NCBI GenBank assembly: GCA_944331915.1
Contig: CALVIR010000003.1
Coordinates: 3,294 to 67,293 of the forward strand
Reading direction: 5' to 3'
Source: an uncultured Bacilli bacterium
GTDB lineage: Bacteria > Bacillota_I > Bacilli_A > RF39 > UBA660
DNA: 64,000 nucleotides
Part shown: piece after piece, positions 1 through 64,000 of the stretch
Layout: every line of letters starts with the position of its first letter
Position numbering within the stretch: position 1 is the stretch's first letter
The notes under the pieces: generated by a model
What the model saw: only the letters and a program-made list of their open reading frames with translations
What the model was told of the DNA's origin: nothing
Database searches by the model: none
Program-made: the position numbers and the translations under genes

Positions 1-1627
1 CAACTTTATTGGCATCTACTATATATATTTTTATATTGTTATCAAGTAAATACTTTCTATCTTTAGGATTTATCATAGATATAATATCTTCATCTTTTTT
101 ATTACTGTTTAGTAGGAAGACGCCATTTTTTTTCACTTTATCTAAAAAGCGGAATTTTGTAAGATAACTATCCATAGTACAAACTAGTAATTTAGCTTTT
201 GAAACATAGTAAGTTGATCTAATTGGAGCTTTTGAAAAACGTAAATGACTTAAGGTAACACCACCTGACTTTTTAGAATCGTATTGAAAATATCCTTGGA
301 CATAAGCATCAGTTGCGTCCCCTGTTATTTTCATTAAGTCTTTACAAGCAGACACCATACCATCACTACCATAACCATAGACAAGGAATGAGGTTTGATT
401 TTTATGAGGTAAAGTAAAGTCTTTATCATAAGGAATACTTAAATTAGTCACATCATCATCAATACCAATTGTAAAGTTATGATTTATTGTATCAAGATGT
501 TCATAGATAGCTTTTATCATCGCAGGAGTCGTATTTTTGCTAGATAAGCCATAACGACCACCTACGACTTTAATATCTTTATTAATTGTTTTAATAATAT
601 TAGCAACATCAAGGAATAAAGGTTCACCAGTTGATCCTGCTTCTTTAGTACGATCTAAAACCGCAATCATCCTTACAGTTTTAGGGATGCTTTTAAGAAA
701 ATATTCTCTTGAGAAAGGTCGATATAAATGAACCTCAAGAACACCAACATTTTCCCCATTGTCATTTAAATAATCAACAGTTTCTTTAATAGTTTCACAG
801 ACACTTCCCATTGCAACAATAACTTTAGTAGCGGTTCTTGAACCGTAATAATTAAAGGGAGCATAATTTTTCCCCGTTATTTTATTTATCTTTTGCATAT
901 AATCATTAACTATATCAGGCAATTCTAAATAATATTTATTTCTAACCTCAGTTGCTTGAAAGTAAATATCATCATTTTCACTAGTACCTCTAGTTACTTT
1001 ATTATCAGGATGTAAGCTTCTTTTACGAAAAGCGTCTAGAGCTTTTTTATCAACTAGTTTTTTTAATTTCTCTGTATCTATTACATCGATTTTTTGTAAT
1101 TCATGACTAGTTCTAAAGCCATCAAAAAAGTTAAGAAATGGAACTCTACCTTTAATAGCAGAAAGATGAGCTACTCCAGTTAAGTCCATTACCTCTTGAA
1201 CAGAAGAAGATGCCAAAATAGCAAAACCTGTGGCACGAGTAGCATAAATATCTTGATGATCACCAAAAATAGATAAAGCATGCGTAGCTAAACTTCTAGC
1301 AGCAACATTTATAACACAAGGTAATAATTCACCTGCAATTTTATACATATTAGGAATCATTAGTAAAAGGCCTTGACTAGCTGTATATGTTGTAGTTAGA
1401 CATCCAGCTTGTAAAGAACCATGAACCATACCTGCTGCGCCAGCTTCACTTTCCATTTCCACTACTTTAACAGGTTGATTAAAGTAATTGAGTTTCCCTT
1501 CATTTGCCCATTTATCAGTTAATTCAGCCATAGGTGAAGCCGGTGTTATAGGATAAATTCCTGCTACCTCAGTAAAATTATAAGACACATAACTACAAGC
1601 TTCATTACCATCCATTATTTTTTTCAT
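1..1627 (-). CDS. pyruvate:ferredoxin (flavodoxin) oxidoreductase, N-terminal part (continues past window start)
   Basis: The minus-frame ORF is open to position 1. The N-terminus MKKIMDGNEACSYVSYNFTEVAGIYPITPASPMAE is the canonical PFOR/NifJ start. An AGAGGGA RBS lies 7 nt upstream of the ATG at 1627. Confidence 0.85.
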   Translation of the reverse strand, partial: MKKIMDGNEACSYVSYNFTEVAGIYPITPASPMAELTDKWANEGKLNYFNQPVKVVEMESEAGAAGMVHGSLQAGCLTTTYTASQGLLLMIPNMYKIAGELLPCVINVAARSLATHALSIFGDHQDIYATRATGFAILASSSVQEVMDLTGVAHLSAIKGRVPFLNFFDGFRTSHELQKIDVIDTEKLKKLVDKKALDAFRKRSLHPDNKVTRGTSENDDIYFQATEVRNKYYLELPDIVNDYMQKINKITGKNYAPFNYYGSRTATKVIVAMGSVCETIKETVDYLNDNGENVGVLEVHLYRPFSREYFLKSIPKTVRMIAVLDRTKEAGSTGEPLFLDVANIIKTINKDIKVVGGRYGLSSKNTTPAMIKAIYEHLDTINHNFTIGIDDDVTNLSIPYDKDFTLPHKNQTSFLVYGYGSDGMVSACKDLMKITGDATDAYVQGYFQYDSKKSGGVTLSHLRFSKAPIRSTYYVSKAKLLVCTMDSYLTKFRFLDKVKKNGVFLLNSNKKDEDIISMINPKDRKYLLDNNIKIYIVDANKV

Positions 1628-1980
1628 ATTGTCCCTCTTTTCTATCGTTTAAAATAATTATATAATAAATTTATTTTTTTATCTATTAATTTAGAGAAAA
1701 ATATGCTACAATGTATACATGAAGATTTTCTTCATATATTAAAAATGAATACATCTATCAGAATAGATGCTTTCAAAAAATGTGTTGCATCTAATTCCTA
1801 TAGGAATTAGATGTCTTATTTATTGTAAATCAAAGAGATTACTATAAATAATAATAGGAGGATTATAAAATATAATGAGGTTTCTCTTTTATTCATAGTC
1901 CTTCTCCTTTCTATAATTTTAAAAGCTATAGAAAGCACCTAATTCCAAATAAATGTATTCATAAAGAGTATAACATAAAG

Positions 1981-2010
1981 CCCGTAACTATAATAGTACG
2001 GGTTTTCGTA
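1981..2010. terminator. hairpin (CCCGTA ... TACGGG) flanked by T-runs; likely terminator of 2011..3081, possibly bidirectional
   Basis: The sequence aagcccgtaactataatagtacgggttttcg lies directly after the stop of the minus-strand gene. Confidence 0.45.
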
Positions 2011-3081
2011 TTATGTAAGGGGATTTATCCCTTTCATTTCTATTATCTTTTTATTAACTTTAGGATTAGCAGTTAAACAGTTATAGAAAACAGCATCATT
2101 TTCACTTTTAAAATACCCACTATTTACTCTTCTATCTTCTCTAGACATATTATATACAGCTTTAGATAAAGATGTAAGCGCTAAATCATCAGAAGCTGTA
2201 GACACTAATTCAGGTATCTTTTTACCTGATAGAATTAATATTTCATATTTTGCTGTCAATAGTTCTTCTTTTAACAAATCTTTAAATCTAGTATCACTAG
2301 AAGCAATTTCTTGATATTCTAAGGAAAGTTTAGCAAGTAATTCAGTAGTTTTTTCTTCATCTAAATATTTAGGATTATCAACTCTTGTTTTTCCATCTTC
2401 TAAAATACCATTATCTAACATATGGGCTCTTTTTATTTGTAAGTTTAAAGCAAATAATTCTTGTTCATCATCAAAATCAGTAGCACTTTTATATTTTTCT
2501 TGCTCCTCCTTTAAAATTGTTAAAAGTGGCAAATCACCTTTAGTAACATCTTTAAGAATTAGATGTTGAGCTGTCGCTATTTCTTTTAATAATTCTAAAT
2601 CTTGTTCTTGCAAATTGTATTTTTTTGTTTCTAAATTACAACATACACATTTTAAATTATTATCATCCAAGATAAATTGATGACTGCATGATCCTTTTTC
2701 ATCTCTTGTCTTTTTAAATCTTATTTGTTCAAACAAGATCTTTCTTAAAGCTTTCTCTTTTTTATCTATTGAATTTGTTAAGTCTTTATACCCTTTCAAA
2801 TCAAAATTAGTAGTATAAAGCTTATCAATTATAGTCTCAATTCTAAATAAATCTGCTCCTTTTCTATTTTTCTCAATCTCTAACAAATCTATTAAATAAA
2901 TTTTTTCTTGTAAAGTTAGTTCCATCGTAGAACCTTTTTCCTGCTGCAGCATTCTTGCTCTTGCTTGCTTTAAATCAGAAATTTCTTCTTTTAAATTAAA
3001 ATATTCCTGTTTTACTTTCTCAAAAGTTGTTTTATGACCATGATATGACCTTAAAGTAATAAAATCATCTAATAATTCCAT
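2011..3081 (-). CDS. hypothetical coiled-coil protein
   Basis: A 356-aa ORF that is charged and K/E-rich. It has a CSHQ...CVCC cysteine patch. I recognise no family. Confidence 0.6.
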   Translation of the reverse strand: MELLDDFITLRSYHGHKTTFEKVKQEYFNLKEEISDLKQARARMLQQEKGSTMELTLQEKIYLIDLLEIEKNRKGADLFRIETIIDKLYTTNFDLKGYKDLTNSIDKKEKALRKILFEQIRFKKTRDEKGSCSHQFILDDNNLKCVCCNLETKKYNLQEQDLELLKEIATAQHLILKDVTKGDLPLLTILKEEQEKYKSATDFDDEQELFALNLQIKRAHMLDNGILEDGKTRVDNPKYLDEEKTTELLAKLSLEYQEIASSDTRFKDLLKEELLTAKYEILILSGKKIPELVSTASDDLALTSLSKAVYNMSREDRRVNSGYFKSENDAVFYNCLTANPKVNKKIIEMKGINPLT

Positions 3082-3219
3082 AAATACCTCTCTTTCACCT
3101 CAATTATATAACAGAAAGATAATATATGACAATTTAAATTATTTAATGAATTTTCGTATATTTCTTACCATATTAAATAATTAGGGGTATAATTAAAGTA
3201 ATAGAAAAGGAGGCCCAAA

Positions 3220-3870
3220 ATGAGAAAAATAACTATCCCTAAATATAGTTTAGGAGAAGAAATAATTAATGCTATATCACATGGTTTAGGCGTTTTATTA
3301 GGTATAACTGCTCTTATTTTAACTATTATCTTTGCTGCTAAAAATAATAATACTATTGGTATTGTATCTGCTTGTATTTATGGCTCTACAATGATAATTA
3401 TGTATTTAATGAGTTGTTTATATCATTCTCTAAGTCCTAGATTAAAAGCCAAAAAAGTATTTAGGGTTATTGATCACTGTGATATTTATATTTTTATAGC
3501 AGGATGTTATACGCCTTACTGTTTAAGTCTAATCAAAGGTACAGAAGGTATAATCATCTTTATTATTATCTGGCTTAGTGCTATTATTGGCGTTTTATTA
3601 AATGCAATTAATCTTGAAAAGTTTCAAATACCATCAACGGCTATGTACTTAATAATGGGCTGGTTAATTATCTTTTCTTATAACGATATTAAAAGTCTTT
3701 TACCAAGTACAGGTCTAAATCTTTTAATCGGTGGCGGTGTTATTTATACAATTGGAGCGATACTATATGGAATAGGTTCTAAAAGAAAATATTTTCACTC
3801 CGTCTTTCATTTTTTTGTCTTAGCAGGATCAGTCTTTCACTTTTTTAGTATTTTATTATATGTTATGTAA
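3220..3870 (+). CDS. hemolysin III family (PAQR/YqfA-type) channel protein
   Basis: A 216-aa 7-TM protein. The motifs ISHGLG..., SCLYHSLSP and KVFRVIDHCDIYIFIAGCYTPY are typical of HlyIII. Confidence 0.8.
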   Translation: MRKITIPKYSLGEEIINAISHGLGVLLGITALILTIIFAAKNNNTIGIVSACIYGSTMIIMYLMSCLYHSLSPRLKAKKVFRVIDHCDIYIFIAGCYTPYCLSLIKGTEGIIIFIIIWLSAIIGVLLNAINLEKFQIPSTAMYLIMGWLIIFSYNDIKSLLPSTGLNLLIGGGVIYTIGAILYGIGSKRKYFHSVFHFFVLAGSVFHFFSILLYVM

Positions 3871-5152
3871 AGACTAATCTTCTTAAATAGTCAACGCTAG
3901 TATTATTAAAAAACGTATAGCGAGGTATTTTATAGGGATCAATTCCTGGTTTTATTTTAGTACCTCCCCCTATAAAGGCCATTTCAAATCCTGCTTCTTT
4001 CACTAAGTTAATAGAATAATCACTATATTCAAAGAAAGGAAAACAGAAAGCTTTAGTATTATTTAATGTTGCTCTACTATTTTTTAAATCAGTTAAAATT
4101 GTCTCTTCATCTAAACAGTTAATGCCTCCACCTTGACCAGTTGGACAAACACCTGTTGTGTGCATATCATGAGTATGACTTGCTATTTCTAAATATGGAG
4201 ATGAAAACTTACTAACGGGATACCAAGAACTAACTAAAAATAAAGTTGCATTTAACTGATATTTCTCTAAGAAAGGAATAAAGTTTTCCGCTCTTGCACC
4301 ATCATCTATCGTAATTAAAATAGATTTTTTTGGTAACCTTATTTCTTCTTTTATAAAACTTAAAACCTCATCTGTATTTAAAGTAAAGACATCATTGTCA
4401 TGTAAAAACTTGAAATGACTATCTATCTGCTCTTCACTATGACAAATAGTCTCATTACAAGAAGGATCACCATTTAAATAAATAAAGTGATATAAAATAG
4501 CAGGTAGCTCTTTAGCAATTAAATCTATATTAGTATCTTCTAATTCAGTTGTCGTATTAACACTTTCTTTTTTTACATAAACTAGATTAGATAATAACTT
4601 AATTCCATAATAATTTTCATTATTAATAATAACTTTAGCAGTAATAGGATTATCAAGACTAAAGAGTTCATTACCGTTTTTATCATAGAATATAGTATTA
4701 CTGTCAGTCGTAATTTCTAAAGGAAACTCTAAATAATTTAAATATCTCTTATCATTAGAAATGTCAGTCTTTTCAACATCATCATAAGAAAGATAGTAAT
4801 CAGTATCTAATATTTTAAAGTATTCATTTTCTAAACTAGGATTTGCTATTTGTTCTAACTCAACAATTACATCTTTATTTATAGAACCTGCTGCTATATA
4901 ACTATCATTATCTTTTCTATATATTGTAGCATTATCTGAGACTTTGACAGTACTATTATAATTATTCTTAATCCCTGCAAGCTTTTCTTCCCTCGCCGTT
5001 AATTCTTGACGTCTATTTATAATATCAAGAGTTTGTTCTTCCCGCGTCTTTAAATCAGTTATAATATAAGCGCCACAAAGAATAGTTATAACAACACCTA
5101 TAAGTACAATCATGCTTATTACTTTAAAATTTATCCTCATCAACACCACCAT
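3863..5152 (-). CDS. membrane-anchored polysaccharide deacetylase (NodB-homology domain)
   Basis: N-terminal TM segment. The C-terminal domain has the motifs ILITIDDGARAENFIPFLEKYQLNATLFLV and HTHDMHTTGVCP. Confidence 0.7.
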   Translation of the reverse strand: MVVLMRINFKVISMIVLIGVVITILCGAYIITDLKTREEQTLDIINRRQELTAREEKLAGIKNNYNSTVKVSDNATIYRKDNDSYIAAGSINKDVIVELEQIANPSLENEYFKILDTDYYLSYDDVEKTDISNDKRYLNYLEFPLEITTDSNTIFYDKNGNELFSLDNPITAKVIINNENYYGIKLLSNLVYVKKESVNTTTELEDTNIDLIAKELPAILYHFIYLNGDPSCNETICHSEEQIDSHFKFLHDNDVFTLNTDEVLSFIKEEIRLPKKSILITIDDGARAENFIPFLEKYQLNATLFLVSSWYPVSKFSSPYLEIASHTHDMHTTGVCPTGQGGGINCLDEETILTDLKNSRATLNNTKAFCFPFFEYSDYSINLVKEAGFEMAFIGGGTKIKPGIDPYKIPRYTFFNNTSVDYLRRLVFT

Positions 5153-5259
5153 ACTTTATATAATCATACCCTAATATGATTATTTTTTAAAGTAGATTTT
5201 GAAGACAAAATAGAACATATTCCAAATTTAGTAAACATATACTTAATTAAGGTGATGTC

Positions 5260-5859
5260 ATGGATTCTTATATAACCTCATTAATGGTCAATTTAGGCTA
5301 TTTAGGGATGTTTTTAGGCATGGTTCTTGAGGCAGTAATAATTATTATTCCTAGTGAGTTAATATTAGCGACAGCAGGAATACTTGCAGGACAAGGAATA
5401 TTTTCTTTTTCTTTAGCGTTCTTAATAGGAATATTAGGTAGTGTTTTTTGTGCAATTGTTATTTATGCAATGGGATATTTTGGAGGAAGAAAGTTTATTC
5501 AAACTTATGGTAAGTTCTTTTTTATGAAAGAAGAAGATATTGATAAATGTGATAGATGGTTTAATAAGTATGGGCTAGTAGCAGCTTTTATTGGAAGAAA
5601 TTTTCCTATTATTAGAACCCTTATTTCCCTACCAATGGGAGTTAGTAAAGTACCGTTTATTAAGTTTGTAATTTATACAACTTTAGGTAGTATTCCTTGG
5701 ACTTTTGCTTTTGTTTATGTCGGCTATGCTTTAGGTAATAACTGGATTATCTTAGATAATTTTGTTAAAAAATTAAAAGTACCTATTTATATATTATTAG
5801 GAGTATTAGTTATTACATATTTATATAAGAAGCTAAAAGAGAAGAAGATGTCGAAATAA
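5260..5859 (+). CDS. DedA/TVP38 family membrane protein
   Basis: The core GYFGGRKFIQ...WFNKYGLVAAFIGRNFPIIRTLISLPMGVSKVPFIKF is typical of DedA proteins. Confidence 0.75.
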   Translation: MDSYITSLMVNLGYLGMFLGMVLEAVIIIIPSELILATAGILAGQGIFSFSLAFLIGILGSVFCAIVIYAMGYFGGRKFIQTYGKFFFMKEEDIDKCDRWFNKYGLVAAFIGRNFPIIRTLISLPMGVSKVPFIKFVIYTTLGSIPWTFAFVYVGYALGNNWIILDNFVKKLKVPIYILLGVLVITYLYKKLKEKKMSK

Positions 5860-5862
5860 AGA

Positions 5863-7452
5863 TTACTGTACTGTGTATGGATTATCCATAGTTCCAGAAC
5901 CACTTAAGATAACATCACTATTTAAATTGATAACGGGCCTTATTCCATCTGAATTCAATTGGGTACTAAAAATGAAAATAATATGCAAGGCATCTAATTG
6001 ATCCCAAATAGTAGGAACATTATTACGGAAATCCGCAGGAGTCATGGTATAGTACCTGAAATTATCAACACTAAGATAACTATCACTTGTAACCTCCAAA
6101 TTCTCTCCTGAAAAGATTAACTCATCGACTGTTATTAAACCAGCTTTAAGTTTATAACTACCACCATAACTTTCATTAGTATTAGGGCATATTAAAGTTG
6201 GAGAAATGTCTTCACCCTTCCCATCAACAAGTTGATGAATTCTATCATAACTACTAAAGCCCATATAATCTCTATTTATACCATAGTCTTTAACAGCAGT
6301 ATAACCACTACTATCACTACAAAATCTTCCTTCTATTACTTTATCATCATAAGCATTATTTTTTCCTAAAGTATTGTTATACCAGGTATCGACTTCTTTT
6401 TTAATAAAACTATCTACACCATTATCATAGGTATATCCTGTATATTTTGGATCATCATAGATTAAGTTATAAGGAGCAAATCCTATTATATATGAGGTAG
6501 CTAAGTCATTGTCATTAATACTTGTATTTGTCCCATTATAAATTAATCTTAGGCTACCATCACCATTTACTCTTACTATTTTCCAGTACATATCATCCCC
6601 ACTAGATGCTAACTTTATTTTATTACTTTCAGTACAATTAGAATTATATTCTTGACAACTCTCTAAACTTTGAAAATAACTATCATAATAATTATAGACA
6701 TAATAATCTTCATCATATTTACCAAATTTAATATTATTGTTGTCTATACTACCACGGAAATAATAACTTACTCCATCTTCATCGATGGCTTTGTATACTC
6801 CAGGTGTTATATAATTTGGATCAACGGTATCTGCGCCAAATTTCATACCGTTACTTGCATAATTAAACATATTATCTTTTGATACTTGAACTTTATTATC
6901 CACTAATATCTTATCTAAAGTACTAGCATTATACTTTACAAATAAATGGCCATTACTAGGTAGATTTAAATCATTATAATCTAGTCCCACACCTACTCCT
7001 AAAGGAATAGTAATTTCATTGTCACTAGTATTTCTTACTTTTATCTTATAAGTATTGCTACTACTAATTGTCCCTTGTTTTTCTAGATTAATTCCTGGTT
7101 CTTCTGGAGGAGTATTAAAATTAGCTTCTTCAAGGTAACCAAGTTCAATCTCAGAAGATAAATCACCTATATAATAAAAGTTAAATCTTGCTATTCTACT
7201 ATTAGGATTAGATAATGTAATAATAAATTCTTTAATACTATTGGCAGGAACTACAAGACTTTCAGTACTAACATTATCTACTTTTAAGTCATAACTTAGT
7301 GTTCCTGTGACAATACTTATGGCATTACTCTTTTCTTTTGTTACTGTAAACATTGCATAAGAAAAGTAACTTGTTAATAGTAGCAAAGTTATTAATATTA
7401 CACTTATTATATATATTTTTGATATCTTAGTATTCAATAATATTCTTTTCAT
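5863..7452 (-). CDS. surface-protein family member 1: TasA/SipW-cognate-like N-domain plus C-terminal 'GIRPVINL...GSGTMDNPY' domain
   Basis: N-terminus MKRILLNTKISKIY...SYFSYAMFTVTKEKSNAISIVTG resembles the SipW-cognate signal class. It shares the LGVGVGLDYNDLNLPSNGHLF core with the other copies. The C-terminal half is homologous to copy 4. Confidence 0.8.
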   Translation of the reverse strand: MKRILLNTKISKIYIISVILITLLLLTSYFSYAMFTVTKEKSNAISIVTGTLSYDLKVDNVSTESLVVPANSIKEFIITLSNPNSRIARFNFYYIGDLSSEIELGYLEEANFNTPPEEPGINLEKQGTISSSNTYKIKVRNTSDNEITIPLGVGVGLDYNDLNLPSNGHLFVKYNASTLDKILVDNKVQVSKDNMFNYASNGMKFGADTVDPNYITPGVYKAIDEDGVSYYFRGSIDNNNIKFGKYDEDYYVYNYYDSYFQSLESCQEYNSNCTESNKIKLASSGDDMYWKIVRVNGDGSLRLIYNGTNTSINDNDLATSYIIGFAPYNLIYDDPKYTGYTYDNGVDSFIKKEVDTWYNNTLGKNNAYDDKVIEGRFCSDSSGYTAVKDYGINRDYMGFSSYDRIHQLVDGKGEDISPTLICPNTNESYGGSYKLKAGLITVDELIFSGENLEVTSDSYLSVDNFRYYTMTPADFRNNVPTIWDQLDALHIIFIFSTQLNSDGIRPVINLNSDVILSGSGTMDNPYTVQ

Positions 7453-7690
7453 CTTCTACTCCTTATCAATTATCTTGACATTAATTATAGTTTACCCTAT
7501 TTCTTTAATTTTATGTGCTGGCTATATAACCAATTTACACCATGAAAAAGAACAGAATACTCCTATCCTGTCCTTATTGTATGATTAAAGAAGGTACTTA
7601 AGCTTCTAAAGTACCCCCCCCCCAGGTAACTTGTTGTAAACCGGATGTTCTTGTCATTTCATACCTTCTTTCTATTTTTTATTAACTTAA
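7453..7690 (-). promoter_or_regulatory. family leader cassette (copy 1): uORF with a C10/G10 tract (7614..7623), hairpin 7548..7575, plus an ~80-bp insert shared with copy 6
   Basis: A conserved ~160-bp element recurs 5' of all seven paralogs. The uORF MTRTSGLQQVTWGGGTLEA spans 7598..7657. Confidence 0.6.
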
Positions 7691-7723
7691 TAGTAACATA
7701 ATTAATGAATTATTACAATAGAT

Positions 7724-9493
7724 TTAATTACCGGCATTTAATACAAGACGAAAAGAACCATTATAACGACCTGAACTTATATAATTGTAATAATGAAAAA
7801 TTCCAGCATCAGTTTTGTCACCATAATAACCACCTCTAACAATCCAAGGGTATGCTGAATTGACCATTGTCCATGAATCGTTATACCAATTGTTAGTTTC
7901 ACTTAAAGCATGGGATAAACAAATTTTACCAGAACATGCGGTATTAGTATTGTCGCTTGTATATTGATCATAATATTTAGAGTCTATTATAATATTTTCC
8001 ATACCAATTCCGTTATAATTTGCCATTATAAATTCCCAGGCTCCACCTGACATATCATAGATTCCATAAATATTTCCAGTTGTTGAAGAGCCAGTACCAT
8101 TAATATCTATATCATAAGTATAATGACAACCATAATCAGTATTACCATTGCTTGGTTCTCCATAACTGCATCCAGTTATATATTGATCACTTTTATTTTG
8201 ATAAATCTCTTTATTAGCATTACTAAAATCGGTATTACCTAGTTTTCCATATCGACTTTGGGATAAGTAGGCTACTGTTGCCCATTCACTATTCTTCATC
8301 ATATGTGTATCTACACTACTACTAAATCCATATCTATTTCCTGTATCATTCATTTTTATTGATACATTAAAAGCATTACTTATACTTATATTTCTCCAAC
8401 TTATCACATTAGGTTTAATTATTGGATCTAAAGTAGTTGTATCTCCTCCTCCATATTCTGCATCAGGATTACTACTACTTGTTTCAAATTTTCCTACCCA
8501 GATTCCTGATAGTTCTTCATCACCAAAAGTAAAAGCATCTGGGGTATACCAACTATTACTATTCATTCCTTCATTTATATTATATCTAGCAGTTCCCTTT
8601 TCTTTGACATTTACTCTAACAAATTTTATATCTATCTCTCCTGGTAAAGCTTGAGTTGGAGAATTACTCTCACATGCTACTTGTCTACCATAGTAATTTG
8701 TTCCATCAATACTTGCTATAGAATAACTATATCGTGGTATCCATACCCACATAGTCTCTATATCATCCATATTTATTACAGTTCCTACACTAGCACTCTT
8801 ATAGCTCTCTCTTGTACTACTACTGACAGTTACAGCATTAGCCCATTTCTGTTCACTATAATTATACCAATCATTATTAGTATTATTTGTATCCGCTTTG
8901 ACCCAGTTGTTATCAACATATTTTACGGCAATCATATTACTATCTAACTCTGGAGCATTTACATTTTGACCATATTCTAAAAAAGAATGTTCATCAGTTG
9001 CTAAACTAAGATCATTATAATCAAGTCCCACACTTACTCCTAAAGTTATTGTTTGTTCCTTACTGCCATCATTATATATTACAATTTTATAAGTCTCAGT
9101 TGATCCTATTGTTCCAGTTATTTCTAGATTTACTCCAGTCTCTTCTGGTGGTTTTACACTTTCACAATCTATAATATAACCAGCTTCTACATTCGCATCT
9201 AAATTACCTTTATAATATAAATTAAATCTTGCTATTCTATTATTAGGATTAGTTAAAGTAACAAGAAATGTTTTTTCTTCTTTTGGTCCTATGACTAATT
9301 TATCTGAACTTACTCCATCTACTTTTAAGTCATAAGTTAGATTTCCTGTTACAATACTTATCGCATTACTTTTTTCTTTTGTTACTGTAAACATCGCATA
9401 GGAAAAGTAACTTGCTAATAGTAAGAAACTAATTAATACTGTACATAAAACATATATCTTTGATATCTTAGTATTTAATAATATTCTTCTCAT
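7724..9493 (-). CDS. surface-protein family member 2: TasA-like N-domain plus FGE-sulfatase-like C-domain
   Basis: The C-terminus carries FGE/SUMF1-like motifs: GIYDMSGGAWEF (compare GLYNxxGNxWEW), RGGYYGD (compare KGGSY) and SFRLV (compare GFRCA). Confidence 0.8.
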   Translation of the reverse strand: MRRILLNTKISKIYVLCTVLISFLLLASYFSYAMFTVTKEKSNAISIVTGNLTYDLKVDGVSSDKLVIGPKEEKTFLVTLTNPNNRIARFNLYYKGNLDANVEAGYIIDCESVKPPEETGVNLEITGTIGSTETYKIVIYNDGSKEQTITLGVSVGLDYNDLSLATDEHSFLEYGQNVNAPELDSNMIAVKYVDNNWVKADTNNTNNDWYNYSEQKWANAVTVSSSTRESYKSASVGTVINMDDIETMWVWIPRYSYSIASIDGTNYYGRQVACESNSPTQALPGEIDIKFVRVNVKEKGTARYNINEGMNSNSWYTPDAFTFGDEELSGIWVGKFETSSSNPDAEYGGGDTTTLDPIIKPNVISWRNISISNAFNVSIKMNDTGNRYGFSSSVDTHMMKNSEWATVAYLSQSRYGKLGNTDFSNANKEIYQNKSDQYITGCSYGEPSNGNTDYGCHYTYDIDINGTGSSTTGNIYGIYDMSGGAWEFIMANYNGIGMENIIIDSKYYDQYTSDNTNTACSGKICLSHALSETNNWYNDSWTMVNSAYPWIVRGGYYGDKTDAGIFHYYNYISSGRYNGSFRLVLNAGN

Positions 9494-9650
9494 TATTTAC
9501 TCCCTTCATTTAACCACCAAAAAGAACAGAATACTACTATCCTGTTCTTATTATATGATTAAAGAAGGTACTTAAGCTTCTAAAGTACCCCCCCCCAGGT
9601 AACCATTTGTAAACGGGTGTTAGTTCTCATTTTCATACCTTCTTTCTACT
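9494..9650 (-). promoter_or_regulatory. family leader cassette (copy 2): C9 tract 9588..9596
   Basis: Identical to the copy 3 cassette. Confidence 0.6.
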
Positions 9651-9683
9651 CTAACTAAAAGTTAACATACAAATAGCAAAATG

Positions 9684-11459
9684 TCAATCATTAATTACGT
9701 TCATCACTAAACGGTAAGCGGCAAGATCATAACCAGTACCATTACCATGATCAAAATAGAAGACACCAGCTCCTGTACTATAATTATAGTTATCACCACG
9801 ACCTATCCATGGATATTCTATGTTCAAATTATTTTGATAATCTCCATACCAGCCTGCTGTTTCTGATAAATCATGGGATAAACATTCTTTTCCATTGCAA
9901 GCAGTAAAAATGTCACTACTTGTATATTTATCATAGTATTTAGATTCCGGCATTGATGTGAAACCAGAGTTACTTACTATTTCATTATAGTTACCCATGA
10001 CATATTCCCAGGCTCCACCAGACATATCATATACTCCATAGATAGTTCCTGTTGTTGAAGCTCCTGTTCCATCGATATTTATATCATAAGTATAATGACA
10101 ACCATAATCAGTATTTCCATTAGACGGTGCTCCATAACTGCATCCAGTTATATATTGATTACTCTTATTTTGATATACCTCTTTATTAGCATTACTAAAA
10201 TCTGTATTGCCTAACTTTCCATATTTACTTTGAGATAGATACGCTACTACGCCCCATTCACTATTCTTCATCATATGCGTATCTACATTACTACTAAAAC
10301 CATATCGATTACCATTATCATTCATTTTTAAACTTACGTTAAAAGCGGTCGATATGTATATGTTTCTCCAACTAGTAACATTAGGTTTTATCATTGGATC
10401 TAAAGCAGTTGTATTCCCTCCTCCATATTCTGTATCAGGATTACTACTACTTGTTTCAAACTTTCCTACCCAAATTCCACTTAACTCTTCATCACCAAAG
10501 GTAAAGGCATCTGGGGTATACCAACTTGTTATTTCTTCTCCTACTTTATATTTAGCACTACATCTATCTTTTTCTCCACTTGCAACAAATTTTACATCTA
10601 TTTCTCCTGGTAATTCTTGAGTAGGTACTGTTGTTAAATATTCTCCTTGTTTTCCATAATAATTGGTTCCATCAACACTACCTATAGAATAACTATATCT
10701 TGGTATCCATACCCACATGGTTTCTATATCATTCATATTTATTACGGTTCCGACATTAGCACTCTTATAACTTGCTCTTGTACTACTACTGACAGTCACA
10801 GCATTAGCCCATTTCTGTGCATCATAGTTATACCAGTCATTATTAGTATTGCTTGTATCTGCTTTAACCCAATTATTGTTTTCATATTTTACTGCTATCA
10901 TATTAGTATCTAATTCTGGAGCATTTGGTTCATTTGTATACTCCGCAAATAAATATCCATTACTTGGTAAACTTAAATCATTATAATCTAGTCCCACATT
11001 TACTCCTAAAGTTATAGTCTGTTCTTGGTTACCATTATTTGATATTACTAATTTATAAGTCTCACTTGATCCTACGGCATTTACTTTCTCTAGATTTACT
11101 CCACTTTCTTCTGGTGGTGTTTGGCTCTCACAATCTATAATATAACCTGCTTCTATATTTGAATCTAAATTACCTTTATAATATAAATTAAATCTTGCTA
11201 ATCTATTATTAGGATTAGTTAATGTAATAGTAAAGGTCTTACTTTCCTTTGGTCCTAGGACTAATTTATCTGTACTTACGCCATCTACTTTTAAGTCATA
11301 AGTTAAATTTCCTGTTACAATACTTATCGCATTACTTTTTTCTTTTGTTACTGTAAACATCGCATAGGAAAAGTAACTTGCTAATAGTAAGAAACTAATT
11401 AATACTGTACATAAAACATATATCTTTGATATCTTAGTATTTAATAATATTCTTCTCAT
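9684..11459 (-). CDS. surface-protein family member 3 (FGE-like C-domain)
   Basis: A close paralog of copy 2. The first ~90 nt and the 5' leader are identical at the nucleotide level. Confidence 0.8.
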   Translation of the reverse strand: MRRILLNTKISKIYVLCTVLISFLLLASYFSYAMFTVTKEKSNAISIVTGNLTYDLKVDGVSTDKLVLGPKESKTFTITLTNPNNRLARFNLYYKGNLDSNIEAGYIIDCESQTPPEESGVNLEKVNAVGSSETYKLVISNNGNQEQTITLGVNVGLDYNDLSLPSNGYLFAEYTNEPNAPELDTNMIAVKYENNNWVKADTSNTNNDWYNYDAQKWANAVTVSSSTRASYKSANVGTVINMNDIETMWVWIPRYSYSIGSVDGTNYYGKQGEYLTTVPTQELPGEIDVKFVASGEKDRCSAKYKVGEEITSWYTPDAFTFGDEELSGIWVGKFETSSSNPDTEYGGGNTTALDPMIKPNVTSWRNIYISTAFNVSLKMNDNGNRYGFSSNVDTHMMKNSEWGVVAYLSQSKYGKLGNTDFSNANKEVYQNKSNQYITGCSYGAPSNGNTDYGCHYTYDINIDGTGASTTGTIYGVYDMSGGAWEYVMGNYNEIVSNSGFTSMPESKYYDKYTSSDIFTACNGKECLSHDLSETAGWYGDYQNNLNIEYPWIGRGDNYNYSTGAGVFYFDHGNGTGYDLAAYRLVMNVIND

Positions 11460-11625
11460 TATTTACTCCCTTCATTTAACCACCAAAAAGAACAGAATAC
11501 TACTATCCTGTTCTTATTATATGATTAAAGAAGGTACTTAAGCTTCTAAAGTACCCCCCCCCAGGTAACCATTTGTAAACGGGTGTTAGTTCTCATTTTC
11601 ATACCTTCTTTCTATTATTATTTAT
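11460..11625 (-). promoter_or_regulatory. family leader cassette (copy 3): uORF 11546..11602 (MKMRTNTRLQMVTWGGVL), C9 tract 11554..11562, hairpin 11488..11515 followed by U5
   Basis: On the coding strand an AGAAGG RBS lies 7 nt before the second ATG. The G-tract sits inside the uORF. The hairpin is AAGAACAG-N12-CTGTTCTT followed by TTTTT, then the main RBS AAGGGAG. Confidence 0.6.
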
Positions 11626-11660
11626 TTATATATTAACATATTTTTAACTGATTAACAATA

Positions 11661-12155
11661 TTATCTATGTTTATTATTAGTATTACTAATTCCTAAAGCT
11701 GTAAAATAGTCAGTGATACTATGAAAGGAACTGATATCATAAGTATCATAATCGTTAACACAATCTATAATAGTTGTTTCTAAATTATCAAGGTTTATCT
11801 CTTCATTATAAATGTTTTTTAAACTTTCTTTTTGACTTTCTGTTACATCGTGTAAGGTAGGACTTACTATATGAATAGCATTATGATTAAGACCATCTTT
11901 TCCTATGTAGCTTATATCTAAAATAGTGATAAGATTAGCAAAAGAAGATATCTTATCTAAAGATGAGGTAAATTCTTCATCAGTTGTTAAAGTAAGACCA
12001 TGTAAACACCACCAAGCACTAGGATATATATCATTAGTAAATAAAGCATTATGACTATATTTTTCTTCGTTATCTCTTTCTTCAAGAGAAATATTTTCTT
12101 CATTACTTGTTTTTATAGAACCATCTGGTCCAATTAACGTAATTAAATGTTTCAT
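11661..12155 (-). CDS. hypothetical protein
   Basis: A 164-aa ORF I cannot assign to any family. Confidence 0.5.
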   Translation of the reverse strand: MKHLITLIGPDGSIKTSNEENISLEERDNEEKYSHNALFTNDIYPSAWWCLHGLTLTTDEEFTSSLDKISSFANLITILDISYIGKDGLNHNAIHIVSPTLHDVTESQKESLKNIYNEEINLDNLETTIIDCVNDYDTYDISSFHSITDYFTALGISNTNNKHR

Positions 12156-12156
12156 T

Positions 12157-12810
12157 TTAAAAACCTACTCTTAATATTTCAAAGCTAGCATTATTACTAA
12201 CTCCATAACTTAGAGCTTCACTGCTAGTTTGAAAAAGTAAATCAAACATAAATTTTTGATCTTTTCCAATATCAGGTCCACGATCTAAGACAATACCTAT
12301 AAAATCTCCTACATTAGTATTACTAACTTTAACTATAGTACCAAAAGGATATTCTCTACCACCAGATAAAATTCTTATTTCACCATATTCTTGATCAAGA
12401 TAAGTTATAGTATCAGTAATACAGTAACCATAAGCAGTGTGGGTACCAATATCAGCACCATAACCACTCATTCTTCCAGTAAATATCTCATTATTAGTAT
12501 TAACATTCTCATCTTGATTAGTAGTTTCTTCATTAGGTTTAAGCTCTTCTTGATAGTTTATATTTTTATCAACTGACTCCACTATCTCGTCAATTGGCTC
12601 TTCTTCGATAATATTCTCTTCTTCTATTGGTTCTATTTCCTCAACAGGAATAGATTCTATTATAGGTTCTTCTTTAGTTATAGTTTCACTCTTTACATAA
12701 GTTATTTTGTTATTTACATCTATATTTGTAATAGTAGGACTGGTTGTACTGACAAGTAAACAGCATCCCATAAAGAGTATAGCGTTTATAATATAAACAG
12801 TTATTTTCAT
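12157..12810 (-). CDS. lipoprotein with C-terminal 3D (YuiC/MltA-like) domain
   Basis: Lipobox-like FMGC signal. The C-terminus GYGADIGTHTAYGYCITDT...GTIVKV...GIVLDRGPDIG is typical of 3D/DPBB cell-wall proteins. Confidence 0.55.
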   Translation of the reverse strand: MKITVYIINAILFMGCCLLVSTTSPTITNIDVNNKITYVKSETITKEEPIIESIPVEEIEPIEEENIIEEEPIDEIVESVDKNINYQEELKPNEETTNQDENVNTNNEIFTGRMSGYGADIGTHTAYGYCITDTITYLDQEYGEIRILSGGREYPFGTIVKVSNTNVGDFIGIVLDRGPDIGKDQKFMFDLLFQTSSEALSYGVSNNASFEILRVGF

Positions 12811-12881
12811 ATTTATCCCTCAATATTATGATAACATATAGACACTTATAAAACAACTAATTGACATTTATTAGGTGTAAA

Positions 12882-14294
12882 CTAATGTTCATAATATTTT
12901 TTTATAACATCATAGTCATTATATGGTAAATACTTATCTCCAATAGCCATATAATCATCTCTACCCTTACCAGCAATTAAAATAATATCTTTTGGTTTAG
13001 CTAAAGATAAAGCTTTATAGATAGCTTCCTCACGATTGATAATTCTCTCATAGTTAGTCATTTTAGACTCGCCTATTAAATCATCAATAATCTTATTAGG
13101 ATCTTCATTTCTTGGATCATCCATAGTAAAAACAACGTAATCAGAATTTTCTAAAACTACTTTACCCATGAATGGCCTTTTTTCTCTTTCTCTACCACCT
13201 GCACTACCAGTGACGGTAATTATTCTTCCTTCTTTAACCGTATTTAAGAATGTTAAGATATTAGCTAGAGCATCTTCAGTATGAGCATAATCTAGTATAA
13301 CAGTATACTCATCAGTAAAAGGCATTATCTCCATTCTACCTTCTATTTGCTTTATATTTTTTACTCTTGTAATTATATCATTAAAAGTTAGTCCTTTACA
13401 CAATAAGGTAATAATAGCAGCAGCTAAGTTTTCAACATTAAAGCTTCCAAGGAGTGGAGAAATAACTTTATAATCTTGATCTTGATATTTAAACGTAATT
13501 ATTGTTTCATTTCTTTTTAAGTCATAATCTTTAATCATTAAAGTATCATCTTCATTATAACCATAAGTTACAATATTACCTTTAGCGATAGATTTAAATT
13601 CCTCAAAATATAAATCATTACTATTTAAAATAGAAAAGCCAGTATCTTTGACTTGTTTAAATAATTCTTTTTTACAGCTTACATAGTTTTCAATAGTTTT
13701 ATGAACATTTAAATGGTCCTTAGTAACGTTTGTAAGAATAGCAATGTCATATTTAATATCATCTAAACGATGACGAAAGAAGGCTTCACTTGATGCTTCC
13801 ATACAAATAGTTGAACAACCATTATCAAGAAATTCTTTAAAGTATTTATAAAGTCTATCTACATCTGGAGTAGTGTTACGCATGCTGAAGTGTTTACCTT
13901 TATATTTTCTGCCATTAGTTCCAATATAAGCGGTATCATCACCTAGTAACATATAGATTAACTCTGCAACAGTAGTTTTGCCATTAGTACCAGTAACACC
14001 TATCATATAGGCTTTTTCATAAGGATAATCATAGAATTTAGCACATAGTTTTCTTAATTCTAAATTAGTATCTTTAACTTTAATAAGAGGAACACTTTTA
14101 GCTGGAATATCTTTACTGACAATAATAGCACTAGCACCATTATTAATCGCTTCATCAATAAAATCATGACGATCCGCAGTAACACCCATGGTACAAACAA
14201 AAATATCACCAGGCTCTATATCTTTTGAGTTTATCTTTATTCCCTTAATTATTCTATCATCAGAAACATCATATAATTCACTTAATTTTTTCAT
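12882..14294 (-). CDS. murE: UDP-N-acetylmuramoyl-tripeptide synthetase (MurE-type Mur ligase)
   Basis: A 470-aa protein with the GVTGTNGKTT P-loop, Mur ligase middle and C-terminal architecture, and a DDPRNED motif. Confidence 0.8.
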   Translation of the reverse strand: MKKLSELYDVSDDRIIKGIKINSKDIEPGDIFVCTMGVTADRHDFIDEAINNGASAIIVSKDIPAKSVPLIKVKDTNLELRKLCAKFYDYPYEKAYMIGVTGTNGKTTVAELIYMLLGDDTAYIGTNGRKYKGKHFSMRNTTPDVDRLYKYFKEFLDNGCSTICMEASSEAFFRHRLDDIKYDIAILTNVTKDHLNVHKTIENYVSCKKELFKQVKDTGFSILNSNDLYFEEFKSIAKGNIVTYGYNEDDTLMIKDYDLKRNETIITFKYQDQDYKVISPLLGSFNVENLAAAIITLLCKGLTFNDIITRVKNIKQIEGRMEIMPFTDEYTVILDYAHTEDALANILTFLNTVKEGRIITVTGSAGGREREKRPFMGKVVLENSDYVVFTMDDPRNEDPNKIIDDLIGESKMTNYERIINREEAIYKALSLAKPKDIILIAGKGRDDYMAIGDKYLPYNDYDVIKKYYEH

Positions 14295-14335
14295 TTACAT
14301 CACCTACTATAACATATATAAATTTATTTAAATAG

Positions 14336-15040
14336 TTACTTATCTATCTCAAACAAGAAATCTTCATGACGATAAAATTGTTCTTCTTCATATCTAGAGT
14401 AAATAGCAAAAGGACGATAAAAGTGTAATTCATTATTAACAACATATAAAAAGACATTATCACTATATGAGTCTATACCACGAAGATCTAAGAAACAGTC
14501 ATAATTACATTCAGCTTCTGTAAAATACATACTTTCTAACTCTTGTTTATAATAATTAGTAAATTCTTGTTCTAGAGTATTAACAATATCACTTTCAGTA
14601 ATAGAAAACTCTTTTAGCAAATCAGTATCTGTTACTAAATTACCAGTATCAAGATTAAAGTTATAGGTTCTAATAATAGTTTTAGGATAGTTGTTATCGT
14701 TTATATCATTATAGATATAGAAAGTAGCTAAGGATAGATAATTATCATTAAGATCAACTTGATAAGTAAACATACTTTCATAGTCAAGAGCATTATTAAA
14801 GTCTTGTTCTATTTCTTCATTAACTTTCTTAGCATCATCACTACTAAATTTAACATTTGGTAAGTATGAGGTAAAGTTAGTAGTATCATCTTTATGTTCT
14901 TCTTTAATACTAAAATAGGTATCTATACTATTACTTGTATTACTAGTAGCTAAAACGGAAATAAGAATGATAATAACAGTACCTATTATTAAGAATAAAA
15001 TAATTTTTATATATGGTTTATATTGTTCTAATTCCATCAT
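14336..15040 (-). CDS. hypothetical membrane-anchored protein
   Basis: A 234-aa ORF with an N-terminal TM segment and a D/E/Y/N-rich remainder. Confidence 0.5.
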   Translation of the reverse strand: MMELEQYKPYIKIILFLIIGTVIIILISVLATSNTSNSIDTYFSIKEEHKDDTTNFTSYLPNVKFSSDDAKKVNEEIEQDFNNALDYESMFTYQVDLNDNYLSLATFYIYNDINDNNYPKTIIRTYNFNLDTGNLVTDTDLLKEFSITESDIVNTLEQEFTNYYKQELESMYFTEAECNYDCFLDLRGIDSYSDNVFLYVVNNELHFYRPFAIYSRYEEEQFYRHEDFLFEIDK

Positions 15041-15041
15041 A

Positions 15042-15434
15042 TTATTCCCCTATTCCGCCATAGTTTTGTTCTAGATTTTCACGTTCTATTTGAATATTGG
15101 CTATTTCGACAATTTTAACAGTATTATTAGTAGTATTAATGGTAAATTGATAAGTGTATCCTTCTGAAGATACAAATCTACCAATATAGTTATTATCTTG
15201 ATAATAGTTATTTTCTTCGGTATAAGTTAAATCTTGGTTATAAAGATTTAATCTTTTTAGTTCTTGATAGTAGTTGTTATTTAGTTCTTTTATAGTACTA
15301 TTAGATAGAGAACTGTTTTCGTTTTTTAAAGCTTCAATGGGAGAAAATGTTTCGTTTCTAGGCCAAAAGATAAAGATGATTAGGATTATTAGTACTACGA
15401 CAATACCTATAATGGTTAGACTTTTTTTATTCAT
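15042..15434 (-). CDS. hypothetical membrane-anchored protein
   Basis: A 130-aa ORF with an N-terminal TM segment. Confidence 0.5.
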   Translation of the reverse strand: MNKKSLTIIGIVVVLIILIIFIFWPRNETFSPIEALKNENSSLSNSTIKELNNNYYQELKRLNLYNQDLTYTEENNYYQDNNYIGRFVSSEGYTYQFTINTTNNTVKIVEIANIQIERENLEQNYGGIGE

Positions 15435-15448
15435 ATATTTACCTCCTC

Positions 15449-16417
15449 TTATACTAGTTTTTGTCCAAAGATCCAGTACATAGCGGCGGTTGGATGGATC
15501 TCAGTATACATGTCAAAAGCTCTATTGTTATAGTCTTTAGTAATAGCATTATATTGATTTGGGTCCTGGACTAATATTTTACCGTCAGCTGTTATACCAC
15601 TTAGAACAATAATGTGGCCGCCTTTGGTAAATAAACCAGGTCTTTGGGAACACATTACGGGTTGTCCTGCTTTTATCGCTGAAATAACAAGTTCTGGATC
15701 AGTTGTAGAGACAACCTCACCAAGGCCATAGTAGTCTGCTAAAGCTTTAGGAAAGGCCCATGACATACCGGCACCATTTACATAGTAAGGCTGTCCCATT
15801 TCATTAACAACTTGGTCAGGAGTAATATTTTTTCCTGTTAAATAAGAAGCGACCATAGCACCTGAGGTGAAACCACAACCACCTAAAGCGATGGTGGAAT
15901 TACCTAATTTTACAGTAGGATAATCACCTTGATAATAAATTGGCATTCCGGTTAAGATGTTAGCAGCGGTATTAACAACAACCTCAGTAGCAGCTTTAAA
16001 GTCTTCTACCGCTTCAAAATCAGCCATTAGATCATGGAAAGAACTACTATTATAAGTTGGAGCAGGTGTATTTCTTATTACCTCATCTGTTGCTAAAGCT
16101 TCTTGCCAACAAGCACCTACATTGTATAGAGTTGTATTTTCATTAGAAACAAGAGTAAAGAAATTAGTAACAAGATTTACAACAGTAGGAAGGAAGAAAA
16201 TAATAAGAGCTGCTAAAAACTTAGTTAAAATACTCTTTAGTCCATTCTTTTTATCAGGATTAAGCATATTAGAGATTAAGGTTAAAGTTAAAGCAACAAT
16301 CAATATTATTGGTACAACGATACAAACAATAGAAAAAATACGTTCTAAAGTAGCTAAAGTACCAGCTAAAGCATAATCAGAGCAAACACTATCTAAAATA
16401 TAAAACATATATATCAT
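15449..16417 (-). CDS. membrane protein with C-terminal peptidase C39-like (papain-fold) domain
   Basis: GGCGFTSGAMVASYLTGKNITPDQVVNEMG plus a downstream GGHIIVLSG resemble the Peptidase_C39_2 Cys/His motifs. The N-terminus has several TM helices. Confidence 0.55.
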   Translation of the reverse strand: MIYMFYILDSVCSDYALAGTLATLERIFSIVCIVVPIILIVALTLTLISNMLNPDKKNGLKSILTKFLAALIIFFLPTVVNLVTNFFTLVSNENTTLYNVGACWQEALATDEVIRNTPAPTYNSSSFHDLMADFEAVEDFKAATEVVVNTAANILTGMPIYYQGDYPTVKLGNSTIALGGCGFTSGAMVASYLTGKNITPDQVVNEMGQPYYVNGAGMSWAFPKALADYYGLGEVVSTTDPELVISAIKAGQPVMCSQRPGLFTKGGHIIVLSGITADGKILVQDPNQYNAITKDYNNRAFDMYTEIHPTAAMYWIFGQKLV

Positions 16418-16683
16418 CCTTTTAATACTAATCTATTTATATAATAACAAGTTTTTAGACTTTTTTAAAGTGTTTTAAGTAAATCAAAAGAAATTGATAA
16501 GACTAAACTTTATCAATTTCTATTATTTACGTAATTATTAATATAGGACTTTTAACTTTATTCTAAGTCAAGAGATATCTATATTATCTTTGTAAGCCTT
16601 AGCCGACTAAACACGGTGACACTAAATTACTAGCATTATTAGGACTCTTGGTGAGCACCGTATCTTATACAGTTTACCTCTTT

Positions 16684-18402
16684 CTATCCTAGGACATAAG
16701 GTGAACTTACAGTTCCATCACCACTAGTGAAACCGGTATCAGTTAACACATTAATAACCGGACGTACGGCGTAGTTGTTGTTACTGCTACCGCTTCCTAT
16801 TCCTAGATAATCACCACTCATAGCCCACACTGAAACCATACTATCTCCGAAGTCGCACGGCGTCATAGTCCAATAATCTGCTCCATTTTCTCCTGGATTC
16901 AAGTAACTATCTGTTGTCACTCCTGGATTTTCTCCTGCTAATACTAGTTCATCTGCTGTTATTAAGCCTGCTTTTAATCTATAACTACCTCCATAGCTTT
17001 CACTTATTGATGGACATTTTAACGTTGGAGCATTTGCTTTGGCATAATTAGTCATACTTTGCCCTAATCTGTCATAACTTGAAAAAAAATACCAATCACC
17101 CATATCTGGAAAGTCATAATCTGTATCTTGTTTATATCCGCTACTATCACTACAAAATCTTCCTAATATTACATATCTATCATAATTTTGATTACTTCCT
17201 AAAGTATTATTATACCAAGTATCTACCTCTTTTTTAACAAAAGAGTCTGTTCCATTATCATAGGTATATCCTGCATATTTTTGATCATTATAATACTCTA
17301 AATTATATAATGACATTCCTACAAAGTTGGCATCATCTATAGAACTATCTGTTGCTGTAGGATTTGTTCCGTTATAGATTAATCTTAATGAACCATCTCC
17401 ATTTACTCTTATTATTTTCCAGTACATCTTATCTCCTGCTGATGCTAATTTTACTCTATTACTCTCATTACAACTTGAATAATGTTCTTGACAACTTTCT
17501 AAGCTTTGAAAATACTGATATCCAGAATTATATACATAATATACATAATAATCACTTTGATACTCTCCAAACTGAACATTATTATTAGTGACATTTCCTC
17601 TAAAGTAGTAACTTATGCCATCTTCATCTTCGGCTTGAAATAGACCATTTGTTACATATTCTGGATTTGTACTTGGTCCATTTTCCATATCAAAGTATCC
17701 ACCATTACTAGCATAATTGAACATATTAGTTTTTTCTTCTTGTAACTCGTTATTAGCTAAAATTGTTTGTACAGTCTCTGGGACATATTTATCTCCATCT
17801 TTACCATAAACATTTATTTGGACACTAAATTGTAAATTGCCTCCATCTCCTTGAGGATTATATTCTTCTGTTACATACATTCTAAGACGATAATTATTAG
17901 TTTCACTTGAGTTCATACTACTTGTATATAAACTCATTTCTCCTGCTGGTCTTCCTGTATAATTGTTAGCATTAGCTTCTTCACTATATGTCTCTGGTAA
18001 CATTAAAGCTTCTTCACTACCATCACTGTTTAATTTAGTTAGATATAACTTGATATTAGAGCCATCTATCTTTCTATCGCTTGTCGTTATATCTTTTGCA
18101 CTGATTTCATAGTTGATATTAACATTACCAGTGATATTACTTGATATCGTAAAATCAAAGTATTCTCCCTCTGTTAATCTAACTGTACCTGTTTTATCTG
18201 TTGTTGGTAATGCCCCACTCATATTTATAATATTACTAGTTTCAGTATAAGTCATCGTAATTGCTCCACTTGTAATACTGTTAACAGTATCTCCTGTATC
18301 TGTATAACTAAAGGCAGCATAACTTACTCCTACTACTGCTACAATCATTATCAAGATTAAACCTAAAATTATTATTTTTTCTTTTCTTTTTTCCATAAAC
18401 AC
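16684..18402 (-). CDS. surface-protein family member 4 ('GVRPVINV...GDGTVSSPY' C-domain type)
   Basis: N-terminus ...GVSYAAFSYTDTGDTVNSITSGAITMTY is a very close match to the SipW-cognate signal class. The C-terminal half is homologous to copy 1. Confidence 0.8.
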   Translation of the reverse strand: MFMEKRKEKIIILGLILIMIVAVVGVSYAAFSYTDTGDTVNSITSGAITMTYTETSNIINMSGALPTTDKTGTVRLTEGEYFDFTISSNITGNVNINYEISAKDITTSDRKIDGSNIKLYLTKLNSDGSEEALMLPETYSEEANANNYTGRPAGEMSLYTSSMNSSETNNYRLRMYVTEEYNPQGDGGNLQFSVQINVYGKDGDKYVPETVQTILANNELQEEKTNMFNYASNGGYFDMENGPSTNPEYVTNGLFQAEDEDGISYYFRGNVTNNNVQFGEYQSDYYVYYVYNSGYQYFQSLESCQEHYSSCNESNRVKLASAGDKMYWKIIRVNGDGSLRLIYNGTNPTATDSSIDDANFVGMSLYNLEYYNDQKYAGYTYDNGTDSFVKKEVDTWYNNTLGSNQNYDRYVILGRFCSDSSGYKQDTDYDFPDMGDWYFFSSYDRLGQSMTNYAKANAPTLKCPSISESYGGSYRLKAGLITADELVLAGENPGVTTDSYLNPGENGADYWTMTPCDFGDSMVSVWAMSGDYLGIGSGSSNNNYAVRPVINVLTDTGFTSGDGTVSSPYVLG

Positions 18403-18560
18403 TTACTCCTTTCAATTTAACCATAAAAAAGAACAGAATTTTTTTATCCTGCTCTTATTCCATGATTAAAGAAAGTACTTAAGCTTCTAAAGTACCCCCC
18501 CCCAGGTAACTTGTTGTAAACGGGTGTTAGTTCTCATTTTCATACCTTCTTTCTATCTTT
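18403..18560 (-). promoter_or_regulatory. family leader cassette (copy 4): C9 tract 18495..18503
   Basis: Same element. The uORF is MKMRTNTRLQQVTWGGVL. Confidence 0.6.
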
Positions 18561-18605
18561 TAATTAATTATACTCTATTTTATAGTATTATTTCAACTAA
18601 ATTTT

Positions 18606-18650
18606 TCTTTCAAAAGAAAACAGTTTTGAATGTTTTACTCAAAACTGTTT
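18606..18650 (-). terminator. rho-independent terminator after ileS
   Basis: On the minus strand: AAACAGTTTTGA-GTAAAACAT-TCAAAACTGTTT followed by TCTTTTG. Confidence 0.65.
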
Positions 18651-18655
18651 ATTAA

Positions 18656-21600
18656 TTATTTAACCTTCTCTACTTTTAAAGCCATAGCAATATCATTTAA
18701 GATAATATCTTTAGGAAGAGTTTCATCTTTTATTAAGTCTATAGATAAAGTTTCTTCTTTAACATATTCTTCATAAGTTGAAATCATTTCATCAAGCATA
18801 TCATTACCATTATAGTATAAAGTAATACGATCAGTAATTATAAAGTCAGCTTCTTTTCTAAGACTTTGAACTTTTCTTACAACCTCACGAGCTAGACCCT
18901 CTAATAGTAAGTCATCAGTTAAAGTGGTATCTAAGACAACACTAATATTACCGTTAGTAGCTGATTTATATCCTTCTTTATTTTTTAATGTAGTTGTAAT
19001 CATATCAGAGGTAATTTCTAATTTTTCACCATTAAAGTCCGTAGTATAATAGCCAGCTTTAATTTGATTAACATCATTGATATCAAAAGTAGCGACAAGT
19101 TCTTGGAATTCTTTGATTTTAGGACCAAAGATTTTACCAACTACTTTGAAATTAGGTTTAACGATGTAATCCATATAAAGACTCATATCTTCTTCATACA
19201 TTATTTCTTTGATATTTAATTCTTCTTTAATGATAGAGTCTAGAGAACCAATAACGGTTTTAAAGATTGAAGGAACGATAATAAAGTTAAGAGGTTGTCT
19301 TACTTTAATACCAGCATCTTCTCTAGCATTTCTTCCTAAACTACAAACATCACGAACAAGATCCATTCTGTTTTCTAGTTCTTCATCGATTAAACTTTCA
19401 TCATAAGTTGGGAAGTCTTCTAAATGAATAGAGGTTTTACCAGTTAGATTTTGATATATTTCTTCTGTTATATACGGAGTGATCGGAGCAGCTAGTTTAA
19501 CAAAAGCAAGTAATACCTCATAAGTAGTTTGATAAACAGCTTTCTTACTTTCAGTTAATTCACTTTCCCAGAATCTTCTTCTGTTACTTCTAATATACCA
19601 ATTAGATAAGTCATCGTTTAAGAAATCAACAAGATAGTGAACAACTTTATTTAAGTCATATTCTTCATAAGCTTTAGTTACTTTCAATATTGTATTGTTA
19701 AGTCTAGATAATAACCATTTATCAGTTATATCACGATTATTTATAGGAACATTATAAACTCTAGGATCAATCTTATCAGCATTGGCATACATTTCAAAGA
19801 ATGAGTATGCATTCTTTAGGGTTCCTAAGTATTTAGAATAAACCTCTTTTAGGCCATCAAGGTCAAATTTTATTGGTGTCCAGACTGGAGATACATATGG
19901 TAAATAGAATCTTATAGTATCAGCACCAAATTCATTCATCAAATCAAATGGTTGGACAATATTACCTTTAGATTTACTCATTTTCTTACCATATTTATCA
20001 AGTAATAAGTCATTAACTAAAACATTTTTATAGGGACTTTTTCCGGTTACAAAGGTAGAAATTATCATAAGAGTATAGAACCAACCACGAGTTTGGTCAA
20101 TTCCTTCAGAGATAAAGTCAGCTGGAAATTGATCTTCAAAAAGTTCCTTATTTTCAAATGGATAATGGTATTGAGCGAAAGGCATAGAACCTGAATCAAA
20201 CCAACAGTCAATAACCTCACTAACTCTCGTCATTTTCTTACCACACTCTGGACACTTAATATGAATATCATCAACATAAGGACGATGTAGTTCAATAGAC
20301 TCATCAATATCTTCAATCGCTTTTTCTACTAGTTCTTTTCTTGAACCAATCATTTCTTGATGACCACAACTACATTTCCATAGTGGTAAAGGTGTACCCC
20401 AATATCTATTACGAGAGATAGCCCAGTCATTCATATTTAAAAGCCAATTACCAAATCTTTTTTCGCCAACAAAACTAGGATGCCAAGCGACTTCGTTATT
20501 GTTTTTAACAATTTTATCTTTTAGTTTAGTAACCTCTAAATAGTATGATGGTTTAGCATAGTATAAAAGTGGGGTATCACAACGCCAACAATGAGGATAG
20601 TTATGAACCATTTTTTCTTTTTTGAAAAGTTTACCATTTTCTTTTAAGTATTTAATAACCTCTAAGTCTGCATCAAAAACACGCATACCTTTCCAAAGAC
20701 CATCAGTATATTTGCCATCTTCACCGACAGGATTTAAGACTGGTAAATCGTATTTCTTACCAACGTTATAATCATCTTGTCCAAAAGCAGGAGCGATATG
20801 AACAATACCAGTACCATCTTCCATAGTTACATAGTCATCAACAGTAACAAAGAAGGCTTTTTTGTCTACTTTTAAGCTTGGAATAAGTTGTTCATATTCC
20901 ATATATTCTAAGTTCTTACCACTATATTCTTCTAGAACTTTATAATCGTCTCCTAAAACTTTATTAGCTAAAGCTTTACCAACGATAAATTTATTTCCTT
21001 TAGATTCAGCTAGAATATATTCTTCACGAGGATTAACACATAAAGCAACATTACTAATTAAGGTCCAAGGAGTTGTTGTCCAAACAAGAAAATAGACATC
21101 TTCATCTTTCTTTCTCATAGGAACAATAACAGTATTAGCAGTAATTTCTTTATAACCTTGAGCAACCTCATGAGAAGCTAGACCAGTACCACATCTAGTA
21201 CAGTACGGTAAAATCTTATGTCCTTCATAAAACATACCTTCATCAAAAAATTTCTTTAAGATCCACCATTCGGTTTCAATATAGTTATTATCATAAGTAA
21301 CATAAGGATGTTCTAAGTCAATAAATTGTCCCATTTCTCTAGTTAAATCAGTAAAGGCTTTTTCATTTTTCCAAACACTTTCACGACACTTTTGGTTAAA
21401 TTCTTTAATACCATATTCTTCAATATCTTTTTTATTATTAAAACCAAGTTCTTTTTCTACTTGTAATTCAACAGGAAGACCATGTGTATCCCACCCTACT
21501 TTACGTAAGACACGATATCCTTGCATAGTTTTATATTTACAGAAAGTATCTTTTAAGAATTTAGCCATCATATGATGAAGACCAGGCATCCCATTAGCAG

Positions 21601-21763
21601 TAGCAGGTCCATCATAGAAGACAAAGTTTTTACAGTCTTTACGGTTAGAGATGGTTTTTTCTAAGATATTTATTTTATCCCATTCTTTAAGTGTTTCTAG
21701 TTCTAGTTCATGTGTTTTACCTTTTCTTAGTTCTTTAAATGCCATAATTTCCCTCCTAAACAA
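18656..21763 (-). CDS. ileS: isoleucine--tRNA ligase (long type with C-terminal Zn-finger region)
   Basis: A 1035-aa protein with the HIGH-type motif PATANGMPGLHHMMAK, KMSKSKGN, and C-terminal cysteine pairs. Confidence 0.95.
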   Translation of the reverse strand: MFRREIMAFKELRKGKTHELELETLKEWDKINILEKTISNRKDCKNFVFYDGPATANGMPGLHHMMAKFLKDTFCKYKTMQGYRVLRKVGWDTHGLPVELQVEKELGFNNKKDIEEYGIKEFNQKCRESVWKNEKAFTDLTREMGQFIDLEHPYVTYDNNYIETEWWILKKFFDEGMFYEGHKILPYCTRCGTGLASHEVAQGYKEITANTVIVPMRKKDEDVYFLVWTTTPWTLISNVALCVNPREEYILAESKGNKFIVGKALANKVLGDDYKVLEEYSGKNLEYMEYEQLIPSLKVDKKAFFVTVDDYVTMEDGTGIVHIAPAFGQDDYNVGKKYDLPVLNPVGEDGKYTDGLWKGMRVFDADLEVIKYLKENGKLFKKEKMVHNYPHCWRCDTPLLYYAKPSYYLEVTKLKDKIVKNNNEVAWHPSFVGEKRFGNWLLNMNDWAISRNRYWGTPLPLWKCSCGHQEMIGSRKELVEKAIEDIDESIELHRPYVDDIHIKCPECGKKMTRVSEVIDCWFDSGSMPFAQYHYPFENKELFEDQFPADFISEGIDQTRGWFYTLMIISTFVTGKSPYKNVLVNDLLLDKYGKKMSKSKGNIVQPFDLMNEFGADTIRFYLPYVSPVWTPIKFDLDGLKEVYSKYLGTLKNAYSFFEMYANADKIDPRVYNVPINNRDITDKWLLSRLNNTILKVTKAYEEYDLNKVVHYLVDFLNDDLSNWYIRSNRRRFWESELTESKKAVYQTTYEVLLAFVKLAAPITPYITEEIYQNLTGKTSIHLEDFPTYDESLIDEELENRMDLVRDVCSLGRNAREDAGIKVRQPLNFIIVPSIFKTVIGSLDSIIKEELNIKEIMYEEDMSLYMDYIVKPNFKVVGKIFGPKIKEFQELVATFDINDVNQIKAGYYTTDFNGEKLEITSDMITTTLKNKEGYKSATNGNISVVLDTTLTDDLLLEGLAREVVRKVQSLRKEADFIITDRITLYYNGNDMLDEMISTYEEYVKEETLSIDLIKDETLPKDIILNDIAMALKVEKVK

Positions 21764-21765
21764 AA

Positions 21766-22010
21766 AAATCTATGTTCTAAGGACGAATCTTTTCGTGGTA
21801 CCACCTTAGTTCATAGATTTAACTATCTTAATTAGATAACGGTTTTACCCGGCTTTATCTTATCCATAAAGCACAACTTGAAAGTGATCCGAAATAAGTT
21901 CCTTTGTTAATTTCCACCAACCATTAACTCTCTTGAAAATTTCCTTATTTCCGTCTTTCGCACTTGTTTTAATAAACAAACTATAACACATTGTTTCTTG
22001 GTTTGGCAAT
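21766..22010 (-). promoter_or_regulatory. T-box riboswitch leader of ileS
   Basis: On the minus strand, AACTAAGGTGGTACCACGAAAAG matches the T-box/antiterminator consensus AANNNGGGTGGNACCGCG about 30 nt before the ileS ATG. An AGAGAG (GA-motif) lies upstream, and an ATC(A) candidate specifier sits in ...CGGATCAC... Confidence 0.55.
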
Positions 22011-22172
22011 GATTTTTTTAAATTTTTTTAAGTAAATATTATTAAAACTAACCAAATATATTCATAATGAACGAAGGAAACAAAATAAATTATGTTTCGC
22101 TCCCTGTCGTTACCTCCAAAGATTCCTACTTCACAGATAAGGTAATCCTTATTTTCCATAGGCTTAAATATT

Positions 22173-22295
22173 TTAAACTGGCGTCTTTATGTCCACGGCA
22201 AGAATAAATCTGACACAGCCAAAAATTTTATGAATTAATGCCTTTTGATTGTCTGTTGGATACAACCTAAACTTATATGTTTTATATGCTTCCAT
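22173..22295 (-). pseudogene. N-terminal remnant (40 codons) of an IS605-family TnpB/OrfB
   Basis: It translates to MEAYKTYKFRLYPTDNQKALIHKIFGCVRFI..., the hallmark TnpB N-terminus, then runs into a stop. It lies in a locally GC-richer non-coding stretch. Confidence 0.55.
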
Positions 22296-22401
22296 ATTGA
22301 TAACTTCCTGATGTAATCAGCTTAACATCCAGAACAATAGGTTGCCAAGAACTTTTTTGACTTTTAAACACACTTTCCTTATAGATAAAAAATGTATTTT
22401 A

Positions 22402-24177
22402 TTATTCTATACAAAGAATAGTTCTAAATGAGTTATCTATACGCACGCCACCTAAACTATATGTAGCACCATAAGAAAACAGACCAGAATCAACTTGATC
22501 ATAGTAGTATCCACCTCTTACTAACCAGGGATACTCATTATTTATCATATTATTAATATCTTTATACCATTCTGAAGTTTCTGATAAGGCATGGCTTAAA
22601 CATTCTTCTCCATTGCATGCTGTTAATATGTTATCTGTTATATATTTATCATAATACTTTGACTCGGGAAAAATGGTAAAATCAGCATTACCTAATATAT
22701 CATTATAATTACCCATAACATATTCCCAGGCTCCTCCTGATGTATCGTATATTCCATAAATATTGCCGGTTGTTGAAGCTCCGGTTCCATTTATATCTAT
22801 GTCATATGTGTATTGACATCCATAATCGGTATTGCTATTTGATGGCATTCCATAACTACACCCAGTTATATACTCTTCACTTTTATTTTGATATATTTCT
22901 TTATTAGCATTACTAAAATTTGTATTACCTAACTTTCCATATTTACTTTGGGATAGATATGTTACAGCTCCCCACTCACTGTTTTTCATCATATGGGTGT
23001 CGATAGTACTACTAAATCCATATCTATTTCCTTCATCATTCATCTTTAAACTTACATTAAAAGCATTACTTACATTTATACATCTCCAACTTGTTACATT
23101 TGGTTTTATCATCGGATCTAACTCAGTTGTATTCCCTCCTCCATATTCTAATGAAGGATTAGAACTACTTGTCTCAAACTTGCCTACCCAGATTCCACTT
23201 AGTTCCTCATCTCCGAATGTAAAGGCATCTGGGGTATAATACTCTTTTGCTCCAGTTGTCGTTATGTATTTTGCATTTCCCCTATCTTTTATTTTATCAC
23301 TTACAAATCTTATATCTATTTCTCCTGGTAATTCTTTAGTTGGTTCACTTTCTAAATAACAGCCTTGCTTTCCATAATAATTAGTTCCATCAACGCTTGC
23401 AATACTATAACTATATCTTGGTATCCATACCCACATTGTTTCAATATCATTCATATTTACTATGGTTCCTACAGAAGCATTTTTATAATTTTCTCTTGTT
23501 GAACTACTTACTGTTACCGCATTAGCCCATTTTTGCTCATTATAGTTATACCAATCATTTTTAGTGTTACTTGTATCAGCTTTAACCCAATTGTTATCTA
23601 CATATTTTACAGCTATCATATTAGTATCTAACTCTGGTGCATTTGGTTCATTTACATATTCTTTAAATAAATGTCCATTACTTGGCAAACTTAAATCATT
23701 ATAATCAAGTCCTACTTGTACCCCTAATTCTATCACTATTTCATTACTAGAATTATTTTCTACCATTATTTTATATTTATTACTACTACCTATACTTTTA
23801 CTTGCTTCTAAGTTTACTCCAGTTTCTTCTGGTAAATTAGTAGTTTCACAATCTTTTATATAACCAGCATTTACCTCTGTTGGTATTTCATTTAAGTAAT
23901 AAAAATTAAACCTAGCTATTCGATTATTGGGATTTGTTAATGTAATAATAAATTCTTCAGCACTATTGGCTTTAACAACGAGGTTTTGACTAGAATTGCC
24001 ATCTACTTTTAAATCATAAGTTAAATTACCTGTGACAATACTTATGGCATTACTTTTCTCCTTACTTACTGTAAACATGGCATAGGAAAAGTAACTTGCT
24101 AATAGTAATAAAGTAATTAATACTGTGCCTAAGATATATATCTTTGATATTTTAGTACTTAATAATATTTTCTTCAT
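22402..24177 (-). CDS. surface-protein family member 5 (FGE-like C-domain)
   Basis: A paralog of copies 2 and 3. Confidence 0.8.
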   Translation of the reverse strand: MKKILLSTKISKIYILGTVLITLLLLASYFSYAMFTVSKEKSNAISIVTGNLTYDLKVDGNSSQNLVVKANSAEEFIITLTNPNNRIARFNFYYLNEIPTEVNAGYIKDCETTNLPEETGVNLEASKSIGSSNKYKIMVENNSSNEIVIELGVQVGLDYNDLSLPSNGHLFKEYVNEPNAPELDTNMIAVKYVDNNWVKADTSNTKNDWYNYNEQKWANAVTVSSSTRENYKNASVGTIVNMNDIETMWVWIPRYSYSIASVDGTNYYGKQGCYLESEPTKELPGEIDIRFVSDKIKDRGNAKYITTTGAKEYYTPDAFTFGDEELSGIWVGKFETSSSNPSLEYGGGNTTELDPMIKPNVTSWRCINVSNAFNVSLKMNDEGNRYGFSSTIDTHMMKNSEWGAVTYLSQSKYGKLGNTNFSNANKEIYQNKSEEYITGCSYGMPSNSNTDYGCQYTYDIDINGTGASTTGNIYGIYDTSGGAWEYVMGNYNDILGNADFTIFPESKYYDKYITDNILTACNGEECLSHALSETSEWYKDINNMINNEYPWLVRGGYYYDQVDSGLFSYGATYSLGGVRIDNSFRTILCIE

Positions 24178-24330
24178 CTCTTACTCCCTTTATTTAACCA
24201 CAAAAAAGAACAGAATACCTCTATCCTGCTCTATTCCATAATTAAAGAAAGTACTTAAATGTCTAAAGTACCCCCCCCCGGTAACTTGTTGTAAACTTGA
24301 TACTCTTGCCATTTTCATACCTTCTTTCTA
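24178..24330 (-). promoter_or_regulatory. family leader cassette (copy 5): C9 tract 24271..24279, lacking the flanking A, giving a longer uORF
   Basis: Same element; here cccccccccggtaac replaces cccccccccaggtaac. Confidence 0.55.
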
Positions 24331-25281
24331 CATTTTATTAGTATTAGTATTACTATTTATATTTTGAGCTACTGATGGAGATGTTGCAAACATATCTTCT
24401 GCAGCTGCTATTCTTGCATTATTTAAAGATGATGATTGTAAATCTTCGATTATTGATTTTTTACTATTTGCAGCCATATTCAAGTCTTCTTGTTTCATAG
24501 CATTTTGACTTTCTAATATTCTTCTTTTATCTTGAACAGAGTTAAGATGATTTTGTTTCATTTCAGCTATCTTATTATTAATTTTATCTGTTACTTGCTC
24601 TTTCGCTGTTCTTTTAAATCTTCTTAAAGTATCCATAGTAACTTTACCCAAAAAGCTTTTAACAGTAACTACTGGTGGTCTTCCTATTCTTTTCTTATCT
24701 TCTATTATTTCTTGTTTTTTAGTCTCAACAAAGTCTTTAATTTGATCTTTCTTAGTACTTAAAGCTTGTCTTATTTCAGCACTTTTTAATTGAATAGATA
24801 AAGCGATACCTTTAATTCTTAAATCAATAGTAGTTTTTTCTCTTATTTGTTTTAAGGCTTCATTTTTAACTTTACCTAGTTTAGACTGTGCACTTGATAC
24901 TTTATTTGTAACATTAGTAGAAATATTAACAACTCTTTTATTAACATTCTCTACTATAGCTTGCTTAGTTTCTTTTATATCTTCAGTTACTTGTTTCTTT
25001 TTTTCTAATACTGCTTCTTTTGTTTCGTTTATTACTTTATTTTTCTTATTAATTATTTCTTGTCTCTTAGTATCTAAAGCATTAATAGTCCGGTTATATC
25101 TTTCAATAACAACATCTTGTTGAAAGGTATTAAAAGACTCTATTACATTGTTAGAAATAGTTGCAATTCTATTTTTTCTATACTCTATTTTCGCTTGTTT
25201 ATAATTATGAATGCTTGTAAATAATAATTGAAGGCTCTTTTCAATCTCTCTTTCCTTTTCTCTTAAATCTTGTTCTGTCAT
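24328..25281 (-). CDS. hypothetical coiled-coil protein (K/E/Q-rich)
   Basis: A 317-aa ORF with heptad-like repeats. Confidence 0.5.
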   Translation of the reverse strand: MTEQDLREKEREIEKSLQLLFTSIHNYKQAKIEYRKNRIATISNNVIESFNTFQQDVVIERYNRTINALDTKRQEIINKKNKVINETKEAVLEKKKQVTEDIKETKQAIVENVNKRVVNISTNVTNKVSSAQSKLGKVKNEALKQIREKTTIDLRIKGIALSIQLKSAEIRQALSTKKDQIKDFVETKKQEIIEDKKRIGRPPVVTVKSFLGKVTMDTLRRFKRTAKEQVTDKINNKIAEMKQNHLNSVQDKRRILESQNAMKQEDLNMAANSKKSIIEDLQSSSLNNARIAAAEDMFATSPSVAQNINSNTNTNKM

Positions 25282-25294
25282 CTAGAACCCCTCC

Positions 25295-25543
25295 TTATTG
25301 GAACATTGCTTGAACTATTTCTGTAAGTTTTGGTCTTTCTTCATCAGTTAAATCAACTAAAGTATCAGTTCCATCTTCATTCTTAACAAGACGAGAAGCT
25401 AAAACATCACTAGTTTCATCACCTTTATCAACCGCATAAATAGCATACTCTTTATCTTCAAAAGTAATTACTTTTAACATTTCGGCTTTACTTACAACTC
25501 CGTCTATTTCAATATCAAATTTTTCATTTTCCATTTTCTCCAC
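25295..25543 (-). CDS. small acidic protein, DUF1292/YrzB-like
   Basis: An 82-aa protein; the pattern FDIEIDGV...YAIYAV...E resembles DUF1292. Confidence 0.4.
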   Translation of the reverse strand: MEKMENEKFDIEIDGVVSKAEMLKVITFEDKEYAIYAVDKGDETSDVLASRLVKNEDGTDTLVDLTDEERPKLTEIVQAMFQ

Positions 25544-25591
25544 TCCTATTCTTTATAACTATGTTAACATAAAAGTCAAAAAAAAGAAATA

Positions 25592-27118
25592 CTATCTTTT
25601 CTTAAGGGTGTACACTTTGTTATCAGATAATATTTCTTTATTAATCAAAACCTCACTATATTTACCTTGATTACTCTTTTGTTGGAGAGTACGACTTACA
25701 TCAAGTAAAGAGGTTAAAACGATTTCACTTAGTTCTCTTGCTCCAGTATTATTACTAGTAACACGGTTTAAGATTTCATTTACATATGATTCATCATATT
25801 TTAGATCAACATTATATGTTTCTTGATAGAATTGTCGTTTCAAAAGAAACGGGCTAAGTTTTCCTTCCGTCATTATGGTTTTTAAATCTTCTTTTGAAAG
25901 GTTGTTATAGACAATTTTAGGGCTAGCACGACCGACAAATTCAGCGATAAAGCCATAGTTAATGATATCAGTAGGAGTTATAGTTTTCATTTTATCTTGA
26001 GTAGATACAAAACCTAAATGTTTATCTTTGGCTTTAAATAATTCTTCAAAGGCTCCTCCCATAACTATATTCATGAATGATGTATCAATTTTAACACTTT
26101 GAGTAAGAGTTACATTAACATCATAGGTACTGCCATCTAAAAAGTTTAGTAATAAGTTTTGGACAGCAACATCAGAAACATCACGACCACGGGAAGCTAT
26201 TTTATCTATTTCATCTAAGAAGATTAATGATTCTTCACATTCTTTAATCTTTCTACCGGCATTTTGATATGCTAAAGCTAAGAGATCGTTAATATCATTA
26301 CCTTTGTATCCTGAAGCTGATAATGTTGGAGTTGAATATCTTGTAAAAGGAACTTTTAAATACTCGGCTAAAAGTTTTAAAGTCTCTGTTTTACCTACTC
26401 CAGAAGGACCTATTAAAAGAGGTCTTAAAATCAAGTGAGGATTTTTAGTTTTATAGTTTTCAGCTATAACTGTTACTAACTGTTCAATTTGTCTATCTTG
26501 ACCAATGATACGCTCTTTTAAATAAGCTTCCAATTCTTCGGTATCAATATCTCTTCTAAAGTCATTTTTAACATCTGTTTTAGTACTTTCAGATTGTTTA
26601 TAAGTAACTGTTTCTTTATTTTGTACTGTTTCTTTTTTCTCAGATGGGAGATTTGATTTTAATATACTTTCTATCGAATTAACAATTTCTTCCATGGAGA
26701 TATTAGGAGGAATTGGTATAACTCCACTAATTTGATAATTGCTTTCCATTGAACCATTATAGACAGTTAGCAAATCTCTAGCATCTTCTACTGGCATCTC
26801 TATTAAGTCATAATCACCAGTTTCAGAGTTAAAGATACAGATATTGAGGCAAGAGAAGACATCTTCTTTAAAGAACTCTAAAGCTTGATTGATATTTTTT
26901 GTTGTATACGCTGTTAATAATTCTTCTTTTGACTGTACATAAGCGACACATTCTTTTTCATCACGTTTAATAAAATATTCATCATCAGCATAGAAATAGA
27001 ATTTATTATCACTGCTAATAAAATTACCATCTTGAATTTCACCTTTTATTACTCTGATGGGATTATAAATGACAATACCATTATTATATAATACTTTTTT
27101 CATTAATATTGCGTACAT
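25592..27118 (-). CDS. ClpX/HslU-like AAA+ ATPase lacking the N-terminal zinc-finger
   Basis: Walker A LLIGPSGVGKTETLKLLAEYLKVPF, Walker B IFLDEIDKI, and a sensor region closely resemble the ClpX AAA module. The N-terminal ~200 aa are unrelated. Confidence 0.65.
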   Translation of the reverse strand: MYAILMKKVLYNNGIVIYNPIRVIKGEIQDGNFISSDNKFYFYADDEYFIKRDEKECVAYVQSKEELLTAYTTKNINQALEFFKEDVFSCLNICIFNSETGDYDLIEMPVEDARDLLTVYNGSMESNYQISGVIPIPPNISMEEIVNSIESILKSNLPSEKKETVQNKETVTYKQSESTKTDVKNDFRRDIDTEELEAYLKERIIGQDRQIEQLVTVIAENYKTKNPHLILRPLLIGPSGVGKTETLKLLAEYLKVPFTRYSTPTLSASGYKGNDINDLLALAYQNAGRKIKECEESLIFLDEIDKIASRGRDVSDVAVQNLLLNFLDGSTYDVNVTLTQSVKIDTSFMNIVMGGAFEELFKAKDKHLGFVSTQDKMKTITPTDIINYGFIAEFVGRASPKIVYNNLSKEDLKTIMTEGKLSPFLLKRQFYQETYNVDLKYDESYVNEILNRVTSNNTGARELSEIVLTSLLDVSRTLQQKSNQGKYSEVLINKEILSDNKVYTLKKR

Positions 27119-27142
27119 AGAACCACCCTTACTATTTAATTA

Positions 27143-27598
27143 TTATTTATCTGTAGAACCAAAACCACCAGTTCTTACACCTATCGCTTGATCATTATCA
27201 GTTGTTAAGTATTTTAAAAATAATACTTGCCCGATAACATCACCTTTTTTTACCTCTAAGTCATGATCACTACAGTTGAAGAAAGCAAAGAAGAAATGAC
27301 CATCATTAGATTCATTACCATAGTAATCGGCATCTACTAATCCGACACTATTCGCTAAGATAAAGCCCTTTTTAGGTCCACTGCTCCTATTTAAAAGAAG
27401 GAAACACTCATCATCACCACAATATGCTTTTAACCCTGTAGGTACAAGAGTTGGTTTAATACCTTCATGATATTTAGGAATGATTATATCTTCTGCTGCT
27501 TCAATATCATAAGCGGCAGAGTTTTTAGTCTTTCTAACTGGTAAATTTATATTTTTATCTTCATATCCTTTTGCTATTTCAAAACCTCTTTGTTTCAT
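27143..27598 (-). CDS. dut: dUTP diphosphatase (trimeric dUTPase)
   Basis: A 151-aa protein with AAYDI, RSSG and GLVDADYYG motifs. Confidence 0.85.
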   Translation of the reverse strand: MKQRGFEIAKGYEDKNINLPVRKTKNSAAYDIEAAEDIIIPKYHEGIKPTLVPTGLKAYCGDDECFLLLNRSSGPKKGFILANSVGLVDADYYGNESNDGHFFFAFFNCSDHDLEVKKGDVIGQVLFLKYLTTDNDQAIGVRTGGFGSTDK

Positions 27599-27706
27599 AT
27601 TACACCTCTTTCTATATACAATATATAAAACTAATTTTGGTTAGTCAATCTTTTTTTGAAAGAAAAAACTGGTAAATACATTTTTAGAGTATTTACCAGT
27701 TAGAAA

Positions 27707-29560
27707 TTATGGCAAGGCCAATGTGAATGGATTTTGAAGGGTTCCGTCACCTGATGTTATTATTACATTTTGTTTTAGATTTAGAGATGGGCGAACACCA
27801 TTAGCAACCGTGGAACTAAAGTAGTCCATACGACCATAGTAGCTCACACTCCACACATAAGACGTACTGTATGGTGTTAAAGTCCAGTAATGTGTATTAT
27901 TATCATTACTATCAAATTGCCCTGCCATTAATTCGCCATAACGTAATAATCCTACTTTTGCTGTAGTTATACTTGATGTTAATGTAGTACCAGTTGTATC
28001 TGTATACTTCGCTAGTTTATAGTTAGTTCCTGCTCCTATTGTTCCAAGATACCAGGTTGTGTTATCTTCTATTATTGATATATCTTCATCTGTTAGATAA
28101 TTATTATCTGTATTCAAATAATCATTATTCAAAAATGAACCAATTGTAGTACTACTAGAATATTCAATACCGTTACCAAAAGTTGAGGAAATAAAACTAC
28201 CATCTTTTTTTAATGGTTCAGCACTAGTTATTTTTGTTCCTGTTCCATTTTCATGGTTTACTATCCGGTACAAATTGTTTTCTCCTGTTCCAAACCTTAT
28301 GTACTCGCCACTATATCTACTTGAAAGTAGTGTTCCTAATAGATTAGTATCATCATCTCCATTAAGTCGATATGGATTATCTATTGTCCCATCACCGCCG
28401 GCAATTTTAACGCTAGATTTTAGATTTATGGATGGTCTAACGCCATTCGTATATACAGTACTATAGCCTCCCGTACGGCCATGGTCCACATTCCAAATGT
28501 AAGATGCATCACTTGGTGTTAATGTCCACCAATTTATGACATTATTTAAATAGCCATTAATAGCTGTTGTGTCACTATAACTCATGGTATATTCGTAAAT
28601 ATTTAATAGTCCAACAGGATCAGTTACCAAAGTTGTTTCTGTTGGTTTCGTTGTCTCATCTGTCATCATAGTTGCATTCCATATACTATCCATTTTGATA
28701 AATTTCTCTGGTTCTCTTAAATTACCTAAGAAACCATCTACACTTATATCATTTAACCATTCTTCCATATAACTTCCTTCAAATGATGCACTACCACTTG
28801 AATAATTAATGGCACTTATATTCCATTGTGTCACTAATTTAACACTATTATCACTTGGATCTATACTTACGGCTCTCCATAGTTTTCCGCTATACCAAAT
28901 ATAGTTATTTGGATCTGTTCCTGTTATAAATGTCTGATCAGGATCACTTGTATTTATCGCTCCATTTTCTCCTACTCCATCTAAAAGCACCTCTGCAACA
29001 GTCTGTCTTTCTTGACTTACCTCTACTCTTAACTTTCCTTTAAATACTTGTCCTGAATAGTTCCCATCTACCTCATCGGTTATCCAGATGTTTAAACTAT
29101 ATGTATTTGTCTCTCTTCCTTCTATTGTCCCACTATCTAAAACTCTATTAGGATTAGTTCCAATCCTTGTTAATAGGGTTGCTCCACTATCAGTACCATT
29201 TTTATTAAGGTTATACTTTAAAAAATTATCATCTATTCTTGTATCAGTACTATCTATCTCCATATCATCTAAATAAATTGTATAATCTACCGCTTTATCA
29301 CCATTATTTACTAAAGTAAATGTTGATGGTGTTAAACTCATCCCTTTGCTATCACTTACTCCTATAGCAGTATCTAAATTTATTCCTTCACTAGTTTCAT
29401 TCAATATTAAATCTAAAGTATCTATCTTTACTATTTGATCAGAGCCATTTAATGTTGTACTAAGATAAGCATAGGTTAATCCTAATACTGCTAGTAAGAC
29501 TATTAAGATACTTATTACAATTACTATAGTTTTTCTATTTTGTTTATTTTCTTTCATCAC
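27707..29560 (-). CDS. surface-protein family member 6: divergent signal, two tandem 'WWTLTP...GVRPS(I/L)NLK...GDGT..NP(Y/F)' repeats
   Basis: The N-terminus LTYAYLSTTLNGSDQIVKIDTLDLIL is still SipW-cognate-like. It has the same 5' leader cassette. Confidence 0.8.
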   Translation of the reverse strand: MMKENKQNRKTIVIVISILIVLLAVLGLTYAYLSTTLNGSDQIVKIDTLDLILNETSEGINLDTAIGVSDSKGMSLTPSTFTLVNNGDKAVDYTIYLDDMEIDSTDTRIDDNFLKYNLNKNGTDSGATLLTRIGTNPNRVLDSGTIEGRETNTYSLNIWITDEVDGNYSGQVFKGKLRVEVSQERQTVAEVLLDGVGENGAINTSDPDQTFITGTDPNNYIWYSGKLWRAVSIDPSDNSVKLVTQWNISAINYSSGSASFEGSYMEEWLNDISVDGFLGNLREPEKFIKMDSIWNATMMTDETTKPTETTLVTDPVGLLNIYEYTMSYSDTTAINGYLNNVINWWTLTPSDASYIWNVDHGRTGGYSTVYTNGVRPSINLKSSVKIAGGDGTIDNPYRLNGDDDTNLLGTLLSSRYSGEYIRFGTGENNLYRIVNHENGTGTKITSAEPLKKDGSFISSTFGNGIEYSSSTTIGSFLNNDYLNTDNNYLTDEDISIIEDNTTWYLGTIGAGTNYKLAKYTDTTGTTLTSSITTAKVGLLRYGELMAGQFDSNDNNTHYWTLTPYSTSYVWSVSYYGRMDYFSSTVANGVRPSLNLKQNVIITSGDGTLQNPFTLALP

Positions 29561-29780
29561 AGTTCACTCCATTATCAATTATTTTGACATTAATTATAGT
29601 TTACCCTATTTTTTTAATTTTATGTGCTGGCTATATAACCAGTTTACATGCTAAAAAAGAACAGAATACTCCTATCCTGTCCTTATTGTATGATGAAAGA
29701 AAGTACTTAAATGTCTAAAGTACCCCCCCCCAGGTAACTTGTTGTAAACGGGTGTTAATTCTCATTTTCATACCTTCTTT
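29561..29780 (-). promoter_or_regulatory. family leader cassette (copy 6): C9 tract 29723..29731, plus the ~80-bp insert shared with copy 1
   Basis: The uORF is MKMRINTRLQQVTWGGVL. Confidence 0.6.
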
Positions 29781-29879
29781 CTATCTTTAATTTAATACAA
29801 GTTTAACATAAATTATAATTAACAACAAGATATTTTTATCTTCAAATTAAAGAGAAAAAAATATTTTAACTCAATTTAT

Positions 29880-31706
29880 TTAGGGTGCAATGTCAAGTAT
29901 GAAAGGTTGTTCCTTAGTCCCAATTCCACCAGTGATGATGACGTTAGATTTTAAGTTGAGAGATGGTTTTACTCCGCTTATATTAGACACACTTATATAA
30001 TTTGCAATATTAATAGTATCAATTAAGTAAACAGTAGATTGATCATATGGTGTTAATGTCCAATATGATGTATTATTCTCATATCTATCGAATTGTCCAG
30101 CCATTAACTCTCCTAATCTTAATAACCCAACTTTTGCGTTTATACTTGTAGCATATTCTGACATATTAGTATCTTTATATTTGGCTAATTTGTATGATGC
30201 TCCGTTATCTACAGTACCTAAATACCAAGTAGTACTATCTTCTATCATATCAATATAGTTTTCGCCTACATAATTTGTTAAATATTCGTTATTTAGAAAA
30301 TTGCCTATTGTATTTGTATCTGAATAATATACACTATCTCCAAAAGTTATGGTTTTAAATGTTTCATTTTCTTTTAAAGGTATAGCACTAGTTATTTTTG
30401 TTAATCCTTCACTTTCATGGCTTACTATTCGATATAGATTATTGTCACCCGTTCCAAATATTATATATTCACCACTATACCTAGTATTAAGTTTTGTTCC
30501 ATTTAGATTAGTATCATTATCCCCTTCTAGTCTATAGGGATTTTCTTCACTCCCATCCCCATCTACTATTTTTATGTTAGATTTTAGATTTATTGATGGT
30601 CTTACCCCTCGTTTTCCTAAAGATGAAAGAGCAGCAACGAAACCATTATTGTATATATAGTAAAGATTTGATAAATTATATGGAGTTATAAGAAAACTAG
30701 TAGTTCCATTATTTAGATATCCTCTAGTAATATGAGTTTCATTATAACTTGTTGTATACTCATAATAATTTAATAATCCCACAGCATCTTCTACTATTGT
30801 TCCTCCATCTTCTTCATTAGAAGGTTTACTAGCATCAGTCATTGTACTAGCATTCCACTTAGCATCAGTCACTATAAAACTTTGATAATCTCTTAAATTT
30901 CCTAAAAAACCATCTTCACTAGTATCATTTAGCCATTCTTCCATATAGCTTCCTTCAAAGGCACTACTATCATTATCATAAGAAATGGCACTTATAGGCC
31001 ACTGGGTTACTAATTTAACTGTTTTTTCTTCATTATTAACACTAACTGCTCTCCATAACTTTCCACTATACCAGACATAGTTATTAGGGTATTGTCCTGT
31101 TGTAAATGTATCCTCTCCATCATCATAAATATTATCTTTACTTATATTACTTAATACAACAGTTCCTATTTCTCCCTTAGATATTATTTCTTCAAATAAA
31201 TGTCCATTTTCTGGTAGACTTAAATCATTATAATCTAGTCCTACTTGCACTCCTAAAATAACTGTTACACTACTTTCTGAACTATTTATTACTCTTATTG
31301 TGTAAGTATTACTTGAACCTATGGTATCTATCTTTTCTAAGTTTATTCCTTTCTCAGCTGGCAATGTATTTGTTCCATCTTCTACTATATATCCCACTTT
31401 GACATGAGATGGTAGGTCTCCTAGATAATAAAAATTAAATCTAGCTAAACGATTATTAGGATTATTTAAAGTAATGGTAAAATCTTTTACTGAATTTGCT
31501 TCAACTGTTAAAGTATTAGATTCAACTCCATCTATTAATAATTCATAAGTTAAGTTACCTGTTACTATACTTATAGCATTACTTTTTTCTTTGGTTACTG
31601 TAAACATAGCATAGGAATAATAACCTCCTATAACTAGAAATGTTAATATAATCATCACTAACATATAAATCTTACTAAATTTTGTTTCTAATAATATTTT
31701 TTTCAT
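29880..31706 (-). CDS. surface-protein family member 7: family N-domain fused to copy-6-type repeat C-domain (mosaic)
   Basis: The N-terminal 170 aa resemble copies 1-5. The C-terminal 430 aa are collinear with copy 6 (YWTLTPYDQS...GVKPSLNLKSNVIITGGIGTKEQPF). Confidence 0.8.
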   Translation of the reverse strand: MKKILLETKFSKIYMLVMIILTFLVIGGYYSYAMFTVTKEKSNAISIVTGNLTYELLIDGVESNTLTVEANSVKDFTITLNNPNNRLARFNFYYLGDLPSHVKVGYIVEDGTNTLPAEKGINLEKIDTIGSSNTYTIRVINSSESSVTVILGVQVGLDYNDLSLPENGHLFEEIISKGEIGTVVLSNISKDNIYDDGEDTFTTGQYPNNYVWYSGKLWRAVSVNNEEKTVKLVTQWPISAISYDNDSSAFEGSYMEEWLNDTSEDGFLGNLRDYQSFIVTDAKWNASTMTDASKPSNEEDGGTIVEDAVGLLNYYEYTTSYNETHITRGYLNNGTTSFLITPYNLSNLYYIYNNGFVAALSSLGKRGVRPSINLKSNIKIVDGDGSEENPYRLEGDNDTNLNGTKLNTRYSGEYIIFGTGDNNLYRIVSHESEGLTKITSAIPLKENETFKTITFGDSVYYSDTNTIGNFLNNEYLTNYVGENYIDMIEDSTTWYLGTVDNGASYKLAKYKDTNMSEYATSINAKVGLLRLGELMAGQFDRYENNTSYWTLTPYDQSTVYLIDTINIANYISVSNISGVKPSLNLKSNVIITGGIGTKEQPFILDIAP

Positions 31707-31870
31707 CTTTTACTCCTTTCATTTAATCGCAAAAAAGAACAGAATACTCCTATCCTGTTCTTATTCTATGATTAAAGAAAGTACTTAAGCTTCTAAAGTA
31801 CCCCCCCCCAGGTAACTTGCTGTAAACGGGTGCTAGTTTTCATTTACATACCTTCTTTCTATCTTTAACT
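31707..31870 (-). promoter_or_regulatory. family leader cassette (copy 7): C9 tract 31801..31809
   Basis: Perfect hairpin; the uORF is MKTSTRLQQVTWGGVL. Confidence 0.6.
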
Positions 31871-31971
31871 TAATACAATTTTAATTTCTTTCTATTTTAT
31901 CTACTAATAGATTAGCATAACATATTTATAAATTCAAGAGATTTTGCAATTGAAAAGAGAACCGTAGTTCC

Positions 31972-33102
31972 CTATTCACTTTTACTTAATGTAACTTTGG
32001 TAGTGTGTTCTTTGCCTGCTCTTAAATAAGTAAGTTCAATCGTATCTCCGGCTTGATATTTATATAATTCATATCTTAAGTAAGCAGAATCAGATACCTC
32101 TACGCCATTGATGGCAGTTACAATATCACCTGTTTTTAGATCTGAGGAAGCAGCGCCTGTTCCTTCTTCAATACCAGCGATAACAACACCACTATCAACA
32201 TCGTTTGGAATATCAAAGTTGTAACGATATGAATATTTAGCATCAGAGACATTTAACATTTGGACTCCTAATAGAGGCCATTCAATTGCTTCACCTTTTT
32301 CAAGGGTTTCAATCTTACTATTTACATATTCAATTGGAATAGCAAAGCCCATACCTTCAACTTCTGTTTGCACTAATTTTAAAGAGATAACCCCAATAAC
32401 CTCGCCATTAAGATTCATCAAAGGTCCACCACTATTACCTGGATTAATAGCAGCATCTGTTTGTAAAACTTTCATAACCCAATCACTACTTGAAGAGTTA
32501 TTATCAGTACTAACACTAACAAGACGATCTTTACCTGCTAAGTGACCCGTTGAAACACTACCACGGTAATCATAACCTAGAGGGTTACCTATAGTAAAGA
32601 CTAAATCACCTAGTTTAGAGTTTTCACTATTACCAAGGGTTAAAGCGACTAAATCATCAGTCTTTTTCATTTTAACAATGGCAATATCAACATAGGAGTC
32701 GCCACCAAGAACCTCACCTTCAATTTCTTCATCTTTTGAGGTTATTAAAGTAATTTTATCGGCTCCTTCAACGACGTGCTGATTAGTTAAAACATAGGCA
32801 TCATCACCTTCTATTTTATAAACAAAACCAGTACCAGTTGATGCGACCTCATCATTTTGATAGTTTCTAATCATTAAAACACCATCATAAACTTTTTCTA
32901 CCGCTTCACTTATACCTGATTCATCAACAACTACTTTAGTACAATCTGTCGCACTACAAGTTAGACCAGAGGAAGCTGATGAGGAGGTTGTAGTGGTTCT
33001 ATTAAATAAATCTTTACCATCAATAACTATAAAGGTTAATACACCTCCTATAACAAAAGATACAATTATTAGTATTGCCTCTTTAATTCTTTCACTTTTC
33101 AT
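31972..33102 (-). CDS. htrA: HtrA/DegP-family serine protease (S1C) with PDZ domain
   Basis: TM anchor. The catalytic serine sits in GNSGGPLMNLNGEVIGVI. The C-terminal PDZ-like region carries GDIVTAINGVEV. Confidence 0.8.
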   Translation of the reverse strand: MKSERIKEAILIIVSFVIGGVLTFIVIDGKDLFNRTTTTSSSASSGLTCSATDCTKVVVDESGISEAVEKVYDGVLMIRNYQNDEVASTGTGFVYKIEGDDAYVLTNQHVVEGADKITLITSKDEEIEGEVLGGDSYVDIAIVKMKKTDDLVALTLGNSENSKLGDLVFTIGNPLGYDYRGSVSTGHLAGKDRLVSVSTDNNSSSSDWVMKVLQTDAAINPGNSGGPLMNLNGEVIGVISLKLVQTEVEGMGFAIPIEYVNSKIETLEKGEAIEWPLLGVQMLNVSDAKYSYRYNFDIPNDVDSGVVIAGIEEGTGAASSDLKTGDIVTAINGVEVSDSAYLRYELYKYQAGDTIELTYLRAGKEHTTKVTLSKSE

Positions 33103-34048
33103 CTACATTACTCCTTTCTATATTTGCAAGTTGCATATAATTTGCGGGAAAACCCATTCTATCTAAAATATTTTCTATCTTAATACTATGTAAATTATAT
33201 GAAAGATTTTCAATTTTTTTATCAAGTTCTAAACTCATATTTTTAAATTCTTCATACGATAGCATTCGTTTCATAATTATAACTAAAGCGAATAAATCAT
33301 TAGTTCCTTTTACATATTCTCCTTCATCACTTTTCTCTATATTTAATATTTGGTGGTAAAAAGTTCCTTCTATATGTTTTTGAGTTCTATTTTCATAAAG
33401 AATATCTTCATGAGCACAGAGATTACGGTAGTTAGATAAGATAGGTAAATAAGTACTGAAATCTTCTAAAGAAATATTATACATTTTACAAATACTAATT
33501 TGATCATCATATTTCATAATAGAAAATAATTCACCAACAATACCAAAGGATAAGACTTTAACTAAAATCCAAAGAGGAATATAACCATAGTTAGACATAT
33601 AATGGGCAGTAGCACTATGTTGACTACCATTTATTCTAATTTGGCGTTTCATCTTTTTGATTAAGTCATTAACTTGTTTCTGTTTATTTTTATCTTTAGT
33701 AAAGTTCCTACTCTTTAAATAAGTCTTTTCTTTATAACCATATTTCTTAGATAGTTGATAAGAAAAGATTGATTTTAAGTTATTTTCTATTATCAAAAGA
33801 TTTTTAAAGAAAATATTTCTTATATCCCGATCGAAGAGAAATAAACTATAAAGTTCTTCAAAGGTAACACCTGGTAAGAAATGTTTATCAGTCATACTTC
33901 TCATTAAAGGATATCTATAACCGGATAAGAAAAAGTAATTTTCTCTTAAGAGAATCTTTTTAGCATATTCTTCATCAGTTATAGTCATACCTTTATATTT
34001 CAGGATTTCTATTTGTTCTTCAAGATTTTTAAACTTTTTATCTATCAT
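33092..34048 (-). CDS. Abi_2 (AbiD/AbiF-type) abortive-infection family protein
   Basis: The N-terminus ...NLEEQIEILKYKGMTITDEEYAKKILLRENYFFLSGYRYPL follows the Abi_2 pattern. It overlaps the htrA start by 11 nt. Confidence 0.6.
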   Translation of the reverse strand: MIDKKFKNLEEQIEILKYKGMTITDEEYAKKILLRENYFFLSGYRYPLMRSMTDKHFLPGVTFEELYSLFLFDRDIRNIFFKNLLIIENNLKSIFSYQLSKKYGYKEKTYLKSRNFTKDKNKQKQVNDLIKKMKRQIRINGSQHSATAHYMSNYGYIPLWILVKVLSFGIVGELFSIMKYDDQISICKMYNISLEDFSTYLPILSNYRNLCAHEDILYENRTQKHIEGTFYHQILNIEKSDEGEYVKGTNDLFALVIIMKRMLSYEEFKNMSLELDKKIENLSYNLHSIKIENILDRMGFPANYMQLANIERSNVDEK

Positions 34049-34132
34049 TTATACCACCTAGATTAGATTATAGCATAAAAAGTGTGTAAAAAATATGAAT
34101 TTTTCATGAAAAATTATGTTATACTTTAGTAG

Positions 34133-35131
34133 TTGATAGAAAGGGTTGATAGGATGCCTGCGACTTTTACCCATGCCTTATTTGCAGATGACATTTATGA
34201 TGAGTTACCAATTGGGTTAAAAAAGCTTCTAATAGATGATAAAGCTAGCTTAAGAATGTTTGCTCAAAGTACAGATCCTTTTATTTTTTATAAATTAGGG
34301 AATAAAAAAGGGAAAAAGATTAGAGAGTTTCAAAGTTATTTTCATAAAAATAAGAGTCAAGAATTCTTTCTTAATCTAATTAACTATATTAAATATAATA
34401 ACTATTATCAAAATAAAGAGATAATGGCTTTTCTTTATGGGTTTATTTCTCATTATGTCCTTGATAGTACGGTTCATCCTTATGTACATTATAAATGTGG
34501 TTATGTAAAAAAAGATGATCCTAATACTTATAAATATAAAAATCAGCATGAATATATGGAGAACTTTTTAGATAATTATTTAATTAAACAAAGAAAAAAT
34601 ATTGATCCTTATAAATATAAATTTTATGACTATTGTTTCATGATTAAGCCTTTTTCGAAAGAGTTAGTTGAGGTTATAGATTATGCTTTTAAAGAGACGT
34701 TTAACTTTAATAATTTTAGTAGTTACTATTATAAAGCTTTAAAAGATATGTATTTTTATTTAAAGTATTTTAGGTACGATAAATATGGGATAAAGATGTT
34801 TATATATAAAGGGGTTGATAGATTTACAAAGCCTAATATGTTTAGATTAGAAGCGATATCTTATCATAGGCCTTTAAAAGATGTTAATAACTATTTGAAT
34901 TTAAATCATCAAGAGTGGTGTCATCCTTGTTTAAAAAGAGAGAAACATAAAGAGTCTTTTATAGAACTTTATGCCATGGCTTTAAAAGAAGCGATGCGGA
35001 TTATTAGAGATGTTAATAGTTATTTAAAGGGAACAAAGAAAGTTGATTTGAAAAAGGACTTTAAGAATTTATCTTATTCAACAGGGAAAAATTGTGATAA
35101 TAAAAATGAGTTAAAGTATTTTGAGCATTAA
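34133..35131 (+). CDS. zinc-dependent phospholipase C-like family protein (putative)
   Basis: ATFTHALFADD ... HYVLDSTVHPYVH His/Asp pattern. This is a weak call. Confidence 0.35.
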   Translation: MIERVDRMPATFTHALFADDIYDELPIGLKKLLIDDKASLRMFAQSTDPFIFYKLGNKKGKKIREFQSYFHKNKSQEFFLNLINYIKYNNYYQNKEIMAFLYGFISHYVLDSTVHPYVHYKCGYVKKDDPNTYKYKNQHEYMENFLDNYLIKQRKNIDPYKYKFYDYCFMIKPFSKELVEVIDYAFKETFNFNNFSSYYYKALKDMYFYLKYFRYDKYGIKMFIYKGVDRFTKPNMFRLEAISYHRPLKDVNNYLNLNHQEWCHPCLKREKHKESFIELYAMALKEAMRIIRDVNSYLKGTKKVDLKKDFKNLSYSTGKNCDNKNELKYFEH

Positions 35132-35183
35132 TAAATTTAAAAAGATGTATAAAATAGTTCTTAAAATATCACTATATTATTAG

Positions 35184-36194
35184 GTGAAGAAAATGTTAAA
35201 TAGTTATAAAATAGTAAGGACTATGGAAGAAGAGATATTATATCTTTATTTAGATGTTAATTATGAATTTGCTAGGGAGTTAAGTGAAAATAGTTTAAAG
35301 AGGAAAGCAGCTAATTATTTAATAACGCATGATATTAAGTTTAAGGGAAATAAAGTAATATTTGTTATTAATGGGGTGGAAGCGAAAGCGATAAATTTAA
35401 ATAAACATAAGATGTACTTAAATAAAGACTTATTTATAGTGGGTGGTAAAGAGAAACTAACTTTAAAAGAAATATTACTTAGTTTATTATTCTCTAATTT
35501 AAGTATCGATTTAGATATTGAATCTTTAAAAGCAATTACGGTTTTATATAGAAGCGAGATTATTAGTAATTTAAAAGATAAAAACTTAAATCTTTTAAAT
35601 ATTACCCTTACCTTTCATAACTATAATTACTATAAATTAACTTATAAAGAAACATATAAAGAGAAAGTAGCAATATATAATAGAGCGATTGATGAGACAG
35701 ATGGAGAGTATTTACTTTATAATAATAATCCGATTAAGTGTTATACTCATCTTGTTAGTAATGGATATACAGAAGAAAATCCTAATATACCTTATACAGT
35801 TAGAAAAGAAAGTCTTTGGGATTTAACTTATCCTAATTATATGCAGGTTAAAAGTTATAAAACTATAGATTTTAAGAAAAAACTTAATATAGATAGAGAT
35901 GACTTTAATTTAAAAATAACTAGTATAAGTAATAGTAATAGAATAAAAGAACTTGAAATTGGGGATAGGAAAATAGAAGCTAGCCTTTTAGCAGTCTATT
36001 TAGATTTGCCATCTACAGATATAACGATTATTGTTAAGAAGGATTATCTAACATTTGTAACAAGAGGAATTGGTAGTGGTTTGGGACTTAGTATAATTGG
36101 TGCTGATAATTTGGCAGAATTAGGCTTTAATTATAGACAGATTTTAAATTATTATTTTAAAAATGTTTCGTTAGTAGTTAAAGAGGCTCAGTAG
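35184..36194 (+). CDS. SpoIID/LytB-domain protein (amidase enhancer)
   Basis: CYTHLVSNGYTEE (compare the SpoIID SSSGGhTE motif). The C-terminus TRGIGSGLGLSIIGADNLAELGFNYRQILNYYF matches the SpoIID GHGVGMSQ...IL.HYY end. Confidence 0.7.
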   Translation: MKKMLNSYKIVRTMEEEILYLYLDVNYEFARELSENSLKRKAANYLITHDIKFKGNKVIFVINGVEAKAINLNKHKMYLNKDLFIVGGKEKLTLKEILLSLLFSNLSIDLDIESLKAITVLYRSEIISNLKDKNLNLLNITLTFHNYNYYKLTYKETYKEKVAIYNRAIDETDGEYLLYNNNPIKCYTHLVSNGYTEENPNIPYTVRKESLWDLTYPNYMQVKSYKTIDFKKKLNIDRDDFNLKITSISNSNRIKELEIGDRKIEASLLAVYLDLPSTDITIIVKKDYLTFVTRGIGSGLGLSIIGADNLAELGFNYRQILNYYFKNVSLVVKEAQ

Positions 36195-36239
36195 AGTCTT
36201 TTTTTTAGTTTTATACATATATTTTAATAGGTGTTTTAG

Positions 36240-36917
36240 ATGATAAGAAAATATAAAGTACTTTTTTTAGTTTTATTTATAACTTTACTTATGTCTTTAC
36301 AATTTGTAGATGCAAAAATAAATGATAAAAAGACGCTTACTAATAGAATTATTACGATTGATCCAGGGCATGGAGGAAGAGATAGTGGGACAAGTTATCA
36401 GAAGATTTATGAAAAAGATTTAAACTTGGAGATTTCTAAAGTATTAAAGAAGGTTTTAGAAGATAAGGGTGCTACTGTTTATATGATAAGAGAAGATGAT
36501 AGTGATTTATCTAGTCGTTGGGATAGTGCGAAAAAACGAGGGGATCTTTATAGACGAATTTTAAAGATTCAAGAGAATAAAAGTGACTTATATTTATCAA
36601 TTCATATTAATTATCACTACTCTACTAATGTTAAGGGTGCTGAAGTGTTATATCATCCGATTAATGATAAAAATTTAGTATTAGCAGAAGCGATTATGAA
36701 AGAATTTAGTAATGATTTAGGGAGCAAGAGAAAAGTTGTTAAAACTAATTTATATTTGTATTCTAATACAAGAGTGCCTGGTGTTTTAATAGAGTGTGGT
36801 TTTATTTCTAATCCTGATGAGAGATATTTACTGCAAAAAGAAAGTTATCAAGTGAAATTAGCGGAAGCGATTTCTAAAGGAGTTCTGAATTATTTTTTAG
36901 AGATTGAAAGGGAATAA
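36240..36917 (+). CDS. N-acetylmuramoyl-L-alanine amidase (Amidase_3, CwlD-like)
   Basis: IITIDPGHGGRDSGT ... YLSIHINY ... GAEVLYH ... GVLIECGFISNPDE. Confidence 0.8.
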   Translation: MIRKYKVLFLVLFITLLMSLQFVDAKINDKKTLTNRIITIDPGHGGRDSGTSYQKIYEKDLNLEISKVLKKVLEDKGATVYMIREDDSDLSSRWDSAKKRGDLYRRILKIQENKSDLYLSIHINYHYSTNVKGAEVLYHPINDKNLVLAEAIMKEFSNDLGSKRKVVKTNLYLYSNTRVPGVLIECGFISNPDERYLLQKESYQVKLAEAISKGVLNYFLEIERE

Positions 36918-36963
36918 CTTTAAAGGAAAAGAATCACCAATTAACTCTTAGTGATTCATTTTT

Positions 36964-38934
36964 TTAAAGGTCAAAGCCTAAAGTTTCTAAAAAGGAAACA
37001 ATATCTCCTTCTTTATATTTTTGATAGTCTCTAGCATTATAACCCACAACTACTCTACTTTCTTCATAAGTACAAGGAACATAGTAAGTTCCAGCATAGA
37101 ATCTACCATCATCGGTCTCTCCTAGCCATTCACCACCATAGTTCATAAAGTTTTCATGAGCATAGGCATCAATAGCATAATACAAATTACCATCTTTATC
37201 TTTGACTTTAAAGGTATATTCAAAGTCTCTTTTAACACCTTTCCAATCACCAACATTGTTAGTAATTAAAGTTACAGCTTCTTGTTCAGTTAAAGTCTTG
37301 GTTGGTGATGATGAAGAACTGTTGTTATCAGTAGTAGTGTTGTTATTTGAAGAACTATTTGTTTCTTCATTAGATGGTGTTGGTGTCTTATTCCATAACT
37401 TGTCTTCAAACTCTCTAACTGTATTTAAGAGTTCAGTATCAAAACCAACCTCTTTAAAAGCATCTTCAACAATCTTTTTTTCTTTAGAAGAAAAGCCTAA
37501 TAGCACTGCAGTTCTTGTAACAGCATAATAACAATCAAGGTAAGTAGGATTACTTGGTAATAGTCTCATGGAATAGAACCAAAGATTAGCTAGATCATCT
37601 AGAGATAGGTTTTTGGTCATAAGATAAGCAGCTTTTGAGATGATAACACTATCATCATGTTCTTCTTTAAATTTCTTATCTTTGGAATAGACCATGTTAG
37701 AATCTTTGATATTGCGGCCATTTTTACTACTTATATAACCATCTATTTTTTCGTTTTCATTATAGTACGCTTCAATAATCATACCCATAATATCAGCATA
37801 TGATTCAGATAAAGCTTTCTTTTCTAGACTATTATTTTCATAAGATGCAGTAATGTAGTCAAAGACACCATGGGTATATTCATGAGCGATAACCTCAATA
37901 TTGTCATTGTATAAATTGTTATAGCCAAGGGCGATAATATTGGGATAAATAAAACCGGCATTATCTTGAAAGTTAGAAACAGTTTCATTAGGAAGAACTA
38001 AAGTTTTGACATGGGTGATAATACTAATACCTGTATCTTTCATACCTTCATTATCTAAAGATAGATAATTAAATTTATTAAGGTAGTAGTTATAACATTT
38101 TTGAATAGTAACGATGGCATTGATAGCATTTTCTTTTTCAGTATCAATTTTAGCATTTTTGTGCCAAGAATAGATAGTAAATGTAGTTGTACCACTTTCT
38201 ATTTTAGCGCTTGAAGGTTTATTGATGAAAATATTTTTTTCTTCGTCTAATAGTTTATAATAGCTGTTATCGTCTAGAAAGTAGTCTAATTCTTCTTTTT
38301 CATAAGTATTAAGTGGAAAGTATTTTTTGATTGTCTTTTTAGTATTGGCATCTATTATAATAATATAGTTTCCATTATCACGATAATTGATAGTACAAAT
38401 ATAAGCGAGGGTAAAATTGTTATCTGTAGGATAAATTACAAGATCTTTTGATGTTACTTTAGTATTATTTCCTAGTTCTTTTTTGATAATATCGTCTAGT
38501 TCCTCTTCTTTAATTTTTGGTTCAACAGAAAGATCATCTACTTCTTTTAACTTGTTAATTACTCCAGCTACATTACCATCTTTATCAGTATAGACAATTA
38601 AATCACCATTATAAACAGGTATTCCTTTATATAGTTGTTTAAAACTATAAGTATTTAGATAGTTAGAATTACTTATTCTATCTTCTTTTAGGTCTTTTTC
38701 TAGATCGATATTTAACTCATCACTAATAAGAGAAAGAGATTCTCTTGCAGAGGCAAAGTCTTTAACAATTACACTTGAATAATTACCAGAGATATTATTC
38801 ATGACTAAATTAACTGTTTCTCCTTCAGGAGTTGTTTTTGCTTCTTCTTTTTTAAACAAAAAAGTAATAACTGCCCATACTGAAACTACTAGTATAATAA
38901 ATAATACGAGGATAATAATAATTTTCTTCTTCAT
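36964..38934 (-). CDS. membrane-anchored M4 (thermolysin-like) metallopeptidase with N/S/T-rich linker and C-terminal domain
   Basis: VIAHEYTHGVFDY...ESYADIMG aligns with the thermolysin HExxH...EAISDIFG motifs. The N-terminus has a TM segment. Confidence 0.65.
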   Translation of the reverse strand: MKKKIIIILVLFIILVVSVWAVITFLFKKEEAKTTPEGETVNLVMNNISGNYSSVIVKDFASARESLSLISDELNIDLEKDLKEDRISNSNYLNTYSFKQLYKGIPVYNGDLIVYTDKDGNVAGVINKLKEVDDLSVEPKIKEEELDDIIKKELGNNTKVTSKDLVIYPTDNNFTLAYICTINYRDNGNYIIIIDANTKKTIKKYFPLNTYEKEELDYFLDDNSYYKLLDEEKNIFINKPSSAKIESGTTTFTIYSWHKNAKIDTEKENAINAIVTIQKCYNYYLNKFNYLSLDNEGMKDTGISIITHVKTLVLPNETVSNFQDNAGFIYPNIIALGYNNLYNDNIEVIAHEYTHGVFDYITASYENNSLEKKALSESYADIMGMIIEAYYNENEKIDGYISSKNGRNIKDSNMVYSKDKKFKEEHDDSVIISKAAYLMTKNLSLDDLANLWFYSMRLLPSNPTYLDCYYAVTRTAVLLGFSSKEKKIVEDAFKEVGFDTELLNTVREFEDKLWNKTPTPSNEETNSSSNNNTTTDNNSSSSSPTKTLTEQEAVTLITNNVGDWKGVKRDFEYTFKVKDKDGNLYYAIDAYAHENFMNYGGEWLGETDDGRFYAGTYYVPCTYEESRVVVGYNARDYQKYKEGDIVSFLETLGFDL

Positions 38935-38989
38935 TTTTACACTTACTCCTAACCAATTAACTTATAATTATTATACTATATATTAAGTC

Positions 38990-39220
38990 TAATATGAAAA
39001 AAATCAAAGTTTTTAGGCTTTGAATCTTTCGTATTATTGCATTTCTTCCCAAGTTTTACCATCTAGTATTTTAGCGATTTCTTCGGTTGATGGTAATTTA
39101 TCTGTTTTTAAAATATCAGTTAAGTTAAATAATTTAGTTCGAAATAATGGGTATTTGCTCGCTTTGATAAAATTCGTTTTGACAAATTTATCAACAATAA
39201 AGTAATTGTGTTCAATATTT
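38990..39220 (-). pseudogene. duplicated 3'-terminal fragment (~59 codons) of gene 50752..51789; left copy of a 231-bp direct repeat
   Basis: About 95 % nucleotide identity to 50706..50936. It translates to ...VDKFVKTNFIKASKYPLFRTKLFNLTDILKTDKLPSTEEIAKILDGKTWEEMQ*. Confidence 0.8.
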
Positions 39221-39591
39221 TTATCATATCAATGACATTGTTATACCAATTTTACTTAAAGATAACAAAAATTGTTTAACAATCGGTATAATAATCGTTA
39301 AAATAGCAACATTATTGTACTCTTTTACAACTGTATTATGAAAAGCCTATGCAAATCTATCTGACGAAACAATTAAATCTTTATAGTTTTATTTATCATC
39401 AAACCAGTAGCATAAAAATATATGCTATCTTTGCTTTCGTTCGTAATTAAAGGATAAAACTCTTTAAAAGGCTTTTTTTATAAAACTTTGAAATATCAAT
39501 TTGATAATTAGATTTCTTCATTATAATCCTCTCTTACTTTAACAACTTTATAATATATATTTTGTTATATTAAAATAAATTATTTTTAGAA

Positions 39592-40233
39592 TTAAAGTTT
39601 CTTTTTTTTAATTTTATCTTTTCTGATACCATTACTATAATTTTGTAACACCTCTATTGTAGTTGGGGGAACTAATTGAGCAATTGTATTCCAATCATTA
39701 TTTTCAAGGGCATTTCTTACAGTTTTTGCACTAATAGATTGACCATTTCTATCAGTAAATCTAGGTATCTCAATAACCTCAATACCATATAAAGGTAAAT
39801 TATTTTTTAATTCTCTATTATATGATGCAGTAATAATATCAGTTTTTTCTTCTCCTACAAATCTTTTTTTAACATTTAATGTAGGAGCTATATAATCAGT
39901 AAATATTTCCCTATCTAGTGATACATCTATAGTAACATCAGTTTTTTCTTCTCTATTAAAGTACTCTGGAAAGATCATTGAGGAACCGAAAATTTTACCA
40001 CTAGGAATAACTGTAACATTAGAAAAATCTTTACAACCATTCTGCACCATTTTATATCTGTCATCAAACTTAAATACAGATTTATCATCTTGAACTACTA
40101 TAACAAATAATTCTTCTACTTGTTCAGAAGCATATTTTATTAAATTATAATGTCCATAAGTAAATGGATTACAATTCATTAGTATTGCACCATTAGGACC
40201 ATCTGGTATATCTAGACTCTTTAACATAGACAA
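39592..40233 (-). CDS. CitC-C-terminal-like nucleotidyltransferase (HxGH superfamily: adenylyl/cytidylyltransferase)
   Basis: NCNPFTYGHYNLIKYASEQV...LFVIVV resembles the [citrate lyase] ligase adenylyltransferase domain (NPFTxGH). Confidence 0.5.
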   Translation of the reverse strand: MSMLKSLDIPDGPNGAILMNCNPFTYGHYNLIKYASEQVEELFVIVVQDDKSVFKFDDRYKMVQNGCKDFSNVTVIPSGKIFGSSMIFPEYFNREEKTDVTIDVSLDREIFTDYIAPTLNVKKRFVGEEKTDIITASYNRELKNNLPLYGIEVIEIPRFTDRNGQSISAKTVRNALENNDWNTIAQLVPPTTIEVLQNYSNGIRKDKIKKKKL

Positions 40234-41663
40234 ATATTCATCAATAAATTTATTATTTGAAAATACATTTCTTTTTTGACTTTTTTTACAGGAATTATAC
40301 TTTCTTTATTTTGAGGATTAATTGTTAATAAGTTTTTCTTAATTTTATCATATATATAATCAGCAATATAACCATTTGCAATATGATTACAATGAGCAGG
40401 TTTATCAAGAAAATAATTGTGTAAAGTATTATTATTAAAAACAGGTAATAAGGTTTCTACATCAGTAAATCCTAATCTAGCAAGTTTTTCTTTTTCATCT
40501 GTTGATATAATAAAAATCATTTTATCGCCATGTTTTATATTTACATTGTCAGCAATTCTAACTTGTTCAGGTAATTCCATAGCTCTTAAACCATAATTAT
40601 TAACTGAATAATCCATATTATTAACATTAACTTTTCTTTGCAAGTAACTTGCTATAGTATGTTTATCATCTACTAAAGCACCATATACCATACAAGGACC
40701 GAATATATTAATATCAAATGCATAATCAAAACTCTTATCTGTAGTATATCTAATTCCATTAATACTTTTACAAAAATCATTATCAGAATCTGCTAATCTG
40801 CAAATGCCATTTTTTAGTATAGTTCCAGGAGATAAATTTTCCTTGTCTATATAATCTTCAGTAAATAAATCCCCCATAACTGTTTCTACTAAATTTCTTA
40901 TTTCAGGATCATTCATATAGTTACTAAGGTAATATATATAATTAACTTTAGCCTTCATTCTCAATTGTTCTACAAATGTTAATTCTGTAAATTGTTCATT
41001 ATTAGGAAATTCAAACACATAAGTTTCAAAAGATTGACCTTTTAAAAAACTATTAACAAAATAGTATATTTCTGCCTCATTACATAATTCATTTATATTT
41101 AATATACTCGAAGATAAGTCATTATCAAATCTACAATACCTATTTATTTCTTGTTTTAAATCCATCGAAAATAAATCTGTATCAATTAATAATGATTTTT
41201 CCTCTAAAATAGAACTTAAATAATTATCATAATCAATAGGAATAATAGAGGTAGAGAATTCATTTCCATAGACATTTATATAATTAAATAATTCTTGTGA
41301 TAACCCACCTCTAACAAAAACCTTTTTCGGTTTTCTACTTCTTAAATAATTAATAATTTTATCATTATTAGCATATAAACATTTCCATCTAGTTGAATCA
41401 ATTGATGTATTCTTCCATTCACTATTGTCTTTATTATTTTTTTCTTTTGTATATATAGCCAATTCATCAATTGTAATTTTTAAACTACTATCATTACGAA
41501 TACTATTTATAAAAGAATCATAAGTTATAAATTGCTCATCATTCAAGGCTACAATTGATTCTTGATTTTGCAAAAATATATTAATTAATTTATGTTTTAA
41601 ATTAATATCGGATTCACTTATATGAATTACACTATTTTCTTTATTCATTACTATCCCCCTCAA
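40221..41663 (-). CDS. hypothetical protein (480 aa)
   Basis: I recognise no family. It is soluble and sits inside the island operon. Confidence 0.5.
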   Translation of the reverse strand: MRGIVMNKENSVIHISESDINLKHKLINIFLQNQESIVALNDEQFITYDSFINSIRNDSSLKITIDELAIYTKEKNNKDNSEWKNTSIDSTRWKCLYANNDKIINYLRSRKPKKVFVRGGLSQELFNYINVYGNEFSTSIIPIDYDNYLSSILEEKSLLIDTDLFSMDLKQEINRYCRFDNDLSSSILNINELCNEAEIYYFVNSFLKGQSFETYVFEFPNNEQFTELTFVEQLRMKAKVNYIYYLSNYMNDPEIRNLVETVMGDLFTEDYIDKENLSPGTILKNGICRLADSDNDFCKSINGIRYTTDKSFDYAFDINIFGPCMVYGALVDDKHTIASYLQRKVNVNNMDYSVNNYGLRAMELPEQVRIADNVNIKHGDKMIFIISTDEKEKLARLGFTDVETLLPVFNNNTLHNYFLDKPAHCNHIANGYIADYIYDKIKKNLLTINPQNKESIIPVKKVKKEMYFQIINLLMNICLC

Positions 41664-41672
41664 CTTTAAATA

Positions 41673-42425
41673 TTATTCATTAATATTTTTCAACAAAAAA
41701 TTAACAATTTCATTATCATAATTATATAGTTCGTGTTTCCCATCTTCAATAGTTGTCAATTTTAAATTATTCTTCTTACAAAAATCACTAATATCTTTAT
41801 AAAGAACTGTCTTATCTGCTGTTCCATGAATTATTGAAATATTTTGAAACTCATAATTTTTAACAGCATTATCGCCATTTTTAAATTGAAGATAAGCATC
41901 TTTAGATATTTTAATGTTATTATACAAAGGCATAAATTCATTAGTATTAAAATAATCAAGTGATATTCCTGATTTATGTTCCATAATCTCACAAAAATTA
42001 ATAGCCGGACACATTAACATTGTTTTTTCTATATTTTTATTATTCTGCATTAACTTATTTAAAATCACAAAACCACCAAAACTACAGCCAAACAAATATA
42101 TAGGTACATTATACTTTGTTTTTACATATGTAATAATTTCTTCTAGATAGGTTATACACAAACTTAAATTAAAAAGTGAAAAATCTGTTTTATCTTCTCC
42201 ATGACCAGGAAAGTCAAAAGAAATAATACCAATTTTATTTTTTAATAAATCATCATAAAATCTTGTTGCCCATGTTTTGTTGCTACCTAACCCATGACAA
42301 TAAATTATTATTTTATTCATATTATCATGAGGTATGGCACTAAAAGTATTAATTTTATCATTAATTAAATAATTAAATTTAACTCTTAAATCATTTTTTG
42401 CCTTTTCAATAATCTTTTCGTTCAT
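41673..42425 (-). CDS. alpha/beta-fold hydrolase
   Basis: HGLGSNK..., the nucleophile elbow GCSFGG, and a C-terminal Asp/His. Confidence 0.65.
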   Translation of the reverse strand: MNEKIIEKAKNDLRVKFNYLINDKINTFSAIPHDNMNKIIIYCHGLGSNKTWATRFYDDLLKNKIGIISFDFPGHGEDKTDFSLFNLSLCITYLEEIITYVKTKYNVPIYLFGCSFGGFVILNKLMQNNKNIEKTMLMCPAINFCEIMEHKSGISLDYFNTNEFMPLYNNIKISKDAYLQFKNGDNAVKNYEFQNISIIHGTADKTVLYKDISDFCKKNNLKLTTIEDGKHELYNYDNEIVNFLLKNINE

Positions 42426-42455
42426 AAGTAATCCTCTTTTCCATCACTAATTATA

Positions 42456-43268
42456 TCATAACTTTTTAATATATTTTTCAAATGTTTCTTTATTAGGATA
42501 ATCTGTATTATCTAATTCATAATGCAACTTCTCATAGTCATAATCAACTATATTTTCTGTAAGAATAATTTCATTATTAACATTTTCTAAAACATAATAC
42601 ACTGCTTGTTTATCAATCGCTACACCTGTTCCATTAAGTGAATAAAAATCTATATTATCTTTTGTATGTTTTCTAAAGAAATGATAATGTCCATAAATTA
42701 TACCATTGTATTCATCTACCTTTTTTCCTCCAAATAATGGATCATTATTTGCTGATATTAAAAGTGGTGTTTGATTAGTAGAAAACCTCATATCTTGTGG
42801 TGTATTAGTTTCAAAAAAAGAGCTAACATCTTCCCCATTATATTTCCATACACCAGAATAATCATATCGTACATCAATAGGAAAATGACACAATGCGATT
42901 TTTTGATTACCAAGTTCAATGTCTATTGAATGAGGCATTCTCTGTAATGCACAAATTTGTTTACTTGTCAATGCTTCTCTTGTCCATACAGCATTATAAT
43001 AACGTGCAATATTGTGTTTTTTTAAATAATCAAAACTATCAGCACCAAATATTACATATTCTTCAGCATTTCCTAGAATATTTATAATATTATTTTCTAA
43101 AATTAACTCTAAACATTCACTAGGATGATTACCAAGTCCAATAACATCCCCTAAAGAATAAATTGTCTTTATATTATTATTTTTTATGTCCATAAGAACT
43201 GCTTTTAATGCTTCTAAATTTGCATGAACATCTGATATCAATGCTATCTTTTCTTGCATAGCACACAC
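42456..43268 (-). CDS. calcineurin-like metallophosphoesterase
   Basis: IALISDVHANLEAL ... LGDVIGLG ... GNAEEYV are MPP signature blocks. Confidence 0.65.
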   Translation of the reverse strand: MCAMQEKIALISDVHANLEALKAVLMDIKNNNIKTIYSLGDVIGLGNHPSECLELILENNIINILGNAEEYVIFGADSFDYLKKHNIARYYNAVWTREALTSKQICALQRMPHSIDIELGNQKIALCHFPIDVRYDYSGVWKYNGEDVSSFFETNTPQDMRFSTNQTPLLISANNDPLFGGKKVDEYNGIIYGHYHFFRKHTKDNIDFYSLNGTGVAIDKQAVYYVLENVNNEIILTENIVDYDYEKLHYELDNTDYPNKETFEKYIKKL

Positions 43269-43330
43269 CTCTTTTCTGTTGATATTTTGTTTATATTATG
43301 TTAATATATACCATCAAGGAAGTGGTATAT

Positions 43331-43822
43331 ATGATAATTGTCGAAGGATTAGATGGTTGTGGAAAAACAACTTTAATAACTAATTTAGCCAAAGAAGGAA
43401 AACAATTAGTAATTCCAAACAATGACTTTGAAAATTTTTATAATAAATATGTAGATACTTTTGAGAGATCTTCAATTAATTCAATAATGGATCGTTCTTT
43501 TATAAGTGTAATGGTTTATGGAAAAGTATTAAGTAATAAAACAAGAATTTCTGAACAAGATTATCTAAAGTTACTTGAATTATACACTAAAAACAAACCT
43601 AGTATTATATATTTATATGCACCACAAGAATTACTATTGGAAAGACGAAAAGATGATAGAAGTGATAGATTAGTATTATTGCATTTATATAAATCACTAT
43701 TAGAAGAATTTGATTATAGACTAGAGCAAGCAAGTAATTTTATGCCAGTTTACAAAATTAATACAGCTAATTACAACGAACAACAAACTTTTGAACAAAC
43801 CAAGAAATTAATTAAACTTTAA
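43331..43822 (+). CDS. P-loop nucleoside-monophosphate kinase, thymidylate-kinase-like
   Basis: IIVEGLDGCGKTTLI (compare the Tmk FEGIDGSGKTT) and DRSFISVMVYG (compare DRYxxSxxAYQ). I chose the 43331 start because of the AGGAAG RBS; the 43298 start in the ORF track is also possible. Confidence 0.6.
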   Translation: MIIVEGLDGCGKTTLITNLAKEGKQLVIPNNDFENFYNKYVDTFERSSINSIMDRSFISVMVYGKVLSNKTRISEQDYLKLLELYTKNKPSIIYLYAPQELLLERRKDDRSDRLVLLHLYKSLLEEFDYRLEQASNFMPVYKINTANYNEQQTFEQTKKLIKL

Positions 43823-45081
43823 TTTCTTTTTTTAATTAGACTCTTTGCATAATTTGGAATAGTAATTGAGCTTATAATACTAGAATCATATGTCGTATTT
43901 TGATGCCTATCAATTTCAAATGAAGGCTTTAAGGCAATTTTTAATAATTGTTCAATTGATAATTCACTTTGCATTAATATTGCTTTATCATAATTATCAG
44001 AAAAATCTCTATTTATTTCAGAGCGAGGAAAAAAAGCAATTTTTAAATTATCTTTATCCTGAAACAGAGACTCTAAATAATTCTCTATATATTTCTTAAT
44101 GTAATCACTATCAGTTGCAAGTACATCATATTGCGTTAATAGTGCATTTATATTCTTGATACAAGCATTCAAATCTCTCTGAATAAATGCTGTTCTATCA
44201 AATACATTTTCATTTAACATATAATTTCCATTGCTAACAAGCCTTGACATAAAAACAGGTGATAATACAGAATAATAATAAGCAGCACCAAAATTATCAG
44301 TAGTGAAAAAGTTAGGATTTTGTTGGTAACTCCAATTTTGTTGAAAAACACCATTCATATTATAATTCCTAAAAATATTATCTATTTTTAACATTTCGCT
44401 TGTATCGCAACAATTTAAATCACCAGAAAGTCCATATTTTAAAATTTGATTTTCAAATCGATTATTAAAACCATGAAAACAATATCCTTTATCTATAAAA
44501 TTCTGCTTTAATGTTATTAAGCATTTATCTTTTTTACCATCATTTTTTGAAACTATATTTTTAAATAAAACATTGTCACATCTATACAATAAATCTTCAA
44601 AACTTAATGATACTTTGCATTTTTTTATAATTTCATCTAAATACTTATCTATAAATTTATAATCATGAATTTTATCTTGATTCATAATCAGAAAACAATA
44701 TATTTTTTGTAAAAGTAAAGCTTGTAAAAATAATTGTGTATCTGCCAAAGCAGTAACATTAACACCTATTTTTCTTAAATCAAAACTAAAATTTCTACTC
44801 TGAATAATTTGTAAAATTTCTTGTATTTTCTCACTATTTAATAATTTTTCAAATTGTTTAACAAAGGCTACATCATTTTCTTGGTAATTATGATATATTT
44901 TCATATCATCTTGTATATCTATTTTTTTCAAATGTTTATGTTTACTAATTTCACTAACATATTTTTTTAACTCACTATCACTTATTTGATATTTATGACA
45001 TATACTATCAAATTTTTCTTGGGAAAGTTCGATATCACATTCATCTGTAACCATTTTAGAAATTAAATCATATAAATTCAT
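43819..45081 (-). CDS. hypothetical protein (420 aa)
   Basis: I recognise no family. Confidence 0.5.
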   Translation of the reverse strand: MNLYDLISKMVTDECDIELSQEKFDSICHKYQISDSELKKYVSEISKHKHLKKIDIQDDMKIYHNYQENDVAFVKQFEKLLNSEKIQEILQIIQSRNFSFDLRKIGVNVTALADTQLFLQALLLQKIYCFLIMNQDKIHDYKFIDKYLDEIIKKCKVSLSFEDLLYRCDNVLFKNIVSKNDGKKDKCLITLKQNFIDKGYCFHGFNNRFENQILKYGLSGDLNCCDTSEMLKIDNIFRNYNMNGVFQQNWSYQQNPNFFTTDNFGAAYYYSVLSPVFMSRLVSNGNYMLNENVFDRTAFIQRDLNACIKNINALLTQYDVLATDSDYIKKYIENYLESLFQDKDNLKIAFFPRSEINRDFSDNYDKAILMQSELSIEQLLKIALKPSFEIDRHQNTTYDSSIISSITIPNYAKSLIKKRN

Positions 45082-45542
45082 AGCAAATCTCCATATTCAG
45101 TAAGATATAACTCTAATGCTTTTCTTTGATAAGGTAATTCTAAGTAGTCTAATGCATTATTTATATCTATTAAAACTAATTCTGATCCTATTTCTAAAGG
45201 CTCAACTATATCTTCTTCTATATCTACTAAAAAAATATGTGCTAGTGATTCCATATGCTTTTTATTTCTAGTAAACCAAAAACAGTCTATAGAACAAAAA
45301 TCTTTAATTGTTTTTACTTTACAACCACTTTCTTCTAAAAATTCTCTATATAAACATTCTTGAAATGTCTCACCAGTTTCTTTACCTCCACCTATTAATG
45401 ACACTTCTTCATTTTTTTTAGTCAAATATATTTTTTTATCTTTAACATAAATGCCAAAACAAGTTTCACGGAAATCATATTTAATATTTTTATCTTTAAT
45501 TCCTATTTGTACTTTTTTCATTAGTCCTCCCATACTTTCCAA
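45078..45542 (-). CDS. NUDIX hydrolase
   Basis: Nudix box GGGKETGETFQECLYREFLEESG. Confidence 0.75.
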   Translation of the reverse strand: MESMGGLMKKVQIGIKDKNIKYDFRETCFGIYVKDKKIYLTKKNEEVSLIGGGKETGETFQECLYREFLEESGCKVKTIKDFCSIDCFWFTRNKKHMESLAHIFLVDIEEDIVEPLEIGSELVLIDINNALDYLELPYQRKALELYLTEYGDLL

Positions 45543-46300
45543 GGTGCTTTATCAGCCTTAATTAATTTATTCAAATATTCTCTTTCACTTTGAAAATCCA
45601 TACATTGCCAAAAGCCTAAATGCTTATATGCAGAAAGTTGTTTATTTTCCACTAATTTTTCCAAAATTTCTTTTTCAAAGGATGCAGAATCAGGAGTCAA
45701 ATATTTTAATATTTCTTTATTAACAACCATAAATCCACCATTAATCCATTCATCCTCTTTTAAAAATTTTTCTCTAAAATATTTGACATTTGTATCCTCT
45801 AATTCAACAACACCAAATCGTTCTTCTCTTTTAACAACTGTAATAGTTGCAAGAGACTTTTGTTTCTTATGAAATTCATATAAATCTTTAATATCTATAT
45901 CTGATACTGCATCAGCATAAGTCAGAAAGAATGAATCGTCATCATCATCTAAATATTTTTCAATTCGTTTTAATCTGCCACCTGTTAAAGTATTCAAGCC
46001 TGTATCTACTAAAGTAATATTCCAGTCCTCACTATTATTATTCAATATCTTTAGTTCTTGATTCTTAAAATTAATACTAATATCTTTCTTCTGATTCATT
46101 AAATCTAAAAAATATTTTTTAAAATCCTCTTGTTTATATCCTAAACATAATATAAAATCTTTAACGCCATAGTGATAATACATTTTCATAATATGCCAAA
46201 CAATAGGCATATCCCCAACAGTTACAAGTGGTTTTGGAGTAGTATCGCTCTCTAATTTTATCCTGCTACCCTTACCGCCTGCAAAAATAACACATTTCAT
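45521..46300 (-). CDS. rfbF: glucose-1-phosphate cytidylyltransferase (RfbF/DdhA-like)
   Basis: MKCVIFAGGKGSRI...TPKPLV..G.MPIVWHIMKMYYHYGVKDFILCLGYK...WNITLVDTGLNTLTGGRLKR is near-collinear with RfbF. Confidence 0.8.
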   Translation of the reverse strand: MKCVIFAGGKGSRIKLESDTTPKPLVTVGDMPIVWHIMKMYYHYGVKDFILCLGYKQEDFKKYFLDLMNQKKDISINFKNQELKILNNNSEDWNITLVDTGLNTLTGGRLKRIEKYLDDDDDSFFLTYADAVSDIDIKDLYEFHKKQKSLATITVVKREERFGVVELEDTNVKYFREKFLKEDEWINGGFMVVNKEILKYLTPDSASFEKEILEKLVENKQLSAYKHLGFWQCMDFQSEREYLNKLIKADKAPWKVWED

Positions 46301-46317
46301 ATAAAATCCCCCTTTAC

Positions 46318-47997
46318 TTAAATTTTTAAAATTGTTGCATTATTTATAGATGTATTCCAATAATAATCATTTTCTTTCTTTGCAACTACAATTTTAATGC
46401 CTAGTTTTTCAGTCAAAAATGAAATTTCATTAAAATTCAATTCTAAATCCTTAATAACTACTGTTCTATCTATAAAATCAATTTTATCTATATCAATGTT
46501 TTTGCCAATCTTTTCTACTAAAAAAACAATATACTTTTTCTCTGGAAACTTAAAATTATCGTATTTTTCTTTACAACGATTTCGCTGAACTAATGGGCAA
46601 TTATTACAATTAATACATATATCAGTATTATAGAAAAATTTTCTATCAGGCTGTCCTAATGCATAGCCTAATGCACAACTTGTAGTTTGAAAAATAGGAT
46701 AATCTTTGTTATTTACTAAATCATTCCATAGGTAATCGTATGCTTCTTTATTCCATACATTATCAGATTGTAATGCCTCTTTACGGTTATTCTTTAAAGC
46801 ATCCCATTCTATATTATCTATAATATCATCTGTAGTTTTTAAACCTATTGCAACAGAAGCAATACAATATTTTTTTACAAAATTGTATATTTTTTTTACA
46901 TCTTCCTTTTTAGAATTTTGTGGAATAAAAGGTCTCCAATAATGAATTATCTTCTTTCCTTTTTCTGATAATCTAATAAAATTATTTTCAATTATCTTTT
47001 TATTTACTCCCAATTCGATATCTTTATCTAATCCTGAATAACTTAAGAAAAATAAAAAATTATGACCTCGTTTCTCATATTTATCAATAAAGTCAATAAA
47101 ATCTTCTGGAATTTTACACTTTGTTATAAAAACTATAGGATTTTTTATTTCTCTTTTCATTAATATTTCTATCAATTGTTTTAAATATTCTACATTATCA
47201 ACAGTAGAAAATGCATCAGTTTGAGAAAATAAACATAAAGGCATATCTTCAATATAAAATTTACTTGATAACAATAAATCAACTGCTTTTTCAGGACTTA
47301 CTAACGTAATAGGCTGAATTCGATTCAATTCTCTTTCCTTTAAAAAACAATATTTACACTGTTTTGGACAACCTTGGATCGGATTTAATACTAGCCAAGT
47401 CGCATGAACATCTACGACTGGGTAAAACTTTGGAGTCTTTCTTTTCTCATAATTATCTAAAAACTTTGAAGCATCTAAAATCATTTTTTTAAATTCATCA
47501 GACAATTTTAAATCTAAATCATAAGCAATAGAAAAAACAATTTCAAATAGTCTAGCTATATTAAAATATAAAAAATCTTCTTCTTTTGCATACCCATATC
47601 TTATTTTATAATGTCTATAATCTTTAATTTCTAATACTTTTTCAGATACTTGACCATAAACTGTATTAAAACTTAATATTGCTTCTGCCACATTTTCAAA
47701 TTTTATATAACTGTAATTATAATCATAATTTTGAAAATCTAAATCTAATTTCCAACACAAACTAATTAATTGTAAAACTACATCTGATAATTCATCACCC
47801 AAATCATTAATATTTCTTCCATTCTCACCGTAATTTTTATGTTTTGAAATTAAATAACTAAAATGACCTAATTGAACATTAAGTTCTGCTAATACAGTAA
47901 TGGCATCCCATTCCTTATTTTCAGTAATTTTAAATCTTTCTTTTAATTTAATAGCATTATCATAATTATCTTTCAAAAATACTTTAATATCTTCCAT
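46318..47997 (-). CDS. fusion protein: N-terminal MazG-like NTP pyrophosphohydrolase domain plus radical SAM domain with C-terminal auxiliary Cys cluster
   Basis: N-domain: LGDELSDVVLQLISLCWKLDLD (MazG EExGDxLxQ motif). From aa ~200: NPIQGCPKQCKYCF (Cx3Cx2C, SplB/COG1533-like). C-terminus: CINCNNCP...C ferredoxin-like motif. Confidence 0.6.
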   Translation of the reverse strand: MEDIKVFLKDNYDNAIKLKERFKITENKEWDAITVLAELNVQLGHFSYLISKHKNYGENGRNINDLGDELSDVVLQLISLCWKLDLDFQNYDYNYSYIKFENVAEAILSFNTVYGQVSEKVLEIKDYRHYKIRYGYAKEEDFLYFNIARLFEIVFSIAYDLDLKLSDEFKKMILDASKFLDNYEKRKTPKFYPVVDVHATWLVLNPIQGCPKQCKYCFLKERELNRIQPITLVSPEKAVDLLLSSKFYIEDMPLCLFSQTDAFSTVDNVEYLKQLIEILMKREIKNPIVFITKCKIPEDFIDFIDKYEKRGHNFLFFLSYSGLDKDIELGVNKKIIENNFIRLSEKGKKIIHYWRPFIPQNSKKEDVKKIYNFVKKYCIASVAIGLKTTDDIIDNIEWDALKNNRKEALQSDNVWNKEAYDYLWNDLVNNKDYPIFQTTSCALGYALGQPDRKFFYNTDICINCNNCPLVQRNRCKEKYDNFKFPEKKYIVFLVEKIGKNIDIDKIDFIDRTVVIKDLELNFNEISFLTEKLGIKIVVAKKENDYYWNTSINNATILKI

Positions 47998-47998
47998 T

Positions 47999-48859
47999 TT
48001 ATCTCCATCCTTTTTCTCGTAATGTTAACTGTTTTTCATAAGATTCTTTTTCAGGACTATTTAGTGCATTTACTTTATGTCTAATTACACTTAAATAATA
48101 ATTAATTAAATTATTCTTTATAGTGCCATCTTGTACACCTAAAATTATATCTTTATAAAATTTATCACAATGTGATAAAACATCATATGCTTTTTTTATT
48201 TGATTATCATAGTTATCATTTCTCATAATACTATTTTGACTTTTATAATAATGATATCCAATATAAGGAATACTAGAAACACTTTTTGCTTTACTTAAAA
48301 TTAAAGACGTAAGTGCAAAATCTTCTTGTAACATTCCAACAGGAAATTTAAAATTATTTTTTTCCCAAAAGCTAAAATCATAAGCATATAGCCAAGACGG
48401 GCTATATATTTCAAAGTTTTTTGCAAACTTATTTAATGCTTCTATCCCATTAATATTATAAAACTCATCTGTAATATATTTTTCATAAACTTTGTTGTCA
48501 TTATCAACCATAATACCTTGGTATCGAATCATATCATTTTCATTATCAATAATAGATAACTTTTCAAGTAAACTTTTTTCGATCCAATCATCAACATCAA
48601 CAAAAATTATTGCATCGCCATTAACTTTTGATAATCCATAATTTCTTACCTTACTTATATCTTCAAATGAAACTTCATAATATTTAATGTTTGGAAAATT
48701 AAAGTCAGAATGAATAATATCTGCAGTATGATCTGTGCTACTATCATTTATAAATATAATTTCATAATCTGAATATGTCTGTTGTCTAATTGAATTTAAA
48801 CATCTAGAAATATATTCTTGACCATTATGTGATGGAACAATAATACTAAATTTTTTCAT
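47999..48859 (-). CDS. family 2 glycosyltransferase
   Basis: FSIIVPSHNGQEYISRCLNSIRQQTYSDYEIIFINDSSTD ... FVDVDD. Confidence 0.8.
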   Translation of the reverse strand: MKKFSIIVPSHNGQEYISRCLNSIRQQTYSDYEIIFINDSSTDHTADIIHSDFNFPNIKYYEVSFEDISKVRNYGLSKVNGDAIIFVDVDDWIEKSLLEKLSIIDNENDMIRYQGIMVDNDNKVYEKYITDEFYNINGIEALNKFAKNFEIYSPSWLYAYDFSFWEKNNFKFPVGMLQEDFALTSLILSKAKSVSSIPYIGYHYYKSQNSIMRNDNYDNQIKKAYDVLSHCDKFYKDIILGVQDGTIKNNLINYYLSVIRHKVNALNSPEKESYEKQLTLREKGWR

Positions 48860-49394
48860 TTTTCCTCCTAATAAAGATAAAAAGACAAACGGATGAATGC
48901 TTGTCTTTAGTTAAATTTATTATATTGCAGAATTAACCATCCGGTTTATCTGCCGATTATACTATCATACAATTAACTAAATGTCAAAGGTCATAGCAAA
49001 ACTGTGGGTGTAAATTTTTTCTATTTCATTCCAGCGATTACTTTCATACATATATCTTAATGTAATCACATAATTAGTACCTTTAACACTCCATCTCATA
49101 CCTGATTATTTTAATCTAAGTAGTACTACAGTTTTATTAGAACTTTCTGCTGCACCACTACTTACAAACCAACCATTGTGTTCATAAGTAGAATAATCTA
49201 TTTCATTTTTGTTATTCTCTAAATAAACTGGCAAATTACAAACAGTCTTAGGCATTGTTATGTTACTATATTTATTCAATTATTTAACTATTAAGTTATA
49301 TTCTCTAGAATAACAATATCCAATTATTTGTTCTTTAACTTTCTCTACCTTTTTAATAACTAATGACCATACGGTGCATGGTCATTAGTCTAGG

Positions 49395-49970
49395 GTTTAA
49401 TTCCCCGTTGCTTGCAACGTAAGGCCGAGCGTAGTATTATAAATACGGAGTGAGGGCGATGTTATGGAAGAGAGTCAATATCTATATTTGTCGCACAACG
49501 TAAGTAATCTTGTTTACCACATTGTATGTCCAGCAAAATACCGTCGTGTAGTATTTGATGAAACAGTGGATGAACATCTTCGACAAATTTGTCTTGAGAT
49601 AGAGAAACGTTATGACTATATTGTTTTTCTAGAGATAGGTACGGATAAAGATCATATACATTTTCTAGTTCAAAGCACACCAAACTATGCACCTAGTAAA
49701 ATAGTTCAAATAATAAAGAGCATAACAGCAAGACAAATTTTTGTCGAATGTCCTCAAGTAAAGAAACAACTATGGGGAGGACAGTTTTGTTCAGACGGTT
49801 ATTTTGTGGCTACAGTAGGCAAAAATCAAAATGAATCGGTAATAAAAGAATATGTAAAAAATCAAGGTAAACAAGATGCGGAATACAAGCAGTTATATTT
49901 GAAATTTCAACAGCAAAAATAACATCGCTTTGGGAAGATACCCCGTAGCTTGCTGCGGGGAGTATTCATT
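49395..49970 (+). mobile_element. IS200-type insertion sequence (tnpA only) with terminal hairpins
   Basis: Left hairpin cgttgc-ttg-gcaacg (49407..49420); right hairpin ccccgtagc-ttg-gctgcgggg (49941..49960). Confidence 0.6.
49464..49922 (+). CDS. tnpA: IS200/IS605-family Y1 (HUH) transposase TnpA
   Basis: A 152-aa protein with VYHIVCPAKYRR...HIHFLVQSTPNYAPSKIVQIIKSITARQIF, the classic IS200 TnpA. Confidence 0.85.
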   Translation: MEESQYLYLSHNVSNLVYHIVCPAKYRRVVFDETVDEHLRQICLEIEKRYDYIVFLEIGTDKDHIHFLVQSTPNYAPSKIVQIIKSITARQIFVECPQVKKQLWGGQFCSDGYFVATVGKNQNESVIKEYVKNQGKQDAEYKQLYLKFQQQK

Positions 49971-49984
49971 ATCATCATTACAAA

Positions 49985-50376
49985 TAAATTTACCACAATC
50001 GTATATGTTTCTATTATATGATATTTATCTAATATTCGAATAGCTTCAGGAAAGAGTTCGTCTATCATATTAATAATCCAAGTGGCACCATCAGAAATAA
50101 AAACTATTTCTTCACATTCCCAATATTTTAGTTCTAATGCTTTGGCAAATACTAATATTTTAAAAGTTTCAACATTACCTATGTAAGAAACTTATTCTTT
50201 GTGATTAATAATATTAGACTTGTCTTTTCTTTTATACATATCAGCTCAGTATCAATAAAGAAAATATCTAGTTTATTTTCTTTCCAAGTGGCATCATTTT
50301 TATCTTCTATTCTATTATTTACACTTGCACCATCTGCTCGAATATATAAAGTACCTTTCTTTTTAGTTATAGTCAT
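49985..50376 (-). pseudogene. decayed DDE transposase fragments (ISLre2/UPF0236-like), frame-disrupted
   Basis: Translations ...LYIRADGASVNNR...DATWKEN... and ...VFISDGATWIINMIDELFPEAIRILDKYHIIE... are interrupted by stops. Confidence 0.4.
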
Positions 50377-50705
50377 ATATATTAGTATGATTATTCCAAA
50401 TTTCTAAAGCCTTATTATAGTTATATATCATAAAATAATTTGCCTACATATCTAGTTATATTAATTACAGTAGCATAAGATATTTTAATACCATATACCC
50501 TATATATAATCTCACTAGCTTTTTTAATGATACTTTAAATGGTAGTTTATCTATTTCTAGATATTCATCTAAAGGGGTAATTAATTTACTTTTCAGATTA
50601 TATTTATTATCTTGTATTAAATTGTCACGGAAAGAAATTTACACCCATAGTTACTTGGTTTAGAAAATTTCTATAAGCAGCAATGCGTAAGTTAGTAACT
50701 TTTGT

Positions 50706-50936
50706 ATAATATGAAAAAAAATCAAAGTTTTTAGGCTTTGAATCTTTCGTATTATAGCATTTCTTCCCAAGTCTTACCATCTAGTATTTTAGCGATTTCT
50801 TCGGTTGATGGTAATTTATCTGTTTTTAAAATATCAGTTAAGTTAAACAATTTTGTTCGAAATAATGGGTATTTGCTCGCTTTGATAAAATTCGTTTTGA
50901 CAAATTTATCGACAATAAAGTAATTGTGTTCAATAT
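50706..50936. repeat. right copy of the 231-bp direct repeat (the 3' end of intact gene 50752..51789)
   Basis: About 95 % identical to 38990..39220, in the same orientation. Confidence 0.8.
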
Positions 50937-51789
50937 TTCTTAAATCATAGCCGTAGTTACTAGATCTTTTGATTGCTTCTTCTATATTTTTAATCTCATT
51001 AGGTAGTGGATCTTCTCCTTCAACAGTAGAATAAACTAATTTATCATCTTTATAAACGGCTTTAATAATCTTTTTTATTTTACCGATAGCATTAATTCTT
51101 TTATCTTTATAAAGACCAATATAGCCATGATCAGTAAAGCCTCGTGATGATTGATCATAATACATATTTAAGTCTATATTATCTTCAAAGGTAGTACCTG
51201 AGGTGATAGCGCGAAGCCATTTATCTTTATCTGGTAATAAATCTTCATATAAACAGTAGTCTTTAAAGTCCTCTAAGATAGCAAAAATATCAGTATCTCG
51301 TTCATCAATAATATCTTCCATGGCTTTGATTAGATCGTTGAAAGTAATATTAATATGTTTTATAGCCATTTTATTTTTTTGGTTGTATTCATCTAGTTTT
51401 ACTTGAAAACGGTCATAAAAATCTTTTTTCATCGGTTTAGGATCTAGTGTTAATAATACTTTTATTTCTTCATTATTAAACTTAGTTAGATGGTTTAATA
51501 GTTGATCTAGATCAAATTCATTATATAATTTTGTTTCAACAACTACTTTAAAACTCTGCTGACTAATAACAGCATCAGGTACACTTTTGTTATTTGATGA
51601 TTGTAATTCAAAACTAAGTTCTGGGGTAGAATTTTCCTTTAAAATTAAATTATTAAGCATTAGAAAGAACTTATCAGGATTATAATTATATAACCGTGAT
51701 AACATTAACATCGTATTAGCGGTATCAACATTTTCTTTTGAATGATATCTTTGAAAATAGTGTATTTTCATTTTCTTACTCCTCTTCAC
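50752..51789 (-). CDS. hypothetical protein with putative PD-(D/E)xK nuclease motif
   Basis: A 345-aa protein. PDAVISQQSFKVVVETK gives a D-x12-E-x-K pattern. The C-terminal domain is unassigned. Confidence 0.45.
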   Translation of the reverse strand: MKRSKKMKIHYFQRYHSKENVDTANTMLMLSRLYNYNPDKFFLMLNNLILKENSTPELSFELQSSNNKSVPDAVISQQSFKVVVETKLYNEFDLDQLLNHLTKFNNEEIKVLLTLDPKPMKKDFYDRFQVKLDEYNQKNKMAIKHINITFNDLIKAMEDIIDERDTDIFAILEDFKDYCLYEDLLPDKDKWLRAITSGTTFEDNIDLNMYYDQSSRGFTDHGYIGLYKDKRINAIGKIKKIIKAVYKDDKLVYSTVEGEDPLPNEIKNIEEAIKRSSNYGYDLRNIEHNYFIVDKFVKTNFIKASKYPLFRTKLFNLTDILKTDKLPSTEEIAKILDGKTWEEML

Positions 51790-51918
51790 TTTTTATACAA
51801 TTAATTATAACATTGCTCTTTTTTATAGTAAAGATAAAGACGGTTTACTATTAGTTAAAATTGCTATTTTAAAGAAAAAATGGTATAATCTTACGAAGAA
51901 ACAAGGGGGATACTAGCA

Positions 51919-52677
51919 ATGTGGGTTACAGGTATTAATACGGTTAATTTATATAGAATACAAGCAAATAATAGTAAGATTAGTAGAAAGAGAATTATTT
52001 ATAAAGAGAAAACTGCTGAGGTTAATATTTTATTTAGGGATACTAATATATACTTATCTATTAATAATGCTCATCATTATTACTTTATGATGAAACAGGT
52101 TTCTAAGTTGATGAGAGCAATTGCTAAAGAAAATAATGATGATTATTGCCGAGAGTTTAAAAATAATATTTTAGAATTACCGCAAAGAGAACATTATATA
52201 GATGCTTTAGAAGATGCGAAAATACAATCTGTTAAGTTAGAAATACCACAGTTTGTTTATAATTATATTTCTAAATTTGCAAGTTATAATATGGTATTTG
52301 GTAATACTTTAAAAATGCCAGAGTTTTGTGATACTAGTAAATTAGGTGGTGCTATTTCTAGTGTTAGAGAATGGAACCAATTAATAGAATTACTAACTTT
52401 AAAAGTAAGTGTTAAAGAGTTAGTGAGAAAAGAAATTGTTGAGGTTTTAAAGACTATACCAAATTATCATAACTATATATTTGGATATGATAGTTTTTCA
52501 TTTGACTATGACGAGAAGCGAAATGAACAACTTTATAGAGAAAATACACAAGTTAAAATTAAAGAGTTATTACATTCTATATATCAAAATCCTGATTGTA
52601 AAGGGATAAGGGATAATGAGAAAGCGGATATTAATAATTTTATGCAAAGTTATAAAAAACTAGTTAAGCGCCCATAA
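51919..52677 (+). CDS. hypothetical protein (252 aa), divergent from 50752..51789
   Basis: The ORF is preceded by GGGGGA; I recognise no family. Confidence 0.5.
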   Translation: MWVTGINTVNLYRIQANNSKISRKRIIYKEKTAEVNILFRDTNIYLSINNAHHYYFMMKQVSKLMRAIAKENNDDYCREFKNNILELPQREHYIDALEDAKIQSVKLEIPQFVYNYISKFASYNMVFGNTLKMPEFCDTSKLGGAISSVREWNQLIELLTLKVSVKELVRKEIVEVLKTIPNYHNYIFGYDSFSFDYDEKRNEQLYRENTQVKIKELLHSIYQNPDCKGIRDNEKADINNFMQSYKKLVKRP

Positions 52678-52719
52678 TAATTAACATCTAATGCATAATT
52701 TACAACTAGAGGTGTTATA

Positions 52720-53520
52720 ATGTTAGATTCATTTAAAGAGCTATCACCAGTAATGCAGGCTTTTATTGCCACTCTTTTTACTTGGGGTATTACAGCTTTA
52801 GGAGCAAGTATTGTTTTTTTCTTTAAAAAAGTTAATAAAACGGTTATGGATGCTCTTTTAGGGTTTGCCGCAGGAGTTATGGTAGCTGCTAGTTTCTTTA
52901 GTTTAATTTCTCCAGCTTTAGAGATGGCCGAAGAGTTAGAAATGACAACGTGGCTCGTAATATCTTTAGGATTTCTTAGTGGTGGTATCTTGTTATTTAT
53001 TAGTGATAAGGTTTATGATTATTTAGAAAAAGTACGAAAGAAGGAAACAGATTCTAAGGCGAAGAGATGCTTTATGTTAATATCTTCTATTACTATTCAT
53101 AATATTCCTGAAGGAATGGCAGTGGGAGTTGCATTTGGATCTTTAGCTTATGCTCTTTCTGGTTCAACCTTGGCAGCGGCTTTAGCGTTAGCATTAGGAA
53201 TTGGGTTACAAAACTTTCCAGAAGGAAGTGCGGTATCATTACCATTACGGCGGGAAGGATATTCAAGGAAAAAGGCTTTCTTCTTTGGACAACTATCGGG
53301 AGTTGTGGAACCTATTGCAGCGGTAATTGGAGCTTTGTTAGTATTAAAAATTCAAGTTATTTTGCCTTTCTTACTAGCTTTTGCCGCAGGAGCGATGATT
53401 TATGTGGTGGTGGAAGAATTAATTCCTGAGAGTCAGACGAATAAGAAAAAAGATTTAATGGCAATATTTACAATTATTGGTTTTATGGTAATGATGATAT
53501 TAGATGTCGCTTTAGGTTAA
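52720..53520 (+). CDS. zupT: ZIP-family zinc transporter ZupT
   Basis: A 266-aa protein with 8 TM segments and an HNIPEGMAVG motif. Confidence 0.8.
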   Translation: MLDSFKELSPVMQAFIATLFTWGITALGASIVFFFKKVNKTVMDALLGFAAGVMVAASFFSLISPALEMAEELEMTTWLVISLGFLSGGILLFISDKVYDYLEKVRKKETDSKAKRCFMLISSITIHNIPEGMAVGVAFGSLAYALSGSTLAAALALALGIGLQNFPEGSAVSLPLRREGYSRKKAFFFGQLSGVVEPIAAVIGALLVLKIQVILPFLLAFAAGAMIYVVVEELIPESQTNKKKDLMAIFTIIGFMVMMILDVALG

Positions 53521-53550
53521 AAAAGGCAGAAGATTTGGTTCTTCTGTCTT

Positions 53551-54282
53551 TTAACTTAAATAGAGTTTTTGACCTTTCTTTAGTTCAATCGCATAAGTAT
53601 CATCTTTTTGACAAGTAAAGATTAACTTTGGTGGTGGTTCATTTTCTTCTGGTTTTGTTGTCGTTTCTTCCCTATTACTATCACTTTCTGTAGTTACAGA
53701 AGGAGTTTCTTCCTCATTATCATCTATAATAGGTTCTTCAATATTTTCTGTTGAAGAAGAAGGTGTTTCTTCAACAATCTTTTTAAAAGTATAACCATTA
53801 CTATTAAGGATTGTGATACTATCATCAATCCATAAACATTCGGTAGGATTTTTTCCATTGTTAATGGACCAATAACCACTATTGTTTTGATGCCAGCCAC
53901 TACCAGTGAATTTACCTTTACCGCATTCCATATGAACATGATTACCACTAGCATTACCTTTAGTTCCTTCTTCGTAGAATCTTTCACCTTTAGCGATTAC
54001 TTTACCAACAAAGAGATTTGATACATCATTATCATGAGCGAATAACATTGTCATATAATCAACAGTACCATCAGGATAGATAACTGGTTCTAAGCTTTCA
54101 AGCCAAACCTCGTTAGCATCGCTTGGATAGATTTTTTTTATTATTCCGGTAAAAGGAGCGATGATATAATCAATACCACTATCACTACCAGCATCATCAA
54201 TAGCATAGCTGTCACGATGAGTACCAGTCATATAACCTTGAGTTATTCGCATATAAGGACTAGGATAAAGAGGTTTTTCCAT
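53551..54282 (-). CDS. M23/LytM-family peptidoglycan endopeptidase
   Basis: HRDSYAIDD ... GNASGNHVHME (HxH motif). Confidence 0.65.
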   Translation of the reverse strand: MEKPLYPSPYMRITQGYMTGTHRDSYAIDDAGSDSGIDYIIAPFTGIIKKIYPSDANEVWLESLEPVIYPDGTVDYMTMLFAHDNDVSNLFVGKVIAKGERFYEEGTKGNASGNHVHMECGKGKFTGSGWHQNNSGYWSINNGKNPTECLWIDDSITILNSNGYTFKKIVEETPSSSTENIEEPIIDDNEEETPSVTTESDSNREETTTKPEENEPPPKLIFTCQKDDTYAIELKKGQKLYLS

Positions 54283-54623
54283 TACTTATCACTCTCCGTT
54301 TTAATTATATTCGCTTTAGGGACAGTAATATAATCATTATTTACTAAAGAGGAATAGTCTTTTAGTTTCCCTTCTAGCGACTTATAAAGGGTATCAGCAC
54401 CAATAAAGCTAAAGAAGGAAACCCATAAACTATTAGGAAAAGTGACACTGGTAAAAGTGATGCAGAAAAGTGTTCCAACAACAAAGTTAACGATAAAGTT
54501 ATAGATAACTAAACAGCTAGAACAGGGAAAAAATTTCTTAGTTTTTTGAATAAAGGCACAAGTAACAACACTTAGAGCGATGGCTACAACAAGCATTTGT
54601 TGTAATAGAGTTAAGTTTAACAT
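54282..54623 (-). CDS. small multi-TM protein, holin-like (putative)
   Basis: A 113-aa protein with 3 predicted TM helices. Its stop overlaps the start of the M23 gene. Confidence 0.4.
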   Translation of the reverse strand: MLNLTLLQQMLVVAIALSVVTCAFIQKTKKFFPCSSCLVIYNFIVNFVVGTLFCITFTSVTFPNSLWVSFFSFIGADTLYKSLEGKLKDYSSLVNNDYITVPKANIIKTESDK

Positions 54624-54683
54624 TTTATCTTCACCTCTATTACTAGTTTATGCTTAAGTTACTAATAGAGATTAAGTTTATGC

Positions 54684-55022
54684 CTAAGATAAAAGTTTTA
54701 TTTTGATACCTAAGACACCAAATTCTTGTTCTTGCTCTTTACTATATATACTGTACATTCCTTGAACTTTTTCTTCTAAGTCCTTACCTTGGTAACCAAG
54801 ATTGGATAATAGTTCTTTAAAAGTTTTCGCTTTATATAAGGCAACTACCTCGACAGTTATTTTTTCTTTTAAATCAGGTAACTTAGAAAATTCAATAGTA
54901 TCCCCTACTCTAATCTTTCTTCTTTTTTCATCATATAATCTAAACTCTACTTCTTTACTACCATTTAAAATTCTCATAAATGGATCTTCTAATAATTTCA
55001 TTTTATGTTTCATTTTCTTCAC
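54684..55022 (-). CDS. ASCH-domain protein
   Basis: MKLLEDPFMRILNGSKEVEFRLYDEKRRKIRVGD is the typical ASCH N-terminal beta-barrel pattern. Confidence 0.55.
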   Translation of the reverse strand: MKKMKHKMKLLEDPFMRILNGSKEVEFRLYDEKRRKIRVGDTIEFSKLPDLKEKITVEVVALYKAKTFKELLSNLGYQGKDLEEKVQGMYSIYSKEQEQEFGVLGIKIKLLS

Positions 55023-55046
55023 CTCAACTTTAGTATAGCGAAATTA

Positions 55047-64000: not shown

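What the first reader, a model, noticed from the sequence alone, without database searches (positions are those of the whole stretch)
38990..50936. About 11.5-kb island bounded by 231-bp direct repeats that duplicate the 3' end of the flanking gene
38990..39220 and 50706..50936 are ~95 % identical and lie in the same orientation. The right copy is the genuine 3' end of the 345-aa gene 50752..51789; the left copy is an orphan fragment. This duplicated-target-3'-end signature is typical of elements that integrated into, or recombined at, the end of a gene. The interval carries a coherent operon of unusual enzymes (39592..48859) and then IS debris (48990..50660). No integrase is present, so the island is either ancient and degraded, or it arrived by homologous recombination. 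The ~5 % divergence between the repeats also argues for age.
Basis: seen in the sequence. Interest (0 to 1): 0.65.

Follow-up and report, generated by a model that had tools for sequence, protein, structure and literature searches.

The report
Recently spreading integrase-less genomic island
An 11.5-kb block of foreign genes sits at the end of a nuclease-like gene in a chicken-gut bacterium, flanked by two copies of that gene's last 231 bases; some strains lack it, and it is almost identical in strains whose surrounding DNA differs by 3-9 %, so it is a young, still-moving island, not an old relic.

Summary
The repeat is real: 38997-39220 and 50715-50938 match at 219 of 224 bases (98 %, not 95 %). 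The right copy is the true 3' end plus terminator of a 339-aa gene. The left copy is an untranslatable orphan. The organism is Candidatus Onthousia faecavium or a close relative.

Two metagenome contigs show the predicted empty site, with the 339-aa gene directly next to the M4 peptidase gene. The cargo has 24.6 % GC against 29.9 % elsewhere in the window.

Between lineages the island interior differs by about 0.2 %, while the flanks differ by 2-9 %. The step falls at the repeats on both sides. So the island spread recently as a discrete unit.

Its ends are broken DNA: a truncated AMP-binding pseudogene on the left and an ISKra4-like remnant with a nested IS200 on the right. There is no integrase in the island or within about 10 kb.

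The ten-gene cassette of soluble enzymes recurs in at least five other contexts, one of them beside type IV secretion genes.

Best reading: a decayed fragment of a conjugative element that enters and leaves by recombination within the 231-bp homology. RecA is favoured and a recombinase acting in trans is not excluded. The cargo's function is unknown.

The parts
36964..38934 (-). M4 (thermolysin-type) peptidase gene; chromosomal left flank
   Evidence: Pfam FTP, Peptidase_M4 and Peptidase_M4_C. It directly abuts the 339-aa gene in the empty-site contigs L017 and L018. It differs by 5 % between lineages.
38990..39220 (-). Left direct repeat: orphan copy of the last 61 codons, stop and terminator of the 339-aa gene. 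It keeps the native downstream flank towards the M4 gene.
   Evidence: In-frame stop upstream and no start codon. In the MAG lineage this copy carries an 8-nt insertion and 16 substitutions.
39227..39530 (-). Truncated, frameshifted 5' remnant (about 105 codons) of an AMP-binding (acyl-adenylate-forming) enzyme gene. This is the island's left end and it abuts the orphan repeat.
   Evidence: tblastn with the intact 606-aa gene of L027 gives 66 % identity over residues 52-104, with an in-frame stop and a frameshift. blastn homology to L027 runs up to 39223.
39592..41663 (-). Gene for a 686-692-aa protein: unknown N-terminal ~470 aa plus a C-terminal citrate-lyase-ligase-like HIGH nucleotidyltransferase domain. 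In this window a 1-nt deletion splits it into ORFs 40221-41663 and 39592-40233.
   Evidence: Pfam Citrate_ly_lig E=2.6e-56. The gene is intact (685-692 aa) in L015, L023, L027, L049, L054 and L057. The frameshift lies in an A-run. The N-terminal part has no match in Pfam or PDB.
41673..42425 (-). alpha/beta hydrolase, 250 aa
   Evidence: Pfam Hydrolase_4 and Abhydrolase_1. It is fused to the NUDIX domain in the L051 variant.
42456..43268 (-). Metallophosphoesterase, 270 aa
   Evidence: Pfam Metallophos_2. Absent from the L049 and L051 variants.
43298..43822 (+). P-loop deoxynucleoside-kinase-like kinase, 174 aa; the only cassette gene on the other strand
   Evidence: Pfam dNK E=2.3e-7. Same position and orientation in L023, L027 and L049.
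43819..45081 (-). 420-aa protein of an uncharacterised, rare family
   Evidence: No hit in Pfam, NCBIfam, PHROGs or PDB. Only 126 relatives at E<=1e-3 among 1.84 billion cluster representatives, and ten of them tested carry no Pfam domain.
45078..45542 (-). NUDIX hydrolase, 154 aa
   Evidence: Pfam NUDIX.
45521..46300 (-). Glucose-1-phosphate cytidylyltransferase (makes CDP-glucose), 259 aa
   Evidence: NCBIfam TIGR02623 scores 306.8 bits, above its cut-off of 300.25. GC3 is 0.196 against 0.11-0.15 for the rest of the cassette. The gene is missing from the L023 and L049 versions.
46318..47997 (-). 559-aa fusion: N-terminal all-helical domain (weakly MazG-like) plus a radical SAM domain
   Evidence: Pfam Radical_SAM is below its cut-off. 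The CxxxCxxC cysteines C210, C214 and C217 are invariant or nearly so. The AlphaFold model has pLDDT 94. Foldseek finds a generic radical-SAM fold (PFL-AE, viperin, SPL). The N-terminal domain gives only weak profile hits to MazG-type pyrophosphohydrolases (E=0.05-0.8) and none in Pfam.
47999..48859 (-). Family-2 glycosyltransferase, 286 aa; first gene of the cassette
   Evidence: Pfam Glycos_transf_2 E=1.7e-26. This exact protein is indexed in 53 blocks of the public collection.
48860..48987 (-). Upstream (promoter) region that travels with the cassette
   Evidence: Homology to the L023-type cassette ends at 48987, 12 nt from the IS terminus.
49000..50652 (-). Degraded ISKra4/ISLre2-like DDE insertion sequence with 21-nt terminal inverted repeats and no target-site duplication. 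It is interrupted by the IS200.
   Evidence: Inverted repeats 49000-49020 and 50632-50652 (I7). The reading frames are broken. tblastn hits ISKra4-family transposases at 28-31 %. Pfam DDE_Tnp_ISL3 is weak. The flanking 8-mers differ.
49359..49969 (+). IS200 (IS200/IS605 family) with an intact Y1 transposase at 49464-49922; a recent, polymorphic insertion
   Evidence: Pfam Y1_Tnp E=5.5e-36. Absent at this site from L014, L055 and L056 and present in L006 and L057.
50653..50705 (.). 53-nt island-side spacer between the IS remnant and the right repeat
   Evidence: Not present at the empty site. Together with the IS remnant (49970-50705) it differs at only 1 position (0.14 %) between lineages.
50706..50936 (-). 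Right direct repeat: the functional 3' end and terminator of the 339-aa gene
50752..51771 (-). Target gene: 339-aa PD-(D/E)xK-nuclease-superfamily protein. Members of this family usually ride on mobile elements.
   Evidence: P65, D66, E79 and K81 are invariant. Foldseek against BFVD gives E=3.6e-11 to a phage 'PD-(D/E)XK nuclease superfamily protein'. The weak PDB hits are all nucleases of that fold. The nearest relatives outside this species are about 60 % identical, in Lachnospiraceae and Blautia. The family occurs in 17 proviral contigs, in several of them close to genes whose N-termini read like large serine recombinases (by eye).
51919..52677 (+). Divergently transcribed 252-aa gene of unknown function. 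Together with the 339-aa gene it forms a block that is 97-99 % conserved in all lineages.
   Evidence: No family hits. Identity profiles.

Best explanation
This is a horizontally acquired genomic island with no integrase of its own. It runs from 39221 to 50705 (11,485 bp) plus one copy of the 231-bp repeat, in Candidatus Onthousia faecavium-like gut bacteria.

It is a broken-off piece of a larger mobile, probably conjugative, element. One end is a truncated AMP-binding gene. The other is an ISKra4-like remnant that appears to have deleted whatever lay upstream of the cargo.

The island carries a copy of the last 61 codons and terminator of a chromosomal PD-(D/E)xK-nuclease-family gene. Recombination between that copy and the chromosomal gene end inserts the island Campbell-fashion. 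The gene stays intact, the displaced native 3' end is left as an orphan next to the M4 peptidase gene, and the island is flanked by direct repeats. The same repeats allow precise loss.

Shown:
- the insertion and the empty site;
- the foreign composition;
- the near-identity of the island across diverged lineages, with the identity step at the repeats;
- exchange of polymorphisms between the two repeat copies;
- the mobility of the cargo cassette between genomes.

Inferred:
- that the crossover is made by general (RecA-type) homologous recombination and not by a dedicated recombinase;
- that the parent element was conjugative.

The cargo is a ten-gene operon of soluble enzymes: a GT2 glycosyltransferase, a MazG-like/radical-SAM fusion, a CDP-glucose synthase, a NUDIX hydrolase, a kinase, a phosphoesterase, an esterase, a CitC-like adenylating enzyme and two unknowns. 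It most likely builds or tailors an intracellular glycosylated nucleotide-derived compound. Its product is not known.
For: Repeat and orphan.

Empty site: in L017 and L018 the order is ZIP, 252-aa gene, 339-aa gene, 106 nt, M4 peptidase. The orphan keeps the native downstream flank and the right copy keeps the native gene body. The right flank of the empty L017 is 99.2 % identical to that of the occupied L055.

Composition:
- cassette GC 24.6 % vs 29.9 +/- 0.6 % (minimum 28.2 %) for same-size windows elsewhere;
- tetranucleotide distance 0.289 vs 0.107 +/- 0.016;
- GC3 0.11-0.15 vs 0.17-0.25.

Divergence, window vs L054:
- M4 flank 5.0 %;
- island 40351-49262 0.22 %;
- IS remnant and spacer 0.14 %;
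- rest of the 339-aa gene 2.75 %;
- beyond 52.7 kb 8-9 %.
The same step is seen in the MAG (L014, L015) and in L053, L055, L056 and L058.

Broken ends: the AMP-binding remnant, and the IS remnant without a target-site duplication sitting 12 nt from the end of cassette homology.

The cassette elsewhere:
- 90 % nucleotide identity in a 23 %-GC genome (L023);
- 72.6 % next to VirD4, TrbL, PrgI and VirB4-type genes and followed by the intact AMP-binding gene (L027-29);
- also L049, L051 and L060.

In favour of homologous recombination:
- 231 bp at 98 % is far longer than the identity segments I recall for integrase att sites (my own knowledge);
- the inner edge of the left repeat is an illegitimate junction to a pseudogene, not an organised arm;
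- no recombinase lies nearby;
- polymorphic sites are swapped between the left and right copies in near-identical samples (L002 vs L006).
Against: - The SNP pattern across 21 repeat copies also fits a single fixed crossover region (about 39142-39179 / 50860-50897), which is what a site-specific recombinase acting in trans would give.
- No circular or excised form was observed. Transfer between cells is inferred only from sequence identity.
- Only draft MAG and metagenome contigs were available, so a recombinase elsewhere in the genome cannot be excluded.
- The link to a conjugative element rests on a 73 %-identical cassette in another organism. No transfer genes or oriT were found here.
- Metagenome assemblers can join strains at repeats. 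The pattern does, however, recur in assemblies from several projects, with different contig-naming styles.
Confidence: 0.6

Rival explanations
1. CIME-like remnant. An integrative (conjugative or mobilizable) element once integrated site-specifically into the 3' end of the 339-aa gene, and the repeats are attL and attR. The element lost its integrase and transfer genes. It now moves only when a related element supplies the recombinase in trans or carries it along in cis.
For: - The direct repeats reconstitute the 3' end of a protein gene, which is the usual target layout for ICEs and IMEs of Bacillota. CIMEs are defined as decayed elements that keep attL and attR (PMC5704250).
- A homologous cassette sits beside type IV secretion genes in L027-29.
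- The allele pattern in 21 repeat copies is compatible with one fixed crossover region.
- The island moves as a discrete unit that ends at the repeats.
Against: - 231 bp of 98 % identity is much longer than the att identity segments I recall (my own knowledge).
- The inner edge of the left repeat is fused directly to a truncated pseudogene.
- No recombinase lies in the island or within about 10 kb.
- Alleles on the supposedly island-side of the crossover are swapped between copies in some samples.
Confidence: 0.25
2. One illegitimate insertion event, for example a repair of staggered breaks 231 nt apart, duplicated the target once in an ancestor. The island then spread between lineages by ordinary homologous recombination of imported chromosomal DNA.
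For: - Both island ends are arbitrary broken sequences.
- No recombinase is present.
- Shared derived alleles in the left copies and in the right copies could be post-duplication mutations.
Against: - Recombination tracts from imported chromosomal fragments should end at varying distances out in the flanks. On the left side, and for the repeat itself on the right, identity drops at or within the repeats in every lineage examined.
- Four of the five differences between the two window copies are synonymous, and the three changes specific to the orphan copies are all synonymous. This hints that both copies diverged while still coding. The sample is small.
Confidence: 0.07
3. One reading: the island is old and vertically inherited, and the empty-site strains lost it by recombination between the repeats.
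For: - Precise deletion between 231-bp direct repeats would regenerate exactly the empty site that was found.
- The island is present in several lineages.
Against: - An old island should be as diverged as its flanks. It shows 0.1-0.2 % against 2-9 %, including in non-coding IS debris where selection cannot explain conservation.
- The junction with the AMP-binding remnant is younger than the about 1 % divergence from the L060 version, which is truncated elsewhere.
Confidence: 0.05
4. Assembly artefact: the repeat or the island's position results from mis-joining contigs of different strains or elements at a repeated sequence.
For: The data are MAG and metagenome assemblies. Several contigs break inside the repeat (L001, L003, L007, L009, L010).
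Against: - Each junction is read through in several independent assemblies from different projects.
- L054 spans ZIP to M4 peptidase in one contig.
- The empty and occupied forms are both internally consistent.
Confidence: 0.02

Closest known systems
CIMEs (cis-mobilizable elements) and other decayed ICE/IME remnants of Bacillota, such as the Streptococcus thermophilus elements at the 3' end of fda (example recalled from my own knowledge)
   Same: - Flanked by direct repeats that include the 3' end of a protein-coding target gene, which stays intact.
- No integrase or transfer genes.
- Carries cargo genes and IS debris.
- Present or absent among strains.
- Related cargo is found on an element with type IV secretion genes.
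   Different: - The repeats are 231 bp at 98 %, not the few tens of bp I recall for att repeats (my own knowledge).
- One repeat edge is an illegitimate fusion to a pseudogene.
- No cognate integrase or partner ICE has been identified.
- Movement may need only general homologous recombination.
Campbell-type (insertion-duplication) integration of a circular DNA through a cloned internal or 3' gene fragment, as with suicide plasmids
   Same: A single crossover in a few hundred bp of homology gives exactly this layout: two hybrid copies of the homology flanking the insert, one complete gene and one orphan fragment. It is reversible by recombination between the repeats.
   Different: This is a natural element that has spread through a wild population. 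The circular intermediate and its route between cells have not been observed.
Classical genomic islands (pathogenicity-island criteria)
   Same: Foreign base composition, direct repeats at the borders, IS elements, presence/absence polymorphism, and a coherent cargo operon.
   Different: It is not at a tRNA gene, it has no integrase, and the cargo is not a recognised virulence, resistance or defence function.
Nucleotide-sugar and radical-SAM tailoring clusters, such as CDP-glucose (RfbF) dependent dideoxyhexose O-antigen pathways or nucleoside-antibiotic pathways (the latter comparison is from my own knowledge)
   Same: The cargo has a bona fide glucose-1-phosphate cytidylyltransferase, GT2 glycosyltransferases, a radical SAM enzyme, nucleotide hydrolases, a kinase and adenylating enzymes.
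   Different: - No protein has a membrane segment, and there is no flippase, polymerase or exporter.
- No CDP-glucose dehydratase.
- Two of the ten proteins and one large domain belong to no described family.
- The cassette rides on mobile elements.

Membership tests
Genomic island (classical criteria) | Discrete block present in some strains and absent from close relatives at the same locus | tested here: met
   Empty site in L017 and L018. Occupied in the window, the MAG, L053-L059. The empty L017 is 99.2 % identical to the occupied L055 in the right flank.
Genomic island (classical criteria) | Base composition or codon usage differs from the host | tested here: met
   GC 24.6 % vs 29.9 +/- 0.6 %. 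The tetranucleotide distance is 2.7 times the mean and 2.0 times the maximum of control windows. GC3 is lower.
Genomic island (classical criteria) | Flanking direct repeats | tested here: met
   224-235 nt at 98 %.
Genomic island (classical criteria) | Own integrase, and insertion at a tRNA gene | tested here: not met
   No integrase by Pfam in the island or within about 10 kb. The nearest tRNA genes are at 58.9-59.1 kb.
CIME (decayed ICE/IME that keeps attL and attR) | [quoted passage not shown] | tested here: met
   None are present.
CIME (decayed ICE/IME that keeps attL and attR) | The flanking repeats are functional att sites of a site-specific recombinase | tested here: inconclusive
   The allele pattern fits a fixed crossover region but also fits homologous recombination with gene conversion. 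No recombinase is known.
CIME (decayed ICE/IME that keeps attL and attR) | Descent from an ICE or IME | tested here: inconclusive
   A homologous cassette with an intact AMP-binding gene lies beside T4SS genes in L027-29. No transfer-gene remnant is left in the window.
CIME (decayed ICE/IME that keeps attL and attR) | Mobilised in cis by an incoming element that integrates at one of its att sites | not testable with these tools
   This needs mating experiments or closed genomes that carry tandem elements.
Integrative and conjugative element (ICE) | Integrase, relaxase and a type IV secretion module | tested here: not met
   All are absent from 39221-50705.
Composite transposon | Two copies of the same IS bracketing the cargo | tested here: not met
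   There is only one ISKra4-like remnant, at one end, and no second copy in the window.
IS200/IS605 (the nested element 49359-49969) | Y1 (HUH) transposase, and presence/absence at a precise site | tested here: met
   Y1_Tnp E=5.5e-36. L014, L055 and L056 are contiguous across the site. Subterminal hairpins were seen by eye only.
Known anti-phage defence systems (PADLOC models) | Cargo or target proteins match defence-system models | tested here: not met
   Only weak hits of the kinase, the NUDIX protein and the 420-aa protein (the last to JetB, E=0.0024) to candidate families or generic domains. The 559-aa, 692-aa, 339-aa and 252-aa proteins have no hit.
Surface polysaccharide (O-antigen / capsule / teichoic acid) locus | Nucleotide-sugar synthase plus glycosyltransferases | tested here: met
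   TIGR02623 above its cut-off; GT2.
Surface polysaccharide (O-antigen / capsule / teichoic acid) locus | Membrane machinery (initiating transferase, flippase, polymerase or ABC exporter) | tested here: not met
   No 19-residue window above a Kyte-Doolittle score of 1.6 in any cassette protein. The ZIP transporter used as a control has 59 such windows.

The most novel reading that the evidence does not exclude
The cargo is a previously undescribed, mobile-element-borne pathway that makes or attaches a glycosylated nucleotide-derived group inside the cell. Possibilities are a modified nucleotide used in conflict with phages or plasmids, or a sugar modification of nucleic acid.

Its conserved core is a GT2 glycosyltransferase, a MazG-like/radical-SAM fusion, a NUDIX hydrolase, an alpha/beta hydrolase, a CitC-like adenylating enzyme and a sugar-1-phosphate nucleotidyltransferase. 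This core recurs across Bacillota. The radical-SAM domain's neighbourhood of MazG, sugar nucleotidyltransferase and glycosyltransferase recurs on one Streptomyces conjugative plasmid.

In addition, the island itself may represent a class of elements that need no recombinase. They would carry a gene-end 'homology cassette' and rely on host RecA to enter and leave.
Probability: 0.25. Interest if true: 0.7.

Novelty: new member of a known kind. Interest (0 to 1): 0.45.

Why it matters
This is a clean natural example of a gene block moving through a wild gut-bacterial population without an integrase of its own. The occupied and empty forms and the donor-like contexts are all visible in public metagenomes.

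If the crossover is made by host homologous recombination, islands can stay mobile after losing all their mobility genes, simply by carrying a copy of a target gene's end. That matters for how accessory genes persist and spread.

The cargo is a rare ten-enzyme cassette. The 559-aa search returned only 121 proteins at E<=0.001 among the 8,000 word-sharing candidates that were scored. The 420-aa family has 126 relatives among 1.84 billion cluster representatives. The cassette hops between genomes and sits beside conjugation genes elsewhere. It is therefore a concrete candidate for new nucleotide or sugar chemistry, or for a conflict system.

Tried and rejected
- An exact-sequence look-up of the 345-aa ORF product found nothing, because gene callers start the gene at the ATG and give 339 aa.
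- The single genome-contig scan returned only the species' own MAG, with no other Onthousia species.
- More distant M4 peptidase homologues (41 % identity, L020-22) were not syntenic and gave no information on the site.
- Rfam found nothing in 38-52.5 kb, and there is no tRNA gene at the borders.
- PADLOC, PHROGs and NCBIfam gave no system-level assignment for the cargo.
- Sequence and profile searches against PDB for the 420-aa protein and for the N-terminal 470 aa of the 692-aa protein gave only noise.
- The 559-aa model matched only the generic radical-SAM fold.
- The 559-aa protein has no relatives in phage genomes or IMG/VR, so a phage DNA-hypermodification origin is not supported.
- Literature searches for this combination of enzymes found no description.
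- No flanking direct repeats were found around the cassette in L023 or L027.
- I could not walk further along the L027 contig to find that element's ends or integrase, because look-ups are limited to window proteins and search hits.
- I tried to tell homologous from site-specific recombination using the SNP mosaic of 21 repeat copies. The pattern fits both.

Full report
**Observation**

A gapless comparison gives 38997-39220 against 50715-50938, 224 nt at 98 %, which is 219 of 224 identical. BLAST extends it to 38987-39220 against 50704-50938, 235 columns at 97.9 %, with a single 1-nt gap in the A-run. The quoted ~95 % is too low. No third copy exists in the window.

The right copy is the last 61 codons, the stop codon and the hairpin/T-run of the minus-strand gene 50752-51771. 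That gene is 339 aa from the ATG that gene callers use on other contigs; the 345-aa ORF starts at an upstream GTG. The left copy holds the same 61 codons in frame, with 60 of 61 residues identical. It has an in-frame stop three codons upstream of the homology and no start codon, so it is an orphan.

**Source and independent support**

The 339-aa protein located the locus in the chicken-gut MAG Candidatus Onthousia faecavium CHK195-6217. NCBI places the genus in Bacilli incertae sedis, and it was named in PMC8035907. Both junctions are read through in several independent metagenome assemblies (L002, L006, L011, L014, L015, L053). One 26.7-kb contig, L054, runs from the ZIP transporter gene through the 339-aa gene, the IS region and the whole cassette into the M4 peptidase gene. 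The arrangement is therefore not an assembly artefact.

**The empty site exists**

A look-up of an 89 %-identical M4 peptidase (P0122) returned contigs L017 and L018. In both the order is ZIP, 252-aa gene, 339-aa gene, 106 nt, M4 peptidase, with no island.

The alignment of the empty site with both junctions of the window and of the MAG shows two things. The orphan copy keeps the native downstream flank, from terminator to M4 promoter. The right copy keeps the native gene body. The inner flanks of both copies are island DNA. This is the layout expected for a single crossover between a circular element carrying the 231-bp segment and the chromosomal gene end.

The right flank of the empty L017 is 99.2 % identical to that of the occupied L055. 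Presence and absence therefore vary among close relatives.

**Anatomy of the island (39221-50705, 11,485 bp)**

- Left end. 39227-39530 is the first ~105 codons of an AMP-binding enzyme gene, now carrying a stop and a frameshift. It is 66 % identical to the intact 606-aa gene that follows the cassette in L027. It is fused directly to the orphan repeat.
- Cassette. The ten-gene cassette occupies 39592-48859, and its upstream region runs to 48987.
- IS remnant. 49000-50652 is a degraded ISKra4/ISLre2-like insertion sequence. It has 21-nt inverted repeats, broken reading frames and no target-site duplication.
- Nested IS200. 49359-49969 has an intact Y1 transposase. It is absent at that site in L014, L055 and L056.
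- Spacer. Fifty-three nt separate the IS remnant from the right repeat.
- Recombinases. No integrase or other recombinase lies in the island or within about 10 kb on either side. No tRNA gene or Rfam family lies at the borders.

**Composition**

| Measure | Cassette | Rest of window |
|---|---|---|
| GC | 24.6 % | 29.9 +/- 0.6 % (minimum 28.2 %), same-size windows |
| Tetranucleotide distance | 0.289 | 0.107 +/- 0.016 (maximum 0.14) |
| GC3 per gene | 0.11-0.15 | 0.17-0.25 in flanking genes |

The same cassette is also more AT-rich than its surroundings in L049 and L051. It matches its host only in L023, a 23 %-GC genome.

**The island is young and moves as a unit**

I compared the window with L054, a different lineage whose M4 peptidase is 667 aa.

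| Region | Coordinates | Differences |
|---|---|---|
| M4 flank | 38018-38989 | 5.0 % |
| Left repeat | 38990-39220 | 10 % (including indels) |
| Island interior | 40351-49262 | 0.22 % (20 in 8.9 kb) |
| Non-coding IS remnant plus spacer | 49970-50705 | 0.14 % |
| Right repeat | 50706-50936 | 1.7 % |
| Rest of the 339-aa gene | 50937-51771 | 2.75 % |
| 252-aa gene region | 51772-52700 | 1.9 % |
| Further right | 52701-58800 | 8-9 % |

Sliding identity profiles show the same step at the repeats for the MAG (L014, L015) and for L053, L055, L056 and L058. Selection cannot hold pseudogenes and IS debris at about 100 %. The island must therefore have a much more recent common ancestor than the chromosome around it. 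It has spread between lineages recently, always at this site, and the recombination end points lie at or within the repeats.

This contradicts the 'ancient and degraded' option.

**The repeats are not a clock**

Across 21 repeat copies, the left copies share alleles at their 5' (island-side) end, and the right copies share alleles at their 3' (island-side) end. This is what a reciprocal crossover between an island-borne copy and each lineage's own copy would give. The apparent exchange region is about 39142-39179 / 50860-50897.

In near-identical samples, two sites are swapped between the left and right copies (L002 against L006). The copies therefore keep exchanging sequence.

Four of the five differences between the window's two copies are synonymous. 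The three changes found only in the orphan copies are also synonymous. This hints that both copies diverged while still coding, but the sample is small.

The pattern fits both homologous recombination with conversion and a fixed site-specific crossover. I could not separate the two.

**The cargo is itself a mobile module**

The 559-aa protein has a graded series of relatives, from 91 % down to about 30 % identity. Only 121 proteins reached E<=0.001 among the 8,000 word-sharing candidates that were scored. The syntenic cassette occurs in these other contexts:

- L023-26: 90 % nucleotide identity, between FtsW/SpoVE-like and CotH/chitin-synthase-like genes on one side and a C39 peptidase gene on the other. 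It lacks the cytidylyltransferase gene.
- L027-29: 72.6 % identity, immediately after VirD4/TraG, TrbC, TrbL, PrgI and VirB4-type genes and two HTH genes. It is followed by the intact AMP-binding gene.
- L049: between housekeeping genes (PPDK and thymidine kinase on one side, PfkB and Smr on the other).
- L051: a variant with a HAD hydrolase, an acetyltransferase, two extra GT2 genes and a NUDIX/alpha-beta-hydrolase fusion.
- L060: 99 % identity, but with the AMP-binding remnant cut near codon 20 by an ISL3-like remnant, followed by HTH and Fic genes.

Because the window's version keeps 105 codons of the AMP-binding gene, it derives from an L027-like arrangement by truncation. L060 is truncated at a different point yet is 99 % identical. 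The fusion to the orphan repeat is therefore recent.

**What the cargo may do**

Assignments for the ten products:

- GT2 glycosyltransferase.
- 559-aa fusion. The radical SAM domain has nearly invariant CxxxCxxC cysteines, the model has pLDDT 94, and the fold match is generic radical SAM. The N-terminal helical domain gives only weak hits to MazG-type pyrophosphohydrolases and none in Pfam.
- Glucose-1-phosphate cytidylyltransferase, above the TIGR02623 cut-off.
- NUDIX hydrolase.
- 420-aa protein of a rare undescribed family: 126 relatives among 1.84 billion representatives, none of ten tested with a Pfam domain.
- dNK-like kinase.
- Metallophosphoesterase.
- alpha/beta hydrolase.
- 692-aa protein with a citrate-lyase-ligase-like adenylating domain (E=2.6e-56), counted as two ORFs in this window.

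None has a predicted membrane segment. There are no convincing defence-system hits and no phage relatives of the 559-aa protein.

Homologues of the radical-SAM domain occur on Streptomyces plasmids at 31-37 % identity. On plasmid pFRL6 the homologue sits in a run of genes for a MazG protein, dCTP and cytidine deaminases, a UTP-glucose-1-phosphate uridylyltransferase, a glycosyltransferase and a HAD hydrolase, next to Tra genes. A second plasmid shows a different set of sugar-handling neighbours.

My inference is a cytoplasmic pathway that glycosylates or otherwise tailors a nucleotide-derived substrate. I hold this with low confidence, and the product is unknown.

**The target gene**

The 339-aa protein has invariant P65, D66, E79 and K81. 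Its model has a significant fold match to a phage 'PD-(D/E)XK nuclease superfamily protein' (E=3.6e-11). The weak PDB matches are all nucleases of that fold.

Outside this species its closest relatives are about 60 % identical and come from Lachnospiraceae, Blautia and Eubacteriales bins. The family occurs in 17 IMG/VR proviral contigs. In several of these it lies a few genes from genes whose N-termini read like large serine recombinases; this was judged by eye and not checked with a profile.

The 339-aa/252-aa gene block is 97-99 % conserved in all lineages, including the empty-site one. The DNA beyond it is only 84-94 % identical. It looks like an older layer of acquired DNA at the same hot spot.

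**Mechanism and rivals**

The layout, the discrete unit of transfer, the 231-bp homology, the illegitimate inner junction, the absence of any recombinase and the inter-copy exchange favour Campbell-type insertion and excision by general homologous recombination. The substrate would be a fragment of a larger, probably conjugative, element.

A simple history is as follows. An element-borne homologue of the 339-aa gene recombined with the chromosomal copy. Deletions, one of them IS-mediated, then trimmed the cointegrate down to the present island.

The main rival is a CIME-like remnant served in trans by a site-specific recombinase (definition in PMC5704250). Less likely rivals are a one-off insertion at a staggered break followed by spread through flanking recombination, ancient vertical inheritance with loss, and an assembly artefact.

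**Verdict**

The age argument is refuted. As a kind, this is a genomic island or decayed integrative-element remnant, so it is a new member of a known kind. The points of interest are its apparent mobility without a recombinase and its rare, uncharacterised, repeatedly transferred enzyme cassette.

Noticed in passing
window 49359-49969; L057: The IS200 nested in the IS remnant looks active: its TnpA is intact and the insertion is polymorphic. In L057 the flanks are otherwise identical to the window, yet the IS200 copy at the same site differs at 14 positions. This suggests replacement or conversion from another genomic copy.
   Followed up: partly
about window 49264; L014 11897-12019, L054 9000-9595, L058, L059, L060: Other lineages carry a different Y1-transposase element (139 aa, opposite orientation) inserted about 95 nt away in the same ISKra4-like remnant. 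L055 and L056 have neither insertion. The island thus exists in three IS variants, and the remnant is a hot spot for IS200-family insertion.
   Followed up: partly
window 40042-40497: A patch of 16 differences, including the 1-nt deletion that splits the 692-aa gene, is private to this window. It is absent even from L057, which is otherwise identical. It could be a short recombination tract, a mutation cluster or an assembly error.
   Followed up: partly
window 45521-46300: The glucose-1-phosphate cytidylyltransferase gene has GC3 of 0.196 against 0.11-0.15 for its neighbours. It is missing from the L023 and L049 versions of the cassette and sits elsewhere in L051. It seems to be a separately gained or lost part of the cassette.
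   Followed up: partly
window 50937-52700 versus 52701-58800: The 339-aa/252-aa gene pair is 97-99 % identical in all lineages, including the empty-site one. Identity drops to 84-94 % from the ZIP gene onward. The pair looks like an earlier acquired module at the same locus.
   Followed up: partly
L016 2253-3507, L017 4774-6028, L018 3175-4429 (window equivalent 36917-36964): The empty-site lineage has two extra genes (268 aa and 143 aa, no Pfam hits) between the M4 peptidase and the amidase gene. The window lacks them. This is a second indel polymorphism close by.
   Followed up: no
window 53551-54623: A 243-aa protein matches phage endolysin/peptidase PHROGs. It is followed by a 113-aa ORF with a hydrophobic N-terminus that looks holin-like by eye. 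This may be a remnant of a prophage lysis module.
   Followed up: partly
window 33092-34048 and about 61767-62552: An Abi_2 (abortive-infection-like) gene lies 5 kb left of the island. An ADP-ribosylating-exotoxin-domain gene lies about 11 kb to the right; its Pfam assignment is from L006 and its coordinates are transferred from that contig.
   Followed up: no
L030 (Streptomyces sp. F12 plasmid pFRL6, 67.3-76.7 kb) and L031: Homologues of the radical-SAM domain on Streptomyces linear plasmids sit among nucleotide-handling or sugar-handling genes. On pFRL6 (L030) these are MazG, dCTP and cytidine deaminases, a methyltransferase, a sugar-1-phosphate uridylyltransferase, a glycosyltransferase and a HAD hydrolase, beside Tra genes. 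L031 shows a different set: GT4, aldolase and MurA. The association spans two phyla.
   Followed up: partly
window 43819-45081 (420-aa protein): The conserved core of this rare family has the consensus GYxFHGFNSxF...I...GL, then TDS..AY.YA and SP.YFS. The best, non-significant PDB profile hit is RNA 2'-phosphotransferase Tpt1, an ADP-ribosyltransferase fold (E=0.53). By eye the HG motif resembles that fold. This is a lead only.
   Followed up: partly
L060 9790-11322: The same cassette (99 % identical) occurs in a different left-hand context: an ISL3-like transposase remnant, an HTH gene and a Fic-domain gene. There is no orphan repeat or M4 gene in the part of the contig that was read. This may be a second insertion site or a donor element.
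   Followed up: partly
window 38986-38996: Between the orphan's terminator and the M4 promoter, the window lacks 13 nt that are present in the empty-site contigs and in the MAG.
   Followed up: no

What the first reader, a model, noticed from the sequence alone, without database searches (positions are those of the whole stretch)
39592..48859. Operon combining nucleotidyltransferases, a Tmk-like kinase, NUDIX, a metallophosphoesterase, an alpha/beta hydrolase, the MazG-rSAM fusion and a GT2: candidate novel nucleotide or nucleotide-sugar modification (possibly defence) system
Eleven genes are packed tightly with overlapping stops and starts on one strand; only the kinase is on the opposite strand. 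They are a CitC-like HxGH nucleotidyltransferase, two large unassignable proteins (480 and 420 aa), a GxSxG hydrolase, a calcineurin-like phosphoesterase, a thymidylate-kinase-like P-loop kinase, a NUDIX hydrolase, an RfbF-type glucose-1-phosphate cytidylyltransferase, the MazG-radical-SAM fusion and a GT2 glycosyltransferase. The usual partners of RfbF, namely CDP-glucose 4,6-dehydratase and epimerases, are absent. The set instead reads as phosphorylate, activate, radical-modify, glycosylate, then hydrolyse by-products. Such toolkits occur in DNA or nucleotide hypermodification and in nucleotide-based anti-phage systems, as well as in unusual wall-glycopolymer decoration. Its location in a repeat-flanked, IS-terminated island supports an accessory, horizontally acquired function.
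Basis: inference. Interest (0 to 1): 0.8.

Follow-up and report, generated by a model that had tools for sequence, protein, structure and literature searches.

The report
Mobile radical-SAM pyrimidine-nucleotide modification operon
An 11.7-kb horizontally acquired island in an uncultured gut Bacilli genome carries a nine-gene operon built around an undescribed radical-SAM enzyme fused to a dUTPase-like domain; it probably makes a modified pyrimidine nucleotide or nucleotide-sugar, and distant relatives of the enzyme are fused to bacterial immune (TIR) domains.

Summary
The gene set is real, with two corrections. There are ten ORFs, not eleven. The '480-aa unknown' and the 'CitC-like' ORF are one 685-aa gene, split here by a 1-nt deletion in an A-run.

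The operon sits in a low-GC island bracketed by a 224-nt direct repeat and ending in an IS200 transposase. The whole nine-gene order, including the antisense kinase, recurs in other uncultured Bacilli MAGs at 35-90% identity.

The core is wider than this cluster. A rare radical-SAM family (about 200 cluster representatives at E<=1e-30 among 1.84 billion) occurs across phyla. It is nearly always found with a dimeric-dUTPase/MazG-like domain and a NUDIX hydrolase. It usually also has a sugar-1-phosphate nucleotidyltransferase and a P-loop kinase.

Partner genes elsewhere point to uracil/cytosine nucleotides as substrate: dCTP and cytidine deaminases, MurA-like and MurD-like enzymes, and UDP-GlcNAc 2-epimerase. 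Distant members with the same invariant residues are fused to TIR, DUF4062, HD and metallophosphoesterase domains.

The family is found on ICEs, plasmids and recombinase islands, and never in the phage collections searched. No known defence model matches it and I found no paper describing it.

Best reading: a mobile pathway that makes a radical-modified pyrimidine nucleotide, nucleoside or NDP-sugar. A conflict (defence or antimetabolite) role is plausible but unproven.

The parts
38997..39220 (.). Direct repeat copy 1 (224 nt): a duplicated 3' end of the 345-aa ORF, forming the left boundary of the island
   Evidence: 98% identical to 50715-50938; tblastn of the 345-aa ORF hits the equivalent spot in L001
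39592..41663 (-). One gene of about 685 aa, split here by a 1-nt deletion near 40282. It has an unassigned N-terminal domain of about 470 aa with two Rossmann-like segments and conserved FGPCM.YGALVDD, NYGLRA and DKPAHCN motifs. The C-terminal domain is a CitC-type HxGH adenylyl/nucleotidyl-transferase (TYGH and ISAKTVR motifs).
   Evidence: Foldseek hits only the C-terminal domain: PPAT, PanC, NMNAT
41673..42425 (-). Alpha/beta hydrolase with a GCSFG nucleophile elbow
   Evidence: Hydrolase_4 1.6e-14, Abhydrolase_1 7.5e-12
42456..43268 (-). YfcE-like metallophosphoesterase (DVH, GD, GNAE and GHYH motifs)
43298..43822 (+). Phage-type thymidylate-kinase-like P-loop kinase (GLDGCGKTT, MDRS, Arg-rich lid). 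It is encoded antisense inside the operon, and this orientation is conserved in all full-length homologous clusters.
   Evidence: PHROG 761, E 6.2e-21, residues 12-172
43819..45081 (-). 420-aa protein of unknown fold and function, specific to the Bacilli nine-gene form of the cluster
   Evidence: no significant match; conserved in 12+ loci; no profile relation to other partners
45078..45542 (-). NUDIX hydrolase with an intact NUDIX box (GGKETGETFQECLYREFLEESGC). The likely true start is the ATG at 45521.
45521..46300 (-). RfbF-type glucose-1-phosphate cytidylyltransferase
   Evidence: TIGR02623, 306.8 bits, cutoff 300.25
46318..47997 (-). Fusion protein. Residues 1-185 form a dimeric-dUTPase/MazG-like all-alpha domain. 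Residues 195-480 form a radical-SAM partial TIM barrel (C210, C214, C217) with a second invariant four-Cys set (C441, C461, C467, C475). Residues 485-559 form a small alpha/beta C-terminal domain.
47999..48859 (-). Soluble GT2 glycosyltransferase (DxD: VDVDD); first gene of the operon
48959..48987 (-). Best sigma-70-like promoter match upstream of the operon (TTGACA-17-TAGTAT with TG). A terminator-like hairpin at 48908-48881 lies in the leader.
   Evidence: consensus match only
49464..49922 (+). IS200/IS605 Y1 transposase at the right end of the island
   Evidence: PF01797, 5.5e-36
50715..50938 (.). Direct repeat copy 2, overlapping the 3' end of the 345-aa ORF (50752-51789, minus strand)

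Best explanation
This is a horizontally mobile biosynthetic operon whose central enzyme belongs to an undescribed radical-SAM family that acts on a pyrimidine nucleotide-linked substrate (dUTP/dUMP, UTP/CTP, or a UDP-/CDP-hexose).

Proposed mechanism, all steps inferred unless marked:
1. The RfbF-type enzyme makes CDP-glucose. This is an assignment by homology above the curated cutoff.
2. The dUTPase/MazG-like domain fused to the radical-SAM domain binds the pyrimidine nucleoside di- or triphosphate moiety, possibly hydrolysing it, and presents it to the catalytic domain.
3. The radical-SAM domain cleaves SAM at the CX3CX2C cluster. With a probable auxiliary cluster on four further invariant cysteines, it abstracts a hydrogen from the sugar or base to give a modified nucleotide.
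4. NUDIX and the metallophosphoesterase trim the phosphates. The thymidylate-kinase-like enzyme phosphorylates a monophosphate intermediate or analogue.
5. GT2 transfers hexose from the NDP-sugar.
6. The 685-aa CitC-type ligase adenylates a carboxylate and acylates the product, and the alpha/beta hydrolase reverses or edits that ester.

The product would be a modified, glycosylated and possibly acylated pyrimidine nucleoside or nucleotide made inside the cell. The most likely use is as an antimetabolite in conflict with phages or competitors, as with viperin products or nucleoside antibiotics.

Shown here: the gene set, the folds, the conserved motifs, the fusion and neighbourhood links, the mobility and the rarity. 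Not shown: substrate, product and phenotype.
For: Functional linkage of the core:
- The dUTPase/MazG-like domain occurs fused N-terminally to the radical-SAM domain, fused C-terminally, as a neighbouring gene, or fused to NUDIX.
- The nucleotidyltransferase is also found fused to the radical-SAM domain (P0216, P0226).
- The radical-SAM + MazG-like + NUDIX triad is present in 50 of 63 loci read, spanning Bacilli, Clostridia, Paenibacillus, Muribaculaceae, actinomycetes, alphaproteobacteria and Saccharibacteria.

Pointers to a pyrimidine nucleotide substrate:
- The N-domain has the dimeric dUTPase fold.
- The window kinase is a phage-type thymidylate kinase.
- Partner genes elsewhere are GalU-like UTP-glucose-1-phosphate uridylyltransferase and UDP-GlcNAc 2-epimerase.
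- Others are MurA/EPSP-synthase-like and MurD-like enzymes.
- On Streptomyces plasmid pFRL6 the partners are two dCTP deaminases, a cytidine deaminase, GalU, a glycosyltransferase and a HAD hydrolase.

An intracellular, small-molecule or nucleotide target:
- No cluster protein has a transmembrane segment.

Accessory and conflict flavour:
- Low-GC island with direct repeats and IS200.
- ICE cargo, a serine-recombinase island splitting ahpC, and plasmids.
- Family members sharing all invariant residues are fused to TIR, DUF4062+HD, metallophosphoesterase and TCAD9-kinase domains. Some lie next to PemK or RelE toxin genes.
Against: - No substrate or product is known for any member.
- The dUTPase-like domain keeps only three of the four canonical acidic metal ligands (E38, E69 and D72; Q42 replaces a Glu). 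It may bind rather than hydrolyse.
- The nucleotidyltransferase subfamily differs between lineages (RfbF-like here, GalU-like elsewhere), so the nucleotide identity is not fixed.
- No PADLOC hit and no classical defence genes adjacent in the loci read.
- GT2s, a hexapeptide acetyltransferase and UDP-GlcNAc 2-epimerase in some versions would suit glycan synthesis equally well.
- The ligase gene is frameshifted in this window, so this copy may be decaying, or the assembly may carry a homopolymer error.
Confidence: 0.4

Rival explanations
1. Cell-surface glycan decoration. CDP-glucose (or a UDP-sugar elsewhere) is converted by the radical-SAM enzyme into an unusual deoxy, keto or branched hexose, replacing the missing 4,6-dehydratase. 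GT2 then transfers it to a wall polymer or lipid-linked glycan. NUDIX and MazG regulate the NDP-sugar pool, and the ligase and hydrolase add or remove an acyl group.
For: - RfbF equivalog plus GT2, with best matches to O-antigen, teichuronic-acid and GtrB-like transferases.
- Versions with three or four GT2s and a hexapeptide acetyltransferase (L008, L028).
- UDP-GlcNAc 2-epimerase is a frequent partner.
- NUDIX enzymes are known in glycan clusters (GDP-mannose mannosyl hydrolase; my own knowledge).
Against: - No transmembrane protein, flippase, polymerase, priming phosphoglycosyltransferase or exporter in the operon.
- The minimal forms have no glycosyltransferase at all (L014-L017, L047-L051).
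- A thymidylate-kinase-like kinase, dCTP and cytidine deaminases and a dUTPase-fold domain have no obvious role in glycan synthesis.
- TIR-fused relatives.
Confidence: 0.2
2. An anti-phage immune system in the strict sense. On infection, the radical-SAM enzyme converts a cellular pyrimidine nucleotide or NDP-sugar into a chain terminator or signal, or destroys it. MazG-like, NUDIX and phosphoesterase activities deplete nucleotides, and the remaining genes tune or detoxify the product.
For: - TIR-, DUF4062/HD-, LRR- and TCAD9-fused members of the same radical-SAM family keep identical invariant residues.
- TIR-rSAM next to PemK. A Nostoc plasmid copy is paired with a small P-loop protein among toxin-antitoxin genes and a recombinase.
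- Compact two- or three-gene modules next to prophage-like genes.
- Patchy cross-phylum distribution on mobile elements.
- The radical-SAM plus nucleotide-kinase pairing recalls prokaryotic viperins (my own knowledge).
Against: - No PADLOC match for the radical-SAM protein or for the system.
- No phage phenotype is known.
- The nine-gene form, with a glycosyltransferase, ligase and esterase, looks biosynthetic rather than like a sensor-effector pair.
- The TIR-fused branch lacks the dUTPase-like domain and is distant (about 230-270 bits against 350-530 for the core).
Confidence: 0.2
3. Pre-replicative DNA base hypermodification of the host's or the element's own DNA. dUTP is converted to dUMP by the dUTPase-like domain. 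A radical C5/C6 modification follows, then the thymidylate-kinase-like enzyme rephosphorylates. The base is incorporated into DNA and then glucosylated by GT2 from CDP-glucose. This resembles phage hydroxymethyl-pyrimidine pathways, with a radical-SAM enzyme in place of the ThyA-like hydroxymethylase.
For: - dUTPase fold.
- Phage-type thymidylate kinase.
- NDP-glucose synthesis plus a glycosyltransferase.
- pFRL6 operon with dCTP deaminases, a methyltransferase, GalU and a glycosyltransferase next to conjugation genes.
- Spore photoproduct lyase as a structural neighbour.
Against: - No member in 2.9 million IMG/VR contigs or 50,697 phage records, where such pathways normally live.
- No DNA polymerase, DNA glycosylase/transglycosylase-like or restriction partner in the conserved core.
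- GT2 is not a known DNA glucosyltransferase fold (my own knowledge).
- Genome-wide thymidine replacement in a cellular organism is unprecedented.
Confidence: 0.08
4. Nucleotide-pool sanitation or repair. The radical-SAM enzyme reverses a damaged pyrimidine nucleotide, as spore photoproduct lyase does in DNA, and MazG-like and NUDIX enzymes remove non-canonical nucleotides.
For: - MazG, NUDIX and dUTPase are classic house-cleaning folds.
- Spore photoproduct lyase is the second-best structural match.
- JGI names one member 'DNA repair photolyase'.
Against: - The distribution is rare, patchy and mobile rather than housekeeping.
- The constant association with sugar nucleotidyltransferases, and the glycosyltransferases, ligase and esterase, have no place in repair.
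- TIR fusions.
Confidence: 0.04

Closest known systems
Prokaryotic viperins (pVips) with adjacent nucleotide kinases
   Different: - No sequence-level membership; the PADLOC viperin models do not hit.
- This family has a different C-terminal region, with four extra invariant cysteines and a small alpha/beta domain.
- It is obligatorily coupled to a dUTPase-like domain and NUDIX, which viperins lack.
Radical-SAM plus nucleotide phosphohydrolase pairs in nucleoside-analogue biosynthesis (oxetanocin OxsB/OxsA). Also radical-SAM steps in uridine- or cytosine-derived antibiotics (tunicamycin TunB with NUDIX TunN and phosphatase TunG; nikkomycin/polyoxin NikO-NikJ/PolA-PolH; blasticidin BlsE). Recalled from my own knowledge.
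   Same: - The logic of a radical-SAM enzyme working with a nucleotide pyrophosphatase or phosphatase, a glycosyltransferase and an acylating enzyme.
- Streptomyces plasmid versions place the radical-SAM gene directly after a MurA/EPSP-synthase-family gene, as in the NikO-NikJ pair.
   Different: - No demonstrated homology beyond the shared radical-SAM fold.
- OxsB is B12-dependent, and OxsA is an HD-domain protein, not MazG or NUDIX.
- No exporter or resistance gene in the window operon.
- The host is a gut Bacilli MAG rather than an antibiotic-producing actinomycete.
Spore photoproduct lyase / COG1533 'DNA repair photolyase' radical-SAM group (with the PA0069 family and 'radical SAM mobile pair protein B')
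   Same: - The only NCBIfam hits are to this group (PA0069 E 5.5e-7 and rSAM_mob_pairB E 1e-4 for the Paenibacillus member).
   Different: Scores are far below the family cutoffs (16-29 bits against 360-410). The extra four-Cys motif, the C-terminal domain and the dUTPase-like partner are not features of spore photoproduct lyase.
Phage thymidine/cytosine hypermodification and glucosylation pathways (T4, SPO1-type)
   Same: The toolkit of dNTP pyrophosphatase, dNMP kinase, NDP-glucose and glycosyltransferase. The kinase matches a phage thymidylate-kinase family.
   Different: - No ThyA-like hydroxymethylase.
- The central enzyme is radical-SAM.
- Absent from the phage collections searched.
- The glycosyltransferase is GT2.
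CDP-glucose / 3,6-dideoxyhexose (rfb) pathway
   Same: RfbF-type glucose-1-phosphate cytidylyltransferase above the equivalog cutoff.
   Different: No CDP-glucose 4,6-dehydratase, RfbH, reductase or epimerase in the island.

Membership tests
Radical SAM superfamily | CX3CX2C motif binding a [4Fe-4S] cluster in a partial TIM barrel | tested here: met
   [not shown]
Viperin / pVip | Sequence membership in the viperin family (a defence-database model hit) | tested here: not met
   [not shown]
Viperin / pVip | Converts CTP, UTP or GTP to 3'-deoxy-3',4'-didehydro-NTP | not testable with these tools
   Needs an enzyme assay.
Spore photoproduct lyase / PA0069 (COG1533) | Score above the curated family cutoff | tested here: not met
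   NF033668 PA0069 scores 16.2 bits (window) and 28.9 bits (Paenibacillus member) against a cutoff of 360.
All-alpha NTP pyrophosphatase superfamily (MazG / dimeric dUTPase / HisE) | Four-helix-bundle fold | tested here: met
   [not shown]
All-alpha NTP pyrophosphatase superfamily (MazG / dimeric dUTPase / HisE) | Full EXXE...EXXD set of acidic metal ligands | tested here: inconclusive
   Invariant E38, Q42, G44, H45, D68, E69 and D72. The ExxD pair is present. The first pair is E-x3-Q, so one canonical Glu is missing. Catalysis cannot be judged.
Glucose-1-phosphate cytidylyltransferase (RfbF, TIGR02623) | Equivalog score above the cutoff, plus the GGxGxR motif | tested here: met
   306.8 bits against 300.25, full length 1-257. 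The motif is FAGGKGSR.
Citrate lyase ligase (CitC, TIGR00124) | Full-length architecture (N-terminal GNAT-like domain plus C-terminal adenylating domain), scoring above the cutoff | tested here: not met
   170.7 bits against a cutoff of 262.1. Only profile positions 139-330 match. The N-terminal 470 aa are unrelated and unassigned.
Known anti-phage defence systems (PADLOC-DB v2.0) | Significant match of the signature proteins to a system model | tested here: not met
   Only weak generic hits: the kinase to PDC-M51B, VakA and PtuA P-loops, and NUDIX to PDC-S07. For the fused relatives only the TIR or DUF4062 parts match.
Phage pyrimidine hypermodification pathways | ThyA-like dNMP hydroxymethylase, and occurrence in phage genomes | tested here: not met
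   No ThyA-like gene in the island. No family member in IMG/VR or INPHARED phage records. Only the kinase is phage-like.
Capsule / teichoic-acid / O-antigen glycan locus | Membrane machinery: priming transferase, flippase or ABC exporter, polymerase | tested here: not met
   None among the ten ORFs. The maximum 19-residue hydropathy is 1.44, below the usual 1.6 threshold, in every protein.

The most novel reading that the evidence does not exclude
The radical-SAM family defines a new class of nucleotide-based immune or conflict enzymes. It would radically modify a pyrimidine (deoxy)nucleotide or nucleoside-diphosphate-sugar (ADP-ribose in the TIR-fused branch, UDP-/CDP-hexose or dUMP in the dUTPase/NUDIX branch) to make an antiviral analogue or signal. 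The window operon would then be an elaborated, ICE- and island-borne version that further glycosylates and acylates the product.
Probability: 0.2. Interest if true: 0.9.

Novelty: new variant of a known kind. Interest (0 to 1): 0.72.

Why it matters
Radical-SAM enzymes that act on free nucleotides are few (viperin, MoaA, QueE, OxsB, PolH/NikJ, TunB). Each one opened a field in antiviral nucleotides, cofactors or nucleoside antibiotics.

This family is well defined. It has invariant residues, a probable auxiliary cluster and a high-confidence model, and its obligate partners already narrow the substrate to uracil/cytosine nucleotides. It is also rare, mobile and spread from Saccharibacteria to Streptomyces. 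Its distant members are fused to TIR and other immune-type domains.

Defining the product could reveal either a new antiviral or antibiotic nucleoside chemistry, or a new route to unusual NDP-sugars. The minimal two-gene forms (radical SAM plus MazG-like-NUDIX) make the question directly testable in vitro.

Tried and rejected
- **Flagellin or standard glycan island:** rejected. The flanks are a peptidase, an amidase, a ZIP transporter and similar genes, and the cluster has no membrane machinery.
- **Defence-database match:** none.
- **Phage origin:** no relatives in IMG/VR or in phage GenBank records.
- **Riboswitch or other RNA in the 600-nt leader or the island:** no Rfam match at E<=0.1.
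- **N-terminal 470 aa of the ligase and the 420-aa protein:** unresolved.
  - Pfam, NCBIfam, PADLOC, PHROGs and PDB sequence searches were negative.
  - Foldseek on the 687-aa model was dominated by the C-terminal nucleotidyltransferase domain.
  - hhalign against the other partner families found nothing.
- **Sequence-profile search of the radical-SAM domain against the PDB:** nothing significant.
- **Is the 'X' domain between TIR and radical SAM in distant fusions present in the window?** No.
- **Empty-site search:** a search of JGI metagenomes for the flanks joined across one repeat copy found no match.
- **Literature:** four full-text searches gave no paper describing this family or cluster. 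The one radical-SAM mention in the NTP-dependent conflict-systems paper concerns a peptide-modifying enzyme.
- **Is the window kinase homologous to the small P-loop partners on the Nostoc and Streptomyces plasmids?** Only P-loop/DR-motif similarity, E about 0.1.

Full report
**Observation**

The region 39592-48859 holds ten ORFs: nine on the minus strand and one on the plus strand.

- GT2 (47999-48859).
- A 559-aa protein with a CX3CX2C motif and weak Radical_SAM hits (46318-47997).
- A glucose-1-phosphate cytidylyltransferase that passes the TIGR02623 equivalog cutoff at 306.8 against 300.25 bits (45521-46300).
- A NUDIX hydrolase with an intact box (45078-45542).
- A 420-aa protein matching nothing (43819-45081).
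- A P-loop kinase on the plus strand (43298-43822).
- A YfcE-like metallophosphoesterase (42456-43268).
- An alpha/beta hydrolase (41673-42425).
- A 480-aa unknown ORF (40221-41663) and a CitC C-terminal-like nucleotidyltransferase ORF (39592-40233).

Genes are separated by 0-30 nt or overlap, and most have good ribosome-binding sites. The kinase matches a phage thymidylate-kinase family over its full length (PHROG 761, E 6e-21), far better than any Pfam or NCBIfam model.

Two corrections are needed:
- The text says eleven genes but lists ten.
- The last two ORFs are one gene. A 99.3%-identical metagenome contig (L001) has one more base near window 40282, where the window reads GTAAAAAAAGTC, and encodes a single 685-aa protein. 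Of 30 homologues found among 5.8 billion proteins, the 27 of 596 aa or more are fused; the other three are fragments.

**The island**

- A 224-nt direct repeat, 98% identical, lies at 38997-39220 and 50715-50938.
- Copy 2 overlaps the 3' end of a 345-aa ORF, and copy 1 is a duplicated fragment of that end.
- Between the repeats lie the operon, a 600-nt leader and an IS200 Y1 transposase.
- Island GC is 25.2% against 29.4% on either side.
- The rest of the window is ordinary chromosome: IleRS, a Mur ligase, peptidases and an amidase.
- The nearest relatives are uncultured Bacilli MAGs from animal guts.

**The fusion protein**

An AlphaFold model built on 29 homologues is confident (pLDDT 92).

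Invariant residues are:
- N-domain: E38, Q42, G44, H45, D68, E69 and D72.
- Catalytic part: C210, C214, C217, D261, N268, K293, S319, E328, H352, R355 and P356.
- A second set of four cysteines: C441, C461, C467 and C475. I read these as a probable auxiliary Fe-S site.

**Comparative genomics**

The radical-SAM family is rare. It has 121 word-indexed homologues. An exhaustive HMM scan of 1.84 billion cluster representatives finds 707 at E<=1e-3 and 203 at E<=1e-30.

It is nonetheless phylogenetically wide. Members occur in Bacilli, Clostridia, Paenibacillus, Muribaculaceae, Pseudonocardiaceae, Streptomyces, Actinosynnema, Ensifer, Micavibrio, other alphaproteobacteria, and Saccharibacteria and other CPR lineages.

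I called ORFs in 63 loci and scored them with family HMMs. The results were:
- The full nine-gene order, including the antisense kinase, recurs in Bacilli MAGs at 35-90% identity (L018-L025, L062, L063).
- Across all lineages the constant set is radical SAM + dUTPase/MazG-like domain + NUDIX (50 of 63 loci).
- The dUTPase-like domain is found N-terminal to the radical-SAM domain, C-terminal to it, as a separate gene, or fused to NUDIX.
- Frequent extras are:
  - a sugar-1-phosphate nucleotidyltransferase, which is GalU-like in most lineages, RfbF-like here, and sometimes fused to the radical-SAM domain (P0216, P0226);
  - an HprK-related P-loop kinase;
  - UDP-GlcNAc 2-epimerase;
  - a RimK-type ligase and GT2s.
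- Minimal forms have two genes (L014).

**Substrate clues**

Partner genes elsewhere converge on uracil/cytosine nucleotides:
- On Streptomyces plasmid pFRL6 a strong member (385 bits) sits in an operon with two dCTP deaminases, a cytidine deaminase, a methyltransferase, GalU, a glycosyltransferase and a HAD hydrolase. A MazG gene and conjugation genes lie beside it.
- Several other Streptomyces linear plasmids carry GT4 - hypothetical - class II aldolase - MurA-like enolpyruvyl transferase - radical SAM (also L034).
- Another Streptomyces locus puts the gene after a MurD-like ligase.

Together with the dUTPase fold and the thymidylate-kinase-like gene, this makes a pyrimidine nucleotide, or a UDP-/CDP-linked sugar, the most economical guess for the substrate.

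**Conflict clues**

The family rides on mobile DNA:
- this direct-repeat/IS200 island;
- an ICE, next to type IV secretion genes (L062);
- a serine-recombinase island that splits ahpC (L010);
- a prophage-like region (L014);
- 24 plasmids.

It is absent from IMG/VR and from phage GenBank records.

More distant members, at 230-270 bits, keep every invariant residue. They are fused to several domain types:
- TIR (P0249, P0264, P0265);
- a TIR-like Nuc_deoxyrib_tr domain (P0247);
- DUF4062 + HD (P0322);
- a metallophosphoesterase (P0298);
- TCAD9 + APH kinase (P0261);
- LRR (P0328);
- transmembrane segments plus an unassigned 'X' domain.

One TIR fusion lies next to a PemK toxin gene. A Nostoc plasmid copy is paired with a small P-loop protein among toxin-antitoxin genes.

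PADLOC recognises only the TIR and DUF4062 parts of these fusions and nothing specific in the window operon. Four literature searches found no description of the family.

**Interpretation**

The data support a mobile accessory pathway centred on a new radical-SAM family that acts on a pyrimidine nucleotide-linked substrate. The dUTPase-like domain and NUDIX would act as obligate nucleotide-handling partners, and the nucleotidyltransferase and kinase would supply or recycle activated intermediates.

In the window form, GT2, the CitC-type ligase (with its unassigned N-domain), the esterase, the phosphoesterase and the 420-aa protein would elaborate the product.

All cluster proteins lack transmembrane segments, so the chemistry is cytoplasmic.

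I rank the readings as follows:

| Reading | Confidence |
|---|---|
| Nucleoside/nucleotide analogue (antimetabolite) | 0.4 |
| Surface glycan | 0.2 |
| Strict defence system | 0.2 |
| DNA hypermodification | 0.08 |
| Pool sanitation | 0.04 |

These readings overlap. A defence role would be one use of the analogue.

None of the substrate, product or phenotype steps is shown. The ordered scheme is inference from domain content, fusions and neighbourhoods.

**Unexplained**

- The kinase is conserved in antisense orientation. It lies convergent with the 420-aa gene (4-nt overlap) and divergent from the phosphoesterase, with about 30-70 nt between the starts.
- The 420-aa protein and the ligase N-domain have no assigned function.
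- The nucleotidyltransferase subfamily switches between lineages.

**Verdict**

The finding is real, non-trivial and apparently undescribed. Every individual fold is known, and 'radical-SAM nucleotide or nucleotide-sugar tailoring cluster' is a known kind of system, so I class it as a new variant of a known kind. There is a meaningful chance (about 0.2) that it represents a new class of nucleotide-based conflict system.

Noticed in passing
window 40275-40290: A 1-nt deletion in an A-run (GTAAAAAAAGTC, against GTAAAAAGAAATC in the 99.3%-identical contig L001) splits the 685-aa ligase gene into 480-aa and 213-aa ORFs. It could be a real pseudogenising frameshift or a homopolymer assembly error.
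   Followed up: yes
window 38997-39220 and 50715-50938: A 224-nt direct repeat (98% identical) brackets the operon plus IS200. Copy 2 is the 3' end of a 345-aa ORF with no family match. There is no integrase inside the island. An empty-site search in JGI metagenomes found nothing.
   Followed up: partly
window 43260-43822: The thymidylate-kinase-like gene lies antisense inside the operon. It is convergent with, and overlaps by 4 nt, the 420-aa gene, and is divergent from the phosphoesterase gene. This orientation is conserved in all full-length homologous clusters and suggests transcriptional interference or separate regulation.
   Followed up: partly
window 31972-34048: An Abi_2 (abortive-infection-like) gene overlaps a trypsin/PDZ HtrA-like protease gene on the minus strand, 5.5 kb from the island. 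This may be a two-gene Abi module.
   Followed up: no
window 5863-11459, 16684-18402, 22402-24177, 27707-31706: A family of seven paralogous proteins of 530-620 aa, all on the minus strand. Three are 70-75% identical to one another, the others share modules at 25-65%, and two carry DUF6273. They look like diversifying surface or secreted proteins.
   Followed up: partly
P0249, P0264, P0265 (L064, L065); P0267, P0274-P0277, P0283, P0296: Distant members of the same radical-SAM family are fused to an N-terminal TIR domain or to transmembrane helices. A conserved, unassigned 'X' domain of about 170 aa follows (motifs R.F/L.TTG..Y, LLLDP.S, hxhRhh...P). The X domain is a separate upstream gene in the Oscillibacter locus L058. 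Only the TIR part matches known defence models.
   Followed up: partly
L067 (Streptomyces sp. F12 plasmid pFRL6, record 69153-76690): An operon of two dCTP deaminases, a cytidine deaminase, a SAM methyltransferase, GalU, the radical-SAM enzyme, a glycosyltransferase and a HAD hydrolase. It lies next to a MazG gene and the conjugation genes, and looks like a pyrimidine nucleotide or nucleoside modification pathway on a conjugative linear plasmid.
   Followed up: partly
L066, L068, L069 (Streptomyces linear plasmids); L034: A recurrent module of GT4 - hypothetical - class II aldolase - MurA/EPSP-synthase-like - radical SAM. It recalls the enolpyruvyl-transferase plus radical-SAM pair of nikkomycin/polyoxin biosynthesis, sometimes followed by NUDIX and ABC-transporter ATPase genes, or by a 3'-5' exonuclease and a small P-loop protein.
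   Followed up: no
L010 6365-15163: A serine-recombinase island carrying the split MazG-like + radical SAM + (broken) nucleotidyltransferase + NUDIX + RimK + HprK-like genes. It interrupts an AhpC peroxiredoxin gene, whose fragments lie on both sides.
   Followed up: no
window 48881-48908 (minus strand): A terminator-like hairpin followed by a T-run lies between the best promoter match (48987-48959) and the GT2 start codon. It may be a leader attenuator. No Rfam family matches.
   Followed up: partly

What the first reader, a model, noticed from the sequence alone, without database searches (positions are those of the whole stretch)
46318..47997. MazG-like NTP-pyrophosphohydrolase domain fused to a radical-SAM enzyme with an auxiliary Fe-S motif
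The N-terminal ~200 aa carry the MazG/all-alpha NTP-PPase signature (LGDELSDVVLQLISLCWKLDLD). They are followed by a radical-SAM core (NPIQGCPKQCKYCF; Cx3Cx2C, SplB/COG1533-like context) and a C-terminal CINCNNCP...C cluster motif. A single polypeptide that can both hydrolyse and radically transform a nucleotide suggests chemistry on an NTP or dNTP-like substrate. Viperin-type antiviral nucleotide-analogue synthases are the closest conceptual parallel, but this is not a viperin fold. I do not recognise this fusion as a described enzyme.
Basis: partly seen in the sequence, partly recalled or inferred. Interest (0 to 1): 0.8.

Follow-up and report, generated by a model that had tools for sequence, protein, structure and literature searches.

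The report
Nucleotide-pyrophosphatase-like domain fused to radical-SAM enzyme
This gene really does fuse a nucleotide-pyrophosphatase-like domain to a two-cluster radical-SAM enzyme, and it belongs to a small, unnamed family that always travels with nucleotide-handling genes on mobile islands, so it probably makes an unknown modified nucleotide or nucleotide-sugar.

Summary

Only about 245 clusters in 1.84 billion representatives carry the N-domain. It occurs alone next to this radical-SAM enzyme, fused to it in either order, or fused to NUDIX or to GT2. Its commonest partners are NUDIX, an HprK-like kinase and a sugar-phosphate nucleotidyltransferase.

In the window the gene sits in a 9.4-kb island (39577-48987) whose flanks differ between genomes. 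Sister radical-SAM genes lie on plasmids beside dCTP deaminases, MurA-like enzymes or a 3'-5' exonuclease.

No Pfam or NCBIfam family, source name or paper describes it. My best reading is radical tailoring of a nucleotide-linked substrate, with the N-domain recognising or cleaving the nucleotide and phosphate part. The product is unknown.

The parts
46318..47997 (-). Whole fusion ORF, 559 aa
   Evidence: An identical protein (P0001) and about 60 full-length clusters exist.
47428..47997 (-). N-terminal all-alpha domain (aa 1-190), six helices, dimeric-dUTPase/MazG superfamily. Invariant W30, E38, Q42 and E69; near-invariant H45, D68 and D72.
46708..47415 (-). Radical-SAM core (aa ~195-430), partial TIM barrel
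47347..47370 (-). CX3CX2C motif (C210, C214, C217) for the SAM-binding [4Fe-4S] cluster
   Evidence: Invariant in 133 of 133 sequences.
46573..46677 (-). Second cysteine set C441-x19-C461-x5-C467-x7-C475, a putative auxiliary Fe-S cluster. C464 is not conserved.
   Evidence: One search gives 133/133 for the four cysteines and 46% for C464. Cluster binding is inferred, not shown.
46321..46572 (-). C-terminal alpha/beta subdomain (aa 476-559) ending in the conserved YYWNTSINN motif
   Evidence: W547 in 130/133.
47999..48859 (-). GT2 glycosyltransferase, first gene of the operon
   Evidence: PF00535, E 1.7e-26. Conserved in position in L001-L014.
45521..46300 (-). Glucose-1-phosphate cytidylyltransferase
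   Evidence: TIGR02623, 306.8 bits, cut-off 300.25. Absent from the otherwise syntenic L003 and L014.
45078..45542 (-). NUDIX hydrolase with an intact Nudix box
   Evidence: NUDIX is the most constant partner of the radical-SAM/N-domain pair across loci.
43819..45081 (-). Conserved 420-aa protein of unknown function
   Evidence: Searches give no hits. Syntenic in the Bacilli loci.
43298..43822 (+). Thymidylate-kinase-like P-loop kinase, on the opposite strand
   Evidence: phrog_761, E 6e-21; dNK.
42456..43268 (-). Metallophosphoesterase
41673..42425 (-). Alpha/beta hydrolase. It is fused to NUDIX in L040.
39592..41663 (-). Unknown 480-aa domain plus a CitC-C-terminal-like nucleotidyltransferase. 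It is one 686-aa ORF in L039 and L040, and is split here by a frameshift in an A-run.
39577..48987 (-). Limits of the conserved island. Nucleotide similarity to related genomes starts and stops here, and the flanks differ.
   Evidence: A promoter-like site (TTGACA-17-TAGTAT with TG) lies at 48987-48959.

Best explanation
The protein is the key enzyme of a mobile cassette that modifies a nucleotide-linked substrate.

Shown:
- The C-terminal 365 residues are a radical-SAM enzyme with the SAM cluster motif and four more invariant cysteines.
- The N-terminal 190 residues have the fold of the all-alpha NTP-pyrophosphohydrolases and a strictly conserved polar site: E38, Q42, H45, D68, E69, D72, E/D119 and R/K128.
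- The two domains are always encoded together.
- Their usual companions are NUDIX, an HprK-like or thymidylate-kinase-like kinase and a sugar-phosphate nucleotidyltransferase.

Inferred:
- The substrate is a nucleotide-linked molecule, either NDP-X or (d)NTP. In this window the obvious candidate is CDP-glucose, or a pyrimidine nucleotide.
- The N-domain holds the metal-phosphate and nucleotide part. It may cleave it, but it may only bind it.
- It presents the rest of the molecule to the radical-SAM site. There 5'-deoxyadenosyl radical abstracts a hydrogen from the sugar or base. The second cluster serves electron transfer or substrate ligation.
- The kinase and nucleotidyltransferase build or re-activate the nucleotide-linked intermediate.
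- GT2 transfers or decorates the product.
- NUDIX removes the nucleotide handle or prunes the pool.

The closest working logic is Fom1/Fom3/FomD in fosfomycin biosynthesis (nucleotide handle, radical SAM, then handle removal). Viperin and PolH, radical-SAM enzymes that act on nucleotides, are also comparable. The chemical product is not known.
For: Domain identities.

Invariant residues: seven cysteines in 133 sequences; N-domain site in 172 sequences.

Obligate pairing: the N-domain is fused or adjacent in every Firmicute and actinobacterial locus with enough flank.

Fusion network of the N-domain: N-terminal to the radical-SAM domain, C-terminal to it (9 representative clusters), fused to NUDIX (at least 7) and fused to GT2 (P0131).

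Cassette composition across lineages, by my tally of about 16 locus types: NUDIX in about 13, HprK-like kinase in about 10, NTP_transferase in about 8, GT2 in about 4.

In the window: G1P cytidylyltransferase above its equivalog cut-off and a thymidylate-kinase-like protein.

Sister radical-SAM genes sit beside dCTP deaminases, cytidine deaminase, UGPase and GT4 on pFRL6, and beside MurA-like enolpyruvyl transferases on other Streptomyces plasmids. All of these are nucleotide or NDP-sugar enzymes.
Against: - No substrate or product has been measured. All functional steps come from context.
- The G1P cytidylyltransferase is missing from close relatives L003 and L014, so CDP-glucose cannot be an obligatory substrate.
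- GT2 and NTP_transferase are absent from the minimal modules (L026-L030).
- The conserved carboxylates of the N-domain fit catalysis as well as mere binding.
- I could not read model coordinates. Neither the clustering of the four cysteines nor the facing of the two active sites was checked.
Confidence: 0.45

Rival explanations
1. Hydrolyse-then-modify channel. The N-domain is an active (d)NTP or (d)NDP pyrophosphatase, like dimeric dUTPase or T4 dCTPase. It makes a (d)NMP that the radical-SAM domain modifies. The kinases then re-phosphorylate it, so a modified nucleotide enters DNA or RNA, and GT2 glycosylates the modified base. This would be an oxygen-independent analogue of the phage hypermodification, T4 glucosyl-hmC or base J pathways, used by mobile elements to mark or protect DNA.
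For: - Best fold matches are dimeric dUTPases.
- A thymidylate-kinase-like gene lies in the island.
- The pFRL6 cluster has a P-loop kinase, two dCTP deaminase-like proteins, a cytidine deaminase, a methyltransferase, UGPase, the radical-SAM enzyme, a GT4 matching PF20706 'GT4-conflict' and a HAD hydrolase, directly beside the Tra genes.
- The island is adjacent to T4SS genes in L039.
- The island flanks differ between genomes.
- No membrane, flippase or polymerase genes accompany the GT2s.
Against: - The canonical ExxE is replaced by QxxH.
- There are no hits in 50,697 phage records or in PHROGs.
- No DNA-binding, polymerase or restriction partner is conserved.
- A hydrolase fused to NUDIX or to GT2 seems redundant.
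- The SPL similarity is not distinctive.
Confidence: 0.2
2. Viperin-like immunity. The radical-SAM domain converts a nucleotide into a toxic or chain-terminating analogue on phage or plasmid attack. The MazG-like, NUDIX and, in sister systems, 3'-5' exonuclease and HD proteins control or detoxify it for the host.
For: - A sister radical-SAM clade forms a conserved module with a 3'-5' exonuclease and a small AAA ATPase on Rhizobium and Streptomyces plasmids, and with the AAA ATPase alone on the Nostoc plasmid. The Rhizobium and Nostoc copies sit among toxin-antitoxin genes, and the Rhizobium one also among ABC-three-component and helicase genes.
- The minimal two-gene modules lie next to prophage-like regions.
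- There is a mobile island and an adjacent IS200.
- Precedents are pVips and the radical-SAM system Ophion (paper 10.1101/2025.09.30.679545).
Against: - There is no PADLOC hit for any core protein.
- The Bacilli operon is large and looks biosynthetic, with GT2, an acetyltransferase and two nucleotidyltransferases.
- One homologue sits between secDF and rpoB in a housekeeping context.
- No sensor or regulator typical of abortive systems is present.
Confidence: 0.15
3. Envelope glycan precursor. The enzyme tailors CDP-glucose or another NDP-sugar into an unusual sugar. GT2 enzymes then put it on teichoic-acid-like or other surface polymers. The NUDIX protein plays the pool-control role that GDP-mannose hydrolase plays in colanic acid clusters.
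For: - GT2, G1P cytidylyltransferase and a TagD/CitC-like nucleotidyltransferase lie in the operon.
- L013/L040 and L017/L018 carry three GT2s. L040 adds an acetyltransferase and a HAD hydrolase, and L017 and L018 a polysaccharide deacetylase.
- L032 has Epimerase_2, AMP-binding/PP-binding proteins and ABC exporters.
Against: - GT2 is present in only about a quarter of the locus types.
- The Bacilli islands have no priming transferase, flippase, polymerase or exporter.
- All their proteins look soluble.
- This reading does not explain the thymidylate-kinase-like protein or the dUTPase-like domain.
- The cytidylyltransferase is dispensable in L003 and L014.
Confidence: 0.15
4. DNA repair plus pool sanitation. 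An SPL-like lyase repairs a DNA lesion while the MazG-like and NUDIX proteins clean damaged nucleotides.
For: SPL is the top structural match. One homologue is labelled 'DNA repair photolyase' by JGI. MazG and NUDIX are classic house-cleaning families.
Against: - Identity to SPL is 13%, and no SPL, PA0069 or Rv2578c model is matched above noise.
- SPL has no second cluster.
- Association with kinases, nucleotidyltransferases and GTs, and carriage on islands, are not repair-like.
Confidence: 0.05

Closest known systems
Dimeric dUTPases (phage phiDI/phiNM1 Dut 5myd, C. jejuni 1w2y, L. major 2yay) and the wider all-alpha NTP-pyrophosphohydrolase superfamily (MazG, HisE, DCTPP1/RS21-C6, MazZ)
   Different: No Pfam model is matched by the window sequence. 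The helix-2 ExxE is replaced by invariant Q42-x-x-H45, with an extra invariant E38. It forms a tiny separate family of about 245 clusters. It is never found away from its radical-SAM, NUDIX or GT2 partners in the loci examined. Activity is untested.
Spore photoproduct lyase (SplB, COG1533-type radical SAM)
   Different: Identity is 13%. SPL has no second cluster. No sequence model of SPL, PA0069 or Rv2578c is matched significantly. The gene context is different.
Viperin / prokaryotic viperins (ddhNTP synthases)
   Same: A radical-SAM enzyme expected to act on a nucleotide. It is co-located with nucleotide kinases and carried on mobile or accessory regions.
PolH/NikJ (radical-SAM cyclase of 3'-enolpyruvyl-UMP) with PolA/NikO (MurA-like)
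   Same: Sister members of this radical-SAM family lie directly after a MurA homologue on Streptomyces plasmids. PolH acts on a nucleoside monophosphate and has about 220 residues before its CX3CX2C (PMC5365060). That resembles the position of the motif here (C210).
   Different: Homology to PolH/NikJ could not be tested because no sequence was available. PolH was reported with a single cluster. The window island has no MurA-like gene.
Fom1 / Fom3 / FomD (nucleotide handle for radical-SAM chemistry in fosfomycin biosynthesis; from general knowledge)
   Same: Pathway logic: a nucleotidyltransferase attaches a CMP handle, a radical-SAM enzyme modifies the handled substrate, and a hydrolase removes the handle. 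Here the matching parts are NTP_transferase, the radical-SAM/N-domain protein and NUDIX.
   Different: The protein families are unrelated. Fom3 is cobalamin-dependent and FomD is DUF402. The analogy is inferred only.
Ophion defence system (rSAM OpnA + PHP OpnB + PRTase OpnC)
   Same: A radical-SAM enzyme combined with nucleotide-metabolism and proofreading-type nuclease partners in a validated anti-phage system. It resembles the sister module of radical SAM plus 3'-5' exonuclease plus AAA ATPase.
   Different: The partner proteins differ. Homology of OpnA to this family was not tested. No defence phenotype is known here.

Membership tests
Radical SAM superfamily | CX3CX2C cluster motif | tested here: met
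   C210-x3-C214-x2-C217, invariant in 133/133 homologues.
Radical SAM superfamily | Pfam PF04055 at gathering score | tested here: not met
   25.1 bits against a cut-off of 29.5, E 2.2e-5. This is weak but in the right place.
Radical SAM superfamily | Partial TIM-barrel radical-SAM fold | tested here: met
MazG (PF03819 / PF12643) | Match to the family HMM | tested here: not met
   The window N-domain gives 0 families at E <= 10. Only 5 of 18 relatives reach E 2e-4 to 5e-4, below the cut-offs.
MazG (PF03819 / PF12643) | E-x-x-E ... E-x-x-D metal-binding tetrad | tested here: not met
   The second half is present (E69, D72). The first half is Q42-x-x-H45 in the alignment to YpjD. Q42 is invariant and H45 is 95% conserved. 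Canonical spacing is recalled from the literature.
All-alpha NTP-pyrophosphohydrolase superfamily (incl. dimeric dUTPase) | Fold similarity clearly above background | tested here: met
All-alpha NTP-pyrophosphohydrolase superfamily (incl. dimeric dUTPase) | NTP or NDP pyrophosphohydrolase activity | not testable with these tools
   Needs an enzyme assay.
SPASM / twitch radical-SAM enzymes | C-terminal CX9-15GX4C...CX2CX5CX3C...C (SPASM) or the half motif (twitch); PF13186 | tested here: not met
   No SPASM Pfam hit. The invariant pattern is C-x19-C-x5-C-x7-C. The PapB and AmcB NCBIfam hits cover only the N-terminal cluster motif, at E 0.0015-0.026.
Spore photoproduct lyase / PA0069 / Rv2578c (COG1533 group) | Match to family models | tested here: not met
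Viperin / pVip | Sequence or distinctive structural similarity to viperin | tested here: not met
PolH/NikJ octosyl-acid cyclases | Sequence homology to PolH/NikJ | not testable with these tools
   No PolH/NikJ sequence or structure could be retrieved. There is only a contextual hint, a MurA-like neighbour in Streptomyces.
Known anti-phage defence systems (PADLOC-DB 2.0) | HMM match of core proteins | tested here: not met
   No hit for the fusion. Only generic NUDIX and P-loop hits for the neighbours.

The most novel reading that the evidence does not exclude
The fusion defines a new, oxygen-independent route by which mobile elements of anaerobes, and sister systems on actinobacterial and rhizobial plasmids, make a modified pyrimidine nucleotide. 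That nucleotide would then either be built into DNA and glycosylated, or act as an antiviral analogue. In the DNA case it would be a radical-SAM counterpart of the TET/JBP-plus-glucosyltransferase (base J) and T4 hmC pathways, serving anti-restriction or self-marking. In the antiviral case it would be a family independent of viperin.
Probability: 0.2. Interest if true: 0.9.

Novelty: new variant of a known kind. Interest (0 to 1): 0.68.

Why it matters
Radical-SAM enzymes that act on nucleotides are few, and each opened a field: MoaA, QueE, viperin and PolH.

This is a compact family with no name. It has an obligatory, specially adapted NTP-pyrophosphatase-like partner, and that partner is exchanged between a radical-SAM enzyme, a NUDIX hydrolase and a glycosyltransferase. 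It is carried on islands, next to conjugation genes, and its sister genes are carried on plasmids, in human and animal gut Bacilli and in actinomycetes.

Finding its product would show one of three things: a new nucleotide or NDP-sugar metabolite, a new DNA modification, or a new immune nucleotide. It would also give a function to the QxxH variant of the all-alpha NTP-PPase fold.

The system is directly testable. It needs one soluble protein, a 9.4-kb island and two-gene minimal versions.

Tried and rejected
- **RNA elements.** An Rfam scan of the whole window, and a permissive scan of the operon leader, found only two tRNAs and no riboswitch.
- **Defence and phage libraries.** PADLOC and PHROGs gave nothing for the fusion. 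tblastn against 50,697 phage records found no match.
- **Direct PDB search.** A sequence search with the full protein gave only noise.
- **The two conserved unknown proteins of the island (420 aa and 480 aa).** They have no Pfam, NCBIfam, PHROG or PDB-profile match. By hhalign they are not related to the HprK-like kinase that accompanies the pair elsewhere.
- **Literature.** Eight searches found no description of the fusion or the cassette. The terms covered radical SAM with MazG, NUDIX, cytidylyltransferase, HPr kinase, SplB, COG1533, NikJ/PolH and anti-phage. Two papers opened as leads were irrelevant.
- **Source names.** Cluster look-ups returned no names for the fusion.
- **SPASM or twitch auxiliary domain.** Rejected on motif and HMM grounds.
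- **CDP-glucose as an obligatory substrate.** Weakened, because the cytidylyltransferase gene is cleanly absent from L003 and L014.
- **Not possible.** I could not inspect model coordinates, so the Cys-Cys distances and the domain interface remain unchecked.
Full report
**1. What is in the sequence**

The ORF is exactly as reported: 46318-47997, minus strand, 559 aa. It is the second gene of a tightly packed minus-strand operon:

| Window coordinates | Gene |
|---|---|
| 47999-48859 | GT2 glycosyltransferase |
| 46318-47997 | the fusion |
| 45521-46300 | glucose-1-phosphate cytidylyltransferase (TIGR02623, 306.8 bits, above its 300.25 cut-off) |
| 45078-45542 | NUDIX hydrolase |
| 43819-45081 | conserved 420-aa unknown |
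| 43298-43822, opposite strand | thymidylate-kinase-like P-loop protein (phrog_761, E 6e-21) |
| 42456-43268 | metallophosphoesterase |
| 41673-42425 | alpha/beta hydrolase |
| 40221-41663 | 480-aa unknown |
| 39592-40233 | CitC-C-terminal/NMNAT-like nucleotidyltransferase |

**2. The radical-SAM part**

- Pfam PF04055 matches aa 205-326 at E 2.2e-5, below the gathering score. No specific NCBIfam family is matched. PapB, KamA, PA0069 and Rv2578c appear only at E of about 1e-3 to 0.15.
- An AlphaFold2 model built on 63 homologues is confident (pLDDT 93.7, pTM 0.85).
- All 22 Foldseek PDB matches with E <= 0.001 are radical-SAM enzymes.
- In 133 distinct homologous domains from Firmicutes, Actinobacteria and Streptomyces plasmids, C210, C214, C217, C441, C461, C467 and C475 are each 100% conserved. 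C464 is conserved in 46%.
That it binds a second cluster is an inference.

**3. The N-terminal part**

- The window sequence matches no Pfam model.
- A profile of 18 family members against PDB sequences returns nine weak hits, eight of them MazG-type pyrophosphatases: 4qgp (E 0.0097), 5ie9, 1vmg, YpjD and DCTPP1/RS21-C6. Five of the 18 members touch PF12643 or PF03819.
- The domain belongs to the all-alpha NTP-pyrophosphohydrolase superfamily and is closest in shape to dimeric dUTPase.
In the alignment to YpjD the canonical helix-2 ExxE corresponds to Q42-x-x-H45.
- Across 172 family sequences, W30, E38, Q42 and E69 are invariant. D68 and D72 are about 99% conserved, H45 is 95%, and position 119 is acidic in 97%.
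- The site is under strong selection but is not the standard tetrad.

**4. How rare it is, and its architectures**

- A full HMMER scan of 1.84 billion representative proteins with the N-domain profile finds only 245 clusters at E <= 0.001.
- Among the best 150:
  - 96 are stand-alone proteins of about 180-220 aa.
  - 2 are N-domain-then-radical-SAM, the type seen here.
  - 9 have the reverse order.
  - At least 7 are N-domain-NUDIX fusions.
  - One is GT2-N-domain (P0131).
- The word-indexed search found about 60 full-length fusion clusters and about 55 stand-alone radical-SAM clusters. Their only names were 'hypothetical protein', 'DNA repair photolyase' and 'NUDIX domain-containing protein'.

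**5. Gene context elsewhere**

- Twenty-three genome loci and further metagenome contigs were examined.
- The N-domain is fused or adjacent to the radical-SAM gene in every Firmicute and actinobacterial locus with enough flanking sequence.
- By my tally of about 16 locus types, NUDIX occurs in about 13. An HprK-like P-loop kinase of about 370 aa occurs in about 10; it matches TIGR04355 weakly and HprK structures at E 7e-4. NTP_transferase occurs in about 8 and GT2 in about 4.
- The minimal versions have two genes:
  - a radical-SAM gene plus [N-domain-NUDIX-extension] behind a LysR regulator and beside a prophage-like stretch (L026-28);
  - [radical-SAM-N-domain] plus NUDIX (L029, L030).
- Richer versions add three GT2s, an acetyltransferase, a HAD hydrolase or a polysaccharide deacetylase (L013/L040, L017, L018). 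L032 adds Epimerase_2, NTP_transf_5, AMP-binding/PP-binding proteins and ABC exporters.

**6. Mobility**

- Nucleotide similarity between the window and relatives of 72-97% nucleotide identity begins at 48987 and ends at about 39577. Position 48987 is also the -35 box of a promoter-like site. The flanks are unrelated in the other genomes.
- G+C in the island is 24-25%, against 29-31% in most of the rest of the window.
- An IS200-type transposase lies just upstream.
- In L039 the same island abuts T4SS conjugation genes.
- The cytidylyltransferase gene is cleanly absent in L003 and L014.

**7. Sister radical-SAM genes on plasmids**

- tblastn finds 36 plasmids.
- On Streptomyces pFRL6 the homologue aligns over its full length, including the four cysteines. 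It lies in a run of P-loop kinase, two dCTP-deaminase-like proteins, cytidine deaminase, methyltransferase, UTP-glucose-1-phosphate uridylyltransferase, the radical-SAM enzyme, GT4 (matching PF20706 'GT4-conflict') and a HAD hydrolase. This run is next to the Tra genes, with a canonical MazG nearby.
- On other Streptomyces plasmids it directly follows a MurA homologue, after GT4, a hexapeptide transferase and a class II aldolase. It is followed either by a 3'-5' exonuclease plus a small AAA ATPase, or by NUDIX plus an ABC transporter.
- A more distant clade (E 1e-29 to 1e-38 to the family HMM) pairs with related AAA ATPases. On the Rhizobium plasmid it forms the same radical-SAM-exonuclease-AAA module plus an HD protein, among toxin-antitoxin, helicase and ABC-three-component genes. 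On the Nostoc plasmid only the AAA ATPase follows it, among toxin-antitoxin and integrase genes.
- These sister systems lack the N-domain and the HprK-like kinase.

**8. Interpretation**

- Everything that travels with this enzyme handles nucleotides or nucleotide-activated groups. I therefore take the substrate to be nucleotide-linked (confidence about 0.45 for the general statement).
- Three observations together favour a module that recognises the metal-phosphate and nucleotide part of a shared NDP-X or NTP intermediate, over a simple house-cleaning hydrolase:
  - The N-domain is fused in different genomes to three different enzymes that all act on nucleotide-linked molecules: the radical-SAM enzyme, NUDIX and GT2.
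  - It has a remodelled but invariant site.
  - Kinase, nucleotidyltransferase and NUDIX recur together.
- The order kinase, then nucleotidyltransferase, then radical SAM, then NUDIX resembles the Fom1/Fom3/FomD handle logic (general knowledge).
- Hydrolysis by the N-domain is not excluded.
- The rival readings are listed with their evidence: a hydrolyse-modify-rephosphorylate route to a modified and glycosylated DNA base, a viperin-like immune nucleotide, NDP-sugar tailoring for an envelope glycan, and DNA repair.
- The MurA adjacency in Streptomyces recalls PolA/PolH chemistry on 3'-enolpyruvyl-UMP (PMC5365060). Homology to PolH could not be tested.

**9. Verdict**

- The MazG label is right at superfamily level but wrong at family level.
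- The Fe-S motif needs correction.
- The functional idea, chemistry on a nucleotide, is supported by context but unproven.
- No description of the family was found.
- I rate it a new variant of a known kind, a nucleotide-directed radical-SAM enzyme, with interest 0.68.

Noticed in passing
window 40221-40300 (minus strand): The 480-aa unknown and the CitC-like nucleotidyltransferase are a single 686-aa ORF in L039 and L040. In the window they are split by a one-base frame change inside an A-run (gtaaaaaaagtcaaaaaagaaatg). L003 and L014 show the same split by tblastn. It could be a real frameshift, phase variation or a shared assembly error.
   Followed up: partly
window 39227-39471 (minus strand): There is a short remnant of an AMP-binding (adenylating) enzyme gene just beyond the island end. 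It matches aa 16-104 of the intact 606-aa gene that follows the island in L039. It looks like a decayed gene.
   Followed up: partly
window 48881-48987 (minus strand): A promoter-like site (TTGACA-17-TAGTAT with an upstream TG) lies at 48987-48959. A hairpin plus T-run follows at 48908-48881, all ahead of the GT2 start at 48859. This may be a leader or attenuator. No Rfam family matches it.
   Followed up: partly
window 49464-49960: An IS200/IS605-type Y1 transposase (PF01797, E 5.5e-36) lies immediately upstream of the island, on the plus strand. A G+C-rich terminator-like hairpin follows it at 49941-49960.
   Followed up: no
window 43819-45081 (minus strand): The conserved 420-aa protein has no match in any library. 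It has sharply conserved motifs (GYCFHGFN, FTTDNFGAAYYYSVLSPV and E-x-DRH-x-N). The H-G / Y-Y-S / E pattern loosely recalls ADP-ribosyltransferase-type sites. This was not tested.
   Followed up: no
L041 6965-10756; L042 6971-8779; L037 and L038 8956-11849: A recurring module of a sister radical-SAM enzyme, a 3'-5' exonuclease and a small AAA ATPase occurs on Rhizobium (with an added HD protein) and Streptomyces plasmids. The Nostoc plasmid has the radical-SAM gene with the AAA ATPase only. In Rhizobium it sits among toxin-antitoxin, helicase and ABC-three-component genes. It looks like an undescribed conflict system.
   Followed up: partly
L035 (Streptomyces sp. F12 plasmid pFRL6) 3866-11403: This is an operon of a P-loop kinase, two dCTP-deaminase-like proteins, cytidine deaminase, a SAM methyltransferase, UGPase, the radical-SAM homologue, GT4 (PF20706 'GT4-conflict') and a HAD hydrolase. 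It lies next to the plasmid transfer genes and resembles a pyrimidine or DNA hypermodification pathway.
   Followed up: partly
L034, L036-L038 (Streptomyces plasmids), about 6500-10100 in each locus: The radical-SAM homologue directly follows a MurA-like enolpyruvyl transferase and a class II aldolase. This arrangement recalls NikO/NikJ (PolA/PolH) in peptidyl-nucleoside biosynthesis.
   Followed up: partly
L017 5391-6510; L031 7439-7993: In some MAG loci the HprK-like kinase (L017) or the N-domain gene (L031) is split into two adjacent ORFs. These may be frameshifts or assembly errors in these bins.
   Followed up: no
window 58933-59093 (plus strand): Two adjacent tRNA genes are the only Rfam matches in the whole window.
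   Followed up: no
window 34000-48000: G+C drops to 24-25% over about 38-48 kb, against 29-31% in most of the rest of the window. GC skew changes sign around 34-38 kb and again near 52 kb. This fits a block of foreign or rearranged DNA.
   Followed up: no
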